In this document: positions 1-60,854 of the stretch, piece after piece | Numbering within the stretch: the first letter of the stretch is position 1 | How the letters are laid out: each line of letters opens with the position of its first letter | NCBI GenBank assembly: GCA_021811365.1 | Contig: JAJZPB010000003.1 | Location: 1 to 60,854, forward strand | DNA length: 60,854 nt | Origin: a bacterium | Lineage (GTDB): Bacteria; Patescibacteriota; Minisyncoccia; Phycocordibacterales; Phycocordibacteraceae | Direction of reading: 5' to 3' | Program-made: the position numbers and the translations under genes | The notes under the pieces: model-generated | What the model was told of the DNA's origin: nothing | What the model saw: the letters and a program-made list of their open reading frames with translations, nothing else | Databases searched by the model: none

Positions 1-1
1 G

Positions 2-967
2 GGCTTTGTCGCGCTTCACGCGCTGAATCACTCGCTATTCAAGTCAGGACTCTTTATGGCGACCGGTGCGGTTGTTGCGCAGACGCACACGCGCGACCTT
101 GACCGTCTCGGCGGGCTCGCACGGTTGTGGCCGCTTTTTTCGGTCGTCTTTCTTGCGCTCGCGCTCTCCGCGGCAGCGCTGCCGCCCACGGGGACCTTTT
201 TCGGCGAGTGGCTCCTTCTGCAGTCTCTAGCACTCGGCTTAGCGAACAGCGCACCCGCGGTCGCTCTTGGTGGCGCCCTCGTGCTTGCAGTCGTGGCGCT
301 CGTGAGCGGGCTCGCCGTCTTTGCGTTTATTAAGCTTTTCAGCGTTGCGTTTCTTGGACGCGCTCGCACGAGCGAGGCCGAGCACGTCTCGCCCATGCCG
401 CGTTCACTTACGCTGCCACCGCTCGTGGCGTCAGTGCTTGTGCTTTTCTCAGGTCTCTTCGCGTTTCCGTATCTTTCTCAGCTTCCGCGTACGCAGGTGT
501 TGCAGCTTCCGCTTGTGAGCACTGTGGTGCCTGGAGCCGCTATGAGCGCATCAATTGCCTTGCTCGCGCTTGTGCTCGCCCTTGTGATCGTCGCCGCTGT
601 GTATCGCACGTTCGCTCGTCGAAGCATACGCGTTACCGATACCTGGGACTGCGGCACCCCCCTTACGCCGCGCATGCAGTACACGGCGACCGGATTTTCG
701 GCGCCAATTCGGTTCTTTTTCCGTTCTCTCGTGCTCGCACAAAAGCAAATGGTTGCCGAACCGGTAGTGAGCACTAATCCTTGGATAGCAACGCGCCGTC
801 TTTCCTGGACGACGGAGTCTTTTTGGGAAGCGTGGCTCTATCGGCCGGTGGGGAAGGCGACACTTGCGCTCTCCTCTCTCGTGCGCAGATTGCAGAATGG
901 CGCAGTGCAGTTCTATCTTGCGCTCGTGTTTCTAACGCTTATCGGTGTGATTCTCTACGCGCTATGA
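2..967 (+). CDS. hyfB: HyfB-like / MrpA-D-like proton-translocating membrane subunit (5' truncated by window edge)
   Basis: Frame is open from nt 2 (GFVALHALNHSLFKSGLFM, NuoL/HyfB-type NH..FK motif); PPTGTFFGEW; W-D-CG and MQYTATGFS C-terminal motifs; first gene of a hyfB-C-E-F-G order. Confidence 0.8.
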   Translation, partial: GFVALHALNHSLFKSGLFMATGAVVAQTHTRDLDRLGGLARLWPLFSVVFLALALSAAALPPTGTFFGEWLLLQSLALGLANSAPAVALGGALVLAVVALVSGLAVFAFIKLFSVAFLGRARTSEAEHVSPMPRSLTLPPLVASVLVLFSGLFAFPYLSQLPRTQVLQLPLVSTVVPGAAMSASIALLALVLALVIVAAVYRTFARRSIRVTDTWDCGTPLTPRMQYTATGFSAPIRFFFRSLVLAQKQMVAEPVVSTNPWIATRRLSWTTESFWEAWLYRPVGKATLALSSLVRRLQNGAVQFYLALVFLTLIGVILYAL

Positions 968-1905
968 CCGCTATGCTTTTTATTCTTCAGGGCAGTACAA
1001 CGCTTGCACTTGCGCCGCTTATGGTTGGGTTCGTGCGCTTTTTCAAGGCACGGTTCCAGAATCGCCGCGGCGCTCCGCCGTGGTTGCCGTACGTCTCGCT
1101 CTGGTCGCTTTTTGCTAAGGAGATGACCATTACACGCTACAGCTCGTGGGTGTTCCGCTCGGTGCCCTTCGTGGTTGCGGGCGTTGCGGTGCTGCTGGCA
1201 TTCTCAGTTCCTACCTTTGCCTACGGGGTGATCCCCGAACCGCTCTCAAATCTTTTTTTCATCGGGGGGCTGTTCGCGCTCGGTTCGGTGTGGCTCGTGC
1301 TGGGCGGCATGGATGCGGCGAGCACCTTCGGCAACATGGGCTCGAGTCGTGAGATGACCCTTGCGGCATTCGTAGAGCCCGCGCTCTATTTGGGCCTCTC
1401 GACAATCGCGAGCGCTGCTGGGGTCTGGAGTCTCGACGGCATGCTTGCTCACAGTGCGAGCACGCCGTGGGAAGCAGGCGTATTGCCGCTCGCCTTCACG
1501 TTCGGCGCGCTGTTGCTCGTCGTACTTGCCGAGAACGCGCGCTACCCGGTTGATAACCCCGCGACGCACCTTGAACTCACGATGGTGCACGAAGCGATGG
1601 TGCTTGAGTATTCGGGCCCGTATCTAGCGTTTCTCGAATACGCATCGGCGGTGAAGCTATTGGTAACGACGCTCTTTCTCTTCGCGCTCGTGCTGCCGTT
1701 TGGGTTGGTGCACGCTGGAGCGTCGCCGCTCTGGGCGGTCGTTTGGTATGCTGTCCGCTTCTTACTCGCGGCTTTCACGGTTGCGAGCATCGAGTCCATG
1801 ATCGTGAAGATGCGTTTTTATCGAATGCAAGAGTATTTTTCGCTTGCATTTTTTGTGGCGCTCGCCGGTCTCGCACTCGTTCTTCTGCAGCGCGGCATCT
1901 TCTAA
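964..1905 (+). CDS. hyfC: HyfC / NuoH-like (complex I subunit 1 family) membrane subunit
   Basis: ATGA overlap with the previous stop; FQNRRGAPP, GNMGSSRE, ENARYPVDNPATHLELTMVHEAM..EYSG motifs. Confidence 0.88.
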   Translation: MTAMLFILQGSTTLALAPLMVGFVRFFKARFQNRRGAPPWLPYVSLWSLFAKEMTITRYSSWVFRSVPFVVAGVAVLLAFSVPTFAYGVIPEPLSNLFFIGGLFALGSVWLVLGGMDAASTFGNMGSSREMTLAAFVEPALYLGLSTIASAAGVWSLDGMLAHSASTPWEAGVLPLAFTFGALLLVVLAENARYPVDNPATHLELTMVHEAMVLEYSGPYLAFLEYASAVKLLVTTLFLFALVLPFGLVHAGASPLWAVVWYAVRFLLAAFTVASIESMIVKMRFYRMQEYFSLAFFVALAGLALVLLQRGIF

Positions 1906-1908
1906 TCT

Positions 1909-2556
1909 ATGGAACCCCTTTTCCTCATTCATTTGTGCCTGCTCGGAGCGATGCTCGCGGCTTTCCTTATGGCGAGCCGCATGCGGCTCGCCTCGCTCGC
2001 CTCGCTGTATGCGATTCAGGCGCTGCTGCTTTCGGCTGCGGCGGCGCTCTTCGCGATTGCGTATGGAGACGCTGCGGCGTACGTGGTTGCGGGTCTTACG
2101 TTCGTGCTTAAAGTGCTACTTATTCCGTACTGGTTTGTACGCATTGTGCGCGCGCACGGCTCGAGCGAGCGGCTGATGGCGTTTGTACGCCCGACGCTGC
2201 TCTCCTTCGCAGCGTTTACTGCGATTCTCTTTTCGAGCTTTGTCGCGCAATCGCTTGCGCTCGCCTCCGGAGCTTCCTATGTCGGACTTACGGCTTCCAT
2301 CGCACTTATTCTGACTGGGTTCCTCATGCTTATGACGCGCCGCGATATGATCGGGCTCGGGTTCGGTTTTCTCGTGGTAGAGAACGGGGTTTTTACGCTC
2401 GGGCTCGCGCTCACGGGAGGCCTTCCGCTTTTCATCGAGCTCGGCGTGCTGTTTGATCTTTCAATTTTCTTCGTGCTCCTCGTTGCCTTTGCTCTCCGCG
2501 CACAGCGAGAACATGCGTCGCTCGCTACGGATTATTTGCACGAGCTTATCGGATAA
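1909..2556 (+). CDS. hyfE: HyfE-like membrane subunit
   Basis: 215-aa polytopic protein; LKVLLIPY, GFLVVENG and ELGVLFD motifs; position in operon. Confidence 0.82.
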   Translation: MEPLFLIHLCLLGAMLAAFLMASRMRLASLASLYAIQALLLSAAAALFAIAYGDAAAYVVAGLTFVLKVLLIPYWFVRIVRAHGSSERLMAFVRPTLLSFAAFTAILFSSFVAQSLALASGASYVGLTASIALILTGFLMLMTRRDMIGLGFGFLVVENGVFTLGLALTGGLPLFIELGVLFDLSIFFVLLVAFALRAQREHASLATDYLHELIG

Positions 2557-2566
2557 GCACAAACCC

Positions 2567-4033
2567 ATGATTCCAACCCTTCTTGTGTGCGTCAGCCTGT
2601 TGAGCGCCTTTGTGCCGTTCCTTACGCGCTCGGCGCGCGGCGCGGCGCTCTCGAGCGCCGCGGGAAGCACGGCGGTATTCGGCCTCAGTATTGCCGTCGC
2701 GATACAGGCATTTGCGGCGTCCGGCACTGCCGGGGCAGTCTGGTACCTCAGTCCGCTCGCCGGGCTCATGGTCGTGCTCATCAGCTTTGTGGGTTGGACT
2801 GCGGCAATCGCGAGCATATCGTACCTCTCGACCGAAGCGCACGAGGGCGTTATCACCGCGCGGCAAGCGCGGCATTACGGAGCTCTCGCCGCGCTTTTTG
2901 TGAGCTCGATGCTTCTCGTCGTGCTTTCGAACAACCTTGGTCTTATGTGGGTGGCGCTCGAGGCGACGACGCTTACTACTGCTCTGCTCGTTGCGTTTTA
3001 TGCGCGGCGCGGATCGCTCGAAGCGGCGTGGAAGTATTTGATTCTCTGCTCGATGGGGATTGCACTTGGATTTATGGGGGTCATGCTCGTGTATGCAGCG
3101 GCCGCATCCGTTGGGATGAGTGGGTTTGCCGCACTTGATTTCTCCGCGCTGCTGCACGGCGCGTCGACACTTCCGCCCGCGCTCATGCGCCTTGCGTTTG
3201 CTTTCGTGCTCGTCGGGTTTGGCACGAAGGTCGGATTGGTACCGATGCACGCGTGGCTGCCTGATGCGCACTCGAGCGCGCCTTCTCCGATCTCCGGCAT
3301 GCTCTCCGGCATTCTCCTCACGACCGCGCTGTTTGCGATTTTGCGGTACAGGGTACTCGTAGACGCTGCGCTTGGCTCGACGCAGTACACGGAGACGCTC
3401 TTTCTCGCATTTGGCGCGCTTACGACCGTCGTGTCGGCGCTTTTCATTCTCGTGCAGCTCGACTACAAGCGCCTGCTCGCCTACTCAAGCATCGAGCACA
3501 TGGGCCTTACCGTGTTTGCGCTCGGTCTCGGAGTTCCGGGAGCAATCATTGCGATTATCCACCTCGTTGGCCACGCGCTCGCTAAACCGCTTCTCTTTTT
3601 CGGAGCAGGGAACGTGCTCCTGCGCTTTCAGAGCACGAAGTTCGAACGTGTGTGGGGGGTTGTGCGCGCGCTGCCGTACACGGGCGGATTTTTCCTGTTC
3701 GGCCTTCTCGCGCTCCTTGCTGTCCCGCCGTCGCCGCTTTTTATGAGCGAGTACCTGCTTATGGCGACTGCGGTTATGCAGCACGCATATCTTTTTGTAG
3801 CGATCGCCGTTGCCCTTGTGCTCGTCTTTACCGGTTTTGCCCGCGCGTTTTTCCCGTTCATTTTCAGCCGCGCCGAGCTTCCGAGCCAGGTTGTTTCGCC
3901 GGAGGGCGAGCGGTGGAATAGCGCGCATACCGCTATGGCGCTGCATGCAGGATTGATTCTGCTTTTCGGTATCGCGCTCTTTGCTGGGTATGCGTTCCCC
4001 ATTATCAGCCGAATCGCGTCATCGCTTTCATAA
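2567..4033 (+). CDS. hyfF: HyfF-like proton-translocating membrane subunit
   Basis: WVALEATTL, EAAWKY, GFGTKVGLVPMHAWLPDAHS, KRLLAYSSIEHMG motifs; start placed at ATG 2567, after the hyfE stop. Confidence 0.88.
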   Translation: MIPTLLVCVSLLSAFVPFLTRSARGAALSSAAGSTAVFGLSIAVAIQAFAASGTAGAVWYLSPLAGLMVVLISFVGWTAAIASISYLSTEAHEGVITARQARHYGALAALFVSSMLLVVLSNNLGLMWVALEATTLTTALLVAFYARRGSLEAAWKYLILCSMGIALGFMGVMLVYAAAASVGMSGFAALDFSALLHGASTLPPALMRLAFAFVLVGFGTKVGLVPMHAWLPDAHSSAPSPISGMLSGILLTTALFAILRYRVLVDAALGSTQYTETLFLAFGALTTVVSALFILVQLDYKRLLAYSSIEHMGLTVFALGLGVPGAIIAIIHLVGHALAKPLLFFGAGNVLLRFQSTKFERVWGVVRALPYTGGFFLFGLLALLAVPPSPLFMSEYLLMATAVMQHAYLFVAIAVALVLVFTGFARAFFPFIFSRAELPSQVVSPEGERWNSAHTAMALHAGLILLFGIALFAGYAFPIISRIASSLS

Positions 4034-4035
4034 GT

Positions 4036-5574
4036 ATGAACATCGACCAGCTCTGTTCCCAACTGGGTTTTGTGCGCAGTAAAGGAGGCGTCGTTGAAAT
4101 TCCTTCTGCTGAACTCGCCGAGCGCGCCCAGGCGCTTACGGCAGCGAATGTCCCACTTGCGTTCATGTATGCGACCGACGAGCGCGCTCTGGGTGCTGGC
4201 TTTGCGGTGCATGCGGTGTTCTCGCTAGCGGGCTCGGGCTTTCTTACGCTAAGCTCCGCGCTTGATGCGGACGCGCCGGCGTATCCCTCACTGACGCGTA
4301 CCACTATGGCGGCGCATTGGTACGAGCGGCTCATGGGAGACCAGTTCGGTATCGTTGCTGAAGGACATCCCGATTGGCGTCGGCTCATGCATCACGAAAA
4401 TATTCCGGTCGGTACCTACCCGCTGCGCAAGGACTTTGCCTGGAATACCAAGTTGGCGCAGGCGAAAGAGCCGTACCCGATGCATCAGGTCGAAGGGAAG
4501 GGGATCTACGAAATTCCGGTGGGGCCCATCCATGCGGGGGTCATTGAACCGGGCCATTTCCGTTTTAACGTGCGCGGCGAACGCATTCTCGCGCTTGAAG
4601 GCAAGCTTTTCTTCACGCATAAGGGCGTCGAAAAACTGGTGGAAGGGAAGACTCCCGAGGAAGCGATGCGGTTTGTTGAACGGATTTCAGGCGACATGGT
4701 CGTGGGGCACACCCTCGCCTATGCGGAAGCGGTTGAGCGCGCGGTGGGCCACACCATCACGCCGCGCGCCGCGCGGTTGCGGGTCGTCTGGAGTGAACTG
4801 GAGCGGATCAGCGGGCACGTGTTCGACATCGGTAACATGGCGGGGAACGGCACCGGCTTCACTTTTATGGCCGCTCAGGGTTTTCGCATGCTCGAGGAGC
4901 TACGCCGTCTCTATGAGTCACTCGTCGGGCATCGGTATTTGCGCGGCGCAATAGTGCTTGGTGGCGCGTACGATATCGAAGAAGACGCGCAGGAGCAGCT
5001 GCGTTCACAGCTAGAGAAAACCGAGCGCGAACTCAAGACGATTCTGAATATCGCATTCCAGAGCGACGGGCTGATGGAGCGTTTCGAAACGACGGGAGTG
5101 CTCTCGCAAGCAGCCGCGCGCGCCTACGGCGCCCGCGGTATCGGCGCCCGCGGTTCCAACATCCCGGCTGACGTGCGCCGCGACCATCCGTACGCTGCGT
5201 ACGCAGAACTTCCTTTTGCGGTAGTGACCGAGCCGGCCGGCGATGTAGCCGCTCGTTTCAAGGTGCGCGCGCGTGAAGTTACCCAGTCCCTCGCCCTTAT
5301 TCGTGCGGCTCTCGCTTCGATGCCAGAGGGCAGTGCTGTGTCTACGGTTACGATCAAGCAAGGCGACGCGCTCGGGTGGGCGGAAAGCTTCCGCGGCGCG
5401 GTAATCGATTTCGTGCGCCTCGACGCGCAGGGCAAAATCGATCGGCTTGCGGTTTCCGATCCGTCATTTATGAACTGGCCGCTATTCGGCGAACTCGGCC
5501 CTGGCAACATCGTTCCTGATTTTCCCCTCTGCAACAAAAGCCTTGGCCTTTCGTATTCGGGTACGGATTTGTAA
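4036..5574 (+). CDS. HycE/HyfG-like large subunit (NuoC+NuoD fusion) of an Ehr-type complex, lacking NiFe-binding CxxC motifs
   Basis: HWYER, GPIHAGVIEPGHFRF and HKGVEK motifs. L1 site reads ERISGDMVVGH (no Cys); L2 site reads DFPLCNKSLGLSYSGTDL (one Cys). Confidence 0.85.
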   Translation: MNIDQLCSQLGFVRSKGGVVEIPSAELAERAQALTAANVPLAFMYATDERALGAGFAVHAVFSLAGSGFLTLSSALDADAPAYPSLTRTTMAAHWYERLMGDQFGIVAEGHPDWRRLMHHENIPVGTYPLRKDFAWNTKLAQAKEPYPMHQVEGKGIYEIPVGPIHAGVIEPGHFRFNVRGERILALEGKLFFTHKGVEKLVEGKTPEEAMRFVERISGDMVVGHTLAYAEAVERAVGHTITPRAARLRVVWSELERISGHVFDIGNMAGNGTGFTFMAAQGFRMLEELRRLYESLVGHRYLRGAIVLGGAYDIEEDAQEQLRSQLEKTERELKTILNIAFQSDGLMERFETTGVLSQAAARAYGARGIGARGSNIPADVRRDHPYAAYAELPFAVVTEPAGDVAARFKVRAREVTQSLALIRAALASMPEGSAVSTVTIKQGDALGWAESFRGAVIDFVRLDAQGKIDRLAVSDPSFMNWPLFGELGPGNIVPDFPLCNKSLGLSYSGTDL

Positions 5575-5609
5575 TCGTCGAACACATATCATTGTGAGGA
5601 TAAATGGAA

Positions 5610-5637
5610 GACCCGCTAGCAAAGCTGCTAGCGGGTC
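5610..5637. terminator. Hairpin between convergent genes, probable bidirectional terminator
   Basis: GACCCGCTAGCA-aagc-TGCTAGCGGGTC, perfect 12-bp stem. Confidence 0.65.
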
Positions 5638-5656
5638 AGTTCCTTCAGTCAGGCGC

Positions 5657-6238
5657 TTACGCTGCCGCGCGGAGCAGCAGTTTGCGCTGTTCCGGTATAT
5701 CGGCCTTCAGGAAGGAAACGGTTTCAGTGAGCTCCTCTTCAAGGGTCATGGCGGTGAGGTGGTGAATGCGTTGCGTCCCATCGTCGCAATACGCTGCGTC
5801 GGCCGCAGCCAGGTACGGCTCGAGGGGTTTCCGTGCAATGTATGCGGTCGGCGCAACCCCTCCCTGTTCGAGGATACGGCTCCGCACCAGGCCCTTGTGG
5901 AAGCCGAGCGTCTGCGGGCAGGCCCCGAACCGGATTGCAGCGTGATAGGCCTCGCGGCCGTATTCGTGGATAAACAACGCACTGTACGCCCCGCGCTTGA
6001 GTGCGGGGATGATCTTGCGCTCGGTCATTTCGTTCATGTTGACCCAGCGCAGGAGCAGCCGAGAGGTGGGAAGCAGTGCTGCCATGTCCTCATGGTCCCT
6101 CGACACGCCGCTTTCAAAGGTGCTGCCGAGAAACGCGAACGCCTGATCCGGGAAATGGATACGGTGCAGGGACTCGAGTTCCTTGTACAGCGGGAGATCT
6201 GAAATGGAATACAAAAGAGCTGGTTGCTGCTGTCGCAC
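5657..6238 (-). CDS. Hypothetical protein, possibly a degenerate thymidylate-kinase-fold protein
   Basis: RLLLRW...KIIPALKRG resembles the TMK 'ELLLF...VIxPALxxG' segment, but there is no P-loop and no DR motif. Confidence 0.45.
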   Translation of the reverse strand: MRQQQPALLYSISDLPLYKELESLHRIHFPDQAFAFLGSTFESGVSRDHEDMAALLPTSRLLLRWVNMNEMTERKIIPALKRGAYSALFIHEYGREAYHAAIRFGACPQTLGFHKGLVRSRILEQGGVAPTAYIARKPLEPYLAAADAAYCDDGTQRIHHLTAMTLEEELTETVSFLKADIPEQRKLLLRAAA

Positions 6239-6264
6239 GCGATTTCCCCTTGTGGTGGAAGTCG

Positions 6265-6289
6265 TATTGGCGCCCCTATGGCGCCAATA
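6265..6289. repeat. 10-bp perfect inverted repeat in a divergent promoter region
   Basis: TATTGGCGCC-cctat-GGCGCCAATA. Confidence 0.7.
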
Positions 6290-6377
6290 GAGCTACTATA
6301 CGCAGTGCTAAATATCTCGCAAGCGGTAGTGGCATCTTCGAGTGCATAGCGAGCCGCTTTCCCGTACACTAGAAAGA

Positions 6378-9236
6378 ATGAAGACCTCGGCGGCTTTTGA
6401 GGAGGCATACGCAAAGCTCAATGCAGAGCAGAAGCGCGCGGTCGACACGGTCGAGGGGCCGGTCATGGTGCTTGCCGGCCCGGGTACGGGTAAAACGAGC
6501 ATCCTCACCTTGCGGGTGGCGAATATCCTTCTCAAGACGGGCGCCAAGCCCGACGAGATCCTCGTGCTTACCTTTACCGACTCGGCCGCGCGCACGGTGG
6601 ATAAGCGCCTCGAGGCGCTTATTGGCGAGGAGGCGGCGCGCGCGGTGGGCGTCTACACGTTCCACAGCTTTGCCGACGAAGTGCTCAAGCGCTATCCGGA
6701 GGCCTTTCCGGATTTCGCTGATAGGCGGCAAATGGGCGAGGTCGAGCACGTACTGCTTTGGCGGGACGTGCTCGAACAGCATCCCTCGGCGCTTCTGCAG
6801 ACGCCGCGCTCACTCTTTCATTACCTCAAAGACCTTAAACAGCTCGAGGACAACCTGGTGCGCGAGTGCTTTTCGCTTGAGGCGTATGCTGCGTGGCTCG
6901 ACAGCGAAGCAAGACGCATCGAGGACGACCCATCGCTGCGCTACGCGCGCGCGACCAAGGACAAGGCAGTCGGCGACCTAAAACCAGAGGGAGAGCAGAA
7001 GCGCGCGCGGCTTGAGAAGGGAAGAGAAGCGATACGGCTCATTGAAGCGTACCGGCGCGAAAAGGATGCACGCGGGCTCTATGGATTTACCGACGTACTA
7101 CGCATCGTCGTCGATGCGCTTGGACGCGACGACGCACTGCGCGCGGACGTGCAGGAGCAGTACCAGTATGTGCTTGCTGACGAGCACCAGGATGCGAACG
7201 CGCTGCAGCACGCGCTGCTCGATGCGCTCGCATTCGATGACCACCCGAATCTTTTCGTGGTGGGCGATGAGAAGCAGGCTATTTTCGGTTTCCAAGGGGC
7301 CGACACTACGCATTTCGGAGCATTTTTGGAGCGCTACCCGCATACGAGCACGATCGCGCTATCGGAAAATTTCCGTTCGTACCAGGAGGTGCTCGATCTC
7401 TCTCACCGACTGCTGGCAGAGTTGCCCTCAAGTACCGGCGCTCATGTGGAGCTGACCGCTGCGCGCGGCCCCGGTGCGAAGATTCGCTTGCTTGCTGCAG
7501 AGGACCCGCTCGCCGAACGCGACGAGGTCGCGACGCTTGTGGAGCGCGCGCTTAAAGAGGGCGTTCCGCCGCACGAGGTTGCCGTCATTACGCTCAAGAA
7601 TAAAACAGCGGAGCTCTTCGCTACGCACCTGCGTGCGCGCGGCATACCAACGCTACGCGCGGGTGACGTCGACCTCGAAGGCCGTCCCGTAATCCGCGTG
7701 CTGCTTTCGCTCCTGCGTGCGACCGTCGACCCGACCGACATAGCCTCCCTGCGCGACGCGCTCCTTGCCCCCTGGTGGCAGGAGCCGCTTGCAGAGCGCG
7801 CGCTCTTTTTGCGTACCACGAGCGACCGCGAATGGGCGGCTGCGCTCGAAAACCGGTTTCCGCAGATTGCTCAGCTTGTGACGACGTTCCAACACCAGGC
7901 GCTCGAGATGCCGCCGCTTAATTTTATATCGGTGCTTCTCGCAAACAGCGGTGCCCGGGCCTACCTCCTGTCGAACGCCGAAGCGCTCGAAGAAGACGTA
8001 CCGCTCGTGCGCCGGCTCATACTCTATATTGAAGAACTTGTGGAGCGGGAACCGAACGAGAGCATTAGGAGCGTCATGGAAGCATTCGACAAGGCGCGCG
8101 AGCATGAGGTCGGCAGCATAAAAGCAAGTGTCACCCAGCGTGCGGGTTTTGTGACGGTGATCACTGCGCATAAAGCAAAGGGAATGGAGTTCCAGCGCGT
8201 GTTCGTGAGCGCGCTCACGAAAGGCGAGTGGGAAGGACGAGGCAGGGGCGCGCTCCTACCATCGCCGTTTGACTACACACGCGCGCGCGAAGAGCTGGTG
8301 CGGATTTTTTACGTCGCGCTTACGCGCGCGAAGGACGAGCTGGTGCTCTCGTACGCGCTTTCTAACGGCGAAGGCCGCGATCAGGCGCCAATCTCGCTTT
8401 TGCCTGTAGGCCTTGAGCGGGTCGAGGTGGACGCCGATCCGTTACCGCTTCTGCACGCAGTGCCGGACGCGCCCGCGCTCATTCGAGATCTGACGCTGCG
8501 CTATCTCACCCACGACGGGCTCTCGCCCTCCGCGTACAATGAATACCTCGAGTCGCCGCCGACTTTTTTTGCGAAGCGCGTGCTGCGCTTACGCGAACCG
8601 GAAACGCGCGCAATTGCAGCGGGGAATGCGGTGCACGCGGGCGTAGCGGAGTACCTGCGGACGGAAGGAAAAACGGCGGCGCGCGCTACTGCGGCGCGCG
8701 GCGCACTCGAGCGCTCATTTGCGCGCTCGCTTCTGCCACGCGGCGATGCGTTTGATGCGCTCGTAGCGCACGGCCACGCGCTTCTTGAACAGGCACTTCA
8801 CGAGCCGTTCTTCGAGCACGAGGCGCTCGAAGTAGAGCAAACAGTTTCACTGGTAAAAAAAATTAGCGGCCAGGATGTTGTGCTCAAGGGCACGCTCGAT
8901 GCGCTCGTTGCGCTTCCGGAAGGGGAGTGCATTATCGACTTTAAAACATCGCGCAGCATTGATAAAGAGACGAAAGAGAAATTTCAGCGGCAGATTGCTT
9001 TTTACGACGTGCTCCTGCGCAGCAATGGCCGCGCGCCGGTTTCCGGTCGTATCGTGCAGCTTACGGAGGACACGCTTGAAGAGTATCCGGTCATGCTTAC
9101 TGAAGCTATGCGCGAAGAGTTTATGACTACGCTTGATGCAGTACTTGCGGAACTTCTGAGCGGGCGCTGGCGCGCTGGCGCGCTTTCTGAATACGATAGC
9201 CTCCTCGAGTTTTTTGCCGCACCAAAAAAGAAATAA
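6378..9236 (+). CDS. UvrD/PcrA-family ATP-dependent helicase with C-terminal PD-(D/E)XK nuclease domain
   Basis: LNAEQKRAV, AGPGTGKT, DEHQD, VGDEKQAIFGFQG, ENFRS, TAHKAKGMEF, YVALTRAK; C-terminal LSPS..., KGTLD...IIDFKT; TACACT 7 nt before ATG 6378. Confidence 0.92.
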   Translation: MKTSAAFEEAYAKLNAEQKRAVDTVEGPVMVLAGPGTGKTSILTLRVANILLKTGAKPDEILVLTFTDSAARTVDKRLEALIGEEAARAVGVYTFHSFADEVLKRYPEAFPDFADRRQMGEVEHVLLWRDVLEQHPSALLQTPRSLFHYLKDLKQLEDNLVRECFSLEAYAAWLDSEARRIEDDPSLRYARATKDKAVGDLKPEGEQKRARLEKGREAIRLIEAYRREKDARGLYGFTDVLRIVVDALGRDDALRADVQEQYQYVLADEHQDANALQHALLDALAFDDHPNLFVVGDEKQAIFGFQGADTTHFGAFLERYPHTSTIALSENFRSYQEVLDLSHRLLAELPSSTGAHVELTAARGPGAKIRLLAAEDPLAERDEVATLVERALKEGVPPHEVAVITLKNKTAELFATHLRARGIPTLRAGDVDLEGRPVIRVLLSLLRATVDPTDIASLRDALLAPWWQEPLAERALFLRTTSDREWAAALENRFPQIAQLVTTFQHQALEMPPLNFISVLLANSGARAYLLSNAEALEEDVPLVRRLILYIEELVEREPNESIRSVMEAFDKAREHEVGSIKASVTQRAGFVTVITAHKAKGMEFQRVFVSALTKGEWEGRGRGALLPSPFDYTRAREELVRIFYVALTRAKDELVLSYALSNGEGRDQAPISLLPVGLERVEVDADPLPLLHAVPDAPALIRDLTLRYLTHDGLSPSAYNEYLESPPTFFAKRVLRLREPETRAIAAGNAVHAGVAEYLRTEGKTAARATAARGALERSFARSLLPRGDAFDALVAHGHALLEQALHEPFFEHEALEVEQTVSLVKKISGQDVVLKGTLDALVALPEGECIIDFKTSRSIDKETKEKFQRQIAFYDVLLRSNGRAPVSGRIVQLTEDTLEEYPVMLTEAMREEFMTTLDAVLAELLSGRWRAGALSEYDSLLEFFAAPKKK

Positions 9237-9243
9237 CGGCGTC

Positions 9244-9927
9244 CTAGTTTCCGTTCCCCAAGGCCTGATCGATTAGCTGCTTCACCGCGCCGTACGAGTA
9301 CGCGCCATCCATAACGACGGGCGCGTGGCCTGGCGCAAGCAGGACGCTGTAGGGCGTACCGCGCGCACCGATGTCTAATGCGTTCTGGCGCTGAGCCATG
9401 ATGCGCGCGTCGACGGTGGTCGAAGCGTTTGCAAGGCAGTTGCCGAAGGATATGCTGTTGGTTACGCCCGCGCTTTGCGCAAGCGCGCCGAAGTGGCTCG
9501 GGTCGGCGGGTTGGTTAGCAAAAAGCTCCTGTTCAAAATTCCAAAAGGCTTGCTCGCCGGCAGTCTTCGCGACGCACTCAGCTGCCTCAGCCGTTTGCAG
9601 CGCGTTTTTGTGCACTTCGGTGAGCGGAAACTCGCGGAAGACCCACGCTACATTGCCTGAGGTGCCTTCCGTAGCGACGATCTGGTGCATCGTTGAATCG
9701 AATGCGCGGCAGTACTCGCAGTCGAAGTCGGAGTATTCGACAATTTTTACCGGAGCCGCGGGGTCGCCGAGAATGTGGTCGCTCGCGCTTACGGGCGTAA
9801 CCAAAGCAGGGTTTCCTTGGCCGGAACTCGTCGACGGTTCGGCCCGGGAAGAGGTGAAGTACACCGCACCAGCAACAATCACTCCGGCGAAAAAAATCGC
9901 GAGCGGAATGGTGAGGCTCCTGTTCAT
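9244..9927 (-). CDS. DsbA-family thioredoxin protein with N-terminal membrane anchor
   Basis: EYSDFDCEYC (CxxC), FREFPL, GTP cis-Pro loop. Confidence 0.9.
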   Translation of the reverse strand: MNRSLTIPLAIFFAGVIVAGAVYFTSSRAEPSTSSGQGNPALVTPVSASDHILGDPAAPVKIVEYSDFDCEYCRAFDSTMHQIVATEGTSGNVAWVFREFPLTEVHKNALQTAEAAECVAKTAGEQAFWNFEQELFANQPADPSHFGALAQSAGVTNSISFGNCLANASTTVDARIMAQRQNALDIGARGTPYSVLLAPGHAPVVMDGAYSYGAVKQLIDQALGNGN

Positions 9928-9934
9928 GGGCGCA

Positions 9935-10516
9935 TTATAACCCGAGCGCGTGCGTAAGGACGGGCGCGGACTCCGCGGGAGCGAGCCACGCGCTTGTGTC
10001 GAGTTTTATTTCGCGCGCGGTGCGCAGGTCTTTGTATTTAAGGCTGCTGTGTTCGAGCGCGTAGTCGAAGAGCGCGCGGGTGAGGCGCACGTCTTCCATG
10101 CAGTATTTGCGGACGAGGTCGTACTTGCCTTCGCGCCACCACTCCATCGCCTTGAGACCGTCGCCGCTTTTCCCAACTTTTAGCGTGCCCTCGGCTATCG
10201 ACTGCAGACGGATGCGCCGGCCGAGCACCTTCTGCACCTCGACAAGAAGGTCGATCGAGCGGATGCGGGTAAGGTCGCCGGGGTAGTAGCGGTTCAAAAG
10301 CGGAATGTCGAATGAGTCTGAATTGAAGCCGACGAGCGCGTCGGCACGCTCAATGATCGGCCATAGTTTTGGCAGCTCCTCACGGGAGTAGGAAGAAAGC
10401 TCGCCCGTTGCAGAGTCGTGGATTGCGACAATCGTAAGTTCTTGTTCAGCAACGTCCACACGCCCGCGCACAGCCGAGTCTGAAATGGATTCAATGTCGA
10501 ACGTAACGACGCGCAT
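9935..10516 (-). CDS. RNase H-like (YprB / RNase_H_2) DEDD exonuclease-domain protein
   Basis: FDIES, GFNSDSFD, YCMEDV motifs. Confidence 0.82.
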   Translation of the reverse strand: MRVVTFDIESISDSAVRGRVDVAEQELTIVAIHDSATGELSSYSREELPKLWPIIERADALVGFNSDSFDIPLLNRYYPGDLTRIRSIDLLVEVQKVLGRRIRLQSIAEGTLKVGKSGDGLKAMEWWREGKYDLVRKYCMEDVRLTRALFDYALEHSSLKYKDLRTAREIKLDTSAWLAPAESAPVLTHALGL

Positions 10517-10537
10517 GGAGCAAAGAGCCGTGACGGC

Positions 10538-11806
10538 TTACGAACCGGAGGCGAGGTGCGCGGGTAGGTCCGTTATGGGAAAGGCTTCCTCTTGGCCAGT
10601 TGCAAGTTGCTTCACACGGACCGTGCCGGTCGCGAGTTCGTCTTTGCCGTACGCAAGGAAGAGTGGAATACCACGCCGCGCCGCGTCTTTAATTTGGTCG
10701 CCGAGACTCTTTTCGGTGAGGTTTACGAAGACGCGGCCAGCACGCGCGCGTAGCGTCTGTGCGAATGCCTGCGCACCTGGGATATCGCCGGCTTCGGGCG
10801 TGCCGATGTAGAGCTGTGGCCGCGCGGTTTCTCCGTTGAGCGGCAGGTTGCGCGAAGCGATGAAATCGCCCATGGTCACGTCGCCGATGGCAAAGCCGAC
10901 CGCAGGGATTGGGTCGCCACCGAAAAGTGCAACAAGCCGGTCATAGCGGCCACCACCGAACAGTGCACGCGGGTTGTCCGGGTTTGTGTCGTACGCTTCG
11001 AAGACCACACCGGTGTAGTAGTCGAAGCCGCGCGTGATGGTCGGATCGAACTCGGCGTTCAGTACGCCGCGCGTTTGGAGCTGCGCAATGCGTTCTAGCA
11101 GCTTCGCCTTTTCGGCAGCAACGGCCGGTGCGCTTCCTGCGTCAGCGATAACGGCAAGCGGGTCTTTCGGCGTAATTTCAGAGACTGCCTGAGCAAACGC
11201 TCCCGGGTCCATCTTGTCTTTCTTATCGAGTAGGCGCATGTACGCGCGGACGGAGTCGCCCTTGAGTCCGGCTGCGTCGCAAGCAGCTGCGAGGAGGGGT
11301 CGGGAATTCAGACGAATCCGGTAGTCTTGAGTGGCCGCGCCAAAGGCGTCGAAGACAGCTTTTACCAGCATGATAACTTCGAGATCTGCTTCGCCCTCAG
11401 AAAGTCCGAGCAGGTCGACGTCGCACTGGTAGAACTCGCGCAGGCGGCCCTTTTGGGGACGTTCGTAGCGGAAGCGGTTTCCGATTGAAAACCATCGCAG
11501 GGGCACGGCGAGTTCGCGCCGCCGCGCAGCGACCATGCGCGCTAGGGTCGGCGTCATTTCCGGGCGCAACGTTACGCGCCGTTCGCCGCGGTCGGTGAAG
11601 GTGTAGGTCTGCTCGCTGACGATTTCTTCGGAGGTCTTTGCCTCGTAGAGTTCGGCCCGCTCGAGTGGGGAAGCGTTGTACTCTTCGTATCCGTAGCTCG
11701 TGAGGGTCTTGCGAATGGTGGCGAACATCGCCTGCAGCCGCGCCCAGTCGTCAGGGTAAAAATCGCGCACGCCTTTATAGGGCTCCGTTGAAAGCTTTTC
11801 AGCCAT
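10538..11806 (-). CDS. hisS: Histidine--tRNA ligase
   Basis: KGVRDF, LRPEMT, RYERPQKGRLREFYQ, RGFDYYTG, GGGRYD motifs. Confidence 0.97.
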   Translation of the reverse strand: MAEKLSTEPYKGVRDFYPDDWARLQAMFATIRKTLTSYGYEEYNASPLERAELYEAKTSEEIVSEQTYTFTDRGERRVTLRPEMTPTLARMVAARRRELAVPLRWFSIGNRFRYERPQKGRLREFYQCDVDLLGLSEGEADLEVIMLVKAVFDAFGAATQDYRIRLNSRPLLAAACDAAGLKGDSVRAYMRLLDKKDKMDPGAFAQAVSEITPKDPLAVIADAGSAPAVAAEKAKLLERIAQLQTRGVLNAEFDPTITRGFDYYTGVVFEAYDTNPDNPRALFGGGRYDRLVALFGGDPIPAVGFAIGDVTMGDFIASRNLPLNGETARPQLYIGTPEAGDIPGAQAFAQTLRARAGRVFVNLTEKSLGDQIKDAARRGIPLFLAYGKDELATGTVRVKQLATGQEEAFPITDLPAHLASGS

Positions 11807-11842
11807 GCCGCCCTAGTTTACCACGGAGGCCGCGAATCGTTT

Positions 11843-12400
11843 CTAGAGACCCTGAGCGTCGTCCGTCGCGAGCTCCTCCTTGGTAGCGGTTTGCGCGGTC
11901 GAGAGAATCAGGTCGCGCATGTGTTCCGGGTTAGGTATGCCGTGCATGTGGAACTTATCGAGCGCACCGGCGCTCTGGACGGTGATGTCGCCCATGCCCA
12001 AAAGCGATTCCAGCACGCCCTGCACATCGGTCGTGGTGTCTTGCACGCGGCTGAGGAGGAGGCTGGAGACCTCGCGGTTAAAGTAGCCCCGCTGCTTTAC
12101 CTCAACAATGCGCCGGTTCGTCAGGACCCAGACATTAAGATAGTAGAGCGTGAAGGTGCTCCAGGCGCTCGTCCAAAGCGCGAGGAGCCACAGCCCCAGT
12201 ACCACATGCATATAGGGCGCGTTCGGCTGAACGTACGGCGCGTAGAACGCCGTAGGCGCCCAGAGTCGCAAAACGCGCGCGAGGGCGAAGGGAATGAGAG
12301 CAAATAGTATGTAGGGCAAGAGCTCGGCGCAAAAGAAAAACCAGTGCTTGCGCGTTTCGCGGACGACCTGCTCGCCTTCCTCAAGGTCAAATTCTTTCAT
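11843..12400 (-). CDS. Membrane protein with bacterial PH (bPH_2) domain
   Basis: Start reassigned to MKEFDLEEGEQVV (ATG 12400); two TM helices, then WVLTNRRIV..Q.G.F.REVSSL.L.RVQD. Confidence 0.8.
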   Translation of the reverse strand: MKEFDLEEGEQVVRETRKHWFFFCAELLPYILFALIPFALARVLRLWAPTAFYAPYVQPNAPYMHVVLGLWLLALWTSAWSTFTLYYLNVWVLTNRRIVEVKQRGYFNREVSSLLLSRVQDTTTDVQGVLESLLGMGDITVQSAGALDKFHMHGIPNPEHMRDLILSTAQTATKEELATDDAQGL

Positions 12401-12654
12401 AGGTTCAGGAAGGCGGAAAACGCGTACATGGCGAGGAAGAGCGAAACAATAAGATGCGTCGCAATCGCTGGGACCGCTATTGTTGATCCATGGGAGTAAC
12501 GGAACCAGTGATATGCGATGACGAGCGTGTAGAGCGTCCAGACGATTACGCCAGCGCCAAGCGTCCAGAGCGCGAGCGAGTGCACAGGCGTGCCGGCGAG
12601 CGGCTGCAAGATGGTCAAAATGCCGCCCGTAGGAGCAAGCGGATGAGTTTGCAT
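12397..12654 (-). CDS. Small hypothetical membrane protein (85 aa)
   Basis: Two hydrophobic helices, YHWFRY; abuts or overlaps both neighbouring genes in an operon-like way. Confidence 0.72.
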   Translation of the reverse strand: MQTHPLAPTGGILTILQPLAGTPVHSLALWTLGAGVIVWTLYTLVIAYHWFRYSHGSTIAVPAIATHLIVSLFLAMYAFSAFLNL

Positions 12655-13385
12655 CAGGTAGACGATACCACGAGGACCCGGGGCACGTGGTACTGGTCAT
12701 TGAGCACGTGTGCAGAGAGTCTTGCGCTAGCAGCAAGCGCGAGCGCCGTGTCGGCTTGGGTTTCGTCAATCTCAATCCATGCCTGACCGTTTGGGGCGAG
12801 ATGCTCGGGCAGGTGCGCGAGGATTTTTGCGATACAATCGAGGCCCTCTGGCCCAGCATAGAGCGCTTCAGCTGGTTCGTACGCGGCGACGCTCTCCGCC
12901 AGTATTCGGCCTTGGGGAATGTAGGGAGGGTTCACGGCGATATAGTCGAAGCGCAGGTCAGCGAAGGGTTCGAAAAGATCGCCAATGCGGATGTCTGCGC
13001 GCGACGCGTCGAGTCCGTTTTCCAGTATATTTTTGCGGATGGTCGGTTCGTGCGCAGAATCCAACTCGCCGAAGAAGACCTGCGCGTGGGGAAGGCGCGC
13101 GAGCGCGGCACAGCCGATGGCGCCGGAGCCGGCGCACAGGTCAAGAAACAGTGGCGCGAGCGCAGCGTTCTCTAGCAGCTCGTTGGTCCACCACTCGGTT
13201 TCAGGTCGGGGGATGAGCGGGTGCGAATCGAGGTAGATGCGTAGACCGAGAAAGGGCTGCCAGCCAATGACATACGCAAGCGGCTCGCCTAGGGCGAGCC
13301 GCGCTTTGTCTGCGGCAAAACCCAGCGCGTCCAGGTCGCCTTGGTACTTCTCTTCGAGTAGCCACTGCACTTCTTTTGTAATCAC
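12654..13385 (-). CDS. prmC: Release factor glutamine methyltransferase (HemK/PrmC)
   Basis: GEPLAYVIG, LIPRPETE, DLCAGSGAIG, NPPY motifs. Confidence 0.93.
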   Translation of the reverse strand: MITKEVQWLLEEKYQGDLDALGFAADKARLALGEPLAYVIGWQPFLGLRIYLDSHPLIPRPETEWWTNELLENAALAPLFLDLCAGSGAIGCAALARLPHAQVFFGELDSAHEPTIRKNILENGLDASRADIRIGDLFEPFADLRFDYIAVNPPYIPQGRILAESVAAYEPAEALYAGPEGLDCIAKILAHLPEHLAPNGQAWIEIDETQADTALALAASARLSAHVLNDQYHVPRVLVVSST

Positions 13386-13397
13386 GTATGTAGTCCA

Positions 13398-13520
13398 TCA
13401 CATGGTTGCGTTTACGGCAACACAGCGTAACTCGCCGTAACGAGTCCGCGCGGCGGCGCGGGTGCATGCCTGCTCGGAGTATCGCGCCAGCAAGTGTCGT
13501 GCGGAAGGTTTGTTTGCCAT
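13398..13520 (-). CDS. Putative 40-aa small protein / leader ORF upstream of prmC (below the ORF-track cutoff)
   Basis: MANKPSARHLLARYSEQACTRAAARTRYGELRCVAVNATM*; TAGTAT 6 nt before ATG, matching other starts in the window. Confidence 0.4.
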   Translation of the reverse strand: MANKPSARHLLARYSEQACTRAAARTRYGELRCVAVNATM

Positions 13521-13531
13521 AAGACAATACT

Positions 13532-13570
13532 AAAAGGAACCGCCTGCGCTTTGCGCGGGCGGTTCCTTTT
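13532..13570 (-). terminator. Intrinsic terminator of the RRM gene
   Basis: AAAAGGAACCGCCTGCGC-ttt-GCGCGGGCGGTTCCTTTT. Confidence 0.85.
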
Positions 13571-13581
13571 GAGCGGACGAA

Positions 13582-13962
13582 TTAGTACGTGCCGCGGCCG
13601 TAGTTGCCGCCGCCGTAACTGTCGCGATCACCGCCGCGGCTGCCGCCACGGTCGTAACCGCCTTCGCGTCGCTGCGGGCGCTCGCCCTGCGGGCGTGCAA
13701 AGGAGACCGAAAGCGTGCGGCCATCGAAATCTTTGCCGTCCCAGCGGTCGATAGCGGCCTGGGCTTCCGCCTCGGACGCCATCTCGACGAAGCCGAAGCC
13801 GCGCGAGCGGCCAGTCATACGGTCGCTGATAATGCTCACGGAAACGACCGAGCCGGCCTCCTCAAAGGCCTTCTTGATGTCATCTTCCGTTGAGCGGTAA
13901 GGGATGCCGCCGACATAGAGCTTGTTGCCCTGTACTGACGACGACTGCTGCTGCTGATCCAT
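13582..13962 (-). CDS. RRM-domain RNA-binding protein with Gly/Arg-rich tail
   Basis: RNP2 LYVGGI, RNP1 RGFGFVEM, RGG-rich C-terminus. Confidence 0.93.
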   Translation of the reverse strand: MDQQQQSSSVQGNKLYVGGIPYRSTEDDIKKAFEEAGSVVSVSIISDRMTGRSRGFGFVEMASEAEAQAAIDRWDGKDFDGRTLSVSFARPQGERPQRREGGYDRGGSRGGDRDSYGGGNYGRGTY

Positions 13963-14229
13963 GTACTGGAGTGAAGTGAACGAGTAACCTCGCTGAAACT
14001 GAAATCTATGCGCTTTTTAAGGCGAAGCTCGAATACTCTGCGAGTAGGCAAAGTATGCCAGAACTCGTTCCATAAGGCAAGGGCTCCTGGGGATAATGCG
14101 TCCGGCTTCGGGGCGCGGTATTGCGCACCTCGGCGCATTGACAAGGGTCTAATAAAGGAGGACCATTTGAGCAACCGCTGGCGGGGGCCAGGGTTTAGCA
14201 GTAACGGCACCGCCACTCTACATAGATAT

Positions 14230-17200
14230 ATGACTCGCTCGCTCTCTTCGATGCTATCAGCACGTACGCTTGCTGTTGCATCAATCGGTATCATTGCTCT
14301 ACTCGGCGGATGGCGCATACTCAATGCCTACGCTGATTTCAGTGCAGTTTCGTATCCCATTACTATTAATGAGTTTGTCTCCTATCCTTCTTCGCCCGGG
14401 TCGGAGTGGGTTGAACTCTATAATGGAAGTAATGCAAGCGTAGACATTAGCGGCTGGAAAATTCAGAACCTGACCTTCTCCGGGTCAACGCCCGATGGTA
14501 CGGCGACGACGACTATCCCCGCTTCAATCACAATCCCTCCGCACGGCTTTTATGTTCAAAACGTAACGGGTCTTAATAATAAGGGCGATACCATTTCGCT
14601 GTACGGGACGAGCACCCCGGCTGCGCTTGTGGATTCTGTAACATACGGAGTCGTAGCTGGATCTACCTCAGTGATAACGGCGCCCCCGCAAGGCGAATCT
14701 GCTGGCCGCGAACCAGACGGTAGCAATCACTGGCAGATTTTTTCAGCTCCGACGCCAGACGCGAGCAATAATCTCCCGGTAGAAGATGTGACCCAGGGCA
14801 CGTACTTCTCGACCATTCAAGCTGCCGTCGATGCCGCAAGTAGCGGTGATACGATTCAGGTCGCCACGGGCACTTTTGATGGTTTCTCTGTAGATGGGAA
14901 AACCAACCTTACTATCCAGGGCGCAGGAGCCGCCGAAACGATCGTTGCTCCCAGCGCGCTCATTGATACCGGCATCCCAGACAAGTTCGACGTCGACATG
15001 CATTCCTCAGTCTTCGTCAACGATTCGACCGATATTACCATCCAGGGCATGACGATAGAGTCCACAAATGCGACGCCGGTAAGCTCTGCTGCTGTAGGGT
15101 CGGGCGTAAACAATGCAATCGTCTTCTGGAACGCGTCGTCAGGCACCATTGCCGATAGCAATATTACGGGGACCTACACTATAAGCGGCGCGCAGACCGG
15201 GCAAGGTATTGCCATCGATGCGACGACTGGTAGTCATGCGCTTGCAGTCAACAACGTGAATATTAGTGGCTTCCAAAAAAACGGCATCCAGGCTATTGAT
15301 GGCAATGGCGCGACAAGTGGAGCCAGTGATACCATTTCGCTCTCGGTAACCGGTGGCAGCATTACCGGGGCAGGGAAAACAGCAGTGATAGCGCAGAACG
15401 GCATTCTTGTATGGAATCGGGGTGGCGGCACGGTGACGGGTTCAGTGAGCGGCACCACCATTAAAGACCTTGAGTACACGCCGAGTCCTGTAGATGCAGG
15501 CGTAATGGCGTACGGATCTGCGAGCATAAGCTCAGTCTCGAATACGACTTTCCAGAACAGCGACCTCTACATCTGGAACGGTGGTACAACAGCTACTGAC
15601 GCAACGAACGGCAATACTTTTGACGGTGTGAGTCCCGCAAGCGCAACGCCGACGCAGCTTGCAGTCATCGAGAATAAGATTGGCGATACAATCTCGTCGG
15701 CTGCGGTCGGCGGGGCTGGTCCAATCTTCATCCTCCCGCACACTTGGATCGCGACGACTGCAAACCAGGGTATTCAGGCAGCGCTCAACGCAGCAGCAAG
15801 CGGCGATACGGTGCTCGTTACACCAGGCGCGTACACCGAGAACCTCACTATCAATCAACCGGTTTCGCTCAAGGGCCCAAACGCTGGCATTAATCCAAAC
15901 ACCGGTACGCGCGGCCCCGAAGCAGCGCTTACGGGCCAAGTGCAAGAGTTCGCAAGTGACGTCACTGTCGACGGGCTTTCCTTTACCGACCCGAGCTATA
16001 GCGGACCGACCATCAAGGCGATTCAGGTGTACAGCGCCGGTCCGGCCATCAGCAATATCGCGATTAAGAACAACATTTTCGCAAACATTGCGGATAGTGA
16101 AGCGCACGGCTCGTACGGCTTGATGGTACAGGGCGATGTTTCCGGCGTGAACGTCTCAGATAATGCATTCAACAACATCACATCAGCCGGATGGGCGCAT
16201 GCGATGGAGGTAACGCCAACCTGCAACAGTGCCTCCGTGCCGCAAAATGTGACGATTAACGGTAATAAAGTCGGAACCATAACGGGTGCCAACGGCGACT
16301 CGTATGCGTTCTCTGCCGACTGGTGTGACGCAAACAACATCACCGATGCATCGCAGATCGCGCTCCACGGTAACCAGTTCACTGGAGCCGGTATTCGCAA
16401 CCTTGATACGAAGCATGTGCTCGATGCGACGAACAACTGGTGGGGTAGCGCGACCGGCCCGAACGACCCGACGTCAAATGACGGAAGTATTCCGGATACG
16501 AATGCTGGGAGCGGTACTGTTGCGCAAGGTGCGGTTCACTATGCAGACTGGTGCAATAATGCAGCCTGCACTGAGACGGTTACGGTCGACGCATTCATTA
16601 ACGGGGTTGCCGCCAGTACTTCACCCGCGACAGCAGTGTTTCCGATGAAGTCGTCATGGACCGGCGCCCCCGCTACTGGTAGCGGCAGTTACACGCTCTC
16701 GCCGAAGGGCTACAATAGTCCGATCGCATACGAGGCGATCACGTCGCCTATGAGTTTCGGTGCCAGTTACTCAACTCAAGAGCTCACGAGTAGCCCAGTG
16801 GTCGCTTCAGACTGTTCGACCGGAAAGCCGTATATGCTCGAAGGATATACAACAGGCTCGACGTTTGCGGCAGCAGCAGCAGCGACCCCGAGTCTCGTTA
16901 CTCCGTCTCTCGCGAACCTTACGACGAATGGGAACGTTATCGTCTGGAATGAGGCATGTGTTCCGTCAGTCACGACTAACGCCGCGACCGACGTTACTTT
17001 TTCTGACGCAATGCTAGGCGGCACGAATGGTCTGCTGGCTGCCGATCAGGAATCCTTCTGGGTTTCGACGAGCACGATTGACCTGTCGAGTTCGAACATT
17101 CCGGCCGGTGTGTATTCGACGCCAGTGTTGTCGGGTGTGGGTGCAAATGTGTCCTTCTCCGACCCGCTCTCAGTCGTTACGACGAACGGAATTACAACAG

Positions 17201-19233
17201 GGGGTGTGCACGCAAACATGCCGGCAATCATGCCAAGCACAACATACTATTACGTTGCATGGTCGCATGTCGGGGGGAAGTGGTACCACGGCCAGCAGCA
17301 GAGCTTCACCACCGCGTCTGCGCCGAAAGTGACCACGGATGCGGCAACCAGCATCAGCGCCTCAACCGCAAAGCTTAATGGCACGAATGGACCGAGTGTA
17401 GCGGATAACACGTCGTTCTGGTGGGGGACAACGCCTATCGGATCACTCGTAGGAAGCTCAAATCCAGTCACGGAATTTCCGCACACTGGCTGGACACATG
17501 ACTCTGGACTCGGGCGGGTGGTTGCAAGTGGCCCATTCGATGAGACGCTTTCAGGGCTTTCTCCGAACACGACCTACTACTTCGTAGCCTGGTCGTATGT
17601 CGGTGGCGTGTGGTATCCGGGCGTGGTAGAACAGTTCACGACCGCGCCACTTGTGACCGAGTTTGTAACGACGGACACGCCGACCGGCGTCAGCGCCACC
17701 GACGCAACGCTCAATGGCACGATCGGTGCCGCAAACGCGGACGGCCACTCGTTCTGGGTTTCTCGAAACGCCTTCAGTACGTCAAGCCCAGAGATCCCCA
17801 GTGGCGTGTACTCGACATCCGATTTCGGCTCTATCGCTTCTGGTACGCATTTCAGCGCATTGCTCTCTTCACTCGTCACAAACGCCGTTCTTTCAGGAGG
17901 TGTGCTCGGCGCGATGCCGAGTATTGTTGCGGGAATGACCTACCACGTTGTCGCGTGGGCACACGTCAACGGTGTGTGGCATGCTGGCACGGAAGACACG
18001 TTCACGACCGGCCTCGCGGCGCCGGTAATCACGTCGCCCGTAAACGATAGTGCGACAACGACAGCTGGTCTTACGCAGGTGTCATGGACCGCTGTGCCGG
18101 GCACGGGCGTCACATACCTCTACCAATCCTCGCTCTCTGATGCGATGACAAGCACCGGCGCGTTTGCAAACCCGATATATACCGCCGGGTCGCTTACGGC
18201 TGCGCACATAGTCACCGCAGGAACGCAAGCCGGAATCTACTACATCCACGTGATGGCGAAAGATGCGCAGGGCAATGAAAGCGCCTGGAGTCCGGTTGTG
18301 AAGGTGACGGTCTACACGGTGCTACCGACGGTCTATAGCTACTCGTACGCGACGACTACCGTGCAGGCAGCGGATCTCGCGGTAGGTTCTGCGGATGTGG
18401 TCGCACACCCGACCGACTGGTTCTTCTGGGATGATACCTCCAACAACATCGACGATTCGCTCGGCTCCTTCGTGAGTGGCCCAGCAACGGCTCCATTGGG
18501 CAACGGCAGTGCGCAGATCTCGGTGGCAGCTGGACATCGCACGGCGCTCGAGACCGTAGGCCTCGCCGGTATTCCGCTCAAAGAAATTACAAGCTTGAGC
18601 TACTCAACCTACCGCTCGGTTGGTACGAGCGACCTCGCGCTCTCGCTCCAGTTTGACGTCAATACGAACGGCACCGGAACACCGACGCCGTATCAGGGCC
18701 GCCTCGTGTACGAGCCGTACTACACGAACACGGTGAAGGACAACACGTGGCAGACGTGGAATACGCTCACGAGCGGAGCCGACTGGTACTTTAGCGACGC
18801 GGGAAGCAAAGTAACAACCACCTGCGCGCAAGGTTCCCCGTGCACGTGGGCTCAGATTCTCGCGGACTTCCCGAACATCGGCATCAGTGGCGGCACATAC
18901 TTCAAAGCTGGCCAGTGGATCGGTAGCGACTTCACCGGCAATGTCGACGACTTTGTAGTTGCGGTAAAGAGCGGTACGGACATTGCGCAAGTCACCTACG
19001 ACTTCGAGCCGACTACTCCGGTTTTGGTGAGTGCAACGACCGGAACGGGCGGTGGTGCGAATGGTATTCTAGGCGACCTTAACGGAGACGGCCAGGTGAA
19101 TTTCCTCGACTTCGCGCTCATGATGGCCGCCTTTGGCGCACATGGCAAAGGTCTTAAAGCAGACCTTAACGGGGATGGTATTGTCAACGCTGCAGACCTC
19201 GCCATCCTGCTCGGCAACTGGACGGGAAGTTAA
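14230..19233 (+). CDS. Large secreted/surface protein (1667 aa): lamin-tail domain, beta-helix repeats, three FnIII-like repeats, Ig-like domain, C-terminal dockerin
   Basis: N-terminal TM; INEFV...EWVELYN...DISGWKI (LTD); TIQAAVDAASSGDTI and IQAALNAAASGDTV beta-helix starts; VTT.AAT...YYYVAW...W..G repeats; GDLNGDGQVNFLDF...ADLNGDGIVNAADL dockerin duplication. Confidence 0.85.
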   Translation: MTRSLSSMLSARTLAVASIGIIALLGGWRILNAYADFSAVSYPITINEFVSYPSSPGSEWVELYNGSNASVDISGWKIQNLTFSGSTPDGTATTTIPASITIPPHGFYVQNVTGLNNKGDTISLYGTSTPAALVDSVTYGVVAGSTSVITAPPQGESAGREPDGSNHWQIFSAPTPDASNNLPVEDVTQGTYFSTIQAAVDAASSGDTIQVATGTFDGFSVDGKTNLTIQGAGAAETIVAPSALIDTGIPDKFDVDMHSSVFVNDSTDITIQGMTIESTNATPVSSAAVGSGVNNAIVFWNASSGTIADSNITGTYTISGAQTGQGIAIDATTGSHALAVNNVNISGFQKNGIQAIDGNGATSGASDTISLSVTGGSITGAGKTAVIAQNGILVWNRGGGTVTGSVSGTTIKDLEYTPSPVDAGVMAYGSASISSVSNTTFQNSDLYIWNGGTTATDATNGNTFDGVSPASATPTQLAVIENKIGDTISSAAVGGAGPIFILPHTWIATTANQGIQAALNAAASGDTVLVTPGAYTENLTINQPVSLKGPNAGINPNTGTRGPEAALTGQVQEFASDVTVDGLSFTDPSYSGPTIKAIQVYSAGPAISNIAIKNNIFANIADSEAHGSYGLMVQGDVSGVNVSDNAFNNITSAGWAHAMEVTPTCNSASVPQNVTINGNKVGTITGANGDSYAFSADWCDANNITDASQIALHGNQFTGAGIRNLDTKHVLDATNNWWGSATGPNDPTSNDGSIPDTNAGSGTVAQGAVHYADWCNNAACTETVTVDAFINGVAASTSPATAVFPMKSSWTGAPATGSGSYTLSPKGYNSPIAYEAITSPMSFGASYSTQELTSSPVVASDCSTGKPYMLEGYTTGSTFAAAAAATPSLVTPSLANLTTNGNVIVWNEACVPSVTTNAATDVTFSDAMLGGTNGLLAADQESFWVSTSTIDLSSSNIPAGVYSTPVLSGVGANVSFSDPLSVVTTNGITTGGVHANMPAIMPSTTYYYVAWSHVGGKWYHGQQQSFTTASAPKVTTDAATSISASTAKLNGTNGPSVADNTSFWWGTTPIGSLVGSSNPVTEFPHTGWTHDSGLGRVVASGPFDETLSGLSPNTTYYFVAWSYVGGVWYPGVVEQFTTAPLVTEFVTTDTPTGVSATDATLNGTIGAANADGHSFWVSRNAFSTSSPEIPSGVYSTSDFGSIASGTHFSALLSSLVTNAVLSGGVLGAMPSIVAGMTYHVVAWAHVNGVWHAGTEDTFTTGLAAPVITSPVNDSATTTAGLTQVSWTAVPGTGVTYLYQSSLSDAMTSTGAFANPIYTAGSLTAAHIVTAGTQAGIYYIHVMAKDAQGNESAWSPVVKVTVYTVLPTVYSYSYATTTVQAADLAVGSADVVAHPTDWFFWDDTSNNIDDSLGSFVSGPATAPLGNGSAQISVAAGHRTALETVGLAGIPLKEITSLSYSTYRSVGTSDLALSLQFDVNTNGTGTPTPYQGRLVYEPYYTNTVKDNTWQTWNTLTSGADWYFSDAGSKVTTTCAQGSPCTWAQILADFPNIGISGGTYFKAGQWIGSDFTGNVDDFVVAVKSGTDIAQVTYDFEPTTPVLVSATTGTGGGANGILGDLNGDGQVNFLDFALMMAAFGAHGKGLKADLNGDGIVNAADLAILLGNWTGS

Positions 19234-19253
19234 CCACGGATTAGAACAGCATC

Positions 19254-20105
19254 ATGAAAACGCTCAAAATCGTAACCATTCTTGGCGCTCTTGCGCTCGC
19301 GCTTCCGGCTTATGCGGCAAGCATTACCTTCTCGCCAGCAAGCATATCGGTGTCGCCCGGCGCGACCGTAAAGGTGTCCGTCTCGGTTGATCCGCAAGGA
19401 GCAACCGTCGCGGCCGTGCAGAGCCAGCTCACGTATTCGAGCAGCCTGCTCACACCGACCGCGTTCTCCTTTGCGCCAACCTGGATTCCGGTAACCCGTA
19501 GCGGCTACGACCAAATGACCGGCGGAACCATTATCAAGTCCGCAGGCTATCCTGGTGGTTTTGCGAGCAGCACGCTGCTCGGCACCATTACGTTCACCGC
19601 CACGGCAGCGGGTGTTGCGCACCTGGCTGTCGCAAACGGTTCTGCAATTTACGCGACGAACGGCACAAACGCGCTTTCAGGCGCGCAGGGTGCGGCCGTT
19701 ATCACGATTGCCTCCGCGCGCCCCGTTGCAGCAACCAGCACACCGGCAACTGCTCAGTCCGCAACGACCACCTCATCTCGGAGCACAGCAGCTACGCCGA
19801 CTGCGACGCACAGCGCGCAAACCGTGTCGCACTCTGCGAAAGCGCCTCTTGCAGTCAGCGCGTCGGTGTCGGGGGCTGCGGCGGTAACAACCGGCGCTCG
19901 GCTTGCTGCTGCAACATCGACCGCAAGCACGAGCGCCGCCGTGCAGGCCGCGTCGAGCACCGCACTTACGGCGGCAGCGGCGAATGCTGTGGGAGGCGGT
20001 CTCATGAACTCGCTTTGGTTCTGGATTGTGTTTGCGCTCATCGTGCTCGCAATCATTGCCGGAGCGGTAGCGTGGTATCGACGAAAAATGCGCGATCTCG
20101 CGTAG
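19254..20105 (+). CDS. Cohesin-domain protein with Ser/Thr/Ala linker and C-terminal transmembrane anchor
   Basis: Signal peptide; ASITFSPAS..V..G.T..VSV.V...G..VAAVQ..LTY...LGTITF cohesin-like pattern; low-complexity linker; TM followed by YRRK. Confidence 0.75.
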   Translation: MKTLKIVTILGALALALPAYAASITFSPASISVSPGATVKVSVSVDPQGATVAAVQSQLTYSSSLLTPTAFSFAPTWIPVTRSGYDQMTGGTIIKSAGYPGGFASSTLLGTITFTATAAGVAHLAVANGSAIYATNGTNALSGAQGAAVITIASARPVAATSTPATAQSATTTSSRSTAATPTATHSAQTVSHSAKAPLAVSASVSGAAAVTTGARLAAATSTASTSAAVQAASSTALTAAAANAVGGGLMNSLWFWIVFALIVLAIIAGAVAWYRRKMRDLA

Positions 20106-20126
20106 GACACTTCAATACTGAAGCGC

Positions 20127-20160
20127 GAAAAAACGCGCGCCCAAGGGCGCGCGTTTTTTC
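20127..20160. terminator. Bidirectional intrinsic terminator
   Basis: GAAAAAACGCGCGCCC-aa-GGGCGCGCGTTTTTTC between convergent genes. Confidence 0.85.
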
Positions 20161-20167
20161 GTATTTA

Positions 20168-20260
20168 CTAGAGCTGCCCCGACACGAGGGCGGGGAAGAA
20201 CATGCCGATCATGCCGAGTGCAAGCAGGAGCACGATAATAATGGCGAAGACTCGTTTCAT
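20168..20260 (-). CDS. 30-aa single-pass small membrane protein (missed by ORF track)
   Basis: MKRVFAIIIVLLLALGMIGMFFPALVSGQL*; TGc-TACCCT extended -10 lies 6 nt upstream; the stop abuts the terminator. Confidence 0.65.
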   Translation of the reverse strand: MKRVFAIIIVLLLALGMIGMFFPALVSGQL

Positions 20261-20323
20261 GGATCCAGGGTAGCAAATCTCTAGTGCGCGTGCCACTTTT
20301 CAGTCAGATAGCGCGGCGTCAGA

Positions 20324-20755
20324 CTACTGCGCCGGGGTCGTCGGGAACCCGGTGCGCGCACCCGCGGGCCGTAGCTGGATAAGGTCAGCGGAGAGCGATC
20401 CATCGGTATTTTGCGTGCCCGAAATAAGTACGTTTGCACCGCTCGTTACGTCGCTCACACTGCCTGAGACGCTTTTGCTCACGGTCGTGCTGGGCGTTAT
20501 GAGTACGATGTGCGAACTTCCATCTGGCGTCTTGATCGTCACCTCTTGTCCGGATACCGAAACGATCGTCCCCGCGAGCATGCCGCCTGCTGCTGTGCCG
20601 CGCGCAAAGCTGCCGCGGGCGAACGCCGCAGAGCCGCTTGTTCGACCAGTAGTGCCCGCTTGCGGTTTCGCGGACGCGCCGTGCGGCACGAAGTAGCCAA
20701 CCGCAATACCGATAATGAGCGCAACAAGCGCGATGCTGATAGTTTTGGACTGCAT
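20324..20755 (-). CDS. Membrane-anchored DUF5666-like protein
   Basis: N-terminal TM; GTIVSVSG..VTIK...G...V....T.V......D...G.NV.ISG..N.DG...AD.IQ pattern. Confidence 0.7.
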   Translation of the reverse strand: MQSKTISIALVALIIGIAVGYFVPHGASAKPQAGTTGRTSGSAAFARGSFARGTAAGGMLAGTIVSVSGQEVTIKTPDGSSHIVLITPSTTVSKSVSGSVSDVTSGANVLISGTQNTDGSLSADLIQLRPAGARTGFPTTPAQ

Positions 20756-20797
20756 ACCGAAAGTTATGTTTTATAATCGCCCGTCGTCTGCCGAGGG

Positions 20798-22033
20798 TTA
20801 CTCATAGCGTAGCGCATCAATCGGATTCAAATTTGATGCCCGCCGCGCGGGGTACCACCCAAAGACGATGCCGATGCCCGCTGAGACGCCGAAGGCGAGA
20901 AGCACCGATGACCACGTTACCTGCGCTGTCATGATGCCAGTCGCCGTCACGAGGTAGGCGATACCCCAGCCAAGCGCTACGCCGATGCCGCCACCCACGA
21001 AGGTAAGCGCTATTGCTTCGGCGAGGAACTGCGTGTTGATGTCTTTCCTTGTCGCGCCGATTGCCTTGCGCAAACCGATTTCGCGCATGCGCTCGGTTAC
21101 CGTCGTGAGCATCATGTTCATAATGCCGATGCCGCCAACCACGAGCGATATGCCAGCAATTGCAGCGAGCAGAGTCGTGAAGGTGCCGGTAACGCTGCTT
21201 ACCGCAGAAACAAGTTCCTGCTGGTTTAAGATGCTGAAGTCGGCTTGCGTCGGGTCGCTTATGTGGTGGCGCTGGAGCAGAAGGTTCGTTATGTCATTTT
21301 GCACCTGGGTCATCGACTGCTGGGTTGTCGCCTCAATATCGATCGTTGAAAGGTACTGGTTGCCGTTGCCGGCAAAGTACTGCAGGGCCGTAGTGAGTGG
21401 GATAAATATCGTGTCGTCCTGGCTGCCGAAGCCCGAGCCGCCTTTGGTCGCCATTACGCCAGTTATCGTGAACTGCATATTATTGATACGAATCGCTTTC
21501 CCGACGAGGTTGGTCGAGGTGGCGTTGGCGCCAAAGAGGTCGGTGGCTACTGTCGAGCCGATTACGGCGACTTTGCCGAGAGAAGCCGCTTGGCTACTGG
21601 TTATAAAGCTGCCCTCGTTCATATCGATGTTGCGGATCTGAGCATACGCGCCGTCCACGCCGTCCACGGTCGTATTGGTATTTGCTGCGGCTACCGCAAC
21701 CTGGTAGCGGCCCGAGTATTCGCCGGACACGGCAGCAACATTCTGCACCTGCATGAGCGCGTTCTCGTCGCTCACGGTCAGGCTTTGCGCGCTGCCCCGG
21801 CCGCTCGAGGCGCCGAATCCGATCTGCTTCGCCGCGCCCGGCGTCACGACGAGCAGGTTGGCGCCGAGAGAGTTGATGGAGCTCGAAACTGCATTTTGGG
21901 TGCCCTGGCCGATTGCCATGAGCGCGATAACCGAGGCGATGCCGATGACGATGCCGAGCACCGTTAGCCCCGAGCGCGCCTTGTTTGCTGAGAGCGCGAG
22001 GTAGGTCTCTTGCAGCAAGTCCTGCGTTTTCAT
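20798..22033 (-). CDS. MacB/FtsX-family ABC transporter permease
   Basis: [61 protein letters not shown]. Confidence 0.93.
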
Positions 22034-22785
22034 ACGGAGAGGGCAGTCAGGTCGAGCTGGCCTGAGTCGCAGAGCCGCGTTTCCTCAGTCGCATCGCGCG
22101 GGTGGGCATTCTTTTCAATGGAAATTACGCGCCCGTCGGAAACGCGAATGATGCGACCGGCGTGTTCCGCGACGTCTGGTTCGTGCGTAATCAGTACAAT
22201 GGTGCGGTTATGCTCACGGTTGAGTTTCTGCAGCGTGCCGAGTACGACGAGCGAGGTCCGGCTGTCGAGGTTGCCGGTGGGTTCGTCGGCCAGAATGAGC
22301 GACGGATTGTTCACAAGCGCGCGGGCGATAGCAACGCGCTGTATCTGGCCTCCTGAGATTTCGTTGCTCAGGTGGTTAAAGTATTCTTCCGTAAGGCCGG
22401 AGGAAAGAAGCGCTTGTTTGGCGCGCTCCTCGCGCTCAGGGCTCGGGACGTTCGCGTAAATGAGCGGCAGGACGACATTACGCAGCACGGTCGTGCGGCG
22501 CAAGAGGTTAAAGGACTGGAACACAAAGCCGATTTTGTCTTTGCGCACCTCAGCAAGTTCGTCGTCGGTCATTTTTGAAACGTCTTTGCCGTCGAGGTGG
22601 TAGGTGCCGCTCGAGGGTGTGTCGAGACACCCGAGGATATGCATAAGGGTTGATTTTCCAGAACCGCTCGGCCCCATGATAGCTACGAACTCGCCCTCAT
22701 CGACGGAGAAGGAAACACCGCGCAGCGCGGTATACGCGCTGTCGCCAGAGCCGTAGGTCTTCGTGATGTCTTTGATCTCAATCAT
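22030..22785 (-). CDS. ABC transporter ATP-binding protein (MacB/LolD type)
   Basis: [39 protein letters not shown]. Confidence 0.95.
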
Positions 22786-22800
22786 GCGCGATGCGGAGTG

Positions 22801-24606
22801 TTACCCGCCGAGCGCACGAAACGCGCCGCCCGCGGGCCGGGCTCCGCCGCCCGGGCGCGCCCCGCCGATGAGCGAGGTGCTTTGGGCGGCTGCCGATGGC
22901 GCGCTTGAACCGGCTATGGTACGGGTGACTACCTGGTCGCCTGCAGAGAGCCCGCTCTCAATGATGGTTTGCGTGTCGTCGGAGAGCCCAGTGACGACGG
23001 GCACGTCTTTGGGGGGAACGGCAGACGGTGCGCCAGTCGTGCCCGCGCTGTTTGCAAGCGGTGGGCTAAAGACCTGAACGTAGGGGGTGTTGCCACTGGT
23101 GTTAATTGCGCTTGCTGGGACCACGAGGCCGGTCTCGGTGCCGGTAATGATGTTTGCCGTTACGCTCATGCCTGGCTTCACCTGCGCGTTGTTCGTGTCA
23201 AAGGCGATGGTCGCGTTGTAAGAAACCACTCCCTGGGTAACCGTGCCGATTTCATTTATCGAAGCAACCGTGCCAGCTATGGTTAGGTTTGGCAGTGCGT
23301 CGAAGGTAAGAGTCGCATTCTGGCCAATCTTAAGCTTGCTCGCGTCCACCTCGTTTACGGTAATGTTTGCCGTTGCTTTGTTGGTGACGAGTACGGCGAC
23401 TTGTGTGCTAGGCCCGGCTTGGTCGAACTTTTGCACGCCGACGCTCGCAATCGTACCCGAAAAGGGCGCGGTTACCGTGTAATCGCTCAGATTCTGCTCG
23501 GCGGTCGTGACGGCATCCTGCGCCGTCTTGAGGTTAAGAGCCGCCTGTTGGACGGTCAGGGTGTTCGCACCGCTTTGCTGTACCTGGAGCGCGTTCTGCG
23601 CTTGGGCGAGCGATTGTTCAGCGGAAACGAGATTGCCTTTTGCCGAAAGGGCGTTGCTTAGGTCGGTCGTGATGGTGGTTGAGTAGGTATCGGTGTTAGC
23701 AAGCAGGGTAGAGAGCTGACTCGAGGTGCCAAGGTTGTAGAGCGAATAGTCGCTGCTTACGCGATTGTAGAAATCGTGAGCAGCGCGCGTCGCCTGCGCT
23801 ACGATGGCGGCCGCGTTGTACGTCTGTTCGGCAAGCGTTTGAAGCGCGCTGTCGGAGATGCTGTTGTTCGTTGCCTGATAGGCGGTTAATGCGTTCTGGT
23901 ATGCCGTGTATGCAGCGTTGTAGGTAGTCTCGGCGGTGTTCGCGTATACACCAATGCTGTCGTCGTGATTGCTGACCAGGTTCGCGTACGCATCGATATT
24001 TTGCTGGTTCGGCCGACTGGCGACGTTTGAATTGTGCAGCACACTATCGAGTCCAGTAACGACGGTCGAAAGGTCGGTATAGATTGACGCAAGGGATGCG
24101 TACGCATTGTCGTGCGCTTTGGTGAGCGCGATTTGCGCGTTCGTTGCGTCGCTCTGCGCATTGACGAGATTTAGCTGAAGCGTCGATGTGGCAGTGTCCT
24201 GGTTGTAGGTGAGCTGCGCGGTTGCGAGCGAAAGCTTTGCGCTCTGGAGTGATTGCAGCGCGTCAGTCGCATCGAGCTGCGCGATTGTTTGGCCTGTGTA
24301 CACTTGCTGGCCCGGAGTCACGTATACGCCGACCACCTGGCCTGATGCCTGCGGCGAGAGCGTAAGCTGCTGTGAGGCGCTCACTTGCCCGGTTTCGGTA
24401 AGCGCCGCGACGACGGTGCCGGTAGCCACGGTCGCAGTAACGTAGTGGGTCTCAACCGGTACGGCAGTGAGCGCGGCATACGTGCGGTATCCGCCGTAGA
24501 GCACGAGCGCGATGATGATGACCGCCCAGAATTTGTGGGCACCTGCGAAGACGCGTACTTTGTGCCCGATAGCGGCTGGATACTGACGCAAAGCGATCTG
24601 ATTCAT
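22801..24606 (-). CDS. HlyD/MacA-family periplasmic adaptor (membrane fusion protein) with extended alpha-helical hairpin
   Basis: Lipoyl halves (SGQVVGV.V.PGQ.V..GQ.IAQLD; APFSGTI), VNEVD..K.K.GQ, VKPGMS..A.I motifs. Confidence 0.9.
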   Translation of the reverse strand: MNQIALRQYPAAIGHKVRVFAGAHKFWAVIIIALVLYGGYRTYAALTAVPVETHYVTATVATGTVVAALTETGQVSASQQLTLSPQASGQVVGVYVTPGQQVYTGQTIAQLDATDALQSLQSAKLSLATAQLTYNQDTATSTLQLNLVNAQSDATNAQIALTKAHDNAYASLASIYTDLSTVVTGLDSVLHNSNVASRPNQQNIDAYANLVSNHDDSIGVYANTAETTYNAAYTAYQNALTAYQATNNSISDSALQTLAEQTYNAAAIVAQATRAAHDFYNRVSSDYSLYNLGTSSQLSTLLANTDTYSTTITTDLSNALSAKGNLVSAEQSLAQAQNALQVQQSGANTLTVQQAALNLKTAQDAVTTAEQNLSDYTVTAPFSGTIASVGVQKFDQAGPSTQVAVLVTNKATANITVNEVDASKLKIGQNATLTFDALPNLTIAGTVASINEIGTVTQGVVSYNATIAFDTNNAQVKPGMSVTANIITGTETGLVVPASAINTSGNTPYVQVFSPPLANSAGTTGAPSAVPPKDVPVVTGLSDDTQTIIESGLSAGDQVVTRTIAGSSAPSAAAQSTSLIGGARPGGGARPAGGAFRALGG

Positions 24607-24731
24607 TTAGGCGAGATACTATACTAAAGAATGGGGTAAATAGGCATGCCGTGAACATCGCGACCTGTCAACCTTAGTACGCCCTCTCGGCCGGTTTCAT
24701 TCAGTAGTGCTTGAGAGCTCGGTGCTAAAAA

Positions 24732-24760
24732 CGAGAAAGGCGCCCTTGGCGCCTTTCTCG
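24732..24760 (-). terminator. Hairpin terminator after the DUF5666 gene
   Basis: CGAGAAAGGCGCC-ctt-GGCGCCTTTCTCG. Confidence 0.75.
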
Positions 24761-24777
24761 ACTTTTGCTGGAGAGGT

Positions 24778-25563
24778 TTAGAAGAAACCGAACATACGCG
24801 TAAAGAATCCGCCGATTGCGCCGAAGAATCCTCGGCGGGGCTGCGGCGGGCTACCCGCACTACCTGCGCTGGGCGGCGTTCCTTGGTCAAGGACCGAAGA
24901 CGCCTTCACCGCCGTGCCGTTTACCGTGCCTTGCACGACAACGGCGTCGCCAACGGAGACGTTCGAAAGCACTGCGTTCGGGACGCCGCGTTTAACGACT
25001 GTAGCTGCGGAAGCATCGACAGTATACGTCTGGCCGGCTTTAGCGGTGACGGTAAGCGTCGAACCAGTTAGCGCGGAAACCGTTCCGCCAATCACTGGAT
25101 CGCCGTTGCCCTGTATGGGCGGCATGGCGGGCGTCGACGATGCATCTTTATTCGAGTCACGCGGGCCACGCGGGCCGTGCATCATGCCTTCGCGAATCGC
25201 GGTTGCGGTAACGGTCGTTCCGCTCACCGAGCCGCGCACGACGACGAGGTCGCCGATAGTGATGCTGGAAACCGCTACCGACTTGCCGCCCTTGGTGACG
25301 GTTGCGCCGGAAGCGTTAACGGTGTACGCGGTTGGTTGGGCCGCAGTCGGGTTCTTCGGTCCGCGGTGCCACGGCATGCTTGTAACGGTGAGCGTATCGC
25401 CGGAGACCGACGTGACCTTGCCGACGACTGCCGGTCGCGCGAGGCCTGGCCCAGCGGGCTCTGCGGCGAACGCCGGAACCGCAGCAAAGGCCAGCGTGCC
25501 AAAGAGTACGGATCCAACGGCGAACGCGGGGAAGAATCGTCTGATAAGGGTTTGAATTCGCAT
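24778..25563 (-). CDS. Secreted protein with two DUF5666-like repeats
   Basis: Signal peptide from MRIQTLIRR; two GxVxxxxGxTLTV...YTV.AS.A.V....I..GD.V.V.G.V.GT.V.A repeats. Confidence 0.75.
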   Translation of the reverse strand: MRIQTLIRRFFPAFAVGSVLFGTLAFAAVPAFAAEPAGPGLARPAVVGKVTSVSGDTLTVTSMPWHRGPKNPTAAQPTAYTVNASGATVTKGGKSVAVSSITIGDLVVVRGSVSGTTVTATAIREGMMHGPRGPRDSNKDASSTPAMPPIQGNGDPVIGGTVSALTGSTLTVTAKAGQTYTVDASAATVVKRGVPNAVLSNVSVGDAVVVQGTVNGTAVKASSVLDQGTPPSAGSAGSPPQPRRGFFGAIGGFFTRMFGFF

Positions 25564-25770
25564 ATGTAAGTGGTTATGAGTAGCACTGCGCGAGCACTGG
25601 TATATACGTTCCTCACGCCCGATTCTTACAACATTCGAGATTTTAGCCCTAAACGACGAAGGAGTTTTCAAAACTTTGCGAGGCGTTTAGCGCCATTACG
25701 AAGGCAAACTTTTCGGGCTCAGTTTTGATGCGTCCGAGTGGATAGGAGTGCGCCGCCTCTGGCGGCGCGC

Positions 25771-25939
25771 TATACTGAGCGTATTATGCTGCTTTCCGCG
25801 CACCTCAGTACGTGGTCGAGCTTCTCCTAAACCCGCAGCGCGGTTTCGTTTCTCGTTCTTTCTACCAGTAGCGTCAACTCAGTTTTGTGAAAGTCGAACT
25901 TTCACAAGTAGACGTAGTTTGTAACCAAGGAGTCACGCC
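25771..25939 (+). promoter_or_regulatory. folB 5' leader: -10 box, 14-codon uORF and structured element (riboswitch candidate)
   Basis: TATACT at 25771; uORF 25786-25830; CGTC-AACTC-AG..[TTGTGAAAGT-cga-ACTTTCACAA]..GTA-GACG at 25872-25914; SD-like AAGGAG before ATG 25940. Confidence 0.45.
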
Positions 25940-26314
25940 ATGTCTGCATCTTTCGCTGCAAAAAGCACCGCGGTGCTCGTTGAAGGTCTTCACGTGTCCG
26001 CGCTTGTAGGCTACTCGAGCGACGAGCGCGCACGCCCGCAAATCGTCGTAGTCGATATAGCCTGCGAGCTCAGTACGAACGAGTTTGGCGACAAGCTCGC
26101 GCGCACCTTCGATTACGTGCCCATCGTCGAACGCGTGCGCGCACTTGCGCTTGCACACGAGCGCGCACTCATCGAAACGCTTGCCGAGGAAATCGCCTCC
26201 GCATGTTTTTCGCATGAGGCGGTCACTTGTGCTAGGGTCTCGGTACGCAAACCGCACAAGCTTAGTGGCTGCGCGGCGGTGGGCGTAGATCGCACCTTCG
26301 TAAAAACCCTCTAG
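25940..26314 (+). CDS. folB: Dihydroneopterin aldolase
   Basis: ER..PQ.VVVDI, TFDYV, LIETLAEEIA, V.VRKP motifs. Confidence 0.88.
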   Translation: MSASFAAKSTAVLVEGLHVSALVGYSSDERARPQIVVVDIACELSTNEFGDKLARTFDYVPIVERVRALALAHERALIETLAEEIASACFSHEAVTCARVSVRKPHKLSGCAAVGVDRTFVKTL

Positions 26315-26349
26315 GAAAGGATCGGGCGATGGTCCCCTATGACGTGTAT

Positions 26350-27120
26350 ATGCCGCATCAGCTGCTTAGGGCGTGCTCTCCCGGAGCCATGCTGACGTCC
26401 TTTCAGAGAACCGGCATGATGCTGCTCGAGGACATGCTTCTTCCGCGGCTTATCGAACGCGCACTAGCAATACGCTCCCGCCTAGCGGACGACGAGCTGC
26501 GGAGCCTATTGCCCCGGTACAACAGCGGCACGGGCGTGGGCTATGTTTCGCCCAGCAGGGACGGACTCATACGCACTGGTCCGCTCAACAGCCGTCGGGC
26601 ATTCGATTACCGGCCGTCTCGGCTCCTCGAGCAGGAAGAGCTTGGCCGCGCGTTACGACCGCTCTACAACCACTTGGCTCTCTTTGGTGAATCGGTGCTT
26701 GAGATGCTTAACCCGTATTTCGAATGGCCGCTTGCCGAGGTTCGTGGGGGAGAGCACGTGCTCAAAGCAGCGTTCGCGCTCAACGGGGAAGCGGACCCGG
26801 AACGAGAAGTTTTCCCCGCACACCAGGACTTCTCGATGCTCACGTTGTTTGTTGGCGGCGCGCTGCCCGGCCTACAAGTGCTCTATAAAGGGACTTGGAT
26901 TGACGTGGTTTTGAAGCCGCACGAAGTGCTGGTCGGCGCGGGGTCTTTCCTGAAGAGATTCTGCTCGGTCACCACGCTTCAGCACCGCGTCATGGCAAGC
27001 GTGCCACACCGGTTTTCCTTCTCGTTCTTCGTCGAATTGCCCGGAAGTACGCTCTTGCCAAACGGCGAAACCTTCACTGCGGCGGTACAACGCGTGAGGG
27101 CGCTGGCCCTCGGCGAGTAA
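26350..27120 (+). CDS. 2-oxoglutarate/Fe(II)-dependent oxygenase (IPNS-like superfamily); start uncertain (26329-26418)
   Basis: HQD (HxD) ...LTL...GLQV...HRV...RFSFSFF (RxS): complete facial triad and 2OG-binding motif. Confidence 0.78.
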   Translation: MPHQLLRACSPGAMLTSFQRTGMMLLEDMLLPRLIERALAIRSRLADDELRSLLPRYNSGTGVGYVSPSRDGLIRTGPLNSRRAFDYRPSRLLEQEELGRALRPLYNHLALFGESVLEMLNPYFEWPLAEVRGGEHVLKAAFALNGEADPEREVFPAHQDFSMLTLFVGGALPGLQVLYKGTWIDVVLKPHEVLVGAGSFLKRFCSVTTLQHRVMASVPHRFSFSFFVELPGSTLLPNGETFTAAVQRVRALALGE

Positions 27121-27136
27121 CCGTAGTGAACGACAG

Positions 27137-27170
27137 CGCCCCCGCACACGTGCGGGGGCGTCTTCTTTTT
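27137..27170 (+). terminator. Intrinsic terminator
   Basis: CGCCCCCGCA-cacg-TGCGGGGGCG followed by TCTTCTTTTT. Confidence 0.85.
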
Positions 27171-27260
27171 TGCTGCGCTGTAGAACGGAGCTCATGTTTA
27201 TTCGCGAACGGGCGAGGACGCTCCGCAGCTAGGGTTGCGTGGGTGGGGCGGGCCCGCGCC

Positions 27261-28964
27261 TTACATGCCCGTAATCATGTCGCGCTTAATATCTTCGAAG
27301 GAGCCGCCGACTTTCTTGCCCGGATTCAAAATATTTTCCGGGTCAAAAAGGTTTTTCACTTCGGCAAAAAGCGCGACCATTTCCGCGCCGAAAAGCATCG
27401 GGAGGTAGGGGGTGCGGATGATGCCGTCGTTGTGCTCGCCGGTAGTTGTGCCGCCTTCGGCGATCACGAGCTCGTACACTTTTGGCGCAAGCTCGAGGAT
27501 TACGTTGCGGTTCTCTTCTTTCGAAAGATCCATAAGCGGAATGATGTGGAAATTGCCGTTACCGATGTGGCCGGCAATCGTGTAGATGAAGTGGCTCTTG
27601 TACTCGTCGAGGAGCGCGTTGAGCTTGGGCAAAAACACGGGATACGTTTCCGGCGGCACCACAAAGTCGTCTATGAAAGGCGATGCGTACATGCCGTGAA
27701 TACTTTTGCGTAGCAGGGAGAAGCTTTCGCGCCGCACGATCCAGTATTTCTCGCTTTCTTTTTCGTTCTTTTCAATCTTGGTATGCACGTCAAGCCCGTT
27801 GAGCGCCTCGCGCGCAGCAATCGCTTTTGCGTCGGCTTCCTCAATTGTATCTTCGGCAAACTCGGCCATCAAAATGAGTTTAGGTACGCCGCCGGTCGCC
27901 ACCATAGCCGCCTCGGGAATGAAGTCCACGCCGAGCCGAGCTGCCTTCACGAAGCCCATCTGCTTGAGCATCGCTGGCAAGAGCTTCACGGCGAGCGTGA
28001 AGGTGTGATCGTCATAGCTTTCAAACGACTCCGGGTGCTGCGGCAGTACGCGCTTCACTATTTCCGGCAGAATGGCGAGGTCAGAGAGGAAGATGACGAG
28101 CATGGCGCGATGCTCCTTGGGCTTCACGAGTGCGAGCTTAGCACTGGTCCAGAGCGCGAGCGTGCCCTGGCTGCCGCAGATAAGTTTGGCAAGATTCATG
28201 CTTCCCGTGCGCTCGTCGCGCACGTTCCAGAGCGCGTACCCGGCGCTATTCTTGCTCACCTTGGGCTTGTGCGCCGTGATGAGCTTTGCATTTTTGGAAA
28301 GGAGTTCGTCCATGCCGCGATAGATTGCGCCTTCGAGCGTCAGCAGTTTCTTTTTTTCTTCAACCTCTTCCGGTGTGTACGCGCGAAAGGTCGCGGTGCT
28401 GCCGTCGGAAAGGACCACGTCCATTGCTAGGATATATTTCTCCGTCTTGCCATACTCGAGCGTGCGTTCGCCGCCTGAATTGTTTGCGACGATGCCGCCC
28501 ATCGCGCAAAGCTCGCGGCTCGCGGGATAGGAGGGGAGTATGAGGTTCTGCTTGAGCGTTTCCTTTTCGAAGTCGCGATAAAAGACGCCGGGTTCGGTCT
28601 CGGCGTACCCATCGCCCACTTCGCCGGTGGGACGATGCGGGCCGGTGGGGAAGGCGTGTACCCCGAACATCTTGTGCAGGTGTTCGGTGAAGGAAATGAC
28701 GACGCCGGTGGTGAGGGGTCCTCCACTCATGTCGGTGCCTGCTGCGCGCGCGGCCACGCACACCTCCGCTCCCGCCTTCTTCGCCGCGTGCACCGTCTTT
28801 ACTATCGCCGCGACATCCTGCGCATTTTTTGGGTATGCCACGAGCTCTGGCATGCGGGTAAAGAGGGACGTGTCGCGGCTCGCGGCCTTAAGAGTTTCCG
28901 CGTCATCCTTCACTTCGCCTTTGATGACGCTCGCAATTTCTTTTTTGAGATCAAATTCTTCCAT
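27261..28964 (-). CDS. FAD-binding oxidoreductase (D-lactate dehydrogenase / GlcD-like)
   Basis: RAAGTDMSG, GGIVANNSGG, GHIGNGNFH, GEHNDG, FDPENILNPGK motifs. Confidence 0.9.
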   Translation of the reverse strand: MEEFDLKKEIASVIKGEVKDDAETLKAASRDTSLFTRMPELVAYPKNAQDVAAIVKTVHAAKKAGAEVCVAARAAGTDMSGGPLTTGVVISFTEHLHKMFGVHAFPTGPHRPTGEVGDGYAETEPGVFYRDFEKETLKQNLILPSYPASRELCAMGGIVANNSGGERTLEYGKTEKYILAMDVVLSDGSTATFRAYTPEEVEEKKKLLTLEGAIYRGMDELLSKNAKLITAHKPKVSKNSAGYALWNVRDERTGSMNLAKLICGSQGTLALWTSAKLALVKPKEHRAMLVIFLSDLAILPEIVKRVLPQHPESFESYDDHTFTLAVKLLPAMLKQMGFVKAARLGVDFIPEAAMVATGGVPKLILMAEFAEDTIEEADAKAIAAREALNGLDVHTKIEKNEKESEKYWIVRRESFSLLRKSIHGMYASPFIDDFVVPPETYPVFLPKLNALLDEYKSHFIYTIAGHIGNGNFHIIPLMDLSKEENRNVILELAPKVYELVIAEGGTTTGEHNDGIIRTPYLPMLFGAEMVALFAEVKNLFDPENILNPGKKVGGSFEDIKRDMITGM

Positions 28965-29060
28965 ACTCGCAGTATAGAACGCGTGTTGTCTGAAACGGCT
29001 TGTGCAAAGTGCATAAGCGTATAAAAACGACCCGGCGCAGAAGTAGCGGTGTTATCGCTG

Positions 29061-29408
29061 TCACTTCGGCTCGCCTTTTGTTTGTAGTGCCAAAAGATAT
29101 TTTTTTACTGGAGCTGCTACGGTAGCAGCGGTTATGTTCCGCTCAATGCAATATGGGGATGAAAACCAGTCCGGTAACTTTTTTACTCCTCTGCTCGAAT
29201 TACAGCTCCCGCAACAAATGACGATCTCTTCCGCCTGTAGACCGTCCTTCCAGTAGAAGGGGCCAGCAAAATTCAAATGCTCAATGGTCGCCCAGTCCCG
29301 CCGGTTCGTGCCGGTGCAGGGCTGCATTATTTTGTGGCAGTACACGCACGCAGTGTCACGTGCTTTTATACGCCGCAATACTACTTCAGGAATGCCGAAT
29401 TTGCTCAC
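29061..29408 (-). CDS. Small HNH endonuclease-family protein
   Basis: CVYC...ATIEHL...ICCGSCNSSRG zinc-HNH pattern. Confidence 0.8.
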   Translation of the reverse strand: MSKFGIPEVVLRRIKARDTACVYCHKIMQPCTGTNRRDWATIEHLNFAGPFYWKDGLQAEEIVICCGSCNSSRGVKKLPDWFSSPYCIERNITAATVAAPVKKYLLALQTKGEPK

Positions 29409-29435
29409 TAGAGATGTTGGAGAACGCGTAACGGG

Positions 29436-29714
29436 TTAATCTTCTGGGTTTCCATATCGCCTCCCGATGTCGTCTTCAGTGGCGAAAAATGCTGCAATTG
29501 TGTGCGACCACACTCGTGTAGCCACATCGAGAAAAACCTTGGGTGGAACAGGCATAGCTTCGCCTGTCACGACGAATTTCCAGTCTTCTTTCTTTACGCC
29601 GTACGAATCTTTGCTCAAAAAATCCGTCCAATATGCCACGGTGTTCGGTCCGGCGTACTTGAGGCAGAGGGCTAGAAACTCCTCCTTGGAAATATCCTTT
29701 TCCGACGTTTCCAT
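29436..29714 (-). CDS. Hypothetical protein (92 aa)
   Basis: Start METSEKDISK with TATAGT 6 nt upstream; natural amino-acid composition. Confidence 0.65.
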   Translation of the reverse strand: METSEKDISKEEFLALCLKYAGPNTVAYWTDFLSKDSYGVKKEDWKFVVTGEAMPVPPKVFLDVATRVWSHTIAAFFATEDDIGRRYGNPED

Positions 29715-29856
29715 ACGCGAACTATAACACCAGAATTTTGGGAAGCTTTCTGAGAAGCTGTTTTCCCAGCTTGGCAACCTATAGCCATTCGTACGGACAG
29801 GTGTTCGTGCACCGAGCAGAATTTCCAGGAACGAGGATCTGTGGAATGATAGGTCC

Positions 29857-30435
29857 ATGATATTTACCCCACGCATGCAGAAGGCCGTCCGCTTTATGGT
29901 GAAGACGCACGAGGTGTACCAGAAGCAAAAGCGCAAAGGGAAAGACATTCCATACCTAACACACCCCTTTACTGCTGGCCTGATTCTTGCAAAGGCAGGT
30001 GCACACGAGGACGTGGTCATAGCGGGCCTGCTCCACGACACCATGGAGGACAGTCTCGACCACAAAAAGGTAACCCACGAGATGCTTGAAGAACGTTTTG
30101 GTAAACCGGTTGCCGACCTTGTGCAGAGTGTAAGTGAGCCGGTGAAAGACGCGGGCTGGGCAGAGCGCAAGCAAGCGGCACTGGGTCACATCGCCTTCTT
30201 CTCGCATGAATCCGTGCTTGTTAAGTCTGCCGATGTCCTGAGCAACACGGTAGAGCTGCTCGACGACTACGCCGCCGATGGCGAGGCAACGTTTGAGCGT
30301 TTCAATGCTGGGAAGACGCAAATTCTTGAGCGCACGCAAAAGGTGGTAGCCGCGCTGCTGGCGGCTTGGCCAGAAAGCCCGTTGGCAGAGGATCTTAGAA
30401 CTCTCTCGCAAGACGTTGCCAAAATGGCCGATTGA
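29857..30435 (+). CDS. HD-domain protein, RelA/SpoT hydrolase-like (small alarmone hydrolase / Mesh1 type)
   Basis: QKRKG...PYLTHP, AGLLHDTMED (HDxxED), VKSAD..SN. Confidence 0.85.
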   Translation: MIFTPRMQKAVRFMVKTHEVYQKQKRKGKDIPYLTHPFTAGLILAKAGAHEDVVIAGLLHDTMEDSLDHKKVTHEMLEERFGKPVADLVQSVSEPVKDAGWAERKQAALGHIAFFSHESVLVKSADVLSNTVELLDDYAADGEATFERFNAGKTQILERTQKVVAALLAAWPESPLAEDLRTLSQDVAKMAD

Positions 30436-30531
30436 GATTCAGTTCCTGGAGGTACGAAACAGTCACTGCGGTATCTGCGGGTACGCTATACTTAAATCGA
30501 TGGTCCTGACTCGCTGGATCTCTCTTTTAGC

Positions 30532-31188
30532 ATGAGCGCGGGCATTAAACAGATGCCAGCGCATGAGCGGCCGCGCGAGAAGCTTATTGCCAAAGGCGTT
30601 GAGAACCTTTCCGACAAAGAGTTGCTCGCCATTCTTTTGCGCACCGGAAGAGCGGGGAAGAGTGCGCTCGATATCGCCGAAGGCATCCTCGCGAAGTATC
30701 CGAAAAGAAAAGTGCTCGACGTGACTTTTGAGGAACTTACAGCAGTGAAAGGAATTGATGCGGGGAAGGCGTGCACGCTGCTTGCGGCATTTGAGTTCAC
30801 GAAGCGTGCAGAGGGCGCGCGCCAAAACGGCCGGCCCATCATCGACTCTGACGAAGCGGCACTCGCGCAGCTCCACGACATCCGCGCCCACAAGAAGGAG
30901 CATTTTGTTGCGCTCTACTTGAATGCGCGCAACGAGCTCATCCACCGCGAAGACATCTCCGTAGGCACCGTAAACGCAAGCATCGTCCACCCGCGCGACG
31001 TTTTCGCCCCTGCACTCGAGCACAACGCCACAGGGGTCATCGTCGCCCACAACCATCCCTCAGGTTTCCCGGACCCCTCTCCCGAAGACCGTGAGGTCAC
31101 CACTCGCCTCCGCGAGGCAGGTAAGCTTATGGGCGTGCGGCTCATTTCGCATCTTATCCTTACGAGTGATTCGCAGCACCGGGCATGA
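30532..31188 (+). CDS. radC: RadC-family JAB-domain protein
   Basis: RPREKL...LSDKELLAILLRTG, VHPRDVF, AHNHPSG.P.PS.ED. Confidence 0.93.
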   Translation: MSAGIKQMPAHERPREKLIAKGVENLSDKELLAILLRTGRAGKSALDIAEGILAKYPKRKVLDVTFEELTAVKGIDAGKACTLLAAFEFTKRAEGARQNGRPIIDSDEAALAQLHDIRAHKKEHFVALYLNARNELIHREDISVGTVNASIVHPRDVFAPALEHNATGVIVAHNHPSGFPDPSPEDREVTTRLREAGKLMGVRLISHLILTSDSQHRA

Positions 31189-31191
31189 CCG

Positions 31192-31635
31192 TTGAGAGCA
31201 AAAGCGTTTTTGAGACGGCTTCGCGCGCTGAATAAGCTCGTCGGAGAGTACTTTCGACTAGAAAAAGGAGCTCTTATTGAAAAACATGCAGAGCTTTTGC
31301 GGGTGTTTGATGTACGCGGATCAAAGCACAAGGATCATCCACACAAAAGAATGCGGGTATACATAACTAGGCGTGCGCTTAAGCACGTTGTGGAAAGCAG
31401 AAAAGAGCAGGTGCTGATTCGCCACACGGAGGAAGAGGCACTAGAGGCAGTTTGTTTCGCGTTGGATCATATGCCGGAGACTATCATTCACTTCGACAAG
31501 TTCGAATACGAACCACCGACGTATTGTTATCAAAAAGACTTTGCACCAGAAGGAAAGCCTATGTTACGCATTGCGCTCGAGTTGCGTGCCGGTAGACTGG
31601 AAATAAAGTCGATACACTTTAAGAAAAGAAAATAA
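31192..31635 (+). CDS. Hypothetical basic protein, possibly BECR-fold nuclease-like
   Basis: 147-aa ORF right after radC; YITRRALKHVVESR and C-terminal IKSIHF resemble phage-BECR/MuF-type patterns (weak). Confidence 0.55.
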   Translation: MRAKAFLRRLRALNKLVGEYFRLEKGALIEKHAELLRVFDVRGSKHKDHPHKRMRVYITRRALKHVVESRKEQVLIRHTEEEALEAVCFALDHMPETIIHFDKFEYEPPTYCYQKDFAPEGKPMLRIALELRAGRLEIKSIHFKKRK

Positions 31636-31661
31636 GAAAACCACCCGGAGGTGGCGTTCTT
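31634..31661. terminator. Terminator hairpin with U-tract on the minus strand
   Basis: AAGAAAACCACC-cgga-GGTGGCGTTCTT; the minus strand is followed by TTTTCTTATTTTCTTTTCTT. Confidence 0.7.
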
Positions 31662-31665
31662 AGGT

Positions 31666-31771
31666 GTAGCTTGGGGGGGGGGGACGGCAGGCGCCGAAGG
31701 CGCCAGTTCCACCCATGAGTACATCGTTTGATAGATGTCCGCAGCGAGCCGATTTTCTGCCGTCAAGCCAC
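31666..31771 (-). ncRNA. Candidate ~106-nt structured small RNA of unrecognised family
   Basis: 5' GUGGCUUG-ACGGCAG pairs with 3' CUGCCGU-(C10)-CAAGCUAC; internal hairpins; consensus promoter upstream and terminator downstream; the start codon position reads GTG-GCT-TGA. Confidence 0.55.
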
Positions 31772-31777
31772 GGGCGC

Positions 31778-31806
31778 ATTATACGCAAATGGCAGCTTAA
31801 TTTCAA
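31778..31806 (-). promoter_or_regulatory. Near-consensus sigma70 promoter firing leftward
   Basis: Minus strand TTGAAA (31806-31801)-N17-TATAAT (31783-31778). Confidence 0.8.
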
Positions 31807-31878
31807 GTGAGGCCACACATTTGTGGACTGCACGCCACCCTATGAAAAATGAAGATTTTGTGGGATAGTCTTCATATT

Positions 31879-34218
31879 ATGGGCTCGCTAAACGAAGCAG
31901 AAACGCGCTCTCGCCTCATCCGGCCAGCCTTTGTGCGTGCGGGCTGGGAGGAAAAACAAATCAGCGAGGAGGTGCCGTTTACGGCTGGCCGCATCATGGT
32001 GCGCGGCAAGACCATCTCCCGCGGAGAAAAGAAGCGCGCCGACTTCGTTCTCTACTACAAAAACAACCTGCCTATCGCGGTCGTTGAAGCGAAAGATATC
32101 AGCCACACCATTTCAGACGGCATACAGCAGGCACTTGAATACGCGGACATTCTCGACATTCCGTTCGTGTATAGCTCAAACGGCGAGGGCTTTGTTGAGC
32201 ACGACAAGCTTGCAGTGGGCGCGATTGAAAAGGAGCTATCCCTCGAGGCATTTCCATCGCCCGATGAGCTGTACCAGCGCTACTGCAAGGCTAAAGGCAT
32301 TACGCAAGAAAGCGGAACAGCGCTCATACAGGAATATCATCCCACGACCAAGCCTCGTTATTTCCAGCGCGTTGCGATCAATCGCGTCGTGGAAGCAGTT
32401 GCCAAAGGGCAGCAGCGCATTTTGCTCGTCATGGCGACCGGCACGGGTAAAACGTATACTGCGTTCCAAATCATTTGGCGGCTCTGGAAGTCGAAGCAGA
32501 AGCAGCGCATCTTGTTCCTTGTTGACCGCACGGCGCTCTCCGACCAAACATTCAAAAGCGACTTCCGCCACTTTGGCGATGCTCTCACGCAAGTCAAAGG
32601 TCCAAACGTCGACCCGGCCTACGAGGTGTACATCGCGCTCTACCAAGGGCTCATGGGCGGCGAAGCTGTAGAAAAGTTCAAGCAGTTCTCGCCGGACTTC
32701 TTTGACCTCATTGTGATCGATGAGTGTCACCGCGGGAGCGCTAAAGAAGACAGCGAGTGGCGCGCCATTCTCGATTACTACCAGTCCGCGACGCAAATCG
32801 GCCTTACGGCTACGCCGAAGGCGGCTGACGACGCGAACAACTTTGAATACTTTGGCGAGCCCATTTACACCTACTCGCTCAAGCAGGGGATTGAGGACGG
32901 CTTCCTTGCGCCATACAAAGTAATCCGCTACATCACCGACAAAGAAGAGTGGCGACCCGATAGCCTTGTGCGCGATAGTGCCGGGAACGAAGTCGAAGAC
33001 CGGATCTATACCACGGCCGACTACGATGCAAAAATCGTTATTGACGCTCGTACGAAACTGGTCGCCGAAAAGGTCGTAGAATTCATGCGCCAGACCGACC
33101 CCATGCAAAAGACGATTGTCTTCTGCGTAGATCAGGATCACGCCGCGCGGATGCGCCAGGCGCTCGTCAATGCGGCGGGCGACCTCGCGCGAGAAAACGC
33201 GCGCTACGTCGTGCGCATCACGGGCGATGACCAGGCAGGGAAGCTCGAAATCGACAATTTCATCAACCCCGAATCGCCGTATCCGGTCATTGCGACCACC
33301 TCAAAGCTCCTCTCGACGGGTGTGGACACGCAGACGGTGAAGCTCATTGTGCTCGATGCGCCCATGAACTCCATGACCGAGTTTAAGCAGATCATCGGCC
33401 GTGGCACGCGCGTAAACGAGCAGTACGGCAAGTACTACTTCACCATTATGGATTTCCGCAATGTGACGCGGCTCTTTGCGGACCCCGACTTCGACGGTGA
33501 AGCGGTCGAAACCTACGACGCGAAAGCGGAAGAAACCATTCCAGTGAAAGAAATCCTCGAAAAGGAAACCGTTTCTGAAGCGGAAATCTATCGCTCAAAT
33601 CCACGCGAAGAGATTCTCATTGACGGAACGGACACGGACCCACGGCCTAAAAAGATCCACATCACCGATGGTGTCACCTTTGATGTCGTACACAAGGTCG
33701 TGCAGTACATCGACCCGGCCACCGGCAAGCTGCGTACGGACACCATTGAGAAATTTAGCCAGCAGGCTATTCTCAGCAGTTTCGCTTCGCTTGAAGACTT
33801 CCTTAGCCGGTGGAATGCCGAAACACGCAAAGAAGCGCTCATTGTTGAGCTCGAGGCGCAGGGCATCATGTTTGACGAGCTGCGCGAAGACGTCGGTCAG
33901 GATTGCGATATCTTCGATCTCATTCTGCACGTCGCCTATGGCAAGAAGCCGCTCACGCGGAGCGAGCGACTCAAGAAGGCGAGGGCTAGCGACTACTTCG
34001 CCAAGTACGAGGGCAAAGCACGGGAAATCATCGACCATCTGCTTGAGAAGTATGCGGAGCACGGCATCACCGCCATAGACGACATTGGCGACCTCACCGT
34101 TTCGCCCTTTAGCGAGTACGGCGGGCCGGTGGAGATTGTTGAGGAAATCTTTGGCGGTCGAGAGAAATACCTAGAAGTAATTCGGGAGATAGAGCAGCAG
34201 CTTTATACTGCTGAATAG
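31879..34218 (+). CDS. hsdR: Type I restriction enzyme R subunit (EcoEI/EcoAI-like)
   Basis: AD..L...N.PIAVVEAK nuclease motif; ATGTGKT, DECH, TATP; EcoEI_R_C-like HVAYGKKPLTRSER. Confidence 0.95.
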   Translation: MGSLNEAETRSRLIRPAFVRAGWEEKQISEEVPFTAGRIMVRGKTISRGEKKRADFVLYYKNNLPIAVVEAKDISHTISDGIQQALEYADILDIPFVYSSNGEGFVEHDKLAVGAIEKELSLEAFPSPDELYQRYCKAKGITQESGTALIQEYHPTTKPRYFQRVAINRVVEAVAKGQQRILLVMATGTGKTYTAFQIIWRLWKSKQKQRILFLVDRTALSDQTFKSDFRHFGDALTQVKGPNVDPAYEVYIALYQGLMGGEAVEKFKQFSPDFFDLIVIDECHRGSAKEDSEWRAILDYYQSATQIGLTATPKAADDANNFEYFGEPIYTYSLKQGIEDGFLAPYKVIRYITDKEEWRPDSLVRDSAGNEVEDRIYTTADYDAKIVIDARTKLVAEKVVEFMRQTDPMQKTIVFCVDQDHAARMRQALVNAAGDLARENARYVVRITGDDQAGKLEIDNFINPESPYPVIATTSKLLSTGVDTQTVKLIVLDAPMNSMTEFKQIIGRGTRVNEQYGKYYFTIMDFRNVTRLFADPDFDGEAVETYDAKAEETIPVKEILEKETVSEAEIYRSNPREEILIDGTDTDPRPKKIHITDGVTFDVVHKVVQYIDPATGKLRTDTIEKFSQQAILSSFASLEDFLSRWNAETRKEALIVELEAQGIMFDELREDVGQDCDIFDLILHVAYGKKPLTRSERLKKARASDYFAKYEGKAREIIDHLLEKYAEHGITAIDDIGDLTVSPFSEYGGPVEIVEEIFGGREKYLEVIREIEQQLYTAE

Positions 34219-34222
34219 CACC

Positions 34223-34744
34223 ATGAAGAAAGACGTAAACAATTACGCGTTCATAGACAGTCAAAACGTAAATCTTGCCATCCGCGAGCTCGGTTGGAGA
34301 CTCGATTGGCGTCGTTTTCGTACCTACTTAAGGGAGAAGTACGGCGTAACGAAGTCGTTTCTGTTTATTGGGTTTGTGCAAGGAAATCAGGATTTATATA
34401 CCGCACTTCAAGATGCTGGTTTTGTGTGCGTATTCAAGCCGGCACTCACGTATAAGGATGGGACCACTAAAGGAAACTGTGACGCAGAATTGGTCTTGCA
34501 GGCAATGATCGAACGAGACAACTATGATAAGGCGATTATCGTGACTGGGGATGGAGATTTCTATTGCCTCGTCAAGTACTTTATCGATCAGCAAAAGCTT
34601 GAGGTGCTGTTGGTGCCGAATAAAAAGAAGTTCTCAGCCTTGCTCAAGGCACGAATTTGCCGACCATATTTACGGTACCTAAACGACCTGCAAGAGAAGC
34701 TGGCCTATAAAAAGAAAAGGCCCCATGAGGACGAAACCTCATAG
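34223..34744 (+). CDS. NYN / LabA-DUF88 PIN-like ribonuclease
   Basis: FIDSQN, KGNCDAELV, IVTGDGDF acidic motifs. Confidence 0.9.
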   Translation: MKKDVNNYAFIDSQNVNLAIRELGWRLDWRRFRTYLREKYGVTKSFLFIGFVQGNQDLYTALQDAGFVCVFKPALTYKDGTTKGNCDAELVLQAMIERDNYDKAIIVTGDGDFYCLVKYFIDQQKLEVLLVPNKKKFSALLKARICRPYLRYLNDLQEKLAYKKKRPHEDETS

Positions 34745-34839
34745 GGTTATCTCTTCCGTTGGTGATATCGCCAGTATACGCGCTGAACATGAAGAAATCA
34801 AGAAGCGGTAGAATACGAGAACAAGTCCAGTTTTGACCT

Positions 34840-36285
34840 ATGGCAGACATCGGCAACATCATCAAAGCGATTCAGAACATCATGCGCAAAGACGCGGGTG
34901 TCGACGGCGATGCCTTGCGCCTCTCGCAGCTTGCGTGGATGCTTTTCCTCAAGATTTTCGATGACCACGAGACGCAGCAAGAGTATGTAGACGCGGCGTA
35001 TCGTTCACCAATTCCGGAAAAACTGCGCTGGCGCAACTGGGCGGCAAACCAGGAGGGTATTACGGGTGACGAGCTCTCGGCCTTTATCGACAAAGAGCTT
35101 TTCCCGGCGCTGCGCAGTTTGCCGGTATCCGACCCGAATTCTCCGGCTGCCATCATTCAGAGCGTGTTCGTGGACTCCTACAACTACATGAAAAATGGCA
35201 CGCTTATGCGCCAGGTCATCAACAAGCTGCAGGAGATCAATTTCAACAAGAGCGCCGATCGCCACCAGTTCGGCGACGTGTACGAAAAGCTCCTTAAAGA
35301 CCTGCAGAGCGCCGGTAACTATGGCGAGTTCTACACGCCGCGCCCGCTGACGAAATTCATCGTCGAAATGGTGGACCCGAAGCTTGGCGATACCGTGCTC
35401 GACCCGGCCTGCGGCACGGGCGGCTTTCTCATAAACATCCTCGAGTACGTGCGGGCGAAGCAAGTCAAAACAGCCGCCGACGAGAAGCAGCTCGAAGCTT
35501 CCGTGCGCGGCATTGAGCTCAAGGGCTTGCCGCACCTTCTTGCCACGACCAACTTCCTCCTGCACGATGTCGAGAACCCGAGCGCGCTCAAGCACGACGA
35601 CGCGCTCGCTAAACCGCTCACGCAATGGGGCCCGGCAGATCGGGTAGACGTAATTGTGGCCAACCCGCCCTTCGGCGCCTCCGTGGCCGACGGCACGCAG
35701 GCGAATTTTCCAGCCGAGCTGCGCACCAAGGCGACCGAGCTCCTCTTCCTTCAACTTTTTATTCACCTACTTAAGCCAGGCGGCAGGGCAGGTATCGTAT
35801 TGCCCGACGGCGTCTTTTTCGCCGAAGGCGTAGCGAGCAAAATAAAAGAGAAGCTCCTCACCGAGTGCAATGTGCACACGATTGTGCGCCTGCCGCCCGG
35901 TGTCTTCAACCCGTACGCGGGCGTAAATACCAACCTCGTCTTTTTTGAGAAAGGGAAGTCCACCGAAGAAGTGTGGTACTACCAAATGCCGCTCCCCGAG
36001 GGCGTCCGCGCCTACACCAAGACCAAGCCCATTACCGAGGCAGAGTTCGATCCTGTAAAAAAGTGGTGGGGCGGAGAAGCCCGCGCGGGCCGCAAAGCCG
36101 GCCCGCGCGCCTGGCGCGTCAGCATCGCCGACATCCGCGCCCGCTCCTTCAACCTCGACTTCAAAAACCCCAACGGCCCTGCAGCAGCAGCCCAAAAAAC
36201 TCCGAAAGAGATTTTGGCCGATTTTGAAAGCAAAGAAAAACAAATCTCCGCGCTGTTGGGGGAGATGAAGAAGGAAATAGTCTAA
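34840..36285 (+). CDS. hsdM: Type I R-M methyltransferase subunit (m6A)
   Basis: GEFYTPR, DPACGTGGFL, ANPPF, GIVLPDG, VRLP.GVF.PY motifs. Confidence 0.96.
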   Translation: MADIGNIIKAIQNIMRKDAGVDGDALRLSQLAWMLFLKIFDDHETQQEYVDAAYRSPIPEKLRWRNWAANQEGITGDELSAFIDKELFPALRSLPVSDPNSPAAIIQSVFVDSYNYMKNGTLMRQVINKLQEINFNKSADRHQFGDVYEKLLKDLQSAGNYGEFYTPRPLTKFIVEMVDPKLGDTVLDPACGTGGFLINILEYVRAKQVKTAADEKQLEASVRGIELKGLPHLLATTNFLLHDVENPSALKHDDALAKPLTQWGPADRVDVIVANPPFGASVADGTQANFPAELRTKATELLFLQLFIHLLKPGGRAGIVLPDGVFFAEGVASKIKEKLLTECNVHTIVRLPPGVFNPYAGVNTNLVFFEKGKSTEEVWYYQMPLPEGVRAYTKTKPITEAEFDPVKKWWGGEARAGRKAGPRAWRVSIADIRARSFNLDFKNPNGPAAAAQKTPKEILADFESKEKQISALLGEMKKEIV

Positions 36286-36290
36286 AATCT

Positions 36291-37355
36291 ATGGCTTTTT
36301 CGAAGGTTCCAAAAATTTCAAAAAATCGAATAAATTTGGCAGGGAAAGTTCTTGCTAAAAAGAAACCAAACGGGTTAAGTCTGGAAGACGCTATTTCCAT
36401 AGCTGACGCTTGGAGGGCATGTCATGCGTACCCGATTAATACATTTCAATCAACTCTGAGACGCAAGTTAAGTAAATTTTCTAATAACCCGCTCGTTGCT
36501 CAACGACTAAAGCGCATGCCCACTATCATCGATAAATTGCATCGATATCCAAAAATGCAACTTTCCAGGATGCAGGATATTGGTGGAGTACGAGCCATCC
36601 TGGGATCCGTTCACGATGTTTATCTGTTGGCAGAAGAATACAAAGACAAAAGCCGCTTCGCGCATGAGCTTATAGGACAAAAAGACTACATTAAATGTCC
36701 TCGTGACGACGATGGGTACAGAAGTCTCCACCTTATATATAAGTATAAGAATAAGCAGGCACAAGAATACGACGGATTGTTGCTTGAGTTGCAAATACGA
36801 ACCAAATTACAACATACATGGGCAACTGCGGTTGAGACTATGGGTACTTTTCTTGGACAAGCCCTAAAATCACGACTAGGAGACAAGGCTTGGCTCGAGT
36901 TCTTTTCAGCTGTTAGCTCGACTTTTGCTTCTATCGAAAACACAAACTTGCTTGAGAAGCATAAAGCTCTATCTCAGGAAGAACTTTTTCGTAAAGTTGC
37001 TTCGATGAACGGTGAGCTAAGGGTCCTCGAAAAAATAAGAGGATATTCTATTGCGGTAAATGAAATAAACAAGAGAGGTACTTCCGACGTGGGCTGGTCC
37101 TACCATCTAATTATTTTGAATTCCGAACAGAAGACTGTACAGATCAAGCCATACAAAAGAGGAAGTATTAAACAAGCGACGGAGGATTATTCGAAAGTTG
37201 AAGAGGAGGCTACTCGAGGGAAGAAAATTGAAGCAGTTTTAGTGTCGGCGGGCCCTCTGTCTGCACTGAGACAAGCATACCCGAACTTCTTTCTTGATAT
37301 AAGCGATTTTGTCGGCCGGATTGAGTCGATCGTTGCTGAAAGCAAGAAATTATGA
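36291..37355 (+). CDS. RelA/SpoT synthetase-domain protein, fused CapRel-like toxin-antitoxin
   Basis: WRACHAYP, QRLKR, MQDIGGVR, GYRSLH, ELQIRT..QH.WATAVE; C-terminal VLVS....LRQAYPNFF resembles the CapRel antitoxin anchor. Confidence 0.85.
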   Translation: MAFSKVPKISKNRINLAGKVLAKKKPNGLSLEDAISIADAWRACHAYPINTFQSTLRRKLSKFSNNPLVAQRLKRMPTIIDKLHRYPKMQLSRMQDIGGVRAILGSVHDVYLLAEEYKDKSRFAHELIGQKDYIKCPRDDDGYRSLHLIYKYKNKQAQEYDGLLLELQIRTKLQHTWATAVETMGTFLGQALKSRLGDKAWLEFFSAVSSTFASIENTNLLEKHKALSQEELFRKVASMNGELRVLEKIRGYSIAVNEINKRGTSDVGWSYHLIILNSEQKTVQIKPYKRGSIKQATEDYSKVEEEATRGKKIEAVLVSAGPLSALRQAYPNFFLDISDFVGRIESIVAESKKL

Positions 37356-37404
37356 TGTCTTTATTTAAAGAGATCTCAAAGCAATCATCAATGATAAAAC
37401 AATC

Positions 37405-37590
37405 ATGACTAATATCATTGAATTTATTCTCAATTACTTTTTCGTCCCGATCTATATGATCTTCCGGGGCATTTGGAAACTTTTTTCGAAATTACTCAAA
37501 GACGTAACTGGCCATATATACGGCAAGATTTTAGTGCCATTTCTTGCGCTAGCCATTGTGGCATATCTTGCGCATCTCTTTATAAAATGA
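37405..37590 (+). CDS. 61-aa small membrane protein, translationally coupled to hsdS
   Basis: Hydrophobic C-terminal helix; its TGA overlaps the hsdS ATG (ATGA 37587-37590). Confidence 0.6.
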   Translation: MTNIIEFILNYFFVPIYMIFRGIWKLFSKLLKDVTGHIYGKILVPFLALAIVAYLAHLFIK

Positions 37591-38657
37591 CCTATCCAAT
37601 CAAAAAACTTGGACAGGTTGTTGAATTTCGGTATGGGAAAGGTATTGACCGAAGTAGGCGTAACGAAAGCGGCGATGTACCCATTTACGGTGCTAATGGC
37701 ATTTTGGGTTGGACAGATAAAGTATTAATTTCTGGAGAGGCGATTATCGTCGGGCGGAAGGGTTCGGCAGGTGAACTGACACGGGTGGCAGGAAGATTTT
37801 GGCCGTCAGATGTTACGTATTATGTGTTTGGCAATGATCAAATAGACGTTGATTATCTTTTTTATTTTTTAAAAAGCGTAAACTTGCCACAGCTTGCAGC
37901 AGGAGTGAAGCCCGGCATCAACCGCAATCAGGTTTATCAAATCGAGATTCCGGTGCCGCCTTTGGCAGAGCAGAGGAAGATTGTGGCGAAGATAGAAAAG
38001 CAGTTTGCGAAGATAGACGAGGCCGCGCGCTTGCGCGCGGAGAGCCAGACCCTCACCGCCCAGCTCCTCCCCGCCGCCCTCCACGAAATCTTTTCCTCCG
38101 CCGAATCAAAAGGGTGGGGAGAAAAATCGCTTGGTGATCTCTGCGACATTTTAGACAGTAAACGAAAACCAATCACAAAACGAGATCGCAAATCTGGGTG
38201 CTATCCATACTATGGGGCAACGCAGGTGCAGGATTATGTTGCCGGTTATATTTTTGATGAGCCGCTTATTCTTCTTGGGGAGGACGGTGCTCGTTGGGGT
38301 GCAAACGAACAGAGCGCTTATCATATTGTCGGAAAGTCATGGGTGAATAATCACGCGCACGTTTTGCGGCCGCATCGAGACGAGCTTCTTGATGCATGGC
38401 TCGTATATGTATTGAACACCGAAGATCTGTCCCGATACATAACTGGAACGACTGTCAAAAAGTTAAACCAAGAAAAAATGCGAAGCATAAAAATCCCGCT
38501 TCCACCTCTCGCCGAGCAGAAGAAAATCGTCAAAAAGCTCGATGCACTTGCCGAAAAAGCCCGTGCCCTCGCCGCGCTCCAATCCGCTCAGGCCGCCGAC
38601 TTTAAGGCATTGAAACAATCTATTCTTCACGAAGTATTTTCAGGAGAGGTACAATAG
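37587..38657 (+). CDS. hsdS: Type I R-M specificity subunit (two TRDs)
   Basis: Two TRDs, each followed by IPVPPLAEQRKIV / IPLPPLAEQKKIV conserved helices; LKQSILHEVF end. Confidence 0.95.
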   Translation: MTYPIKKLGQVVEFRYGKGIDRSRRNESGDVPIYGANGILGWTDKVLISGEAIIVGRKGSAGELTRVAGRFWPSDVTYYVFGNDQIDVDYLFYFLKSVNLPQLAAGVKPGINRNQVYQIEIPVPPLAEQRKIVAKIEKQFAKIDEAARLRAESQTLTAQLLPAALHEIFSSAESKGWGEKSLGDLCDILDSKRKPITKRDRKSGCYPYYGATQVQDYVAGYIFDEPLILLGEDGARWGANEQSAYHIVGKSWVNNHAHVLRPHRDELLDAWLVYVLNTEDLSRYITGTTVKKLNQEKMRSIKIPLPPLAEQKKIVKKLDALAEKARALAALQSAQAADFKALKQSILHEVFSGEVQ

Positions 38658-38661
38658 AGAT

Positions 38662-38874
38662 ATGGAAATGATTCCCGTTTCGTCATCTGATATCCGGGCC
38701 ATCGGCTACGATGCGGCCACGGCGACATTGAGAGTCGATTTTATCTCGGGCGGCATATACGAGTATTTTGATGTACCGGAGTCTGTGCACGCCAATTTCC
38801 TGCGCGCGGCATCGTATGGGGAATTTTTAAATGATTTTATTCGATACAACTATCGGTATCAAAGAATCGGCTGA
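38662..38874 (+). CDS. KTSC-domain protein
   Basis: VSSSDIRAIGYD....TLRVDF..GG.YEY..VP......F..A.S.G.F.N..IR pattern. Confidence 0.88.
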   Translation: MEMIPVSSSDIRAIGYDAATATLRVDFISGGIYEYFDVPESVHANFLRAASYGEFLNDFIRYNYRYQRIG

Positions 38875-38875
38875 T

Positions 38876-39626
38876 ATGTTTACGCCTAAAACAGATCGGA
38901 TCGCTGAGGTGGCCAGCGAGAAAGCAAGAACAATTCAGGAGCTTGATCGGCTGCTCGGCAGTTCCACGCGCATGTATATAGACTATGCAAATGTGCGACC
39001 GTGGAGTACTCGGCTTGGATGGCATATCGATTTGAAAGCGCCTCAAGCAGTTTCTCGACTCGTTCGATACCATCCAGAAAGTGAACTTCTATGGCGGCTA
39101 CCTAGAGGGCGACGAACGCTCGGAGCAGGAGATCAAGGATGGAGAACAGCACAAATATGTTGTGCGTACGAAACCAGTCAAAATTATGCAGTTCCCAATC
39201 GATGCGTCGAGCATACCGCCAGACTCGACCGCGCTTCTTGATCAGTTTGTTAAGCGGTCACTCCTCCGAAAATACGAGGTCAGTACTATCGAGTATCTGA
39301 ATAACCGCTTCCGTGATATGAACAAGAAAGGTGAGTATTATATTGAAGATCGAAAATGCAATTTTGATGTCGAAATTGGCGTCGATATGCTTCTCGACTA
39401 CGAACGTGATGGGACAGAGACGTACGCATTGTGGACCGGCGACAGCGACTTTGCCGACCCTGTGCGGAAATTGTTACAAGCGGGCAGGAAAGTGATTATT
39501 TTCGCTACCGCGAGGAAAGTCTCTAAGGAACTCTCCGCTCTGCGGAATAACGGTCTCCTTATCTTCGATATCCAGAAAATACGCGATTTTATTTGCTGGA
39601 AAAAAGAAATGGATACGTCCAAATAA
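38876..39626 (+). pseudogene. NYN-domain ribonuclease split by one extra A at ~39035-39037
   Basis: Frame 1 gives ...YIDYANV...WHIDL; removing one A continues KRLKQFLDSFDTIQKVNFY...KCNFDVEIGVD...TGDSDF. Confidence 0.82.
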
Positions 39627-39752
39627 AGCAAAGGGGACCCCTTGCGGGGCCCCCAAGCTCTAGAATTCGCGATCTTGCGATCAAGGGCACTTTACCAAGA
39701 TTTACCTGAAAAAGCAATGAGCTGTGGATTGCCCAAATCCCTCTTCTCGCCC

Positions 39753-39893
39753 CTCGCCGAGCAGAAGAAGATCGTCAAAAAGCTCGATGCACTTGCCGAA
39801 AAAGCCCGCGCCCTCGCCACGCTCCAATCCCAGCAAGCTGCCGACCTCAAAGCTCTCAAGCAATCCATCCTGCACGAGGCGTTTGCCGTATGA
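39753..39893 (+). repeat. Displaced copy 2 of the hsdS 3' end (141 nt)
   Basis: 39753-39830 matches hsdS 38508-38585 at 75/78 nt (manual alignment); encodes LAEQKKIV...LKQSILHEAFAV*. Confidence 0.93.
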
Positions 39894-39926
39894 GGGTGAG
39901 CCGCGCAATCATGCTATCGTTGAAAC

Positions 39927-40481
39927 ATGAATAGGTTTGAGTCTAATTCTCCGCAGAGAGAGACGGCGCCCAAAGAGTTTGAGTGGGTTTACGAAAAGAG
40001 TGGCGGCGAGTGGCGGGCTGTTCGTGCTCCCAAGGTTGTCGCATTTTCGCAAGGCGGAGTTGAAGAAAAAGATAGACGTGCTAACAATACGCTCAAAATG
40101 CTGCGAGATATGGAAGAGAAATGGCAGCTTAATGACCCGGCGGTGGAGCATAATGAAGGTATTCTGCGCGACCATCCGTTTTATCACGATTTGTTTATAA
40201 AATGGGCGCAGCGGTATTTGGAGATGAAGCACTTCGACACGAGCGAGTTTTCCGGTCGTCTAGATGAGGGTGAGGGGAACCTTCTTTTGCCCAATGGGAG
40301 GTTTTCAAAGGTGTGGCTGACAAATGTAGTTGCGAACGGCAGAGAGTGGGTCGACGAACAGGTAGCAAATGAGCTATTGATATCTCAAGGCTTTCTCGAT
40401 ATTACGAATAACCACGAAAGACAAGAAGAACTTGGTATCGAGCCGGAAAACGACGGTTGGTGGACTCAAGACGAGGTGTAA
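39927..40481 (+). CDS. Hypothetical protein (184 aa)
   Basis: TGc-TATCGT 6 nt upstream of ATG; no motif recognised. Confidence 0.65.
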   Translation: MNRFESNSPQRETAPKEFEWVYEKSGGEWRAVRAPKVVAFSQGGVEEKDRRANNTLKMLRDMEEKWQLNDPAVEHNEGILRDHPFYHDLFIKWAQRYLEMKHFDTSEFSGRLDEGEGNLLLPNGRFSKVWLTNVVANGREWVDEQVANELLISQGFLDITNNHERQEELGIEPENDGWWTQDEV

Positions 40482-40491
40482 AGAGTTTCGC

Positions 40492-40626
40492 ATGGACGAC
40501 GAGATTTTTGAAAAGGCGAAGGAGGAGGACCTGAGTGCCGATGAGGCACACGAGCTCGCAGACTTTATGGACGAGAACGGTATCGATGATGTCGACGAGG
40601 CATACGAGATTTGGAGTGAGTTGTAG
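40492..40626 (+). CDS. 44-aa extremely acidic protein
   Basis: MDDEIFEKAKEEDLSADEAHELADFMDENGIDDVDEAYEIWSEL; 19/44 residues are D/E; spaced ~10 nt from both neighbours. Confidence 0.7.
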   Translation: MDDEIFEKAKEEDLSADEAHELADFMDENGIDDVDEAYEIWSEL

Positions 40627-40635
40627 AATAGGATT

Positions 40636-40965
40636 ATGGATGAGGAAGAAATTCGAAAGTGTGTGGAAGCGGCTGGTGCTGCGGGGCTGCCTACGCCAGT
40701 GCGGCTTACGGTGCGGTATCATCCAGACCTTTGGAACATAACGGGTGTATCTGAGGAGCCGATGCTGATGGGTGGGAGCGGTACCTTCCTTTACGTTTTG
40801 CAAAACATACTTGCGGCGCATCCTGAGATAGAAAAGAAGTACCCGCCCGGTGCCCTCGCGATTTTCTTAAACGATTCAATACCCAAACCGCATTCACCGC
40901 TCTTTGATGGAGACCTTATTCGACTGGCTCCCAAGGATAGTTTGCTGCCCCCTCGCAGTGCATAA
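40636..40965 (+). CDS. MoaD/ThiS-like beta-grasp (ubiquitin-like) protein without C-terminal GG
   Basis: VRLTVRY...ITGVSEE...T...VL..I...HP.I...AIFLN....PLFDGD.I.L.P pattern; ends LLPPRSA. Confidence 0.65.
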   Translation: MDEEEIRKCVEAAGAAGLPTPVRLTVRYHPDLWNITGVSEEPMLMGGSGTFLYVLQNILAAHPEIEKKYPPGALAIFLNDSIPKPHSPLFDGDLIRLAPKDSLLPPRSA

Positions 40966-41001
40966 CCCGCGTCCTGTTGGATGGCGTAGTAGTATGGGCA
41001 C

Positions 41002-41967
41002 ATGAAGAAAGCGCAGAAAGAAAAAGAAACGTCGGTCGTTTTCCAAGCTAAAAACGGAGCCATTGAGCTGCGCGGCGATGTTGCGCGCGAGACGATTTGG
41101 GCGACGCAGGCGCAGATTGTGAAGCTATTTGGGGTCGATCAGTCGGTCGTCTCTCGCCACGTGCGCAACATTTTTAAAGACGGAGAAGTGAGTCCCAAAA
41201 GCAATATGCAAAAAATGCATACTGCTCATTCTGACCGGCCCGTTGCTCTGTACTCGTTGGATGTAGTTTTAGCAGTCGGCTACAGGACAAATTCAAAGGT
41301 GGCAATAGCGTTTCGCCAATGGGCGACCAAGACGCTGCGCGAGCACATAACCCGCGGCTACACTATAAACCGCAAACAAATTGGCAATAACTACGACGCC
41401 TTTATGCGCGCCGTGGGCGACATTCAGTCGCTCTTGCCAGCGCACGTGACGCTCGACCCGAATCAGGTGCTTGAGCTCATTAAAGAATTTGCAAGCACGT
41501 GGGTGTCGCTCGATGCGTACGATAAGGATGCGCTTAAACCGATTGGCACGACAAAAAAAGCAGTACGACTGAGTGCGGAGGAGCTCTCTGCGGCGATTTC
41601 TCGGCTGCGCGACGAGCTTATGCGAAAGGGCGAAGCGACGGACTTGTTTGCACATGAGCGACAGGCGGGAACTGTCGAGGGTATAGTCGGCAACGTGATG
41701 CAGGCGTTCGGCGGCAAGTCGCTCTATGCGAGCGTGGAAGAGAAGGCGGCGCACCTGCTGTACTTTATGGTGAAGAACCACCCGTTCTCGGACGGCAACA
41801 AGCGGTCGGGCGCTTTCGCGTTTGTGTGGTTCTTGCGGAAAGCAGGCGGGAAGAAGAATCGCGTAATAACGCCGGCGGCGCTCACCGCGCTTACGCTCTT
41901 GATTGCCGAGAGCGATCCTGCGCACAAGGAGAAAATGACCGCGCTCGTGACGCGGCTACTTGCGTAA
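41002..41967 (+). CDS. RhuM-like DNA-binding domain fused to a Fic/Doc domain
   Basis: ETIWATQ.QI..LF...H..NIF, YSLDVVLAVGYRTNS..A..FRQWA (RhuM); HPFSDGNKRSG (Fic/Doc). Confidence 0.9.
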   Translation: MKKAQKEKETSVVFQAKNGAIELRGDVARETIWATQAQIVKLFGVDQSVVSRHVRNIFKDGEVSPKSNMQKMHTAHSDRPVALYSLDVVLAVGYRTNSKVAIAFRQWATKTLREHITRGYTINRKQIGNNYDAFMRAVGDIQSLLPAHVTLDPNQVLELIKEFASTWVSLDAYDKDALKPIGTTKKAVRLSAEELSAAISRLRDELMRKGEATDLFAHERQAGTVEGIVGNVMQAFGGKSLYASVEEKAAHLLYFMVKNHPFSDGNKRSGAFAFVWFLRKAGGKKNRVITPAALTALTLLIAESDPAHKEKMTALVTRLLA

Positions 41968-42053
41968 CGTTCGAGGTTTTTCAGCGGTGTACGCCCAGCG
42001 CGTTGTCGATGTAATGCTCTTAAGAAGTCCATTCTGAACGACGCACCCGCAAT

Positions 42054-42506
42054 ATGAACTACTGGCTGATGAAGACGGAACCGGGGGAGTTTTCGATCGA
42101 TGACCTCAAGCGCATTAAGGAGGAGCCCTGGACGGGCGTGCGCAACTACCAGGCGCGGAACTACATGCGCGACACCATGGCGGTGGGGGACGCGGTGCTG
42201 ATCTACCACTCGAGCTGCGAGGTGCCGGGCGTGTATGGAATGGCGAAGGTTTCGCACTTGGCGGAGCCAGACGCGGCGCAGTTTGACCCGAAGAGTAAAT
42301 ACTATGACGCGAAGGCGCGGCGCGAAGCGCCGCGGTGGTGGGGCGTGCGAGTGCGCTTCGTGAAAAAGCTTGCTGTGCCCGTGCCACTCTCTGTACTCAA
42401 GAAAGACAAGAAGCTGCAGAAGATGTTCCTCTTCACCAATGGGCGGCTCTCGGTGGGGGCCGTTACAAAGGCCGAGTACGAGCGTATTCTCGCGCTTGCA
42501 AGGTAG
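42054..42506 (+). CDS. EVE-domain protein (THYN1-like)
   Basis: YWLMKTEP, WTGVRNYQARNYM, GD.V.IYHS, RLSV.AV motifs. Confidence 0.92.
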   Translation: MNYWLMKTEPGEFSIDDLKRIKEEPWTGVRNYQARNYMRDTMAVGDAVLIYHSSCEVPGVYGMAKVSHLAEPDAAQFDPKSKYYDAKARREAPRWWGVRVRFVKKLAVPVPLSVLKKDKKLQKMFLFTNGRLSVGAVTKAEYERILALAR

Positions 42507-42556
42507 AGCGGCGCGCTTATCTTTGCCGAAGAATCGTGACAGTCATGATTAGTTAC

Positions 42557-42613
42557 GCCGACCTCAAAGCTCTCAAGCAATCCATTCTCCGTGAGGCGTT
42601 CTCCAATGTATGA
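42557..42613 (+). repeat. Displaced copy 3 of the hsdS 3' end (57 nt)
   Basis: 42557-42585 is identical to 39840-39868 (29 nt); encodes ADLKALKQSILREAFSNV*. Confidence 0.9.
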
Positions 42614-42627
42614 CAATGAAAAGTGAA

Positions 42628-42656
42628 TGCCCCCGTCTCGGATAGAGACGGAGGCA
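42628..42656. terminator. Hairpin between convergent units
   Basis: TGCC.CCGTCTC-ggata-GAGACGG.GGCA. Confidence 0.55.
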
Positions 42657-42693
42657 CGGAGTGTAGGTAAGGTCGGCTGGCTGAAGTCTTCTT

Positions 42694-42930
42694 TCAGTTG
42701 ATGGTGGGCCGCCGAGCCCATACGATGTGCATCCAGTCATCGAGCGCGCGATCCGCAACTGGATCGGCCAAAAGCGAAATGGCTTCGGGATCCGGCTCAT
42801 CGTCCTCGCTTGCGGTTTCGAAGATAGACATTGCGCTCTCGATAAATGCGCGCCGACGTACGTCTCGGAAGCCGTACTCGTCGGCGATGTTCCCGGCGAC
42901 TTTCTCGGCTTCGTCCCGTGTTAGCGGCAT
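42694..42930 (-). CDS. Hypothetical acidic protein (78 aa)
   Basis: AAAGGAG SD and TTGCAC..TACAGT promoter-like sequence upstream. Confidence 0.6.
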   Translation of the reverse strand: MPLTRDEAEKVAGNIADEYGFRDVRRRAFIESAMSIFETASEDDEPDPEAISLLADPVADRALDDWMHIVWARRPTIN

Positions 42931-43011
42931 TGGTGTGCTCCTTTTTTCTGTAGTAACTGTACCACAAAATATGAATAGTGCAAGTGAGCTGGGAGTGAGG
43001 AAAATCGAAAC

Positions 43012-43030
43012 GGGCCGCGCAGCGCGGCCC
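43012..43030. repeat. GC palindrome copy 1 (GGGCCGCGC-N-GCGCGGCCC)
   Basis: Same 9-bp arms as 43600-43620. Confidence 0.75.
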
Positions 43031-43061
43031 GCCTTTTAGCTGTCTGTTATACTCTTGGCCT

Positions 43062-43586
43062 ATGCAAAATATGTACACCTATACCGTGCCGATTTTTGTG
43101 AAAATGCTGGGCGGACTTAAGAATGTGCTCGCGAAGGCAGAAGCGCACGCAAAAGAGCAGGGGATAGCTGAAGCGGCTTTTCTCAGTGATGCGCTTGCGC
43201 CGGATATGTTCCCTCTGAAAAAACAGGTCCAGACTTCCTGTGACAACGCAGTAGGAGCGGTTTCGCGCCTTACAGGGAAAGAGCGCCCGAAGATGGAAGA
43301 TACGGAAACGACCTTCGCCGATCTTCGCACGCGCATTGATACGGCCCTCGCGTATGTGCAGAGCGTTTCCACACAAGACTTCGACGGCGCCGAGGAGCGG
43401 CGAGTTACGTTGCCGTACTACCCCGACAAATACATGACCGGAGTGGAATATGCGCTCGAGTACGCGCTGCCAAACTTTCTTTTCCACGTAGTGACGGCGT
43501 ACGGCATTGTGCGTAAAAATGGCACACCGATAGGCAAGGCGGACTTCATAAACGGTTTGCCGCTGCGCGATATCGAGTCAGCGTAG
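43062..43586 (+). CDS. DUF1993 (DinB-like) family protein
   Basis: LAPDMFPL..QV...CD.A, LPNF.FHV.TAY.I.R.NG..IGK.DF. Confidence 0.9.
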   Translation: MQNMYTYTVPIFVKMLGGLKNVLAKAEAHAKEQGIAEAAFLSDALAPDMFPLKKQVQTSCDNAVGAVSRLTGKERPKMEDTETTFADLRTRIDTALAYVQSVSTQDFDGAEERRVTLPYYPDKYMTGVEYALEYALPNFLFHVVTAYGIVRKNGTPIGKADFINGLPLRDIESA

Positions 43587-43599
43587 TGAGAAGTAAACA

Positions 43600-43620
43600 G
43601 GGCCGCGCGAGGCGCGGCCC
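43600..43620. repeat. GC palindrome copy 2; probable terminator
   Basis: GGGCCGCGC-gag-GCGCGGCCC. Confidence 0.75.
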
Positions 43621-43637
43621 TGGATGGCGGATTAGCG

Positions 43638-44015
43638 TCATTCGGAAGTCGAACCGGTCAGGTGCGACAAGCTGCTTGTGTTTGCACGGATCGGGCTCTT
43701 TGGGAGCAGGCGAGCAGTCCAGATCCGCACCGAGCAGAGCGGCTGTATCGCGCTGATTTGCGCGCGCGTTGGGTCGCGGTGCTGCAGCCAAGCGGTGTAG
43801 GGCCGAATCGATACAGTACCGTTTGGCAACAGCATGACAGCCGTCGCACGAAAAATGAGGTAGTTGTACACCGCGAGAAAGTCGTACGGGGTGTCGCCGT
43901 ACCCTCGGAGCAGCTCGATTCGGTAGCCGTTCTCGGCCAGGCGGTGCCGAATGGCCTCCGCCGTTTGCACCTGGTCTTCCGTAGGCACGAAACTCGTCCT
44001 GCGTCGTCTCGGCAT
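43638..44015 (-). CDS. Hypothetical protein (125 aa)
   Basis: AGGAG SD before MPRRRRTSF; no motif recognised. Confidence 0.55.
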   Translation of the reverse strand: MPRRRRTSFVPTEDQVQTAEAIRHRLAENGYRIELLRGYGDTPYDFLAVYNYLIFRATAVMLLPNGTVSIRPYTAWLQHRDPTRAQISAIQPLCSVRIWTARLLPKSPIRANTSSLSHLTGSTSE

Positions 44016-44234
44016 GGTCGTTCTCCTGCTGTTCTGTCTGGACTCTACCCATAGTGCAAGGACTTGTCTACAGGAGACGCTAAATCTCACGGGCCAGTAA
44101 CAGGTACGAAACGCGGGAGCGGAGCTATGAGCGCACCGCGGCTCATTTTGACCGCTGGCCATACATTGGTACACTACGCTGGTATTTCTCGGGGGCGTGA
44201 AAGCCTGTCCGTGGTACGTAGCAAATCACTCAAA

Positions 44235-44963
44235 ATGAACAATACTAATCGAACTATTCTTGCAGTAATCGTGCTCGCGGTTGTCGTCGGCGCGGGATGG
44301 TATGTCCTTTCTAAACCAACCACGGCAGGCGGGAAGACGGTAGCCATCGTAAACGGTACGGCGATTACGCAGAGCCAGCTCCAGTCGGAAGAAACGCAGA
44401 TTGGCGCGCAGATGGGGGCGACGGGCACCTCGACCGCACTGTTCCAGGATGCGGCGCTTAACGCGCTTATCGGTACGACGCTCCTCAAACAGGCGGCGGC
44501 GAAGGCCGGTTACACGGCGTCTTCAACGGCGGTTGCTACCCAGCTCGCCGCCGTGAAGTCGCAGTTCAAGACCGTGCAGGACTACCAGAACGCGCTCAAG
44601 GCGCAGAACTTGACGGAGACGCAGCTGCGCGTCCAGATTGCAGACAATCTAGTAATCGGACAGTTCTTGCAGCACCAGTTAAATCTCTCGGCAGCGACGG
44701 CGACTGAAGCGGAGATTCAGGCTGCCTACACCTCCGAAGTGGCTCAGCAGCCAACCAGCACCAACACGCCAAAACTAGCTGCGGTGCATGACCAGATTGC
44801 GCAGATGATTGTGCAGCAGAAGCAACAGCAGGCAGTGGCGCAGTACATTAACCAGCTGCGCGCCGGTGCTCAGGTCAAGATTCTGATTTCAACCTCAACG
44901 CCCGCAGTTGCTCCGACCGGAGCAGCGCCCACGAGTGGCACGGGCTCAACGACGGGCGCATAA
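44235..44963 (+). CDS. SurA N-terminal-domain (PrsA/PPIase-like chaperone) protein
   Basis: N-terminal TM; VAIVNG..IT...L; LI...LL.QAA...G helical SurA_N pattern; ..LR..A.V.I end. Confidence 0.8.
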   Translation: MNNTNRTILAVIVLAVVVGAGWYVLSKPTTAGGKTVAIVNGTAITQSQLQSEETQIGAQMGATGTSTALFQDAALNALIGTTLLKQAAAKAGYTASSTAVATQLAAVKSQFKTVQDYQNALKAQNLTETQLRVQIADNLVIGQFLQHQLNLSAATATEAEIQAAYTSEVAQQPTSTNTPKLAAVHDQIAQMIVQQKQQQAVAQYINQLRAGAQVKILISTSTPAVAPTGAAPTSGTGSTTGA

Positions 44964-45000
44964 AGGGCAGGGCAGGTTTTGGTTCGCGTTTGCGTGCGCA

Positions 45001-45032
45001 AAGCGCCCCGAGGCAGCAGCCTCGGGGCGCTT
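45001..45032. terminator. 14-bp perfect hairpin after the SurA-like gene
   Basis: AAGCGCCCCGAGGC-agca-GCCTCGGGGCGCTT. Confidence 0.7.
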
Positions 45033-45049
45033 GGTATACTCAGGCTTTG

Positions 45050-45475
45050 ATGTTCGGGAGAATCTGGAGAAAACGCCGTGCGCAACCAAAAACGCTCTCG
45101 TCGCAGAGCGTGCCTGTCGTACAGCTCCCGCGCGCAAAGCGAGGAAGCGCTGCAGAAAGTGAGGCGAAGAAAGCCGCGCGTGCGCTCGCGCACGCGCGGC
45201 TTGCGCACTTTAACCAGTTCTACGGATTTACCTACCAAAAGGTATTCATCCGCAATCAAAAAACGCGCTGGGGCGCGTGTTCGGCTAAAGGTAACCTCGG
45301 TTTCAACTACCGCATTACGTACTTACCGCCACAGCTCGCCGACTACGTGATTGTCCACGAGCTATGCCATCTCGGGCAGTTCAATCACTCGCCCGCATTT
45401 TGGCAGCTCGTTGCGCACGTGATTCCCGATTATAAAGCGCAGCGGAGAGAACTGCGCACCCGGTACCGATTTTAA
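45050..45475 (+). CDS. YgjP/DUF45 (M48-like) metallopeptidase-domain protein
   Basis: IRNQKTRWGACS, DYVIVHELCH, NHSPAFW. Confidence 0.9.
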   Translation: MFGRIWRKRRAQPKTLSSQSVPVVQLPRAKRGSAAESEAKKAARALAHARLAHFNQFYGFTYQKVFIRNQKTRWGACSAKGNLGFNYRITYLPPQLADYVIVHELCHLGQFNHSPAFWQLVAHVIPDYKAQRRELRTRYRF

Positions 45476-45568
45476 TAGTCTGAGGGTGAGTACTCCGCAA
45501 ATCGTCCCGGAGGAGTTTTCCACAGCCCCGCATATTCACCAACCAAAGAACGCGGTACGGTAGTGGCA

Positions 45569-48529
45569 ATGCGCGCTCGCTCGCTCGCACTTACCACAAC
45601 CCTGATCGTATGCGTCCTCGGGGCATTTGCGCCGCATCTTGTGCATGCAACAACGGTTATCAATCTCGGCGGAACCGTGCTTTTTAGGCACATCTCAGTC
45701 CTCTGGCCGAGCTTTACGTATGCGAGGGTTACGGAAGTAAAGTCCGCACTGCGCTCCGGCGACGCGATAGGGTTCACCGCAGACATTGTTAGCGACTCGG
45801 GCATACCGCTATTTGAAGCAGACCTGGCAAATCTTGAGGGGCCTGACGTTACCGATGCATCGCTTGCTGCGACGAGCAGTACCGCTGACCCGTCGTTCGA
45901 GAACTACACCATGCACATTAATCCGGTTGCCGTGTATCCCACTGCTTCAAGGGGCGCACAAACCATAAACCTATACGCGTATGCGCCGTTCAGCATTGGG
46001 GACGCTACGACGACTACGATCGCCATCGACGCTATTGCGCCAACGATTTCGCTCGCGACCACGACCGTCTCGACGAGTGCAAACACGCTTACGCTTATGA
46101 TGTCAGGCTCGGTAGACGGAACGGGTAGCCGGGCGAAGGCTATTGTCCTCGAAGGCGACGCGTACGACCACGCGGGCGCGTTGCTTGCGACGGGTTCTAG
46201 TACACATACGTTTGTTTCGTACGGACTTGCGAATCTTAACGACGCGATTGCCTCGTCACCAAACGGCTCCTTCGCTCGTGTTCCAGTTCAGGTCGACGCG
46301 AGCGGCGTTTCGCTCGCACAGGCTGCAAAACTCGTGGTAACTCTTGCGGTAGCCGATCAAGCCGGAAACATTGCGACGTCAAGCACGACTCTTCCGCTTG
46401 CGCCGACCAAGCCGCAGATTTCAAACGTACTCTTTATCCCCGGCACCGAGGCGAGCCGGTTGTATCGTCGCGACGTTTTGGGGGTGGAGCACCAGGTGTG
46501 GGAGCCGGACTTTTTGACCGATATTCCGTACCTTGCCATGAACGCGGACGGCACCAGCAAGTACGCGCTGTATACGAAAGACGTTGTTGACGTTATAGAA
46601 GGGCATAATCTTTTCGAAAAAAGTATTCAAAATATGTTCGGGCAAAACATTCAGGTGTATGGGCAGTTCGAATCTTTTTTGGATACGCTCACGGCCTCTT
46701 CAAGCATTGCTTTTAACGCGTGGAGGGACTACCCCTATGATTGGCGCTATGACCCCATCGATGTCGTAAACGATGGCACGCTCACTGAGCTGCCCGACGG
46801 GTCGCGGCAGCGAGTGTATCTTGAAAACGTTCTTTCCGCGCTCGCCGCCACGTCAGCCACGGGCAAGGTGACCATTGTTGCGCATAGTAACGGCGGCCTC
46901 GTTGCAAAAGCGCTGCTGAAAAAGCTCGAGCAAGAAGGGAAGGCGCAGTTGGTTGACCAGCTCATACTGGTGGGCACGCCGCAGTACGGCACCCCTTCGG
47001 ACATCGGCGTACTTCTGCACGGCGACGGCCAAACGGAAGGGTTCGGGCTCGTTATGACCAGCGCGCAGGCGCGCTCTGTGACGAAAACGCTTCCTGACGC
47101 GTATGCACTCCTTCCTTCTCCTGCGTATTTCGAGCGGGTAGCGACACCCGTCGTAACCTTTGATCCGGCTGGATCGATTTCGGGTTTATATGCGACTCAG
47201 TACGGTTCTGCGATTAATTCTTTTTCGTCGCTTGCGTCGTTTATGGAAGATGCGGCAGGGATTGATGCTCAGGCCGGAAACCCAAATAACCTGCGGACGC
47301 CGATTGCGCTGCCTTCCGCGCTCGTTAATCGCGGGGCGCTCTTGCATACGGCGCTGGACCCATGGACGCCGCCGCTCGGTGTAACCGTGACGGCAATCGC
47401 TGGCTGGGGTCAGCCAACGATTAGCGGACTCGCGTACTCGACAAAAGGGATCAGTAACTGCGGTCTGCTTGCAGTCGTTAGTCTTACGATTTGCAATCCG
47501 TACCTCGAGCACGCGCCGATTCTCACGCAAGACGGTGACAATACAGTGGTGAGTTCGAGCGCGGTGGGGAATATAGGCCGCGCGCAGTATTTTGACACAA
47601 GCGCATATGCATCCGATGGAGGTGGCACGTTTGTTCATCAAAACTTACTAGCGTCAACGCCGGTTCAAGATGTGATTTCCGCATTGTTAGTACAGAAAAC
47701 GGCGAAGTCAGTGCCTTATATTCTTACAAACAAACCGCCAAGCAATCAAAATCCGTTGATTCAAGTCAGTTCGCATTCTCCAGTTAACGTGGTGCTGACC
47801 GACGCACAAGGTCGTCAAACGGGAGTCGTGCCGATGCCGGGGACTGAGTTTTCCGGTCTCAAGCAGGACATACCCGGAAGCGCTGTGCAGGTGCTCGACG
47901 ACGAAGAGTATGTAACGGCGCCAAAGGAAGGTTCGTATAAGGTGGCTGCTAGCGGGTACGCGAGCGGAACCGCGACGATTGAAGTAGCAGAGGTCCAGAG
48001 TGACGGTCGCGCAAGTACTACGGCGGCGCTTGTAGCGGTTCCCGTTACAGCAAGCACCACCGTCTCCTTTTCAGTTGCGGCAGGGGTTCCGGGCTCGGCG
48101 CAGCTGGACATGAACGGAGACGGCGTTCCGGACGTCACAGTCGCTACTAGCACCTTTTCAAACGACCCGGTGGCCTACGTGCGCTACGTTGCTTCGGTGG
48201 TAAAAGCTCTGCCGCTAGGGAAGCCTATAGCGGTTGAGCTACTAGCTCGTCTAGGCGCAATTATGCGCGCGCTCTCTGTGCATCAGCGAGCGAGCGCAGA
48301 GTTTGCCCGCTATCCGCGCCTGTTTAGCCGGCACAGTCCACTCGTTAACCTGCAAATTAGCGAGCTCGAACGGCAGGTTCAGGAGTGGGTTGCACAACCG
48401 AGCGAGCATAAGCAACGCACGGGTCATCAACGGGAACGTGAGCGCGAGAACGAAGGGAAACCGTCACTGTCGATAACGCAAGCTCAGATGCTGCTTAGTA
48501 TGCTTAGCTATCTTAAGACACTTCTATGA
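45569..48529 (+). CDS. Large secreted alpha/beta-hydrolase (LCAT/PGAP1-like lipase) with Ig-like domains
   Basis: Signal peptide; LFIPG, F.YDWR, VAHSNGGL nucleophile elbow, VGTPQYG, GDNTV, HQNL. Confidence 0.82.
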   Translation: MRARSLALTTTLIVCVLGAFAPHLVHATTVINLGGTVLFRHISVLWPSFTYARVTEVKSALRSGDAIGFTADIVSDSGIPLFEADLANLEGPDVTDASLAATSSTADPSFENYTMHINPVAVYPTASRGAQTINLYAYAPFSIGDATTTTIAIDAIAPTISLATTTVSTSANTLTLMMSGSVDGTGSRAKAIVLEGDAYDHAGALLATGSSTHTFVSYGLANLNDAIASSPNGSFARVPVQVDASGVSLAQAAKLVVTLAVADQAGNIATSSTTLPLAPTKPQISNVLFIPGTEASRLYRRDVLGVEHQVWEPDFLTDIPYLAMNADGTSKYALYTKDVVDVIEGHNLFEKSIQNMFGQNIQVYGQFESFLDTLTASSSIAFNAWRDYPYDWRYDPIDVVNDGTLTELPDGSRQRVYLENVLSALAATSATGKVTIVAHSNGGLVAKALLKKLEQEGKAQLVDQLILVGTPQYGTPSDIGVLLHGDGQTEGFGLVMTSAQARSVTKTLPDAYALLPSPAYFERVATPVVTFDPAGSISGLYATQYGSAINSFSSLASFMEDAAGIDAQAGNPNNLRTPIALPSALVNRGALLHTALDPWTPPLGVTVTAIAGWGQPTISGLAYSTKGISNCGLLAVVSLTICNPYLEHAPILTQDGDNTVVSSSAVGNIGRAQYFDTSAYASDGGGTFVHQNLLASTPVQDVISALLVQKTAKSVPYILTNKPPSNQNPLIQVSSHSPVNVVLTDAQGRQTGVVPMPGTEFSGLKQDIPGSAVQVLDDEEYVTAPKEGSYKVAASGYASGTATIEVAEVQSDGRASTTAALVAVPVTASTTVSFSVAAGVPGSAQLDMNGDGVPDVTVATSTFSNDPVAYVRYVASVVKALPLGKPIAVELLARLGAIMRALSVHQRASAEFARYPRLFSRHSPLVNLQISELERQVQEWVAQPSEHKQRTGHQRERERENEGKPSLSITQAQMLLSMLSYLKTLL

Positions 48530-48981
48530 ATCTCTGGTACAAAAAAGGGCTACTATTTGTGGCGGCTGGCATCGCTTACTTGTTGGGGCAATACTTTCGC
48601 GGCTTCTGGATGGAAACCTTGCCGATTAGAAGTTTCTGCCACAGCTATTTGGAAAATGGGCACCTGTACTGCAATTCTCCTTTCATAGACACGCTCGGCT
48701 GGCCGCTCATCACGCTTGGGGAGATGCTCGCTTTAGTAGGACTAGTGGTGCTTTTCGCAAACGCGCGCGGCTTCCGCAGCTGGCTGCGGTTTTCTTACGT
48801 CTATGTGCCGCTGATTGCACTAATCGTAATTTTCGTTTTCCCGCTGCCGCTCGCTCCGCTTGCGCCACCGGCGCCTCGCTGGGGTGCCGTGCGCGCTTTC
48901 GGCGTCCTCTACGCCCTCATAACCGCCGGGATTGTTCTGTACGCAAGGTTACGCGCTCCACGTAGTGCGACGACGCGATAA
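48526..48981 (+). CDS. Polytopic membrane protein coupled to the lipase gene
   Basis: ATGA overlap with the lipase stop; about four hydrophobic segments. Confidence 0.7.
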   Translation: MNLWYKKGLLFVAAGIAYLLGQYFRGFWMETLPIRSFCHSYLENGHLYCNSPFIDTLGWPLITLGEMLALVGLVVLFANARGFRSWLRFSYVYVPLIALIVIFVFPLPLAPLAPPAPRWGAVRAFGVLYALITAGIVLYARLRAPRSATTR

Positions 48982-49102
48982 GAAATGGCAATAAAATAGA
49001 GAGCTGGCTGCAAGCGGACAGCGAGCGTTATCCCCAAAGTGCAGCGGGCGGAGCGCTTGCTATGCTGAGAGGTTGCCAGTCTACTAATAACTTTTAGCGC
49101 TT

Positions 49103-49723
49103 ATGAAACTCTACTACTCTCCGGGAGCGTGTTCGCTCTCGCCACACATCGTCGCGCGCGAACTTGGTCTGCCGGTCGAGCTTTCGAAAGTTATTTTCTC
49201 TGCGGAGGGTCGCACGACGGAAGAAGGCGAAAACTTTTACGAGGTAAACCCGCGTGGCGGGTACGTGCCCGCCTTTCGGCTCGACGACGGCTCGGTGCTC
49301 CTCGAAGGACCGGCTATCGTGCAGTACCTTGCCGATCAGGCACCCGAGAAAGGACTTTTGCCCGAGCGCGCCTCGCGCGCGTACTACGACACCGTCTCGT
49401 GGCTGACATTTATTTCGTCCGAGCTCCATAAGGGCTTCAGTCCGCTCTACAGCAACCCGTCCGCCGAAGAAGCGGCAAAGATCATTAGCCGACTCGAGAC
49501 TCGTATAGCAGTCGTTGAGCGCGCTCTTGAGGGTACGGAGTACCTGCTCGGCTCGACCTTTACGGTAGCGGACTGCTATCTCTACACGATTTTGCGCTGG
49601 ACGGGACGATTCGGCATTGCGCTTGCCGACTACCCAAATGCGCAGGCTTTCGTAGAACGAATGGAGACGCGCGCGGCGGTGCAACAGGCGCTCGCGGAAG
49701 AAGGTTTGGAGGCTGTGGCTTAG
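49103..49723 (+). CDS. Glutathione S-transferase (beta-class, GstA-like)
   Basis: MKLYYSPGACSL, NP.G.VP, EG.AI..YLAD, FTVADCYL. Confidence 0.93.
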   Translation: MKLYYSPGACSLSPHIVARELGLPVELSKVIFSAEGRTTEEGENFYEVNPRGGYVPAFRLDDGSVLLEGPAIVQYLADQAPEKGLLPERASRAYYDTVSWLTFISSELHKGFSPLYSNPSAEEAAKIISRLETRIAVVERALEGTEYLLGSTFTVADCYLYTILRWTGRFGIALADYPNAQAFVERMETRAAVQQALAEEGLEAVA

Positions 49724-49725
49724 CT

Positions 49726-49774
49726 AAAAACAACACGCGACCGAGGCCAGGTCTCGGTCGCGTGTTGTTTTTTT
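49726..49774 (+). terminator. Long intrinsic terminator
   Basis: AAAAACAACACGCGACCGAG-gccaggt-CTCGGTCGCGTGTTGTTTTT. Confidence 0.85.
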
Positions 49775-49817
49775 AAACATGCAGAGAGTGTGCGCTCGTT
49801 GCCGCGTGCTACGCTAG

Positions 49818-50000
49818 ATGCGTATGCGTATCGAGTGGAATCGGGTGACGTGGTACTCGTGGCTTGCGGCGGTCGTTGTCTTTGGCGGGGCGCTTCTGGC
49901 GGGGTTTTACCTCGGTGCGCGCTGGGAACAGGTGCATATGGAAAACGCTCTCACGGAATTCCCCGGTGCTCCCACGGGCACTGCCGCGGCAGGACGGTAG
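49818..50000 (+). CDS. Small single-pass membrane protein (~60 aa)
   Basis: W..VTWYS..AAVVVF...GFYLG TM pattern; lies between two terminators. Confidence 0.6.
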   Translation: MRMRIEWNRVTWYSWLAAVVVFGGALLAGFYLGARWEQVHMENALTEFPGAPTGTAAAGR

Positions 50001-50007
50001 CGAGTCG

Positions 50008-50046
50008 GAAACCGCCCACGCGGCCAAAGGCCGCGTGGGCGGTTTC
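50008..50046 (+). terminator. 18-bp perfect hairpin terminator
   Basis: GAAACCGCCCACGCGGCC-aaa-GGCCGCGTGGGCGGTTTC. Confidence 0.8.
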
Positions 50047-50066
50047 GTTTCCGGTATAATCGACTC

Positions 50067-51776
50067 ATGACGCAAGGCGAGGCGCTAGCCATAGTAAAAA
50101 CGGGTGTGAACGTGTTTCTTACGGGCGAGCCCGGGAGCGGAAAGACGCACACCATAAATGCGTATATTGCTTGGCTGCGCGCATGCGGCATTGAGCCTTC
50201 GATTACCGCAGCGACCGGTATCGCCGCTACTCACGTGGGCGGCATGACCATCCACTCCTGGAGCGGGATCGGCGTAACGCAAAATCTTACGCCAGCTGAA
50301 GTTGACCGGATTGCGGGTAAAGAGCATATCGCGAGGCGGATTCTTAAGGCGAAAGTGCTCATTATCGAGGAAGTATCTATGTTGTCGGCCGATACGTTTG
50401 CGGGCGTCGATGCGATTTGTCAGGAGGTTCGGCGCGACGAGCGACCGTTCGGCGGCCTTACGGTAGTGTTGGTAGGCGACTTCTTCCAGCTGCCGCCGAT
50501 AGCGCGCCGCGCGTTCGGAGTGAGCAATATGCGAGAAGAGCATGAGGACACAATTTTCGCGTATGCCTCGGCTTCGTGGCGCGCGCTGAACCCAATTGTG
50601 TGTTATCTCACCGAGCAGCACCGGCAAGAGGACAACAACTTTCTTGAGATACTTTCTGCCATTCGAAACGGCGATGTGGAGCAGCACCACTACGAGCGGC
50701 TTCTAACGCGTCAAACGGAGAGTTCCTTCGTGCCCGCCGACGCACCCAAGCTCTATACGCACAATGCGGATGTCGACCGAATCAATGCAACCGAGCTCGC
50801 GAAGCTTCCGGGCGCATCAAAGAAGTTCCTCATGACGAGCAAGGGCCGCGACGCGCTCGTTGAAGGGCTTAAGCGGGGGTGTCTTTCGCCCGAAGTGCTC
50901 GAACTCAAAGAGGGCGCGAAGGTTATGTTTACGAAAAATTCGCCGCAAGGAAAGTTCGTGAACGGCACATTGGGGACAGTAACCGGCTTCGAGCACGGTA
51001 CCGGTACGCCGCTCGTTACGACGCGCCAGGGACTCACGGTGACCGCTGAACCGATGGAGTGGCAGGTGGAAGAGCAGGGGAAGGTCCGAGCAAGCGTTGC
51101 ACAGGTACCGCTGCGGCTTGCGTACGCGATGACGGTACATAAGAGTCAAGGGCTCTCAATGGATGCTGCGGTTATAGATCTCTCCCGTGCATTTGAATAC
51201 GGGCAGGGTTACGTAGCGCTTAGCCGCGTGCGGCGTCTCGACGGCGTGTATCTTCTAGGACTTGGGCAGCGCGCGCTTCAGGTGCACCCGGCGATTTTAG
51301 AAGAAGATGGCCATTTTCGTGCCGCTTCGGAAGCTGCGGCGCAAACGTTCGGCGAGATGCCGCAGGAAGCGGTGGTTGAGCTGCAAATGAAGTTTGTAAA
51401 AGCGACCGGCGGCGCTTGGAAAGAACGTGTAGCGGATAGCGCTGCTGGTGTAGCGGTCAAGGGGCTGCAGGGCAGGCTCGCGCAGACGCTACAAGCTTCG
51501 CGCGATGGGCGCACGCTCGCAGACGTTGCCAAAGAGCGCGGCCTCACTGTCTCCACTATCGTGAAGCATCTCGAAGAGCTTGCCGAGGCTGGTTCGCTTG
51601 CCCGCAAAGACGTGGCGCATCTCCTCCCGGCGCCGAGCGCTCTCGCGGAAATACAAGAGGTGCTCGACGGCGCCGACACGGACCGCCTCGCCCCGGTCTT
51701 TACGGCACTCGGCGGGCGGTATTCGTTCGAAGAAATCCGCCTTGTCCGACTTATGCGTTCTTCCGTACGAGCGTGA
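50067..51776 (+). CDS. PIF1-family (SF1B) helicase with C-terminal HTH
   Basis: FLTGEPGSGKT, IEEVSM, GDFFQLPP, YAMTVHKSQG, YVALSR; C-terminal GLTVSTI..HL..L; TATAAT 6 nt upstream. Confidence 0.92.
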   Translation: MTQGEALAIVKTGVNVFLTGEPGSGKTHTINAYIAWLRACGIEPSITAATGIAATHVGGMTIHSWSGIGVTQNLTPAEVDRIAGKEHIARRILKAKVLIIEEVSMLSADTFAGVDAICQEVRRDERPFGGLTVVLVGDFFQLPPIARRAFGVSNMREEHEDTIFAYASASWRALNPIVCYLTEQHRQEDNNFLEILSAIRNGDVEQHHYERLLTRQTESSFVPADAPKLYTHNADVDRINATELAKLPGASKKFLMTSKGRDALVEGLKRGCLSPEVLELKEGAKVMFTKNSPQGKFVNGTLGTVTGFEHGTGTPLVTTRQGLTVTAEPMEWQVEEQGKVRASVAQVPLRLAYAMTVHKSQGLSMDAAVIDLSRAFEYGQGYVALSRVRRLDGVYLLGLGQRALQVHPAILEEDGHFRAASEAAAQTFGEMPQEAVVELQMKFVKATGGAWKERVADSAAGVAVKGLQGRLAQTLQASRDGRTLADVAKERGLTVSTIVKHLEELAEAGSLARKDVAHLLPAPSALAEIQEVLDGADTDRLAPVFTALGGRYSFEEIRLVRLMRSSVRA

Positions 51777-54174
51777 GCGCCGGATCGGGAGTGCGGTTAA
51801 GCGCTGGGGGCGTGATGAAGTCTGCGATGTTTTTAAAGAACGCGGTCATCTGCATCCAGAAGAACGACCATACCCACACAAAGACAATCAACCACACGGG
51901 TATGGCTGCGGTAAAGAAGCCGAAGAGCGCCCAGAGCGTGGCGAGCAGTTGGGTTGCTGTGGCGGCAGAAATGACTTCCCAGCTCGGGAAAAAGCGGAAC
52001 CAGGTCTCTTCCGTGTGCGCGACATAAATCAACATGTGGCCGGAGACGACAAGCTGCAGAAAGAAAAGAGTCTGAATCCAGGGCCAGGGAAGATGTAAGT
52101 AGTAGTACGTGATTATGAGTGTAAAGACGCTGTTGCAGATACCGGCAAGGCTATAAAACAGAGCAAGAATCATGCGGCGACGCGTGTCGATGACGGCTGG
52201 CGCTTTAGGCGCACGAACGCGGTCGAAGGCGATTGAAATAATCGGGACATCGTTAAGGAAGGCGAGCAGCAGTATCTGGATCGGTGTGAGCGGGTAGGTG
52301 CCTACCAAGATGCCGATGATGAGAATGGTAAAGATAAGGCGCGCGCTTTCAGAAATGCGGTAGAGCGAGTAGTGGTAGAGCCGCATAAAAACCATGCGCG
52401 CTGCGCTGATGGCAGTGGCGATGACGGTCAACCCGTCAGTGAGGAGCACAATGTCAGCAGTTTCTCGCAGTGCATCGACGGAATTCGCAACCGCGATACC
52501 GACGTCGGCATTCGAGACGCTCGGGATATCGTTAGCGCCGTCCCCGGTTACCGCGACGCGCGCATACCGTTTAGCCGCCTCAACCGCTAGGTACTTGTCT
52601 TTCGGTACTACTTCTGCAAAACCGGCGGCAAGCGGCATAGATTTTGCGAGCATCTGCGGGTCGTCAAACACGGAGCGCGGGTACAGAATGCCGGGCAAGT
52701 CTAGTGCGCGCGCGACTTCTTTGGCGATGGGCAATCCGTCCCCGGTGAGCATTTTCACGTCGATGCCTTCCTCGTGCATGGCTTGAATAGTCGTCCCTGC
52801 GTCTGGGCGCAGCGCATCAGCGAGGGAGAGCAGCGCGATAGGCTCGAGGTTCGACTCCTCATTCGTCTTACCTGCAGCAACGAGGAGCGCTCGGTCGCCA
52901 CGCGCTGCTGATGCGTCAATCGCATCTTTAAATTGCTTGCTCGCGGTTTTGGTAAACCGGCAAAGCGCGGCGACTGTCGCCGGCGCGCCGAGCGAGACGG
53001 TCCAGATTGTGCCGCTCCGCTCGATAGTGGCCGTGCCGCGCTTTCGTAGGGAATCGCCAGGAATAAACGAGAGCTGCGCAGCAATGCTCACGCCGCGTTC
53101 TTTTGCAGCGGCGCGTACGGCCGCTTCAAGCGGGTTACTTGCTACGTCCTGGTCGGTCGCGCTCGCCGCGAGCGCGACCGCATCGGTTTCAGGCAGCGCG
53201 CCGAGCAGTGCCACCGAGGCCACGCGTATCTTGTTTTGGGTAAGCGTGCCGGTCTTGTCGGAGAGAAGCAGGTTGACGTTTGCGAGGTCTTCGAGCGAGG
53301 AGAGGCGTCGCACAGCGGCGCCTCCTTTGGCGACCTGCAGCACGCCCGCGCTAATGATGAGCGACATCACCGTCGGCAGAGCAACCGGTATGCCAGCTAT
53401 CATGAGAGAAATGTCGAGCCGCGCAATATCGCTCAGACTATTGTTTCCTGTAAGAAACACTGCCGTTAGAATCGCGATTGCGCCGAGCGCCAGCACCGTT
53501 AAAAGTTTCGATATCGAACGAATGTCTTCCTCAAGTGCCGAACGCTTCTTAGCGACGTCGATGGTTTTCACGGCGGCACCGAAGTATGTGCGGCTTCCCG
53601 TGGCGGTAACGATGGCTTCGGCAGAGCCGGTATTCACGTACGCGGCTGAGTACACCGTGTCGCCCGCACCTTTTTCGCGCGGAAGCGATTCTCCGGTGAG
53701 CATTGATTCGTTCACCGTAAGGTTCTGCGCGCTCACGAGCTTCGCGTCGGCAGGAATAAGGGAGCCGACGCGAAGCGCGATATAGTCGCCCGGCACCACC
53801 TCCGCAGCAGGGATACGTACCCACGCGCCGTCGCGCTTCACGCGCGCGTCTGCTGCAAGATGTTCTTCGAGTTTCTCGACCGCCTGGTCTGCCTTGTGCT
53901 CGTGCCAGAGCTGTATGAAGTAGTTGGCGAGCAGCAGCGTGGAGATGAGGATACCGTCGGCTCGTTTGCCGGTAGCAAACGAAAGCGCGCTCGCCGCGAT
54001 GAGCATGAGCGGAATGGGCGAGAGTAGCCAGCGCGCGAGCTTTGTGAAAGCGCTTTTCTTTTTAGTAGCAAGCGTGTTCGGACCGTACTTACGAAGCAGG
54101 CGGTGTGCCTCCGCCTCGGAAAGCCCATAGGTTGCGGTGTGCGAGCTCTGCAGTGTGGCGGGGTTCGGACTCAC
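51751..54174 (-). CDS. P-type ATPase, P3A plasma-membrane H+-ATPase type
   Basis: TGES, IPVALPTV, DKTGTLT, MLTGD, GDGAND, YRISES, LNDVP motifs. Confidence 0.9.
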   Translation of the reverse strand: MSPNPATLQSSHTATYGLSEAEAHRLLRKYGPNTLATKKKSAFTKLARWLLSPIPLMLIAASALSFATGKRADGILISTLLLANYFIQLWHEHKADQAVEKLEEHLAADARVKRDGAWVRIPAAEVVPGDYIALRVGSLIPADAKLVSAQNLTVNESMLTGESLPREKGAGDTVYSAAYVNTGSAEAIVTATGSRTYFGAAVKTIDVAKKRSALEEDIRSISKLLTVLALGAIAILTAVFLTGNNSLSDIARLDISLMIAGIPVALPTVMSLIISAGVLQVAKGGAAVRRLSSLEDLANVNLLLSDKTGTLTQNKIRVASVALLGALPETDAVALAASATDQDVASNPLEAAVRAAAKERGVSIAAQLSFIPGDSLRKRGTATIERSGTIWTVSLGAPATVAALCRFTKTASKQFKDAIDASAARGDRALLVAAGKTNEESNLEPIALLSLADALRPDAGTTIQAMHEEGIDVKMLTGDGLPIAKEVARALDLPGILYPRSVFDDPQMLAKSMPLAAGFAEVVPKDKYLAVEAAKRYARVAVTGDGANDIPSVSNADVGIAVANSVDALRETADIVLLTDGLTVIATAISAARMVFMRLYHYSLYRISESARLIFTILIIGILVGTYPLTPIQILLLAFLNDVPIISIAFDRVRAPKAPAVIDTRRRMILALFYSLAGICNSVFTLIITYYYLHLPWPWIQTLFFLQLVVSGHMLIYVAHTEETWFRFFPSWEVISAATATQLLATLWALFGFFTAAIPVWLIVFVWVWSFFWMQMTAFFKNIADFITPPALNRTPDPALTLVRKNA

Positions 54175-54180
54175 GAGAAA

Positions 54181-54606
54181 TTAGCGCCGCAAACGGCGTG
54201 CGAAACTGAAACTCGAATACGCAAGGTAACCCGCAAACAAGAAACCAGCCCAGGAGATCCACAGCGGAAGTTCGAGACCGCCGAAAGCGACTGAAATGTT
54301 GAAGAGGAGACGAACCAGGTGCGCAAGCGATACGAGCAGAAAGATACCGCCCGCGATCATGAGCAGGGTCCGTTCCGAAGGCGAAGAAACCGGGAGGCGC
54401 ATGTTCCAGCCGTAGTGAACGAGAAGCAGTATGAGCGCACCATCGAACACGACAATTTCGGGAAGCATCTGGCTGGTCCAGGTAACGCCGAGCAGCGTAA
54501 GCGGCAGCATGCCGGCAGCGGAAAACCAGAATACGCTGATAATGTCGCCAAGCACGAGGCCGGTAGCGACCTTCGCTATTTCACGCAATGCGCGGTTGTG
54601 GTTCAT
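54181..54606 (-). CDS. Hypothetical 4-TM membrane protein
   Basis: Four hydrophobic helices; adjacent to and co-directional with the ATPase. Confidence 0.7.
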   Translation of the reverse strand: MNHNRALREIAKVATGLVLGDIISVFWFSAAGMLPLTLLGVTWTSQMLPEIVVFDGALILLLVHYGWNMRLPVSSPSERTLLMIAGGIFLLVSLAHLVRLLFNISVAFGGLELPLWISWAGFLFAGYLAYSSFSFARRLRR

Positions 54607-54619
54607 GATAAAGACGGAG

Positions 54620-55390
54620 TTATAAAGCAGCTAATAACGATACTATAGCGCGCGCGGTATCTGTCGGCGTTTGAATCGCGTGCACCTGTGCATTAGTTCG
54701 AAGCACGGATTCATCGTCACCGTCTCCGTAGAGCTGATCGCCGATGTAGAGCGCATCACTCTCGGAAATGCGCAAGCGTCTGCAGAGGTGAGCTACGCCG
54801 TATGCGCGGTCGATGCCTTCCTTTGCCACCGCAATGGTTGCGGCGCCAGCGTTTTCCGCACGATAGCCCTCCGGTAATCGCGCAGCGACGGCGTTCAGAA
54901 GTGCAGCGCGTTTCGATTTGTCGGAATCCCACGCGTACCGCTCGCTAAAGGGTGCATCGGCACCGAGTGCAAGGAGTGCGATACGGGAGCCGCGGCGCTC
55001 GATGCGTTCGCCCCACGCGTCTTCGGGAATAGTCTCTGTCGCTTCCGCGCCCTCTTTTAGCGCCTTTTCAATGTAGGGTGCGTCTTTTTCGGAAATTGTT
55101 TCGTCGAATACCTTTTCCCAGCCGCCGTTTTCGAAATGGTACAGCGCACCGCCGGAGGCGGGGAGTAAGTGCAGGTTCGTGAACTGTGCGCTCTCGGGCA
55201 GACGCGCGACGGCCATTTTGAGCAGGTGTCCGAGGTCGCCCTCAGACACGATGCCGATTGGCAGTCTCTCAAGCAACTGGCTAAGCTTTGTGGCCATAAG
55301 CCGTTCGACCGGTTGGTTGTTTGCTGAGAGCGTGCCATCAAAATCAAAGATGACGAGCTTGGGTGGCTGTGTGCGCGAAGGAACGGACAT
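54620..55390 (-). CDS. HAD-IIB hydrolase (phosphomannomutase-like)
   Basis: FDFDGTL, IVS, E.RGS.I, GD.L..DGDD; start set at MSVPS, with TACAAT 6 nt upstream. Confidence 0.78.
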   Translation of the reverse strand: MSVPSRTQPPKLVIFDFDGTLSANNQPVERLMATKLSQLLERLPIGIVSEGDLGHLLKMAVARLPESAQFTNLHLLPASGGALYHFENGGWEKVFDETISEKDAPYIEKALKEGAEATETIPEDAWGERIERRGSRIALLALGADAPFSERYAWDSDKSKRAALLNAVAARLPEGYRAENAGAATIAVAKEGIDRAYGVAHLCRRLRISESDALYIGDQLYGDGDDESVLRTNAQVHAIQTPTDTARAIVSLLAAL

Positions 55391-55464
55391 GCTCGTATTG
55401 TACGACATACCTGAGGCGCGTTTGTGCGGCGTGGTAGTATCCGGGCAACCACCGGCTGAGGCAC

Positions 55465-56109
55465 ATGACAGCTGCAAACGAAATCTTGGGGCTTGACCGC
55501 GCGGCGATTTTACAGATTGCGCGGCAGCTTCGCGCAGGCTATCGCATGAAGCAAACGCTGCGCTACGCAAGCGTTCGGCCGCCGGAGCATTCGGAGTCGA
55601 ACGCCGAGCACGTGTACGGCCTCATGCTGCTCATGCAGTACTTTCTTCCGCACGAAGATCCCGAAGGGCAGTGGGACAGGAACCGAATTGCTGGCATGCT
55701 CCTGTATCATGACATTCCCGAGATCATACACGGGGACATCGCCTATCATCTCAAGACGCGGGAACAAGTTGAACGCGAGCACGCCGCTGCGCCCGTTGCA
55801 TTTGGACAGCTCCCCGCGCCGCTGGCCGAGGAGGGTTTTGCGCTATGGAGGGAATACGAACGTCAGGATACGCCCGAGGCGCGGTTTGCGTACGCACTCG
55901 ACAAGCTAGAGCCGATGTTCGAGCTGTTCGAAAATCCGTACGGAGCCGCGACTATGCATCGGCTCAAGTTTACGTTCGAAATGCATCTTGCAAAGAAACT
56001 GCGCGCGACCGAAGGGTTTCCCGTGATGCGCCGTTTCGTTGAGGTTATGAGTGATGAAATGCGCCGCGCGGGCGTCTTTTACGAAGACGAAGCAGAAGAA
56101 AAAGAATGA
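55465..56109 (+). CDS. HD-domain phosphohydrolase (YfbR/HD_3-like 5'-deoxynucleotidase family)
   Basis: LRY...ES.AEH, L.HDIPE...GD, W.EYE...TPEA.F..ALDKLE. Confidence 0.85.
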   Translation: MTAANEILGLDRAAILQIARQLRAGYRMKQTLRYASVRPPEHSESNAEHVYGLMLLMQYFLPHEDPEGQWDRNRIAGMLLYHDIPEIIHGDIAYHLKTREQVEREHAAAPVAFGQLPAPLAEEGFALWREYERQDTPEARFAYALDKLEPMFELFENPYGAATMHRLKFTFEMHLAKKLRATEGFPVMRRFVEVMSDEMRRAGVFYEDEAEEKE

Positions 56110-56148
56110 AGCTTGTCCGCTCGGCCCGTGCGGGTCGGTGACGGGAGG

Positions 56149-58116
56149 CTACGGCGCAGTATTGCTCTTCGCACAGATGCCGAGCGCGTCAAGTTTGTCG
56201 AGGTAGTCAAGTACCGCATTTACATACGCGGCATGGCTCCAAGTGAGCGGGGCGACCGAACATTGTTCAAGACCCTCTGCATAGAGTTGTTCAGAGAGCG
56301 TTCCTGAAGGCTGCGCGTGGCGAGGGACCCAGTCGAAAACGTCGCGCACCGGATCGAGGTCCGCATCGTTTTTTGCGCGTGCAATGAGGTACTGTGCGCG
56401 CCAGAGCGTGGTCACGAACCAGGGGTTGCTCGCACGGCCGCGACGGAAGTAGGGGTCGCCGTCATAGCGGGCGATTCCGCCATCGCGGGAAAGCCGGTTT
56501 GAGATTTCGTCGAACGCTTTTACTAGGCGCGGATCATCCGGCTCGAGTACGCCGAAGATAAACAGGCCGTATACGCTTGAGATATCGATGGTGCGGTCAT
56601 AGGTCGTCTTGTTTTCGAAAGTCTCTATGAGCTTTACCCAGCCGCCTGGCTCATCGGTCGCGAGGTGCGCGATGATTGCATCCTTGATTTCTTTGGCAGC
56701 GGCACTGTATCGGCCTGCTTGGTCCTCTTTGCCGAGAACGCTGGCAAGCTCGGAAGCGGCGCAGAGTCCGCCGTAGACCGCGGCAGAGCTGAAGGTCGTT
56801 ATGCCGTGTTTTTCCTCCCACAGGTCGTAGGACGCGTGCGGAAGACCCGTACCCGAGTCGCGGTACTGCATAAGGAAGTCAGCTGCGGCACCGATGAGCG
56901 GGTTGAAGAGCTTCTCAATAAACTCAAGGTCTCGGTTGTGGCGGTAGTGTTCGGCGATGCTCCATATGACGAGCGCGGTCTCATCTTCCTGGATGGGGAG
57001 CTGCATTTCACCGTCTCGTATCCACGGATGCCACGATGAACCGAGCGAGCGGTCCGGCAAATATTTGTGCATGAGGTAGCCACCTTTTGAAAGCACCTGG
57101 CTGCAAAACTCAAAATAGCGTTCGGCAACATTAGCATCGCCGACTCGTTCGAGCGCCAGCACGCTGAAGCTCGCGTCGCGCGGCCACACATAGGCGTACG
57201 TATCTTTGCCGTACTCAAGCGCTTCGCCGTCGGCCGACGCAATAATGCCGCCGCGTTCGTCGGCATGCGCACGGACGAACATGAGCGATTTCTTAAATAG
57301 CGCGACCGCGTCTTCAGAGAGCTTGTAGAACGACCAGGGGTATCGTGAGAGCCACGCGCGCCAGTAATCCGCCGTGGTGCGTAAAAGGTGCGCCGGTGTT
57401 TTCTGGGCGGCATACGCGTTAAGAGCAAGAGCATCGTCAATTGAAGTTGCGGCTGCGAGCCAGTAGTGCAGTTCGCGTGACTCTTCCGCGGCTACGTCAA
57501 GGGTGAAGCCGATACTAGAATCGACGGAGCCGTGTTCAATAGGGTTTTTCGAAAGTACGCCGTCCTCGGCGTCGCGGAAGGTGCCGTCCTTTCCCTCCAT
57601 GCCGAACAAGCCGACCGCATAGTCTGAAAAAGAACCACCGTCTAAGGCGCCGTTTATAAGGAAAACGCGCTGGTCCTTGTAGTGAATGATGCTGTGCGTT
57701 TGCGGTTCGAAGTACGCGGTGTCGCCGCCACCGGCGTGGCCGATTTGAAATTCTTGCCCGAAAAAGAGTTTTACCGTGCGTGCGTGGTCGCGATGGTTGG
57801 TGACCTGTACGGCGCGGACGAAAATGTCGCGTTCGTTGTAAACAGCATCGGTGAATGTGAGCGAAAGGCCGAGCGCGTCATTGCGCGCTTCGATACGGCT
57901 CTCGAGCGAATCGCTTGAACTGCCCACGCGAATCTGCCAGCGTGCATCTTCGGAAAGCCAGGAAAACGAGCCATCCACGAAAACACCGATGCGGTGGCGC
58001 AGGGCTCCGCCAGCGTGATTTTCAAGCCCGACGTACGGGAAATACACGTCGCGCACCTCACCGCGGTTGTCGAGCGTAATAAGGAGTGACCCGTTACTTA
58101 GCACGAGCGACCTCAT
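56149..58116 (-). CDS. GH15 glucoamylase-like glycoside hydrolase
   Basis: Y.Y.WPRD, Q.DET, DLWEE, PLTWSHA; start MRSLVLSNG overlaps the GH57 stop (ATGA). Confidence 0.92.
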   Translation of the reverse strand: MRSLVLSNGSLLITLDNRGEVRDVYFPYVGLENHAGGALRHRIGVFVDGSFSWLSEDARWQIRVGSSSDSLESRIEARNDALGLSLTFTDAVYNERDIFVRAVQVTNHRDHARTVKLFFGQEFQIGHAGGGDTAYFEPQTHSIIHYKDQRVFLINGALDGGSFSDYAVGLFGMEGKDGTFRDAEDGVLSKNPIEHGSVDSSIGFTLDVAAEESRELHYWLAAATSIDDALALNAYAAQKTPAHLLRTTADYWRAWLSRYPWSFYKLSEDAVALFKKSLMFVRAHADERGGIIASADGEALEYGKDTYAYVWPRDASFSVLALERVGDANVAERYFEFCSQVLSKGGYLMHKYLPDRSLGSSWHPWIRDGEMQLPIQEDETALVIWSIAEHYRHNRDLEFIEKLFNPLIGAAADFLMQYRDSGTGLPHASYDLWEEKHGITTFSSAAVYGGLCAASELASVLGKEDQAGRYSAAAKEIKDAIIAHLATDEPGGWVKLIETFENKTTYDRTIDISSVYGLFIFGVLEPDDPRLVKAFDEISNRLSRDGGIARYDGDPYFRRGRASNPWFVTTLWRAQYLIARAKNDADLDPVRDVFDWVPRHAQPSGTLSEQLYAEGLEQCSVAPLTWSHAAYVNAVLDYLDKLDALGICAKSNTAP

Positions 58117-59345
58117 ACGAGGACCGGTTCGACCAGTGGGTTCGTCAGCGCGCGCTCGTGCTGGCGCACGCGCCACTCGAGGTCCTTGAGCGCGTGCATA
58201 AACGTGGTGTGCGCCTCATACGGCGTTCCGTAGGGAGAAAAATAGGCGTGTACATCGCCGTCGGCGGCCCACTTAGTGCACATATAGTAGAAGTGGTCGG
58301 AGGTTTGGAGACGTCTCCAGTCTTCGAGCAGTTCGCTGTCTCCCGTCGCATGCACGCGATCTTCGAGTCCGTACAGCGTGCCGATAGCGGCGTGCTGGAG
58401 TTCGTTGCCGAGCCATGCAGTAAGGTCGCGGTCAGTGTCCGCCCAGGTCGTCACGCCTGGTACATCGACTACGTCGCGATCCTGGTGCGCGGCGATTACA
58501 AGCGATGGCGTCATAAACGCAAGACCCGGGTTTTGGAGCAGTTCAGCGGGAAGTGCTTCGAGAAAGTGGAAGATGCCGGTATCCTCCCATTGGTGTTCAC
58601 CGAACGTCTCATAGTCCATGAAAAGGTTTACCGTGTCTCCGCCTTCGGCGCCCATCCACTGGCCATACTTACCGGAAGTCAAAGGCCACCCTTCCCAGTC
58701 GCGCGAAGAAAACCGGAAGGCAATGTCGTCGGAAAGGCGGTAGTTCTTGAGGAGCAGTTTCGTGCGGCGCGCGCCCGGTGGGCGATAGACGTAATTGGGG
58801 CTTCGACCGCGCAGAATGGGGTCCCAGCCTTCTGCGAGGATGCCGAGGTACCCTTGCTCGTCTGCCCAGGTGCCAAGCGCGTTGGTGTAGGAAAGTTCGG
58901 TGTTTCGGAAGACGCGCGGAGATACGCCGAAAAGCCGTTCTATGAGCTCAGCGTGCTTGCGCACTTGGAGTTCAAACTCAGTGCGCGAGAAGAAGAAAGC
59001 GAGCGAGTGGTAGTATGTTTCGCCCAGCAGTTCAAGGCGACCGGTTTGAACCATATCTTGAAAAAGCGCGATTACTTCGGGCGCATCGCGCTCAAGCTGC
59101 TCAAGAGCGATGCCCGAAAAGGATACTGCGAAGCGGAAGGCTTGGTGGCGCTCAAGAAGTCGTGCAAGCACGCGGGCCGCGGGAAGGTACGACTTTTCAG
59201 CCACCTTGCGCAAGACGCGCCGATTGTTAAGGTCGTTTTCCTCATCGCCGTTGAAATAGCTGTGATCGCTGCCGATGTCAAAAAGACCATAACGCTTTAC
59301 GCGATGCGGCTGGTGAATCTGCAGGTAGATGCAGATGCTTTTCAT
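58113..59345 (-). CDS. GH57 alpha-amylase-like glycoside hydrolase
   Basis: HQP, ETYYHSL, FRNTEL, MDYETFGEH, TSDHFYYM motifs. Confidence 0.94.
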   Translation of the reverse strand: MKSICIYLQIHQPHRVKRYGLFDIGSDHSYFNGDEENDLNNRRVLRKVAEKSYLPAARVLARLLERHQAFRFAVSFSGIALEQLERDAPEVIALFQDMVQTGRLELLGETYYHSLAFFFSRTEFELQVRKHAELIERLFGVSPRVFRNTELSYTNALGTWADEQGYLGILAEGWDPILRGRSPNYVYRPPGARRTKLLLKNYRLSDDIAFRFSSRDWEGWPLTSGKYGQWMGAEGGDTVNLFMDYETFGEHQWEDTGIFHFLEALPAELLQNPGLAFMTPSLVIAAHQDRDVVDVPGVTTWADTDRDLTAWLGNELQHAAIGTLYGLEDRVHATGDSELLEDWRRLQTSDHFYYMCTKWAADGDVHAYFSPYGTPYEAHTTFMHALKDLEWRVRQHERALTNPLVEPVLV

Positions 59346-60700
59346 GCAGAGAGAGCGGGAACGAGCTCGTCCATAACCGAGCGCACCTTTTCTCCTGCGT
59401 GGTCCCAGGTCAGCTGCTCGAGTACTGCGGCGTGCTGGGCAACCTGCGCGGCGCGCCGTTGCGGCGAGGCGAGCAGCTCGTTAATGCGCGCCGCCATTGC
59501 GTGGTCGTCCCAGAAGTCCACCGTAATCGCATGGGGAACGGCTTCCGCGGCGCCAGATTGTTTGGAAATAACGATAGGCGTTCCCGCGCGCATCGCTTCA
59601 AGCGGCGCGATGCCGAAGGGTTCCGAGATGCTCGGCATGACGAACACATCTGCGGTCGCGTACGCTTCGTAGAGGTCGTGGCCGCGCAGGAAGCCCGCAA
59701 AGAGTACGCGGTCGCCGATGCCGAGGCCCGCGGCCATGCGCATGAGCTGGTTCGTCATGTCGCCCGAGCCCACAATGACGAAAAGTGCGTCCGGTTCTTG
59801 CTTCGCAACGCGTGCTGCGGCACGCAAAAAGTGGTCAGGACCCTTTTGAATCGTAAGCCGCCCTGCAAAAAGCACGATTTTATAGCCAGCCTCTTTAAGC
59901 GCGGAAAGACGCGCAGGCACTTCCGGATTTGCCCGCGGCGCGGTGTCATCGTCGATACCGTTCCAGACCACGCGCATTTTGTCGGGACTGACACCGTAGC
60001 GGGCTACAACCATGTCCTTGGTTCGATGCGAAACGGCAATCACGCGATCGGCGGTATGCATACCGGCGCGCTCGATGTCGTATACTACTTGGTTTACGCC
60101 GCCGTCACCTGTGCGATCGAATTCGGTAGCGTGAACATGCGCCATAAGCGGCCGGTGCGACGTGCTTTTAGCGGCGCTTCCGGCGCCGAAGGAGAGCCAG
60201 TCGTGCGCATAAATAATGTCATGCGGTTCGCGCTCAGCAATCCTTGCTCCTGCTGCGGCGTAGCGACGCACCTCGCTTACGAGGTCGCTGCCGTAGATAG
60301 GTCTGCCGTCCGGTCCAAGCATATAACTGCCCTCAACGGCGTACGGAACGATGGGCGAGTCGATGTAGTGTACCTGGGCGCCTGCGTCCTCGTATTCGGC
60401 AGTAATCATCTTCGCGTAGGGAACAGAAAGCGGAAACCGTTTCGGTAAGACGAACGTAACGTCCACATCGTGCTTGGCAAGAGCTCGGGTAAGGCCGAGG
60501 GAAGCGACTCCGAGACCGCCGCTATTGAAAGGCGGGAATTCCCATCCAAAAACAAGCGCGCGGATCGTGCGGCGCGCGCGCGCGAGCGGCCGTTGATCGA
60601 GCGATTGCGGCGCTTTGGCGAAAACTGCGCCCAGAATGGCGCCGATGACGAAAAAGGAGAAGAGCAGCGCGACTAGATATATAAAAAAAGCGAAGCTCAT
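59342..60700 (-). CDS. GT4 glycosyltransferase (glycogen-synthase-like) with N-terminal TM extension
   Basis: GWEFPP..SGGLG, HDWL, HATEFDR, GR.T.QKGP, EPFGIAPLE. Confidence 0.92.
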   Translation of the reverse strand: MSFAFFIYLVALLFSFFVIGAILGAVFAKAPQSLDQRPLARARRTIRALVFGWEFPPFNSGGLGVASLGLTRALAKHDVDVTFVLPKRFPLSVPYAKMITAEYEDAGAQVHYIDSPIVPYAVEGSYMLGPDGRPIYGSDLVSEVRRYAAAGARIAEREPHDIIYAHDWLSFGAGSAAKSTSHRPLMAHVHATEFDRTGDGGVNQVVYDIERAGMHTADRVIAVSHRTKDMVVARYGVSPDKMRVVWNGIDDDTAPRANPEVPARLSALKEAGYKIVLFAGRLTIQKGPDHFLRAAARVAKQEPDALFVIVGSGDMTNQLMRMAAGLGIGDRVLFAGFLRGHDLYEAYATADVFVMPSISEPFGIAPLEAMRAGTPIVISKQSGAAEAVPHAITVDFWDDHAMAARINELLASPQRRAAQVAQHAAVLEQLTWDHAGEKVRSVMDELVPALSA

Positions 60701-60854
60701 AGAAGTACCTAAAAATATAAAAACTACGTACGTACCATAGCATCAAACGCCGCGCAATAGTCTCTGTTGTGCACAGTTTTTGTCTCGTTTTTGCGCACTG
60801 GCGTGCGCGCCGGCGAATGGGTATACTGGCGGTATATGTTGGTAAATGTATGCA

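What the first reader, a model, noticed from the sequence alone, without database searches (positions are those of the whole stretch)
31634..31806. Orphan transcription unit: ~106-nt RNA with paired ends and a bulged poly-C tract, upstream of hsdR
Seen on the minus strand: TTGAAA-N17-TATAAT, then 6 nt later GUGGCUUGACGGCAG. This pairs with CUGCCGU-(C)10-CAAGCUAC, giving a 15-bp terminal helix with a 10-C bulge. Internal hairpins are ACAUC/GAUGU and GGCGCC-uuc-GGCGCC, and a U-tailed terminator follows. The leaderless start position gives only GTG-GCT-TGA. The RNA lacks tRNA, tmRNA and SRP signatures. Inference: a novel sRNA. It could be a C-rich SD-pairing regulator, an RNA antitoxin or partner for the convergent basic ORF 31192-31635, or a Y-RNA-like scaffold.
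Basis: partly seen in the sequence, partly recalled or inferred. Interest (0 to 1): 0.7.

Follow-up and report, generated by a model that had tools for sequence, protein, structure and literature searches.

The report
Conserved small RNA partnering toxin-like RNase
The predicted small RNA is real and belongs to a previously undescribed RNA family that sits tail-to-tail with a toxin-like ribonuclease gene in tiny "candidate phyla radiation" bacteria. It is most likely the RNA that keeps that enzyme in check, and it has nothing specific to do with the restriction gene next to it.

Summary
On the minus strand there is an 11/12 sigma-70 promoter, a ~108-nt strongly folded core (31771→31664) and an intrinsic terminator.

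The RNA is not an orphan and is not tied to hsdR. It lies convergent to, and ~26 nt from the stop of, ORF 31192-31635. In 37 of 39 independent Patescibacteria loci that encode a relative of this ORF (28-66% identity), the same RNA occupies the same position.

No Rfam 15 family matches. Covariation supports an 8-bp terminal helix, two hairpins and a 6-bp helix, here called "X".

The ORF is a solo PBECR3/BECR-fold predicted RNase (AF2 pLDDT 93; His65 and Ser140 conserved) with no conserved protein partner. The cassette is rare and sits in varied contexts.

Best reading (~50%): a type III-like toxin-antitoxin or RNase-inhibitor pair with a new toxin fold, a new RNA and a new gene layout.

The parts
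31778..31806 (-). Promoter of the sRNA: -35 TTGAAA (31806-31801), 17-nt spacer, -10 TATAAT (31783-31778). The start G at 31771 lies 6 nt downstream.
   Evidence: 11 of 12 consensus matches. A promoter-like site of at least 8/12 at the equivalent place occurs in 24 of 34 homologous loci.
31664..31771 (-). Structured core of the sRNA (108 nt): P1a, a conserved junction, P2, helix X enclosing P3, then P1a again.
   Evidence: Fold z = -4.6. CM hits occur in 37 loci. Covariation is shown. About 40 G·U cells fit this strand only.
31764..31771 (-). P1a 5' strand GUGGCUUG. It pairs with CAAGCUAC at 31673-31666.
   Evidence: All 8 pairs show changes on both sides across 30 distinct sequences.
31721..31738 (-). 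P2 hairpin ACAUC-UAUCAAAC-GAUGU, with a conserved 8-nt loop.
   Evidence: The pair UA:16/CG:12 covaries.
31708..31714 (-). 5' strand of helix X (GGGUGGA).
   Evidence: It covaries with the C-rich 3' strand. Examples: GGGU:ACCC, GAGC:GCUC, AGGU:ACCU, GGAU:AUCC, AAGG:CCUU, GGAGAA:UUCUCC. 96.7% of cells are paired.
31690..31704 (-). P3 hairpin GGCGCC-UUC-GGCGCC. Sequence and length vary in the family, and L042 lacks it.
   Evidence: 5 of 6 pairs show compensatory changes. The L042 variant is shown.
31673..31684 (-). U + C11, which reads as G11 on the + strand at 31673-31683. It comprises the 3' strand of helix X (U plus about 5 C), about 5 surplus C, and the last C closing P1a.
   Evidence: Longest G/C homopolymer in the genome. 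The nearest relative L072 has C6, all paired; L074 has UCCUCC and L075 has UCCACC. A second assembly (L071) also has 11.
31630..31655 (.). Bidirectional intrinsic terminator (GCCACCUCCGGGUGGU plus a U tract) shared by the sRNA and the convergent ORF.
   Evidence: A hairpin plus T run is present in essentially all 34 loci. The distance from ORF stop to RNA core is about 26 nt in most loci.
31192..31635 (+). ORF147: a solo PBECR3/BECR-fold predicted RNase and the conserved partner of the sRNA. Its TTG start lies 3 nt after the radC stop.
   Evidence: Homologues. AF2 pLDDT 93.3. Foldseek hits BrnT, ParE, RelE and YoeB in PDB and MuF-C/polyvalent proteins in BFVD. Sub-threshold PF18812 matches appear in 6 of 15 members, and three members carry a precomputed PF18812 annotation. 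K64, H65, E68 and R70 are invariant; R126, S140 and H142 are conserved.

Best explanation
The unit is one half of a compact two-gene cassette found sporadically in Patescibacteria. The cassette has a solo PBECR3/BECR-fold ribonuclease gene (31192-31635, +) and, tail-to-tail with it, a ~108-nt structured sRNA (31771-31664, -). The sRNA has its own strong promoter and shares a bidirectional terminator with the RNase gene.

Shown here:
- The RNA gene and its conserved fold: P1a of 8 bp, stacked on a 6-bp helix X that encloses an internal loop with invariant UGCCG and hairpin P3; hairpin P2; and about 35 nearly invariant junction nucleotides (GACGNCAGAAA, AUCGGCUYGCUGCGG, GUACUMAUG).
- Near-obligate linkage and fixed geometry with the RNase gene, holding down to 28% protein identity.
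- The RNase-type fold and conserved His/Ser site of the protein.
- No conserved protein partner.

Inferred: the RNA binds the RNase through its three-dimensional shape and holds it inactive. This would be a type III-like toxin-antitoxin or RNase-inhibitor pair. The RNA is made in excess from a near-consensus promoter, while the RNase gene here has a TTG start and no obvious SD. Loss of RNA supply, for example on phage attack or loss of the cassette, would free the RNase.

The C11 tract is a lineage-specific slippage expansion (C6 to C11) of the 3' strand of helix X. It leaves about five unpaired C at the X/P1a junction. It is not a defining feature of the family.
For: RNA gene and fold:
- Promoter, fold and terminator are present.
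- Promoters and terminators are conserved in position across loci.
- Covariation: 22 of 33 pairs change on both sides, 91% of cells are paired, and 0 of 500 shuffles reach this.
- An unbiased MI ranking and a MAFFT+RNAalifold run recover the same helices.

Linkage:
- RNA searches found the protein in 3 of 3 cases.
- Protein searches found the RNA in 37 of 39 distinct loci with room for it.
- The stop-to-RNA gap is about 26 nt.

Protein:
- AF2 pLDDT 93.
- RelE/BrnT/ParE-like hits in PDB and MuF-C/polyvalent PBECR hits in BFVD with probability 1.0.
- PF18812 matches over profile positions 22-111 of 115.
- His in the first core helix and C-terminal Ser match the PBECR active-site description in PMC5512222.

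Selfish or defence-like distribution:
- Present in 4 of 151 genomes of the genus and 1 of 401 of the phylum sample.
- 113 representatives among 1.84 billion proteins.
- Neighbours range from rplB, rpsG, dnaX, dnaK and pilins to MazF, MmeI, SocA, IS110 and type I R-M genes.

Other:
- No antisense match to the ORF 5' region beyond shuffled controls.
- Precedent for a structured RNA neutralising a non-ToxN RNase by binding: AbiF/RCd22 (PMC12373285).
Against:
- Known type III antitoxins are tandem repeats upstream on the same strand and are processed by the toxin. This RNA is single-copy and convergent.
- Closed ends plus a terminator hairpin suggest a stable RNA, whereas antitoxins are usually the labile partner.
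- One locus (L077) has an apparently intact protein without the RNA, and one (L051) has only the RNA's 5' half.
- The window protein itself does not reach any Pfam threshold.
- In the window, G12 makes the alternative P1b helix perfect, so this copy may fold differently.
Confidence: 0.5

Rival explanations
1. Functional ribonucleoprotein rather than toxin-antitoxin pair. The RNA would be the RNase's cofactor, specificity element, sensor or dedicated substrate, for example a tRNA-like decoy or guide. The pair would act together on foreign or host RNA.
For: The linkage and fixed geometry are the same as for the main explanation. About 35 junction nucleotides stay nearly invariant while the protein drops to 28% identity, which suggests a functional RNA core. 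The possible four-arm layout (P1a, CAG:CUG helix, P2, X) has X stacked directly on P1a, as the T arm stacks on the acceptor stem in tRNA. BECR RNases often act on tRNA (PMC5512222).
Against: ARAGORN and Rfam see nothing tRNA-like. The P2 loop has 8 nt and lacks U33. The CAG:CUG helix rests on a single covarying sequence, L065. No guide-like variable segment exists apart from the P3 and P1a stems.
Confidence: 0.2
2. Type I-like antisense control. The two convergent transcripts overlap at the shared terminator by about 25-30 nt. Duplex formation or transcriptional interference lowers the RNase mRNA, as in par/fst or B. subtilis txpA/RatA.
For: Convergent genes with a shared bidirectional terminator occur in all loci, with a constant ~26-nt spacing.
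Against: The conserved, covarying 108-nt core lies wholly outside the overlap, and antisense action would not need it. There is no extra complementarity to the ORF 5' region. Type I toxins are small membrane peptides, not 147-aa RNases.
Confidence: 0.12
3. Local regulator of the type I R-M operon. The G11 tract or the divergent sRNA would control hsdR, either by phase variation or as a C-rich regulator pairing with SD sequences.
For: G11 is the longest G/C run in the genome and lies 166 nt upstream of the hsdR ATG. The tract length differs between relatives, C6 versus C11.
Against: The RNA is next to hsdR only in this organism. The tract is absent from 30+ homologues and is base-paired in the family fold. 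A second assembly shows the same length.
Confidence: 0.04

Closest known systems
Type III toxin-antitoxin systems (ToxIN, CptIN, TenpIN)
   Same: A protein endoribonuclease is paired with a structured non-coding RNA and no protein antitoxin. The cassette is small, sporadic and self-contained, and is sometimes found among defence genes.
   Different: The toxin fold is BECR/PBECR3, not ToxN/AbiQ. The RNA is one ~108-nt multi-helix molecule, not 34-36-nt tandem repeats. The RNA gene is convergent with its own promoter and a shared terminator, not upstream on the same strand. Binding and inhibition are untested.
AbiF-RCd22 (abiF RNA motif) of Clostridioides difficile, PMC12373285
   Same: It shows that a non-ToxN RNase toxin can be neutralised by direct binding of a dedicated structured ncRNA. 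That is the mechanism proposed here.
   Different: The toxin is HEPN (Abi_2/AbiD/F), not BECR. The RNA carries two abiF motifs and lies in the 5' region of the toxin gene. No Rfam abiF match was found here.
PBECR3 (PF18812) and colicin D / BrnT / RelE-type BECR RNases
   Same: Same fold and predicted metal-independent active site: His in the first core helix and Ser/Thr near the C terminus. These proteins have roles in conflict systems.
   Different: Known members are domains of phage polyvalent/MuF proteins, or toxins with protein immunity or antitoxin partners. Here the protein is solo, chromosomal in Patescibacteria, absent from IMG/VR, and partnered with an RNA.
Convergent type I systems with shared bidirectional terminator (par/fst RNA I-RNA II; txpA/RatA)
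   Same: Tail-to-tail toxin gene and RNA gene sharing a terminator.
   Different: Those RNAs act by antisense pairing on mRNAs of small membrane peptides. Here the conserved RNA body lies outside the overlap, and the protein is a 147-aa RNase-fold enzyme.

Membership tests
Type III TA (ToxIN/CptIN/TenpIN) | Antitoxin RNA made of tandem direct repeats upstream of the toxin gene on the same strand | tested here: not met
   The RNA is single-copy and convergent, and the alignments show no repeats.
Type III TA (ToxIN/CptIN/TenpIN) | Toxin of the ToxN/AbiQ-type fold or family | tested here: not met
   No Pfam, PADLOC or PHROG hit of that kind was found. The fold is BECR/RelE-like.
Type III TA (ToxIN/CptIN/TenpIN) | RNA binds the toxin protein directly and inhibits it | not testable with these tools
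   Needs co-expression, co-purification or EMSA.
Type I TA | Small (<60 aa) hydrophobic toxin and antisense complementarity to its mRNA | tested here: not met
   The protein is a soluble 147-aa α/β protein. The only overlap is the ~25-nt terminator. The 5' region gives no duplex better than shuffled controls.
PBECR3 (PF18812) | Match to the family HMM above the gathering score | tested here: inconclusive
   The window protein gives no hit. 6 of 15 relatives score 16-22 bits against a GA of 30, in one register covering profile 22-111/115. Three family members (P0160, P0173, P0216) carry a precomputed PF18812 annotation, marked weak for P0216.
PBECR3 (PF18812) | BECR core fold with His in the first helix and C-terminal Ser/Thr | tested here: met
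   The AF2 model has the topology β-α-α-β-β-β-β over residues 55-144. Foldseek gives BrnT at probability 0.97 and MuF-C/polyvalent proteins at probability 1.0. H65 is invariant and S140 nearly so. The criterion comes from PMC5512222.
Any Rfam 15 family (including abiF, Y RNA, SRP, tmRNA, ribozymes) | Covariance-model match | tested here: not met
   The window has no hit at gathering thresholds. The best E-values are 0.04 (a miRNA model) and 0.07 (STAXI). Seven homologous loci also give none.
Y RNA / Ro RNP | Ro60 (TROVE) protein encoded in the genome | tested here: not met
   PF05731 is absent from the genome, while the controls are detected.
tRNA / tmRNA | Recognised by ARAGORN | tested here: not met
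   0 genes in the whole window.
Phase-variable homopolymer (contingency) tract | Tract length polymorphic within a population | not testable with these tools
A second assembly gives the same G11. Between species the tract is C6 versus C11.

The most novel reading that the evidence does not exclude
The RNA is a cloverleaf-like, four-arm pseudo-substrate: a tRNA mimic whose X/P3 arm stacks on the terminal helix. It would plug the active site of a colicin-D-type tRNase. That would make this the first RNA antitoxin for the BECR/RelE superfamily and the first RNA-protein toxin-antitoxin class specific to candidate-phyla-radiation bacteria. Alternatively, the RNA could be a sensor that releases or activates the RNase on phage attack.
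Probability: 0.15. Interest if true: 0.85.

Novelty: new variant of a known kind. Interest (0 to 1): 0.66.

Why it matters
BECR/RelE-fold RNases are among the commonest toxins in microbial conflict. As far as I know, and as far as the library searches showed, they are always held in check by proteins.

A dedicated structured RNA strictly coupled to one such RNase would extend RNA-based toxin control (type III) in three ways: a new toxin fold, a non-repetitive RNA architecture, and a new gene layout.

It would also give Patescibacteria, whose non-coding RNAs and defence systems are barely charted, a defined RNA family. That family now has about 37 members, a covariation-supported fold and an obvious partner, so it is ready for bench tests. 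The invariant junction nucleotides point to a specific RNA-protein interface or RNA active core worth solving.

Tried and rejected
- Rfam search at gathering and E-value thresholds on the window and seven homologues: nothing.
- ARAGORN: nothing.
- BLAST of the unit against 60 relatives: only the 15-mer GGCGCCTTCGGCGCC recurred. Those sites are ordinary terminators or a comF-like coding motif, not homologues.
- Housekeeping RNA idea: rejected, because the RNA is in only 4 of 151 genomes of the genus and 1 of 401 of the phylum sample.
- SRP RNA models find nothing in this genome or in 20 relatives, so that absence is lineage-wide and unrelated.
- Y-RNA idea: no TROVE gene.
- IS200-like HUH transposase idea (from HPH49-51 plus Tyr): rejected. 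There is no Y1_Tnp hit, the HPH segment is deleted in divergent members, and the fold is BECR.
- HEPN idea (from R60-x4-H65): rejected, because the fold is α/β, not all-helical.
- Antisense pairing to the ORF 5' region: not better than shuffles.
- Phage origin: no relatives in IMG/VR. Three pattern hits there were chance. No PHROG or PADLOC family matched.
- Riboswitch-controlled antisense read-through: considered and rejected on inspection of the sequence. P1a does not overlap or pair with the terminator.
- The P1b helix (ACGNCA:UGCCGU) has no covariation and a conserved mismatch in 28 of 30 sequences. It would clash with helix X.
- Search with the most divergent protein (L065) found no further relatives.

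Full report
**1. The observation**

Reading 31100-32100 on the minus strand shows these features:
- TTGAAA (31806-31801), a 17-nt spacer, then TATAAT (31783-31778).
- Six bases further on, GUGGCUUGACGGCAG starting at 31771.
- The hairpins ACAUC/GAUGU and GGCGCC-UUC-GGCGCC.
- CUGCCGU followed by eleven C (31683-31673) and AAGCUAC.
- A GC hairpin with a U tail at 31655-31640.

The consensus scan finds this as the only promoter-like site in 31000-32200 (11 of 12 matches) and finds the terminator. The 142-nt transcript folds at -59.8 kcal/mol, z = -4.6, and no shuffle of 200 folds as well. The tract is the longest G/C homopolymer in the 788-kb, 56% GC genome; the next longest is 8. No tRNA or tmRNA is detected. 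No Rfam 15 family matches at gathering or at meaningful E-values.

**2. It is not an orphan**

The genome is small (0.79 Mb, 97% complete), as in Patescibacteria. BLAST of the unit against 60 relatives found nothing except a 15-mer hairpin that proved to be ordinary terminators or coding sequence.

The convergent ORF 31192-31635 has real homologues (17 at first, 43-66% identity). A covariance model built from the window sequence alone found the RNA just downstream of the homologue, on the opposite strand, in four unrelated contexts (E 2e-14 to 1e-8).

Further searches extended this:
- A refined model recovered three more copies in the same genus, each with the protein gene beside it.
- Protein-led searches of GTDB genomes and metagenomes gave the RNA in every locus with enough downstream sequence, with two exceptions.
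- Three very divergent proteins (28-34% identity) also carry it.

The tally is 37 of 39 distinct loci. L077 lacks the RNA and L051 has only its 5' half.

The distance from the ORF stop to the RNA core is about 26 nt in most loci, just the length of a shared bidirectional terminator. A promoter-like site of at least 8/12 sits at the right distance in 24 of 34 loci, and a hairpin plus T run follows in essentially all.

radC and hsdR are neighbours only in this organism. Elsewhere the cassette lies beside rplB, rpsG, ddl/uvrC, dnaX, dnaK, pilin genes, a MazF gene, MmeI, ResIII plus SocA, IS110/Rep, or an integrase.

The cassette is rare:
- 4 of 151 genomes of the genus and 1 of 401 of a phylum-wide sample.
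- 113 representatives among 1.84 billion protein clusters.
- None in IMG/VR.

Public titles of the loci name Nomurabacteria, Paceibacterota, Parcubacteria and one Saccharibacteria MAG.

**3. The RNA structure**

On 30 distinct sequences, 22 of 33 pairs show changes on both sides and 91% of cells are paired. No shuffle or slid register comes close. An unbiased mutual-information ranking and an independent MAFFT+RNAalifold run (17 of 25 pairs compensatory) give the same helices:
- P1a: 8 bp joining the two ends.
- P2: a hairpin with a 5-bp stem and a conserved 8-nt loop.
- P3: a hairpin of variable sequence and length, absent in L042.
- Helix X: 6 bp, GGGUGA:UCACCC in most members.

Helix X covaries through GAGC:GCUC, AGGU:ACCU, GGAU:AUCC, AAGG:CCUU, GGAC:GUCC and GGAGAA:UUCUCC. 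X abuts P1a with no linker. It encloses an internal loop carrying invariant UGCCG, plus P3.

About 35 junction nucleotides are nearly invariant even where the proteins share under 35% identity: GACGNCAGAAA, AUCGGCUYGCUGCGG, GUACUMAUG and GAAAUG. Some 40 G·U cells fit the minus strand only.

There, a unique G12 makes that helix perfect, and the family fold is only 2.4 kcal/mol above the MFE.

One divergent member (L065) changes CAG...CUG to GUGG...CCAC, hinting at a further short helix and a four-arm junction. Variable hairpins are inserted in its loop in L047 and L065. This part is tentative.

**4. The poly-C tract**

In the family, the 'bulge' is the 3' strand of helix X. In the window's nearest relatives it reads UCCCCC (L072; C6 counting the P1a C, all paired with GGG(U)GGA), UCCUCC (L074) and UCCACC (L075).

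The window has the same 5' strand but eleven C, that is, about five surplus C at the X/P1a junction. The simplest reading is that a substitution created a C run, which then expanded by slippage. An independent Logan assembly of the same locus is 100% identical over 3.6 kb and also has eleven.

**5. The partner protein**

- AlphaFold2 on a 15-sequence alignment gives pLDDT 93.3 and pTM 0.85. The model has an N-terminal helix and a β-α-α-β-β-β-β core.
- Foldseek against PDB ranks the RelE-like RNase toxin BrnT first (probability 0.97), followed by ParE, YoeB, HigB2, RelE and Cami1. The E-values are modest.
- Against BFVD, the top hits are phage polyvalent and MuF-C proteins (probability 1.0, TM about 0.5 over about 150 columns).
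- Six of 15 members match Pfam PBECR3 below threshold in one register covering nearly the whole profile. Three members of the wider family carry a precomputed PF18812 annotation.
- Iyer et al. 2017 (PMC5512222) describe the PBECR site as a His in the N-terminal helix plus a C-terminal Ser/Thr. Here K64-H65 (helix 60-74), E68 and R70 are invariant, and R126, S140 and H142 are conserved.
- The HPH49-51 motif is lost in divergent members, so it is not catalytic.
- No PADLOC, PHROG or NCBIfam family matches.
- No protein gene is conserved beside it.

**6. Mechanism**

A solo BECR RNase is normally a toxin that needs an inhibitor. The only conserved neighbour is this RNA.

The RNA body lies outside the short terminator overlap. 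It has no complementarity to the ORF 5' region beyond shuffled controls. So its conserved shape, not antisense pairing, is what selection maintains.

I therefore favour direct RNA-protein binding that holds the RNase inactive. This is type III-like, with precedent in AbiF/RCd22 (PMC12373285). I put it at about 50%. The rivals are:
- An RNP in which the RNA is cofactor, decoy or substrate (about 20%).
- Terminator-overlap antisense control (about 12%).
- A local role at hsdR, or phase variation (about 4%).

None of the mechanistic steps is demonstrated. Only the genetic coupling, the fold and the protein family are.

**7. Novelty**

The RNA is in no Rfam 15 family. Literature searches found no description of it, nor of an RNA partner for BECR/PBECR proteins.

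Compared with type III systems, it differs in toxin fold, RNA architecture and gene layout. It fails their defining repeat and ToxN criteria, so I file it as a new variant that may work like them, not as a member.

Noticed in passing
window 36291-37355 (and 34223-34744, 29857-30435): The RelA/SpoT-domain gene inside the type I R-M operon matches the PADLOC candidate family PDC-S33 at E 1.8e-121. A NYN nuclease gene sits between hsdR and hsdM. A SpoT-like HD hydrolase gene lies just upstream of radC.
   Followed up: partly
whole genome G000 and 20 relatives: Neither Rfam SRP RNA model (RF00169, RF01854) finds anything in this 97%-complete genome. RF00169 also finds nothing in 20 relatives of the order, although the controls are detected. 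The SRP RNA of this lineage may be very divergent, or it may be missed by the first-look filter.
   Followed up: no
window 31192-31635: The gene on record for this ORF is a 94-aa truncation starting at M54 (P0003). Homologues show the full 147-aa frame. Its TTG start lies 3 nt after the radC stop, which suggests translational coupling to radC in this genome only.
   Followed up: partly
L077:880-1332 and flanks: This is the one locus where an apparently intact family protein lacks the RNA. Two unannotated 69-70-aa ORFs lie directly upstream and could be a protein substitute for the RNA.
   Followed up: partly
L051:490-598: Only the 5' half of the RNA is present, abutting the ORF end. This is either a natural deletion or an assembly artefact.
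   Followed up: no
L007, L009, L012, L016, L018, L020 (relatives): The exact 15-mer GGCGCCTTCGGCGCC recurs many times in related genomes (8 copies in G010). It appears as terminator hairpins after genes and tRNAs, and inside a conserved comF-like coding motif.
   Followed up: partly
L026:1125-3266: A tyrosine recombinase gene split by an intein with a LAGLIDADG domain lies next to the cassette.
   Followed up: no
L081 contig (JAYUPL010000007.1) and L042 (JAYUPL010000014.1): One Parcubacteria MAG carries at least two, possibly three, divergent copies of the protein family. P0183 and P0195 are on the same 129-kb contig and L042 is on another. At least two of them have the RNA.
   Followed up: no

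Follow-up and report, generated by a model that had tools for sequence, protein, structure and literature searches.

Whether a bacterial type I restriction-modification (R-M) operon with foreign, toxin-like genes between its own genes encodes one coordinated defense machine or has gathered unrelated cargo is the question raised by a locus in a 60,854-nucleotide stretch of DNA (the window; positions are counted from its first letter, and features lie on the plus strand unless stated otherwise). The host genome is CPR-like and comprises 0.79 Mb, of which the ~11-kb island takes up 1.4%; the R-M operon, apparently intact and horizontally acquired, is absent from 36 genomes of the same genus. The reading that we favor, with moderate confidence, is that the operon has been a landing pad on which at least four independent cassettes of toxin, defense, or addiction type settled, each self-contained and working alone rather than as part of one machine, namely, NYN1 with sRNA-1, a CapRel toxSAS, KTSC-NYN2 with sRNA-2, and a downstream RhuM/Fic-EVE block.

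The R-M core consists of hsdR (31849..34218; Pfam ResIII 3e-42 and EcoEI_R_C 7.7e-29; PADLOC REase_I 1.4e-301), the restriction subunit with an EcoEI/type IB-like C-terminus, the methyltransferase gene hsdM (34840..36285; N6_Mtase 1e-68, HsdM_N; PADLOC MTase_I 3.5e-200), and the specificity subunit gene hsdS (37587..38657; Methylase_S 4.3e-46 in two stretches, corresponding to two target-recognition domains). The open frames of 789, 481, and 356 aa, respectively, all have full-length Pfam and PADLOC matches, and the predicted products form a type I set of separate HsdR (helicase-nuclease), HsdM (N6-adenine methyltransferase), and HsdS encoded in one locus. An alternative hsdR ATG at 31879 is the start used in an earlier note on this DNA; for hsdS, the ATG at 37587 was read from the sequence and a TTG at 37473 was rejected.

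The Pfam and PADLOC domains bear out the gene order that the earlier note had proposed: hsdR, NYN1, hsdM, a CapRel-like toxSAS, a 61-aa membrane ORF, hsdS, KTSC, and NYN2. That note had also described most junctions as 1–5 nt long, implying one transcript. Read from the sequence in operon order, the junctions are 4, 95, 5, 49, −4 (an ATGA overlap), 4, and 1 nt, and co-transcription is predicted. The 95-nt spacer, between NYN1 and hsdM, is not empty but contains the predicted promoter of sRNA-1. Likewise, the contrast drawn between host-like hsdR and hsdM and the AT-richer genes between them holds for each gene, with the addition that hsdS itself is AT-richer. For genome ORFs of 250 aa or longer, the GC content is 0.568 ± 0.032 (1st percentile, 0.471); hsdR (0.547) and hsdM (0.575) are host-like, NYN1 (0.452), CapRel (0.419), and the 61-aa ORF (0.36) fall below the 1st percentile, and hsdS (0.472), KTSC (0.474), and NYN2 (0.473) lie at about that level. 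The claim that the inserts are foreign by composition and of toxin or defense type stands for the CapRel-family toxSAS, the two NYN nucleases, and the downstream RhuM/Fic gene.

The cassette borders coincide with sharp GC steps, and the assembly, of metagenome type, comprises 32 contigs, as would fit an assembly or binning artefact by which AT-rich pieces of different organisms ended up in a GC-rich contig. We regard such an origin as extremely improbable. The same junctions are present, with 100% identity, in two public assemblies that are independent of this one; L083 covers HD_4 to hsdS, and L204 runs from the hsdS tail to the second, displaced tail, including the NYN2 frameshift. The operon is therefore not a chimera. 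Moreover, the reading frames are precisely slotted, with 1–5-nt junctions.

The first cassette of the favored arrangement starts 4 nt past the hsdR stop. NYN1 (34223..34744) encodes a 173-aa LabA/DUF88-type NYN protein (PF01936 1.5e-13, above the Pfam cut-off; PDB 2QIP 1.3e-9), with at least 7983 homologues, many 72–78% identical. The catalytic aspartates D12, D87, D110, and D112 do not vary among 24 relatives, as befits a predicted PIN-like NYN nuclease with a conserved acidic active site. The gene lacks a promoter of its own and, given its position directly behind hsdR, would be expressed by read-through. In 80 metagenomic loci, the NYN1 family is surrounded mostly by housekeeping genes, with R-M genes in only a few; its junctions are often −20 to +22 nt, and no conserved 5′ leader is present.

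Facing NYN1 on the minus strand is a predicted convergent antisense gene, sRNA-1 (34709..34801), which overlaps the last 36 nt of the nuclease gene. Its −35 (TTGATT, 34801-34796) and −10 (TATACT, 34778-34773) elements place the start at about 34766, and a two-tier hairpin with a U-run places the end at about 34709, for a predicted RNA of about 58 nt. Every inspected relative retains the consensus TTGACA-N17-TGnTATAAT and the hairpin. The latter covaries, with 96.8% of cells paired and compensatory changes in 10 of 17 pairs, a level that no shuffle out of 500 reached; it is assigned to the minus strand by U.G wobbles and by the lower folding energy of that strand. The corresponding model, R1, matches the 3′ ends of NYN1 genes only and occurs once in its own genome. 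No Rfam family matched sRNA-1, and no description of NYN plus antisense sRNA modules was found in Rfam or the searched literature.

A similar arrangement recurs 4 nt past hsdS. KTSC (38662..38874; PF13619 7.1e-22), a 70-aa protein with structural matches to PDB 7X8C and to the C-terminal domain of the HerA-type protein 8WIV, precedes NYN2 (38876..39626; PADLOC HEC-09 1.6e-6, a weak match), a nuclease gene of roughly 249 codons. A 1-nt frameshift near 39033-39040 puts the N-terminal part in frame 2 and the C-terminal part in frame 0, and because of it the NYN match comes through the C-terminal half only; read through, the sequence is 80–87% identical to intact relatives of 245–258 aa over the full length. 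The identical frameshift is present in L204. NYN2 is a pseudogene, and its module is now inactivated. KTSC also lies directly 5′ of NYN2 homologues in L174, L177, L205, and L206, the pair recurring with and without R-M neighbors (three of five contexts adjoin R-M genes); in L174, a 32-nt repeat flanks the module. The predicted partner, sRNA-2 (39624..39717, minus strand), has a −35 at 39717-39712, a −10 at 39694-39689, a start at about 39682, and a GAUC-GCAA-GAUC hairpin followed by a GC-rich terminator ending at about 39624. It is kept in 10 loci, where 96.9% of cells are paired and compensatory changes occur in 8 of 13 pairs (as high in 0 of 500 shuffles), with a G.U pair in 9 of the 10 indicating the minus strand; it had no Rfam match.

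These features suggest that NYN1 and sRNA-1 would form a type I-like toxin-antitoxin pair or a nuclease module under RNA control, and KTSC-NYN2 with sRNA-2 a second nuclease module. Short-lived sRNA-1 would restrain the nuclease mRNA or protein, and loss of the locus or a shut-off of transcription would free NYN1; alternatively, the sRNA could serve the nuclease as substrate, guide, or sensor instead of being its antitoxin. Such modules might also be purely selfish, that is, toxin-antitoxin elements that parasitize operons and secure their own maintenance and that of the R-M island, contributing nothing on balance to phage defense, an explanation that we consider unlikely while giving it some weight. 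It is consistent with the occurrence of NYN1 and its sRNA, devoid of an own promoter, among housekeeping genes in many genomes, with the occurrence of tandem copies, with the decay of NYN2, and with the outcome for HEC-09, the NYN candidate from which Payne et al. 2024 (bioRxiv 10.1101/2024.01.29.577857) obtained no phage defense; the latter result weighs against the favored reading as well. It is at odds with the KTSC-NYN2 contexts that adjoin R-M genes, with the embedding in defense systems by which PDC-S33 and PDC-S23 are defined, and with CapRelSJ46 (PDB 7ZTB), an experimentally established anti-phage protein.

The homologue of that protein at this locus, another of the independent cassettes that we favor, occupies the junction behind hsdM, starting 5 nt past its stop (36291..37355; PF04607 3.2e-16; PADLOC PDC-S33 1.8e-121). 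It is a CapRel-family fused toxSAS, with a RelA_SpoT toxin domain and a putative C-terminal antitoxin/sensor domain, and matches CapRelSJ46 (PDB 7ZTB/9ERV) at 5.6e-30 over residues 8-342 of 354, with 29.6% identity to the phage SJ46 gene over 96%. Its N-terminal part qualifies as a RelA/SpoT nucleotidyltransferase domain that retains the catalytic motifs: RMQDIGG, DGYRSLHL, and ELQIRT.LQH.WA can be aligned with 7ZTB, and none of them varies among 24 relatives. The C-terminal anchoring motif (YxxY in CapRel) is YPNF here, invariant in the subfamily, versus YPNY in CapRelSJ46. By homology, the C-terminal domain would autoinhibit the enzyme until a phage protein binds, and the freed enzyme would pyrophosphorylate tRNA 3′ ends, halting translation and thereby causing abortive infection.

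The position of this gene follows a rule. All nine CapRel loci with at least 73% identity lie directly 3′ of a DNA methyltransferase gene, compared with none of 78 more distant genome loci; in a tree of 85 rows, which holds 76 of these 78, the nine embedded loci form one monophyletic clade (0 of 500 label shuffles as clustered). Their contexts are type I, IIG-like, type III, and EcoRI-methylase, the junctions read TAA-N2-5-ATG, and in most loci DNA similarity stops within about 10 nt of the coding sequence. We propose that the clade is specialized to the position exactly behind a methyltransferase gene, with tight junctions resembling those of translational coupling. Some of the co-occurrence reflects shared ancestry, given that the nine loci comprise only about five distinct R-M backbones.

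This strict position bears on the reading put forward in the earlier note, namely, that the RNases together with the toxSAS keep watch on the R-M complex and are set off by phage inhibition of restriction, on the model of PrrC in EcoprrI. Such an integrated guard would agree with the tight junctions, with the invariable placement of the clade behind methyltransferase genes of all these contexts, with its putative sensor region, which is 75–76% conserved within the clade (enzyme domain, 83%) versus 51% in non-embedded relatives, and with precedent, PrrC being found almost nowhere but inside type I R-M operons and Ocr being sensed by other systems. Nevertheless, the methyltransferases that precede CapRel belong to unrelated families (N6_Mtase, N6_N4_Mtase, and EcoRI_methylase), which argues against a specific protein-protein guard, and CapRelSJ46 senses a phage capsid protein, not restriction status. 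Furthermore, the NYN cassettes have RNA partners of their own and reside mainly outside R-M loci, NYN2 is a pseudogene, no PrrC model matched any ORF here in the PADLOC scans, and the complete cassette combination was found nowhere else, being unique to this strain. The proposal of one layered guard triggered by restriction inhibition is thus not upheld and appears quite improbable. Only the strict position of the CapRel clade leaves room for a functional link; its exclusive association with methyltransferases might mean functional coupling to R-M, which an emphasis on independent cassettes underplays.

Variable occupancy of the junctions argues in the same direction. In orthologous R-M operons (63–65% identity), the hsdR-hsdM junction is empty in two (G051 and G045) and filled by a 63% identical RhuM/Fic gene in a third (G057), and the hsdM-hsdS junction is filled by an unrelated 448-aa gene. 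The junction positions are accordingly reused with different cargo, in line with what the earlier note anticipated, and the PADLOC and neighborhood searches that it suggested yielded the PDC-S33, PDC-S23, and weak HEC-09 matches, with the same arrangement recovered nowhere else. The predicted two-helix 61-aa membrane protein (37405..37590; stop overlapping the hsdS start) follows CapRel here and is absent from the other eight embedded CapRel loci; it has no Pfam or PADLOC match and six homologues besides itself, 34–58% identical with the common motif LNY..PI..W....D..H.Y, with no R-M link in the one homologue context examined.

Beyond NYN2, the 3′ tail of hsdS reappears twice. Copy 2 (39750..39893), without an hsdS body, is a direct repeat of 38505-38657, with 96% identity over its first 78 nt and a diverged remainder; copy 3 (42557..42613), encoding ...ADLKALKQSILREAF..., is 91% identical to copy 2 over 44 nt. 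Between the two lies a second cargo block (39927..42506) identified with Pfam and PADLOC and containing a 184-aa ORF, a 64-aa acidic ORF, a 109-aa ORF, RhuM/Fic (41002-41967; Pfam RhuM 2.4e-16, Fic 2.9e-12; PADLOC PDC-S23 2.9e-103), and an EVE-domain protein (42054-42506; EVE 4.2e-50). The displaced tails appear to mark serial insertions after hsdS, where cassettes would have come in through recombination within the conserved 3′ end of hsdS. A more ambitious scheme, which we judge rather doubtful, holds that the R-M operons of CPR-type ultra-small bacteria capture promoterless toxin cassettes through conserved gene tails, including sRNA-held NYN RNases (an undescribed RNA-antitoxin class) and a CapRel clade inserting behind methyltransferase genes. 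Because the cassettes would be driven by the R-M promoter and their antidotes would be short-lived RNAs or fused domains, phage shut-off of transcription or blockage of R-M would release them, so that restriction would be followed by abortive infection.

Under the favored reading of a landing pad for separate cassettes, embedding would provide expression, co-inheritance with R-M, and a site from which deletion is difficult, and the cell would gain layered yet uncoordinated protection. The locus is a compact example of a defense island assembled gene by gene, with the junctions of an R-M operon as interchangeable cargo slots. It adds a CapRel lineage that, irrespective of R-M type, is inserted immediately after a methyltransferase gene, a rule that can be tested, and two further covariation-supported modules of NYN nuclease and antisense sRNA. 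Should the latter prove to be RNA-antitoxin systems with enzymatic toxins, the type I toxin-antitoxin concept would become broader, and thousands of 'LabA/DUF88' genes of uncultured bacteria would have an explanation.

Among known systems, type I toxin-antitoxin loci with a convergent, 3′-overlapping antisense RNA include Bacillus subtilis txpA/RatA and bsrG/SR4, and par Fst/RNA II. As in these, each NYN gene here is faced at its 3′ end by a cis-encoded antisense RNA gene, predicted from promoter and hairpin to be short, strongly promoted, and intrinsically terminated. Unlike in these, the putative toxin gene is promoterless and the protein is a soluble nuclease of 173–250 aa (173 and about 249 aa); type I toxins are typically small membrane peptides, not enzymes, which counts against the type I-like assignment. 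PrrC combines an ABC-ATPase-like N-domain with an anticodon nuclease domain. Its gene lies within the hsd locus, and the R-M enzyme keeps the protein physically masked until a phage anti-restriction peptide sets it free. The type Ic EcoprrI locus resembles the present one in placing an RNA-targeting suicide effector inside a type I R-M operon; unlike PrrC, the inserts here are also encountered away from R-M operons or, in the case of CapRel, after methyltransferase genes of unrelated families.

CapRelSJ46 shares the apparent single-gene architecture and full-length homology, including the C-terminal domain, and differs in being prophage-borne rather than chromosomal and R-M-embedded, as well as in the anchoring motif. 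DarTG2, nested in the type I R-M island of EPEC at a site proposed as a recombination hotspot (PMC12255303), is likewise a case of toxin-antitoxin defense genes between hsd genes, with other toxins, another junction (hsdS/hsdR), and a dedicated repressor, RptR, no counterpart of which was found at this locus. Closest are the cases of Payne et al. 2024, in which defense genes are nested within type I R-M, BREX, DISARM, and Hma operons and the PADLOC PDC and HEC candidates, HEC-09 among them, are defined by embedding; together with PrrC and DarTG2, they supply the published precedent claimed earlier for abortive effectors in type I operons. As in those cases, foreign defense-type genes lie between hsd genes (the toxSAS is PDC-S33, RhuM/Fic is PDC-S23, and NYN2 is weakly HEC-09). 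Unlike in those, a single operon has cargo in several of its junctions at the same time, two inserts have antisense sRNA genes, which the passages of the preprint covered do not mention, one CapRel clade keeps strictly to the methyltransferase 3′ side across R-M types, and displaced hsdS tails record the insertions. The locus is a rich form of the published phenomenon of embedded defense genes.

The type I restriction-modification (R-M) genes and inserts listed in the earlier note were recovered on the plus strand between 31849 and 39626 from ORFs, Pfam and PADLOC. The order is hsdR (31849-34218; Pfam ResIII and EcoEI_R_C; PADLOC REase_I, 1.4e-301), a first NYN-domain gene, NYN1 (34223-34744; 173 aa), hsdM (34840-36285), a gene for a RelA_SpoT protein (36291-37355; 354 aa), an ORF for a 61-aa two-helix protein (37405-37590), hsdS, a KTSC protein gene (38662-38874; 70 aa), and a second NYN gene, NYN2, ending at 39626; the successive junction gaps, taken from the sequence, are 4, 95, 5, 49, -4, 4 and 1 nt. 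The hsdS gene starts not at the upstream TTG but at ATG 37587, within an ATGA overlap with the 61-aa ORF stop. Compared with ORFs of at least 250 aa from the genome carrying the window (787,663 bases, 97% complete, a size typical of CPR/Patescibacteria; GC 0.568 +/- 0.032, 1st percentile 0.471), hsdR (0.547) and hsdM (0.575) are host-like, whereas NYN1 (0.452), the RelA_SpoT gene (0.419) and the 61-aa ORF (0.36) fall below the 1st percentile and KTSC (0.474) and NYN2 (0.473) lie at about that level, so that the AT-richness previously ascribed to the inserts holds and extends to hsdS (0.472). The locus is reproduced at 100% identity in two independent public assemblies, one spanning the stretch from an HD_4 gene to hsdS (L083; L numbers denote loci in other genomes or metagenomic contigs) and the other that from the hsdS tail to its second copy, including a frameshift in NYN2 (L204); an assembly artefact is thus excluded for both the junctions and the frameshift. 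On the plus strand, the first terminator-like site whose stem is long and GC-rich (9 G-C pairs) is at 43011-43031, and the absence of such sites upstream is compatible with, although no proof of, read-through transcription. The best promoter-like site of the region (31778-31806, minus strand; TTGAAA, 17 nt, TATAAT; 11 of 12 matches) sits just upstream of the operon and points away from hsdR.

The R-M system of the window was found in none of 36 genomes of the same genus, and orthologues with 62-65% identity are present in three genomes of the same order. Two of these orthologous operons have hsdR and hsdM adjacent, 8-11 nt apart, and the third carries in the R|M junction a RhuM/Fic gene 63% identical to window positions 41002-41967. 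The M|S junction of the same-order genome G051 is occupied by an unrelated 448-aa gene (L191; G051:C1, 8047-9393, minus strand), for which no Pfam or PADLOC match was detected, and its hsdS is followed by a 147-aa ORF and an IS200-type transposase. Reuse of the junction positions in other genomes, which the earlier note had made a check, was thus observed at both R|M and M|S. A search for an empty site of the whole island through RadC synteny was uninformative because RadC is only 37-45% identical in the relatives and present in few genomes.

The NYN1 protein belongs to a family with at least 7983 matches, many of exactly 173 aa and 72-78% identical, in which the acidic residues D12, D87, D110 and D112 are invariant among the relatives; the sources for which names are given are mostly CPR lineages, and no homologue was detected in the phage collection. 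Searching for neighbours by tblastn with the Hsd proteins of the window missed other R-M families, so neighbours were typed by Pfam scans of flanking ORFs. In 80 metagenomic loci, the ORFs immediately flanking NYN1 on both sides are overwhelmingly housekeeping genes, such as those for DNA polymerase III alpha, RNA polymerase, ATP synthase, tRNA synthetases, MreB and ribosomal protein L1, often with tight junctions; R-M families were limited to ResIII (twice) and N6_Mtase (once) upstream and N6_Mtase (twice) downstream. No sequence is shared upstream of the start codons of the family, and DNA likeness among relatives always extends about 25-35 nt beyond the stop codon. These contexts, together with the 3' element described below, indicate that NYN1 is an autonomous cassette equipped with its own predicted antisense RNA gene.

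The 3' ends of 73 NYN1 relatives contain a conserved nucleotide element whose offset from the stop codon varies and which, therefore, appears to be constrained as nucleic acid and not as protein. Read on the minus strand, this element has the layout of a complete small gene, denoted sRNA-1: CTTGACAT, 17 nt, TGCTATAAT, 5-6 nt, ATCACCAAC, followed by a two-tier hairpin and a U-run. The predicted promoter in the window (-35, 34801-34796; -10, 34778-34773; minus strand) would yield an RNA of about 58 nt, from about 34766 to about 34709, overlapping the last 36 nt of NYN1. It follows from this anatomy that the 95-nt "spacer" before hsdM contains the predicted sRNA promoter and that the inserted unit, of about 590 nt, would comprise both NYN1 and the sRNA gene. 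With a plain MAFFT alignment, in which subfamilies were shifted relative to one another, the RNAalifold consensus was weak; anchored alignments and a covariance model corrected this. In the hairpin, 96.8% of cells pair and 10 of 17 pairs show compensatory changes; none of 500 shuffles reached these values, and slid registers were only 45-71% paired. Three observations disfavour the alternative of a structure in the plus-strand 3' UTR: the canonical promoter is on the minus strand; two pairs, mostly G.U or U.G when read on that strand, would become A.C mismatches on the other; and, by folding energy, 37 of the 50 sequences have their more stable fold on the minus strand (Wilcoxon p = 1e-5). A hok/sok-like fold-back of the NYN1 3' UTR on its own start region was likewise dropped, given that the relatives have no conserved 5' leader.

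The covariance model of sRNA-1 (R1), built from 29 sequences, matched the 3' ends of NYN1 homologues outside its seed, gave no match in the included loci that lack a NYN1 homologue, and found exactly one copy in its own genome. Neighbouring tandem copies of the NYN1 family occur in metagenomic contigs L117, L140, L144 and L155, and in L140, R1 identifies an element at each copy. Type I toxin-antitoxin loci with a 3'-overlapping antisense RNA exist, and it is from likeness to these, along with the anatomy, that we infer a comparable function for the NYN-sRNA pair. No Rfam family matches sRNA-1 or its counterpart at NYN2 (sRNA-2), and a literature search yielded no paper pairing NYN-domain proteins with antisense-RNA antitoxins.

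The KTSC-NYN2 pair appears to form another module of this type. In ten loci, the minus strand downstream of NYN2 carries a promoter, a GAUC-GNAA-GAUC hairpin and a GC-rich terminator whose end coincides with the NYN2 stop codon. The paired fraction is 96.9% of cells, compensatory changes occur in 8 of 13 pairs, and the minus strand is marked by a G.U pair found in 9 of the 10 sequences. For the predicted sRNA-2 of the window, the -35 box lies at 39717-39712, the -10 box at 39694-39689 and the RNA from about 39682 to 39624. Four other loci (L174, L177, L205 and L206) have KTSC directly upstream of a NYN2 homologue with at least 72% identity, and more distant NYN2 homologues are without it; the settings include metabolic genes (L177), a position behind a type III R-M system (L174) and the vicinity of a methyltransferase-like gene (L206). 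The NYN2 gene itself is broken: the frame switches at an AAA run near 39033-39040, so that the 54 N-terminal codons and the 195 that follow are in different frames, and the read-through sequence is 80-87% identical to intact proteins of 245-258 aa over the full length of these proteins. The KTSC protein matches the C-terminal 64 residues of a HerA-type helicase chain (PDB 8WIV; 4.5e-15) as well as stand-alone KTSC structures, and may therefore be a docking or regulatory domain.

Three copies of the hsdS 3' end follow one another as direct repeats, comprising the functional end (38505-38657), a second copy (39750-39893) in which the first 78 nt are 96% identical to the first and the rest diverged, and a third (42557-42613), all on the plus strand. 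They bracket KTSC-NYN2-sRNA and then a second cargo block with a 184-aa ORF, an acidic 64-aa ORF, a 109-aa ORF, a RhuM/Fic gene matching the PADLOC candidate defence model PDC-S23 (2.9e-103) and an EVE protein gene. A single crossover between the resident hsdS tail and a tail on an incoming circular element would produce a near-identical proximal and a divergent distal part, and such an origin is suggested by the pattern. The 64-aa ORF (40432-40626, plus strand) is very acidic and without Pfam or PADLOC match. In L174, a 32-nt direct repeat (97% identical; 5733-5764 and 6920-6951) flanks the KTSC-NYN2-sRNA module, echoing the hsdS-tail duplication.

The RelA_SpoT protein matches another PADLOC candidate model, PDC-S33 (1.8e-121), and its alignment to CapRelSJ46 (PDB 7ZTB, 9ERV) spans residues 8-342 (E 5.6e-30) and takes in the C-terminal domain, where the anchoring motif is YPNF and not YPNY; among phage sequences of the collection, it is closest to the SJ46 gene itself (29.6% identity, 96% of the length aligned). 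Judged by sequence, it is a fused toxSAS of the CapRel family and belongs to a clade embedded in R-M loci. Among more than 5000 homologues, a representative-genome set of 80 loci (45-77% identity) contained only two embedded copies, the closest (L001 and L002), situated between type III mod and res genes with 1-5-nt junctions, and the others occupy unrelated contexts. All closer relatives that could be placed (78-89% identity) lie directly 3' of a DNA methyltransferase gene: behind a type I hsdM, with a half-size hsdS and an EcoR124-like hsdR coming next (L081); behind an HSDR_N_2/N6_Mtase/Eco57I fusion gene (L082, L084 and L089), with a specificity subunit next in L084 and L089 and the contig end cutting off the next gene in L082; behind a type III mod (L086); and behind an EcoRI-type methylase, followed by GmrSD (L087). 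The rule "directly behind a methyltransferase gene" holds across unrelated methyltransferase families.

The nine embedded copies group as one clade in a maximum likelihood tree with 85 rows; a single label change suffices, as in 91% of bootstrap trees, and none of 500 label shuffles was as clustered. Branches within the clade are short and R-M types are interleaved; the junctions read TAA, 2-5 nt, ATG, and DNA likeness between copies ends within about 10 nt of the CDS in most loci. As there are about five distinct R-M backbones among the nine loci, the pattern partly reflects common ancestry. Conservation of the C-terminal region is 75-76% inside the clade (enzyme domain, 83%), compared to only 51% in non-embedded relatives.

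Other genes accompany the toxSAS at some loci. A 184-aa NYN protein (L087, 10833-11387) and a Panacea (SocA)-type toxin-antitoxin gene are located 1-3 kb downstream of CapRel in L087. HD_4/HD is the fold of small alarmone hydrolases, and such hydrolases are antitoxins of some toxSAS toxins. A 192-aa HD_4/HD protein is encoded in the window at 29857-30435 (plus strand), but was set aside as a CapRel antitoxin given its distance of 6 kb upstream of the toxSAS, its host-like GC and the presence of HD_4 homologues near CapRel homologues, about 3.4 kb upstream, in only 2 of 80 loci (L056 and L060). The 61-aa ORF has six homologues besides itself (34-58% identical) with a clear common motif, one of them fused to the end of a 228-aa protein, and probably encodes a real small membrane protein; it is absent from the other eight embedded CapRel loci, and the sole homologue context examined is not R-M linked.

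The earlier note interpreted the operon as a layered guard, with inserts that fire when restriction is inhibited. Such a co-evolved system is not supported because the combination is unique, each part occurs elsewhere, one is dead, and the orthologous operons have different cargo or empty junctions; the strict confinement of the toxSAS clade to positions next to methyltransferase genes is the sole observation that keeps a functional link to R-M alive. Most likely, the inserts and the R-M system are a set of independent modules, in which R-M would be the first line of defence, the CapRel-type protein an abortive-infection protein triggered by a phage protein, and the RNA-controlled NYN nucleases addiction or abortive modules, all expressed from the R-M operon and inherited with it. 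According to a preprint, the genes found embedded in operons for type I R-M, BREX, DISARM and Hma are mostly defence systems, PrrC occurs almost exclusively within type I R-M, and the PDC models, PDC-S33 and PDC-S23 among them, were derived from embedded genes of this sort (Payne et al. 2024, bioRxiv 10.1101/2024.01.29.577857); DarTG2 is embedded in a type I system of EPEC (PMC12255303). The operon of the window fits this published frame of embedded defence genes.

What the first reader, a model, noticed from the sequence alone, without database searches (positions are those of the whole stretch)
38508..42613. hsdS 3' end used as a recurrent insertion site: tandem cargo blocks separated by displaced hsdS tails
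Seen: the hsdS C-terminal coding sequence occurs three times as direct repeats (38508-38657, 39753-39893, 42557-42613). Copy 2 matches hsdS at 75/78 nt, then diverges mostly synonymously. The tail now on the intact gene is AT-richer (TTTAAGGCATTGAAACAATCTATT), while the displaced tails have host-like codons (CTCAAAGCTCTCAAGCAATCCAT, 29 nt identical in copies 2 and 3). Block A (KTSC+NYN) and block B (184-aa ORF, acidic mini-protein, Ubl, RhuM-Fic, EVE) lie between the copies, and the stubs shorten with distance. Known: integrative elements often restore the 3' end of their target gene, and the pneumococcal tvr type I locus reshuffles by excision-reintegration between hsdS direct repeats. Inference: circles of 'hsdS tail + cargo' have inserted serially, building an integron-like defence array on a restriction gene, with no recombinase in the window.
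Basis: partly seen in the sequence, partly recalled or inferred. Interest (0 to 1): 0.82.

Follow-up and report, generated by a model that had tools for sequence, protein, structure and literature searches.

The report
hsdS tail stubs flanking inserted cargo
Two leftover copies of the last few dozen codons of a restriction-enzyme specificity gene (hsdS) sit downstream of the intact gene and bracket two blocks of defence-type genes. The same scar pattern recurs in about a third of related operons, so it records how extra genes get stacked behind these operons, most likely by ordinary recombination and not by a dedicated gene-capture enzyme.

Summary
The hsdS C-terminal coding sequence occurs three times as same-strand direct repeats: the intact tail at 38488-38657, stub 2 at 39737-39893 and stub 3 at 42557-42613. 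Between them lie KTSC plus a frameshifted NYN gene (block A), and orf184, an acidic mini-protein, a MoaD-like Ubl, RhuM-Fic and EVE (block B). An independent 233-kb assembly is 99.9% identical with the same layout, so this is not a mis-assembly.

The live tail is a chimera. Its first 78 nt are 75/78 identical to stub 2. The rest is 68% identical but almost entirely synonymous, so two functional alleles met here. Block A's right junction is a 5-nt microhomology, not an att core.

In 44 related type I loci, the locus's own hsdS tail recurs 36 times downstream on the same strand, twice downstream on the opposite strand and never upstream. The hsdM tail recurs 0 times in 54 loci. Close archaeal relatives differ by exactly one "cassette + stub" unit.

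"Circles" and "integron-like" machinery are not shown, and stub boundaries vary. The best reading is recombination scars (insertion with long target duplication) that then serve as portable homology arms. This is a new variant of a known kind.

The parts
31849..34218 (+). hsdR, the restriction subunit of the type I R-M operon
   Evidence: 789-aa ORF. It is 75-79% identical to hsdR of L016/L096. Pfam ResIII/EcoEI_R_C on the identical gene in L090.
34223..34744 (+). NYN-domain gene embedded between hsdR and hsdM
   Evidence: Pfam NYN E=1.5e-13. A 74% identical homologue lies near the R-M locus of L080. GC 0.45.
34840..36285 (+). hsdM, the methyltransferase subunit
   Evidence: 481 aa. Relatives at 78/72/67/62% identity in L016/L017/L018/L080. 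Its tail is never duplicated in 54 loci.
36291..37355 (+). RelA/SpoT-like gene embedded between hsdM and hsdS (PADLOC candidate PDC-S33)
   Evidence: Pfam RelA_SpoT E=3e-16. PADLOC PDC-S33 E=1.8e-121, full length. GC 0.42.
37405..37590 (+). 61-aa membrane mini-ORF that accompanies hsdS
   Evidence: Homologues lie right after hsdS in L018 (56% identity) and right after hsdM in L080.
37587..38657 (+). Intact hsdS with a mosaic structure (TRD1, central conserved region, TRD2, tail)
   Evidence: Pfam Methylase_S E=4e-46. GC mosaic: TRD1 0.44, central conserved region 0.61, TRD2 0.46, tail 5' part 0.58, tail 3' part 0.44.
38488..38582 (+). Copy 1, 5' part: the resident-type tail segment that is duplicated in stub 2
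   Evidence: 74/78 identity to 39750-39827, plus about 17 nt of weaker homology upstream with one indel.
38583..38657 (+). Copy 1, 3' part: AT-richer foreign-allele tail end (DFKALKQSILHEVFSGEVQ*), continuous in GC with block A
   Evidence: 39/57 identity to stub 2, but only 3 of 19 residues differ. GC 0.44, like KTSC and NYN at 0.47. It resembles the L080 allele.
38662..38874 (+). Block A: KTSC-domain gene
   Evidence: Pfam KTSC E=7e-22. It forms a conserved pair with NYN in L081-L089.
38876..39626 (+). Block A: NYN/LabA-like gene, a pseudogene with a +1 frameshift near 39035-39040
   Evidence: Two frames join into a 249-aa protein that matches 246-258-aa homologues end to end at 70-87% identity. 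The same frameshift is present in the independent assembly L090.
39627..39741 (+). Conserved 3' flank of the KTSC-NYN module (GC hairpin plus about 90 nt). It ends in the microhomology (C)AAATC.
   Evidence: DNA homology to L081-L089 runs from 38812 to about 39741. The same element follows a ParA gene and precedes a mini-stub in L102. Single copy in this genome, no Rfam match.
39737..39893 (+). Stub 2: displaced hsdS tail (…PLAEQKKIVKKLDALAEKARALATLQSQQAADLKALKQSILHEAFAV*)
   Evidence: Its 3' part matches the tails of L016 and L017.
39927..40481 (+). Block B: 184-aa ORF of unknown function
   Evidence: No Pfam or PADLOC hit. Only 6 homologues at 52-65% identity, all in non-R-M contexts.
40492..40626 (+). 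Block B: 44-aa acidic mini-protein
   Evidence: ORF. A homologue lies directly after EVE in L116 (88.6% nt identity), and another lies downstream of an hsdS tail in L098.
40636..40965 (+). Block B: MoaD/SAMP-like beta-grasp (Ubl) protein without a C-terminal GG
   Evidence: 84 homologues. AF2 pLDDT 92.6. Foldseek hits to MoaD and SAMP1 at TM 0.75-0.82.
41002..41967 (+). Block B: RhuM-Fic fusion (PADLOC candidate PDC-S23)
   Evidence: Pfam RhuM plus Fic. PDC-S23 E=2.9e-103. RhuM cassettes sit between tail copies in L032 and L078.
42054..42506 (+). Block B: stand-alone EVE-domain protein
   Evidence: Pfam EVE E=4e-50. Present in only 5 of 40 same-genus genomes. It lies next to other restriction genes and a YgjP-like gene in L113/L114.
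42557..42613 (+). Stub 3: the shortest displaced tail (ADLKALKQSILREAFSNV*), followed by a convergent-terminator hairpin
   Evidence: 40/44 identity to stub 2, including a 29-nt identical run. E=1.6e-11. Hairpin at 42627-42657.

Best explanation
The two stubs are recombination scars of two separate additions of cargo behind the last gene of a type I R-M operon (gene order R-M-S). Each addition joined foreign DNA to the conserved C-terminal coding region of hsdS on the left by homology. On the right it joined by an illegitimate or microhomology event a little further upstream in the same tail. This duplicated 57 to about 157 nt of the tail ('insertion with long target duplication'). The intact gene keeps a working, partly foreign tail, and the old tail is pushed downstream. 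Block B came first and left stub 3. Block A came second, arriving with the AT-rich tail end now on the live gene, and left stub 2.

Once a cargo block is flanked by tail and stub, it carries its own pair of homology arms. General recombination (RecA in bacteria, RadA in archaea) can then delete it, shuffle it or copy it into any related hsdS tail after DNA uptake. That would explain why such arrays are common and polar. No dedicated recombinase is needed, and in this population the array is fixed.

Shown: the repeats, the chimeric tail, the microhomology junction, and the recurrence, polarity and modular indels in relatives. Inferred: the order of events, the homology-plus-illegitimate mechanism, the role of RecA and DNA uptake, and whether assembly happened in this genome or before the island arrived.
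For: (1) There are three same-strand copies far beyond chance and no other copy in the genome.

(2) The live tail is a mosaic. Positions 38505-38582 are 74/78 identical to stub 2. Positions 38583-38639 are 39/57 identical with 13 codons changed but only 3 residues changed. That is divergence accumulated under purifying selection in two functional alleles, not decay after a duplication. The GC of the foreign tail end (0.44) continues into KTSC and NYN (0.47), while the duplicated 5' part is host-like at 0.58-0.60.

(3) KTSC-NYN is an independent, widespread two-gene module, mostly not next to hsdS. Its DNA homology to the window ends at (C)AAATC, exactly where hsdS homology (AAAATCC, 38488) starts. 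This is a microhomology joint.

(4) The nearest hsdM relatives have one tail of the stub 2/3 type and neither block.

(5) Census: in 44 loci with intact hsdS, the locus's own tail recurs 36 times downstream on the same strand, twice downstream on the opposite strand and 0 times upstream. The searched DNA was 268 kb downstream and 408 kb upstream. About 16 of the 44 loci carry at least one such copy. Controls: hsdM tail 0 hits in 54 loci, hsdR tail 3 weak hits in 61 loci.

(6) Stub 5' ends are scattered from before PLPPLAEQ to the last 16 codons, so there is no common core.

(7) Modular indels: L025 equals L059 plus one 'RHH-ParE cassette + stub' unit, with flanks 92% identical. L032 equals L078 plus one cassette + stub.

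(8) Cargo in these arrays is toxin-antitoxin or defence genes: DarT/Macro, PIN, MNT/HepT, ParE, Fic, RhuM.

(9) RecA and ComEC are present. The only tyrosine recombinase sits between xth and rpsO, a housekeeping Xer-like context.

(10) An independent 233-kb assembly is 99.92% identical with the same layout.
Against: No orthologous empty site or intermediate allele (for example block B only) was found for this lineage, so the order of events and 'two events' are inferred from sequence mosaicism alone. In the archaeal comparisons, cassette identity tracks hsdRM identity (about 92% and about 80%), so the differences could all be deletions between stubs and not insertions. Many stubs start within 0-50 nt of the stop codon of the preceding cargo gene. 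In Methanosarcina-type loci a conserved ~60-nt hairpin element abuts each stub. Such tidy ends are more than random illegitimate joining predicts and leave room for a dedicated mechanism. The 5' shortening of distal stubs in 8 of 9 loci is not predicted by the model without an added survivorship or decay argument. Two large serine recombinases exist elsewhere in the genome. Reads could not be examined.
Confidence: 0.6

Rival explanations
1. A dedicated, site-specific cassette system (integron-like or tvr-like). In this reading, 'tail + cargo' units are excised as circles and inserted at the hsdS distal conserved region by a recombinase encoded elsewhere, for example one of the two large serine recombinases or the Xer-like enzyme.
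For: Arrays of up to three or four cassettes each followed by a stub. Stubs often start just after the cargo stop codon. Conserved structured elements sit at cassette 3' ends next to stubs: the ~60-nt hairpin element in 7 Methanosarcina-type loci, and the ~115-nt element after NYN here and after ParA in L102. The pneumococcal tvr locus shows that recombinase-driven excision-reintegration between hsdS direct repeats exists (PMC6265443). Recombinase genes exist in the genome.
Against: Stub boundaries fall at many different positions, so there is no shared core. Block A's right junction is a 5-nt microhomology with a module that also lives away from hsdS. There is no recombinase in the window or in most arrays. 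The tyrosine recombinase has a housekeeping context. The ~115-nt element is single-copy here and found in only 2 of 400 phylum genomes. The array is fixed in independent assemblies.
Confidence: 0.12
2. The array was assembled elsewhere, and the whole island (RadC through hsdR-M-S, blocks A and B, and stub 3) entered this genome in one transfer. The stubs are then inherited scars, and nothing has ever inserted at hsdS in this lineage. This is compatible with the scar mechanism but contradicts 'recurrent insertion in this genome'.
For: The R-M system is absent from 36 same-genus genomes. The upstream RadC is 75% identical to the RadC next to hsdR in L016 but only about 40% identical to same-genus RadC. 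EVE is sporadic in the genus. There is no polymorphism in independent assemblies.
Against: GC and allele mosaicism show several donors, but do not say where the joining took place. No donor carrying the full array was found.
Confidence: 0.2
3. The stubs are the decayed ends of additional full-length or half hsdS genes from a former multi-hsdS (phase-variable) array.
For: Many type I loci carry several hsdS genes or half-genes (PMC7394358 and PMC6265443, listed).
Against: The sequence directly upstream of stub 2 is the 3' flank of the NYN module, not a target recognition domain. Stub 3 starts 51 nt after EVE. The copies are all direct, none inverted. In relatives there is no room for a recognition domain between the cargo stop and the stub. 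Pfam finds no Methylase_S domain in the stub ORFs.
Confidence: 0.04
4. Assembly artefact: repeats created by mis-joining of strain variants.
For: The window comes from a metagenome-assembled genome. A short Logan contig (L091) breaks inside stub 2.
Against: A 233-kb contig from another sample is collinear at 99.92% identity, with no difference in any tail. Six contigs carry the locus, four of them over 200 kb. The three copies differ from one another in a codon-aware way.
Confidence: 0.02

Closest known systems
Insertion with long target duplication (Nobusato et al. 2000, cited as ref. 37 in Furuta, Abe & Kobayashi 2010, NAR, PMC2853133)
   Same: An insert without mobility genes is flanked by direct repeats of tens to hundreds of bp that are a duplicated piece of the target. 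It is linked to R-M loci and seen mostly in naturally competent species.
   Different: There the inserted unit is the R-M system itself, at varied targets. Here the R-M gene tail is the repeatedly used target, the inserts are non-R-M defence or toxin-antitoxin cargo, the events are stacked in series, and the two copies are different alleles over part of their length.
Pneumococcal tvr (SpnIV) locus: excision-reintegration between hsdS direct repeats (Kwun et al. 2018, PMC6265443)
   Same: Direct repeats inside a type I locus bracket a segment that carries toxin-antitoxin genes. The segment can leave as a circle and re-enter at another repeat. Some excision at the long repeats persists without the recombinase.
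   Different: tvr moves target-recognition-domain segments to change specificity and encodes its own recombinase, TvrR. Here the stubs carry no recognition domain, no recombinase is present, and no circles were observed.
Defence genes embedded in or appended to type I R-M operons (PrrC in EcoprrI; DarTG2 in the EPEC RRDM island, PMC12255303; TgvAB in V. cholerae VPI-2, PMC11411939; 'guilt by embedding', bioRxiv 10.1101/2024.01.29.577857)
   Same: Toxin-antitoxin, abortive-infection or type IV restriction genes are interleaved with hsd genes. The hsdS-proximal slot is called a 'potential recombination hotspot'. RhuM-Fic and RelA/SpoT-like genes are PADLOC candidates.
   Different: Those papers describe the content, not a footprint of acquisition. 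The embedding preprint does not mention hsdS, repeats or recombination. The tail stubs supply that footprint.
Integrons
   Same: A one-sided, polar array of small, mostly co-oriented cassettes grows from a fixed site, and many cassettes are toxin-antitoxin pairs.
   Different: There is no IntI, no attI or attC, and no fixed crossover point. The repeated unit is a piece of a coding sequence.
Integrative elements that target and restore the 3' end of a gene (tRNA- or tmRNA-type att sites)
   Same: The element brings a replacement 3' end, and the displaced original end lies at the far side of the insert.
   Different: Those have an integrase and an identical att core. Here there is no integrase and the junction positions vary.

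Membership tests
Type I R-M system (host locus) | hsdR, hsdM and hsdS with two recognition domains and two conserved regions | tested here: met
   ORFs and Pfam. The tail HMM hits both the central and the distal conserved regions.
Insertion with long target duplication | Insert flanked by direct repeats longer than 30 bp that are copies of one target sequence | tested here: met
   About 157-nt and 57-nt tail copies flank blocks A and B.
Insertion with long target duplication | No transposase or integrase in or beside the insert | tested here: met
   Pfam and PADLOC on all cargo ORFs find none.
Insertion with long target duplication | A related genome shows the target once, with no insert (empty site) | tested here: inconclusive
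   L016, L017, L018 and L080 have a single tail and no blocks, but their hsdM is only 62-78% identical and their downstream genes differ. No close empty-site allele was found.
Integron | IntI tyrosine recombinase adjacent to the array | tested here: not met
   The only PF00589 hit in the genome is on contig 21, between xth and rpsO.
Integron | attC-type imperfect palindrome at each cassette end, with one fixed crossover point | tested here: not met
   Stub 5' boundaries are scattered. The block A junction is a microhomology. There is no Rfam or structured match.
tvr/ivr-type phase-variable hsdS shuffling | Extra hsdS segments that encode target recognition domains | tested here: not met
   The stub ORFs have no Methylase_S match. 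The sequence upstream of stub 2 is the NYN-module flank.
tvr/ivr-type phase-variable hsdS shuffling | Locus-encoded recombinase | tested here: not met
   None in the window.
tvr/ivr-type phase-variable hsdS shuffling | Circular intermediates or alternative arrangements within a population | not testable with these tools
Independent assemblies show only one arrangement.
Site-specific integrative element restoring a gene's 3' end | Integrase plus an identical att core at both ends | tested here: not met
   There is no integrase. Copies 1 and 2 share an identity block of about 78 nt, but the boundaries are not conserved across loci.

The most novel reading that the evidence does not exclude
The distal conserved region of hsdS is a genuine gene-capture platform used across Bacteria (CPR) and Archaea (methanogens, Methanoperedens). 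'Cargo + tail stub' units are selected as self-addressed mobile cassettes that travel as excised circles or as transforming fragments. They dock by host homologous recombination into any related hsdS tail. The result is integron-like arrays of toxin-antitoxin and defence genes without any integrase. Tail stubs would then be a general marker for finding new defence genes.
Probability: 0.25. Interest if true: 0.8.

Novelty: new variant of a known kind. Interest (0 to 1): 0.55.

Why it matters
Defence genes are known to sit inside or behind type I R-M operons, but how they get there has not been described in the papers I could search. The displaced hsdS tails are a readable footprint of that process. 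They show which gene end is used, that events stack in series, and that the resulting repeats make each cargo block exchangeable by ordinary recombination. The pattern is statistically sharp (36 same-strand downstream copies against 0 upstream, with empty controls). It spans CPR bacteria and methanogenic archaea. It also gives a simple search handle: genes lying between an hsdS tail and its stub are candidates for new toxin-antitoxin or anti-phage functions, such as orf184, the acidic mini-protein and the GG-less Ubl found here.

Tried and rejected

Orthologous empty site in the genus: the R-M system is absent from 36 same-genus genomes, and RadC and EVE are not conserved there, so no synteny anchor exists.

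Decayed recognition domain upstream of stub 2: rejected, because that DNA is the 3' flank of the NYN module.

The ~115-nt element after NYN as a MITE or attC-like repeat: it is single-copy in this genome, found in 2 of 400 phylum genomes, has no Rfam hit, and its fold z-score is only -1.26.

Extra mini-stubs inside block B: none found.

Block B as one fixed unit: rejected. orf184 homologues live alone in non-R-M contexts, and L116 has EVE followed directly by the acidic gene.

EVE as a native backbone gene, which would have made stub 3 inexplicable: rejected, since it is present in only 5 of 40 same-genus genomes.

Promoter and terminator scan: uninformative.

Literature: five full-text searches found no description of hsdS-tail-bounded cassette arrays (a sixth query failed on a syntax error). 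Absence from this library is not proof of absence.

Full report
**Locus and observation.** The window comes from a 788-kb, 97%-complete, small-genome (Paceibacterota-like CPR) assembly. Positions 31.8-42.6 kb hold one co-oriented gene string:
- hsdR
- an NYN gene
- hsdM
- a RelA/SpoT-like gene (PADLOC PDC-S33)
- a 61-aa membrane mini-ORF
- hsdS
- block A: KTSC and NYN
- hsdS tail stub 2
- block B: orf184, a 44-aa acidic protein, a 109-aa protein, RhuM-Fic (PDC-S23) and EVE
- hsdS tail stub 3

These calls rest. Against the whole genome, stub 2 finds the live tail at E=1.3e-36 and stub 3 at E=1.6e-11, and nothing else. A degenerate KQSIL(H/R)E pattern hits three times against 0.02 expected. The 109-aa 'Ubl' is confirmed by fold. 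AlphaFold gives pLDDT 92.6 with a 40-sequence alignment, and the best PDB matches are MoaD and archaeal SAMP1 at TM 0.75-0.82. The protein lacks the C-terminal Gly-Gly.

**Not an artefact.** The orf184 protein occurs on six contigs. A 233-kb contig from another metagenome (L090) is collinear with the window over 20.5 kb at 99.92% identity. It has 15 substitutions and 2 indels, none in any tail and none at the NYN frameshift.

**Anatomy of block A.**
- The NYN gene is broken by a +1 frameshift near 39035-39040. Read through, it gives a 249-aa protein matched end to end by 246-258-aa homologues at 70-87% identity, with 1,743 hits in all.
- KTSC plus NYN is a conserved two-gene module in CPR-type metagenome contigs. 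It usually lies among housekeeping genes or near other restriction genes, not next to hsdS.
- DNA homology between the window and those modules runs from 38812 through the NYN stop and about 115 nt of conserved 3' flank, which includes a GC hairpin. It stops at (C)AAATC, about 39741.
- At that same pentamer, homology to hsdS begins (AAAATCC at 38488).
- The right junction of block A is therefore a microhomology joint. Stub 2 really spans 39737-39893, and there is no recognition-domain remnant in front of it.

**The live tail is a chimera.** From 38505 to 38582 it is 74/78 identical to stub 2, with host-like GC of 0.58-0.60. From 38583 to 38639 it is only 39/57 identical, yet 13 changed codons give just 3 residue changes. 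A dead stub would not diverge synonymously, so these are two alleles that evolved inside working hsdS genes and were then brought together. The foreign tail end has GC 0.44, which continues into KTSC and NYN at 0.47. Its peptide (DFKALKQSILH) resembles the L080 allele, while stubs 2 and 3 (DLKALKQSILH/R) resemble L016 and L017. hsdS as a whole is a GC mosaic: both conserved regions are at about 0.6 and both recognition domains at about 0.45. That fits crossovers in the conserved regions.

**Relatives of the operon.** The R-M system is missing from 36 same-genus genomes. A scan with HsdM returned 65 loci. The closest four (78, 72, 67 and 62% identity) have one hsdS tail and neither block. Their post-hsdS genes all differ. 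RadC upstream of hsdR is shared with L016 at 75% identity, but same-genus RadC genes are only about 40% identical. EVE occurs in only 5 of 40 same-genus genomes. The island is therefore larger than the operon, and it may have arrived already assembled.

**The pattern is general and polar.** An HMM of the tail found extra same-strand tail fragments downstream of hsdS in a dozen other loci, mostly from methanogens and Methanoperedens. I then ran a cleaner test, using each locus's own last 160 nt of hsdS plus 40 nt downstream as a blastn query against the whole locus.

| Query | Loci scanned | Same strand, downstream | Opposite strand, downstream | Upstream |
|---|---|---|---|---|
| hsdS tail | 44 | 36 | 2 | 0 |
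| hsdM tail | 54 | 0 | 0 | 0 |
| hsdR tail | 61 | 1 (weak) | 2 (weak) | 0 |

For the hsdS query, 268 kb was searched downstream and 408 kb upstream. About 16 of the 44 loci carry at least one copy. In 400 genomes of the window's phylum, about 25 carry this hsdS type, and clear stubs appear only in the window and perhaps two others. The window is thus an unusual bacterial example of something common in archaea.

**Modularity.**
- Two Methanoperedens loci with hsdR-hsdM 93% identical differ by exactly one unit. The single stub of L059 aligns through its left flank with stub 1 of L025 and through its right flank with stub 2 of L025. L025 has an extra 600 nt between them, made of a DUF2683/ParE-like pair plus one stub.
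- L032 equals L078 plus one more cassette and stub in front of a shared RhuM cassette.
- The ParE-like cassette follows a stub in L024 too, but behind a different upstream cargo.
- Cargo between tails is DarT/Macro (DarTG), PIN, MNT/HepT, ParE-like, Fic, RhuM and one IS transposase.
- Cassette identity tracks operon identity, so gain cannot be told from loss by recombination between stubs.

**Arguments against a site-specific system.**
- Stub 5' ends lie anywhere from before PLPPLAEQ to the last 16 codons.
- The one junction I could dissect is a microhomology.
- No recombinase lies in the window or in most arrays.
- The genome's only tyrosine recombinase sits between xth and rpsO, and two large serine recombinases are on other contigs.
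- RecA and ComEC are present.

**What still hints at more order than random scars.**
- Many stubs begin 0-50 nt after the preceding cargo stop codon.
- The second stub is shorter at its 5' end than the first in 8 of 9 loci.
- In seven Methanosarcina-type loci, a conserved ~60-nt hairpin element (12 copies, all on the + strand) follows each tail and directly abuts the next stub.
- The ~115-nt NYN flank also follows a ParA gene and precedes a mini-stub in metagenome contig L102.

**Block B is composite.** orf184 homologues stand alone in unrelated contexts. An 825-nt contig that is 97% identical over RhuM-Fic and EVE continues straight into the acidic gene (88.6% identity), not into stub 3. Modules therefore also reshuffle without tails.

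**Most likely mechanism.** There were two stacked 'insertions with long target duplication' at the last conserved stretch of the operon. The left joint used homology within the tail. The right joint was illegitimate, a little upstream in the same tail, through template switching or one-ended recombination. Block B came first and block A second. A cargo block flanked by tail and stub then owns both homology arms needed for RecA- or RadA-mediated deletion, shuffling or import into any related tail. That would explain two things. First, duplications mark the terminal hsdS tail. Second, they do not mark hsdM, whose downstream slot is already flanked by conserved sequence on both sides. These steps are inferred. 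Confidence is about 0.6.

**Comparison with what is known.** The closest published concept is insertion with long target duplication for R-M units (PMC2853133). The closest mechanistic analogue is tvr excision-reintegration (PMC6265443). Embedding of defence genes in type I operons is well known (PMC12255303, PMC11411939, the 2024 embedding preprint). None of these papers describes tail duplications as its footprint, and five full-text searches found no such description. Earlier notes from this scan report the same motif in at least nine other genomes. I treated them as leads only, and my census reaches the same conclusion independently.

**Verdict.** This is a new variant of a known kind, with interest 0.55.

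Noticed in passing
window 38876-39626 (frameshift near 39035-39040): The NYN gene of block A is a +1 frameshifted pseudogene of a highly conserved 246-258-aa NYN/LabA family (1,743 homologues). The same lesion is present in an independent assembly, so the newest cargo block is already decaying.
   Followed up: yes
window 38662-39741; L081-L089: KTSC (70 aa) plus NYN (about 248 aa) is a conserved, widely scattered two-gene module in CPR-type contigs. It has a conserved ~115-nt 3' flank starting at the stop codon with a GGGGACCCC-TTGC-GGGGCCCC hairpin. Its function is unknown; it could be a toxin-antitoxin-like or defence pair.
   Followed up: partly
L102:300-1860: A metagenome contig has this order: hsdS tail, a ~30-nt mini-stub, a ParA-like gene, the same ~115-nt NYN-type 3' element, then a second mini-stub (LNQSILHEAFVGK). 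The same element therefore abuts an hsdS stub in a second, independent locus.
   Followed up: partly
L039:13800-14400; L055:9290-11600; also L038, L041, L046, L060, L063: A conserved ~60-nt hairpin element (GTCCTCTTGAGCGCAGCGAAAAGGAC...CCCGAAGCGGAACTCGGG) occurs 12 times in 7 Methanosarcina-type loci. All copies are on the + strand and downstream of hsdS. Each follows a tail stop codon by about 25 nt and directly abuts the next stub, sometimes with no cargo in between.
   Followed up: partly
L116:1-825 versus window 41857-42505 and 40492-40614: In a 97%-identical relative, the acidic mini-protein gene follows EVE after 9 nt instead of stub 3. This is either a permuted order of block B modules or a tandem or circular form of the block.
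   Followed up: partly
window 37405-37590: A 61-aa membrane mini-ORF overlapping the hsdS start has homologues right after hsdS in L018 (56% identity) and right after hsdM in L080. It is a conserved small companion of this R-M family, of unknown role.
   Followed up: no
window 40636-40965: The 109-aa protein has a confident MoaD/SAMP1-like beta-grasp fold but no C-terminal Gly-Gly. Its 84 homologues are mostly 80-110 aa. No E1-like or JAB gene lies next to it, although a RadC-like JAB gene sits at 30532-31188.
   Followed up: partly
window 37587-38657: hsdS is a GC mosaic. Both conserved regions are at 0.58-0.61 and both target recognition domains at 0.44-0.46. This suggests the recognition domains were swapped in by crossovers in the conserved regions.
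   Followed up: partly
window 44990-45475; L017:10620-11159; L113/L114: A YgjP-like (DUF45, M48-type) gene lies about 2.4 kb beyond stub 3. A homologue lies about 2 kb beyond hsdS in L017, and another lies directly after EVE next to a methylase and a GmrSD-like gene in L113/L114. It may belong to the defence island, as the M48 gene does in the EPEC RRDM island.
   Followed up: no
L105 (reverse strand) 1-620: A short hsdS tail stub lies directly after the C-terminus of an hsdR gene, so in some loci hsdR itself lies in front of a displaced tail.
   Followed up: no
L020:6567-10914: Between hsdS and two stubs lie a split DarT, a Macro-domain DarG, an IS transposase (DUF772/DDE) and a PIN gene. This array combines toxin-antitoxin cargo with a true mobile element.
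   Followed up: partly
loci with two or more stubs: The distal stub is shorter at its 5' end than the proximal one in 8 of 9 loci. No simple insertion model predicts this. It may reflect survivorship of arrays whose older repeats are too short to recombine.
   Followed up: partly
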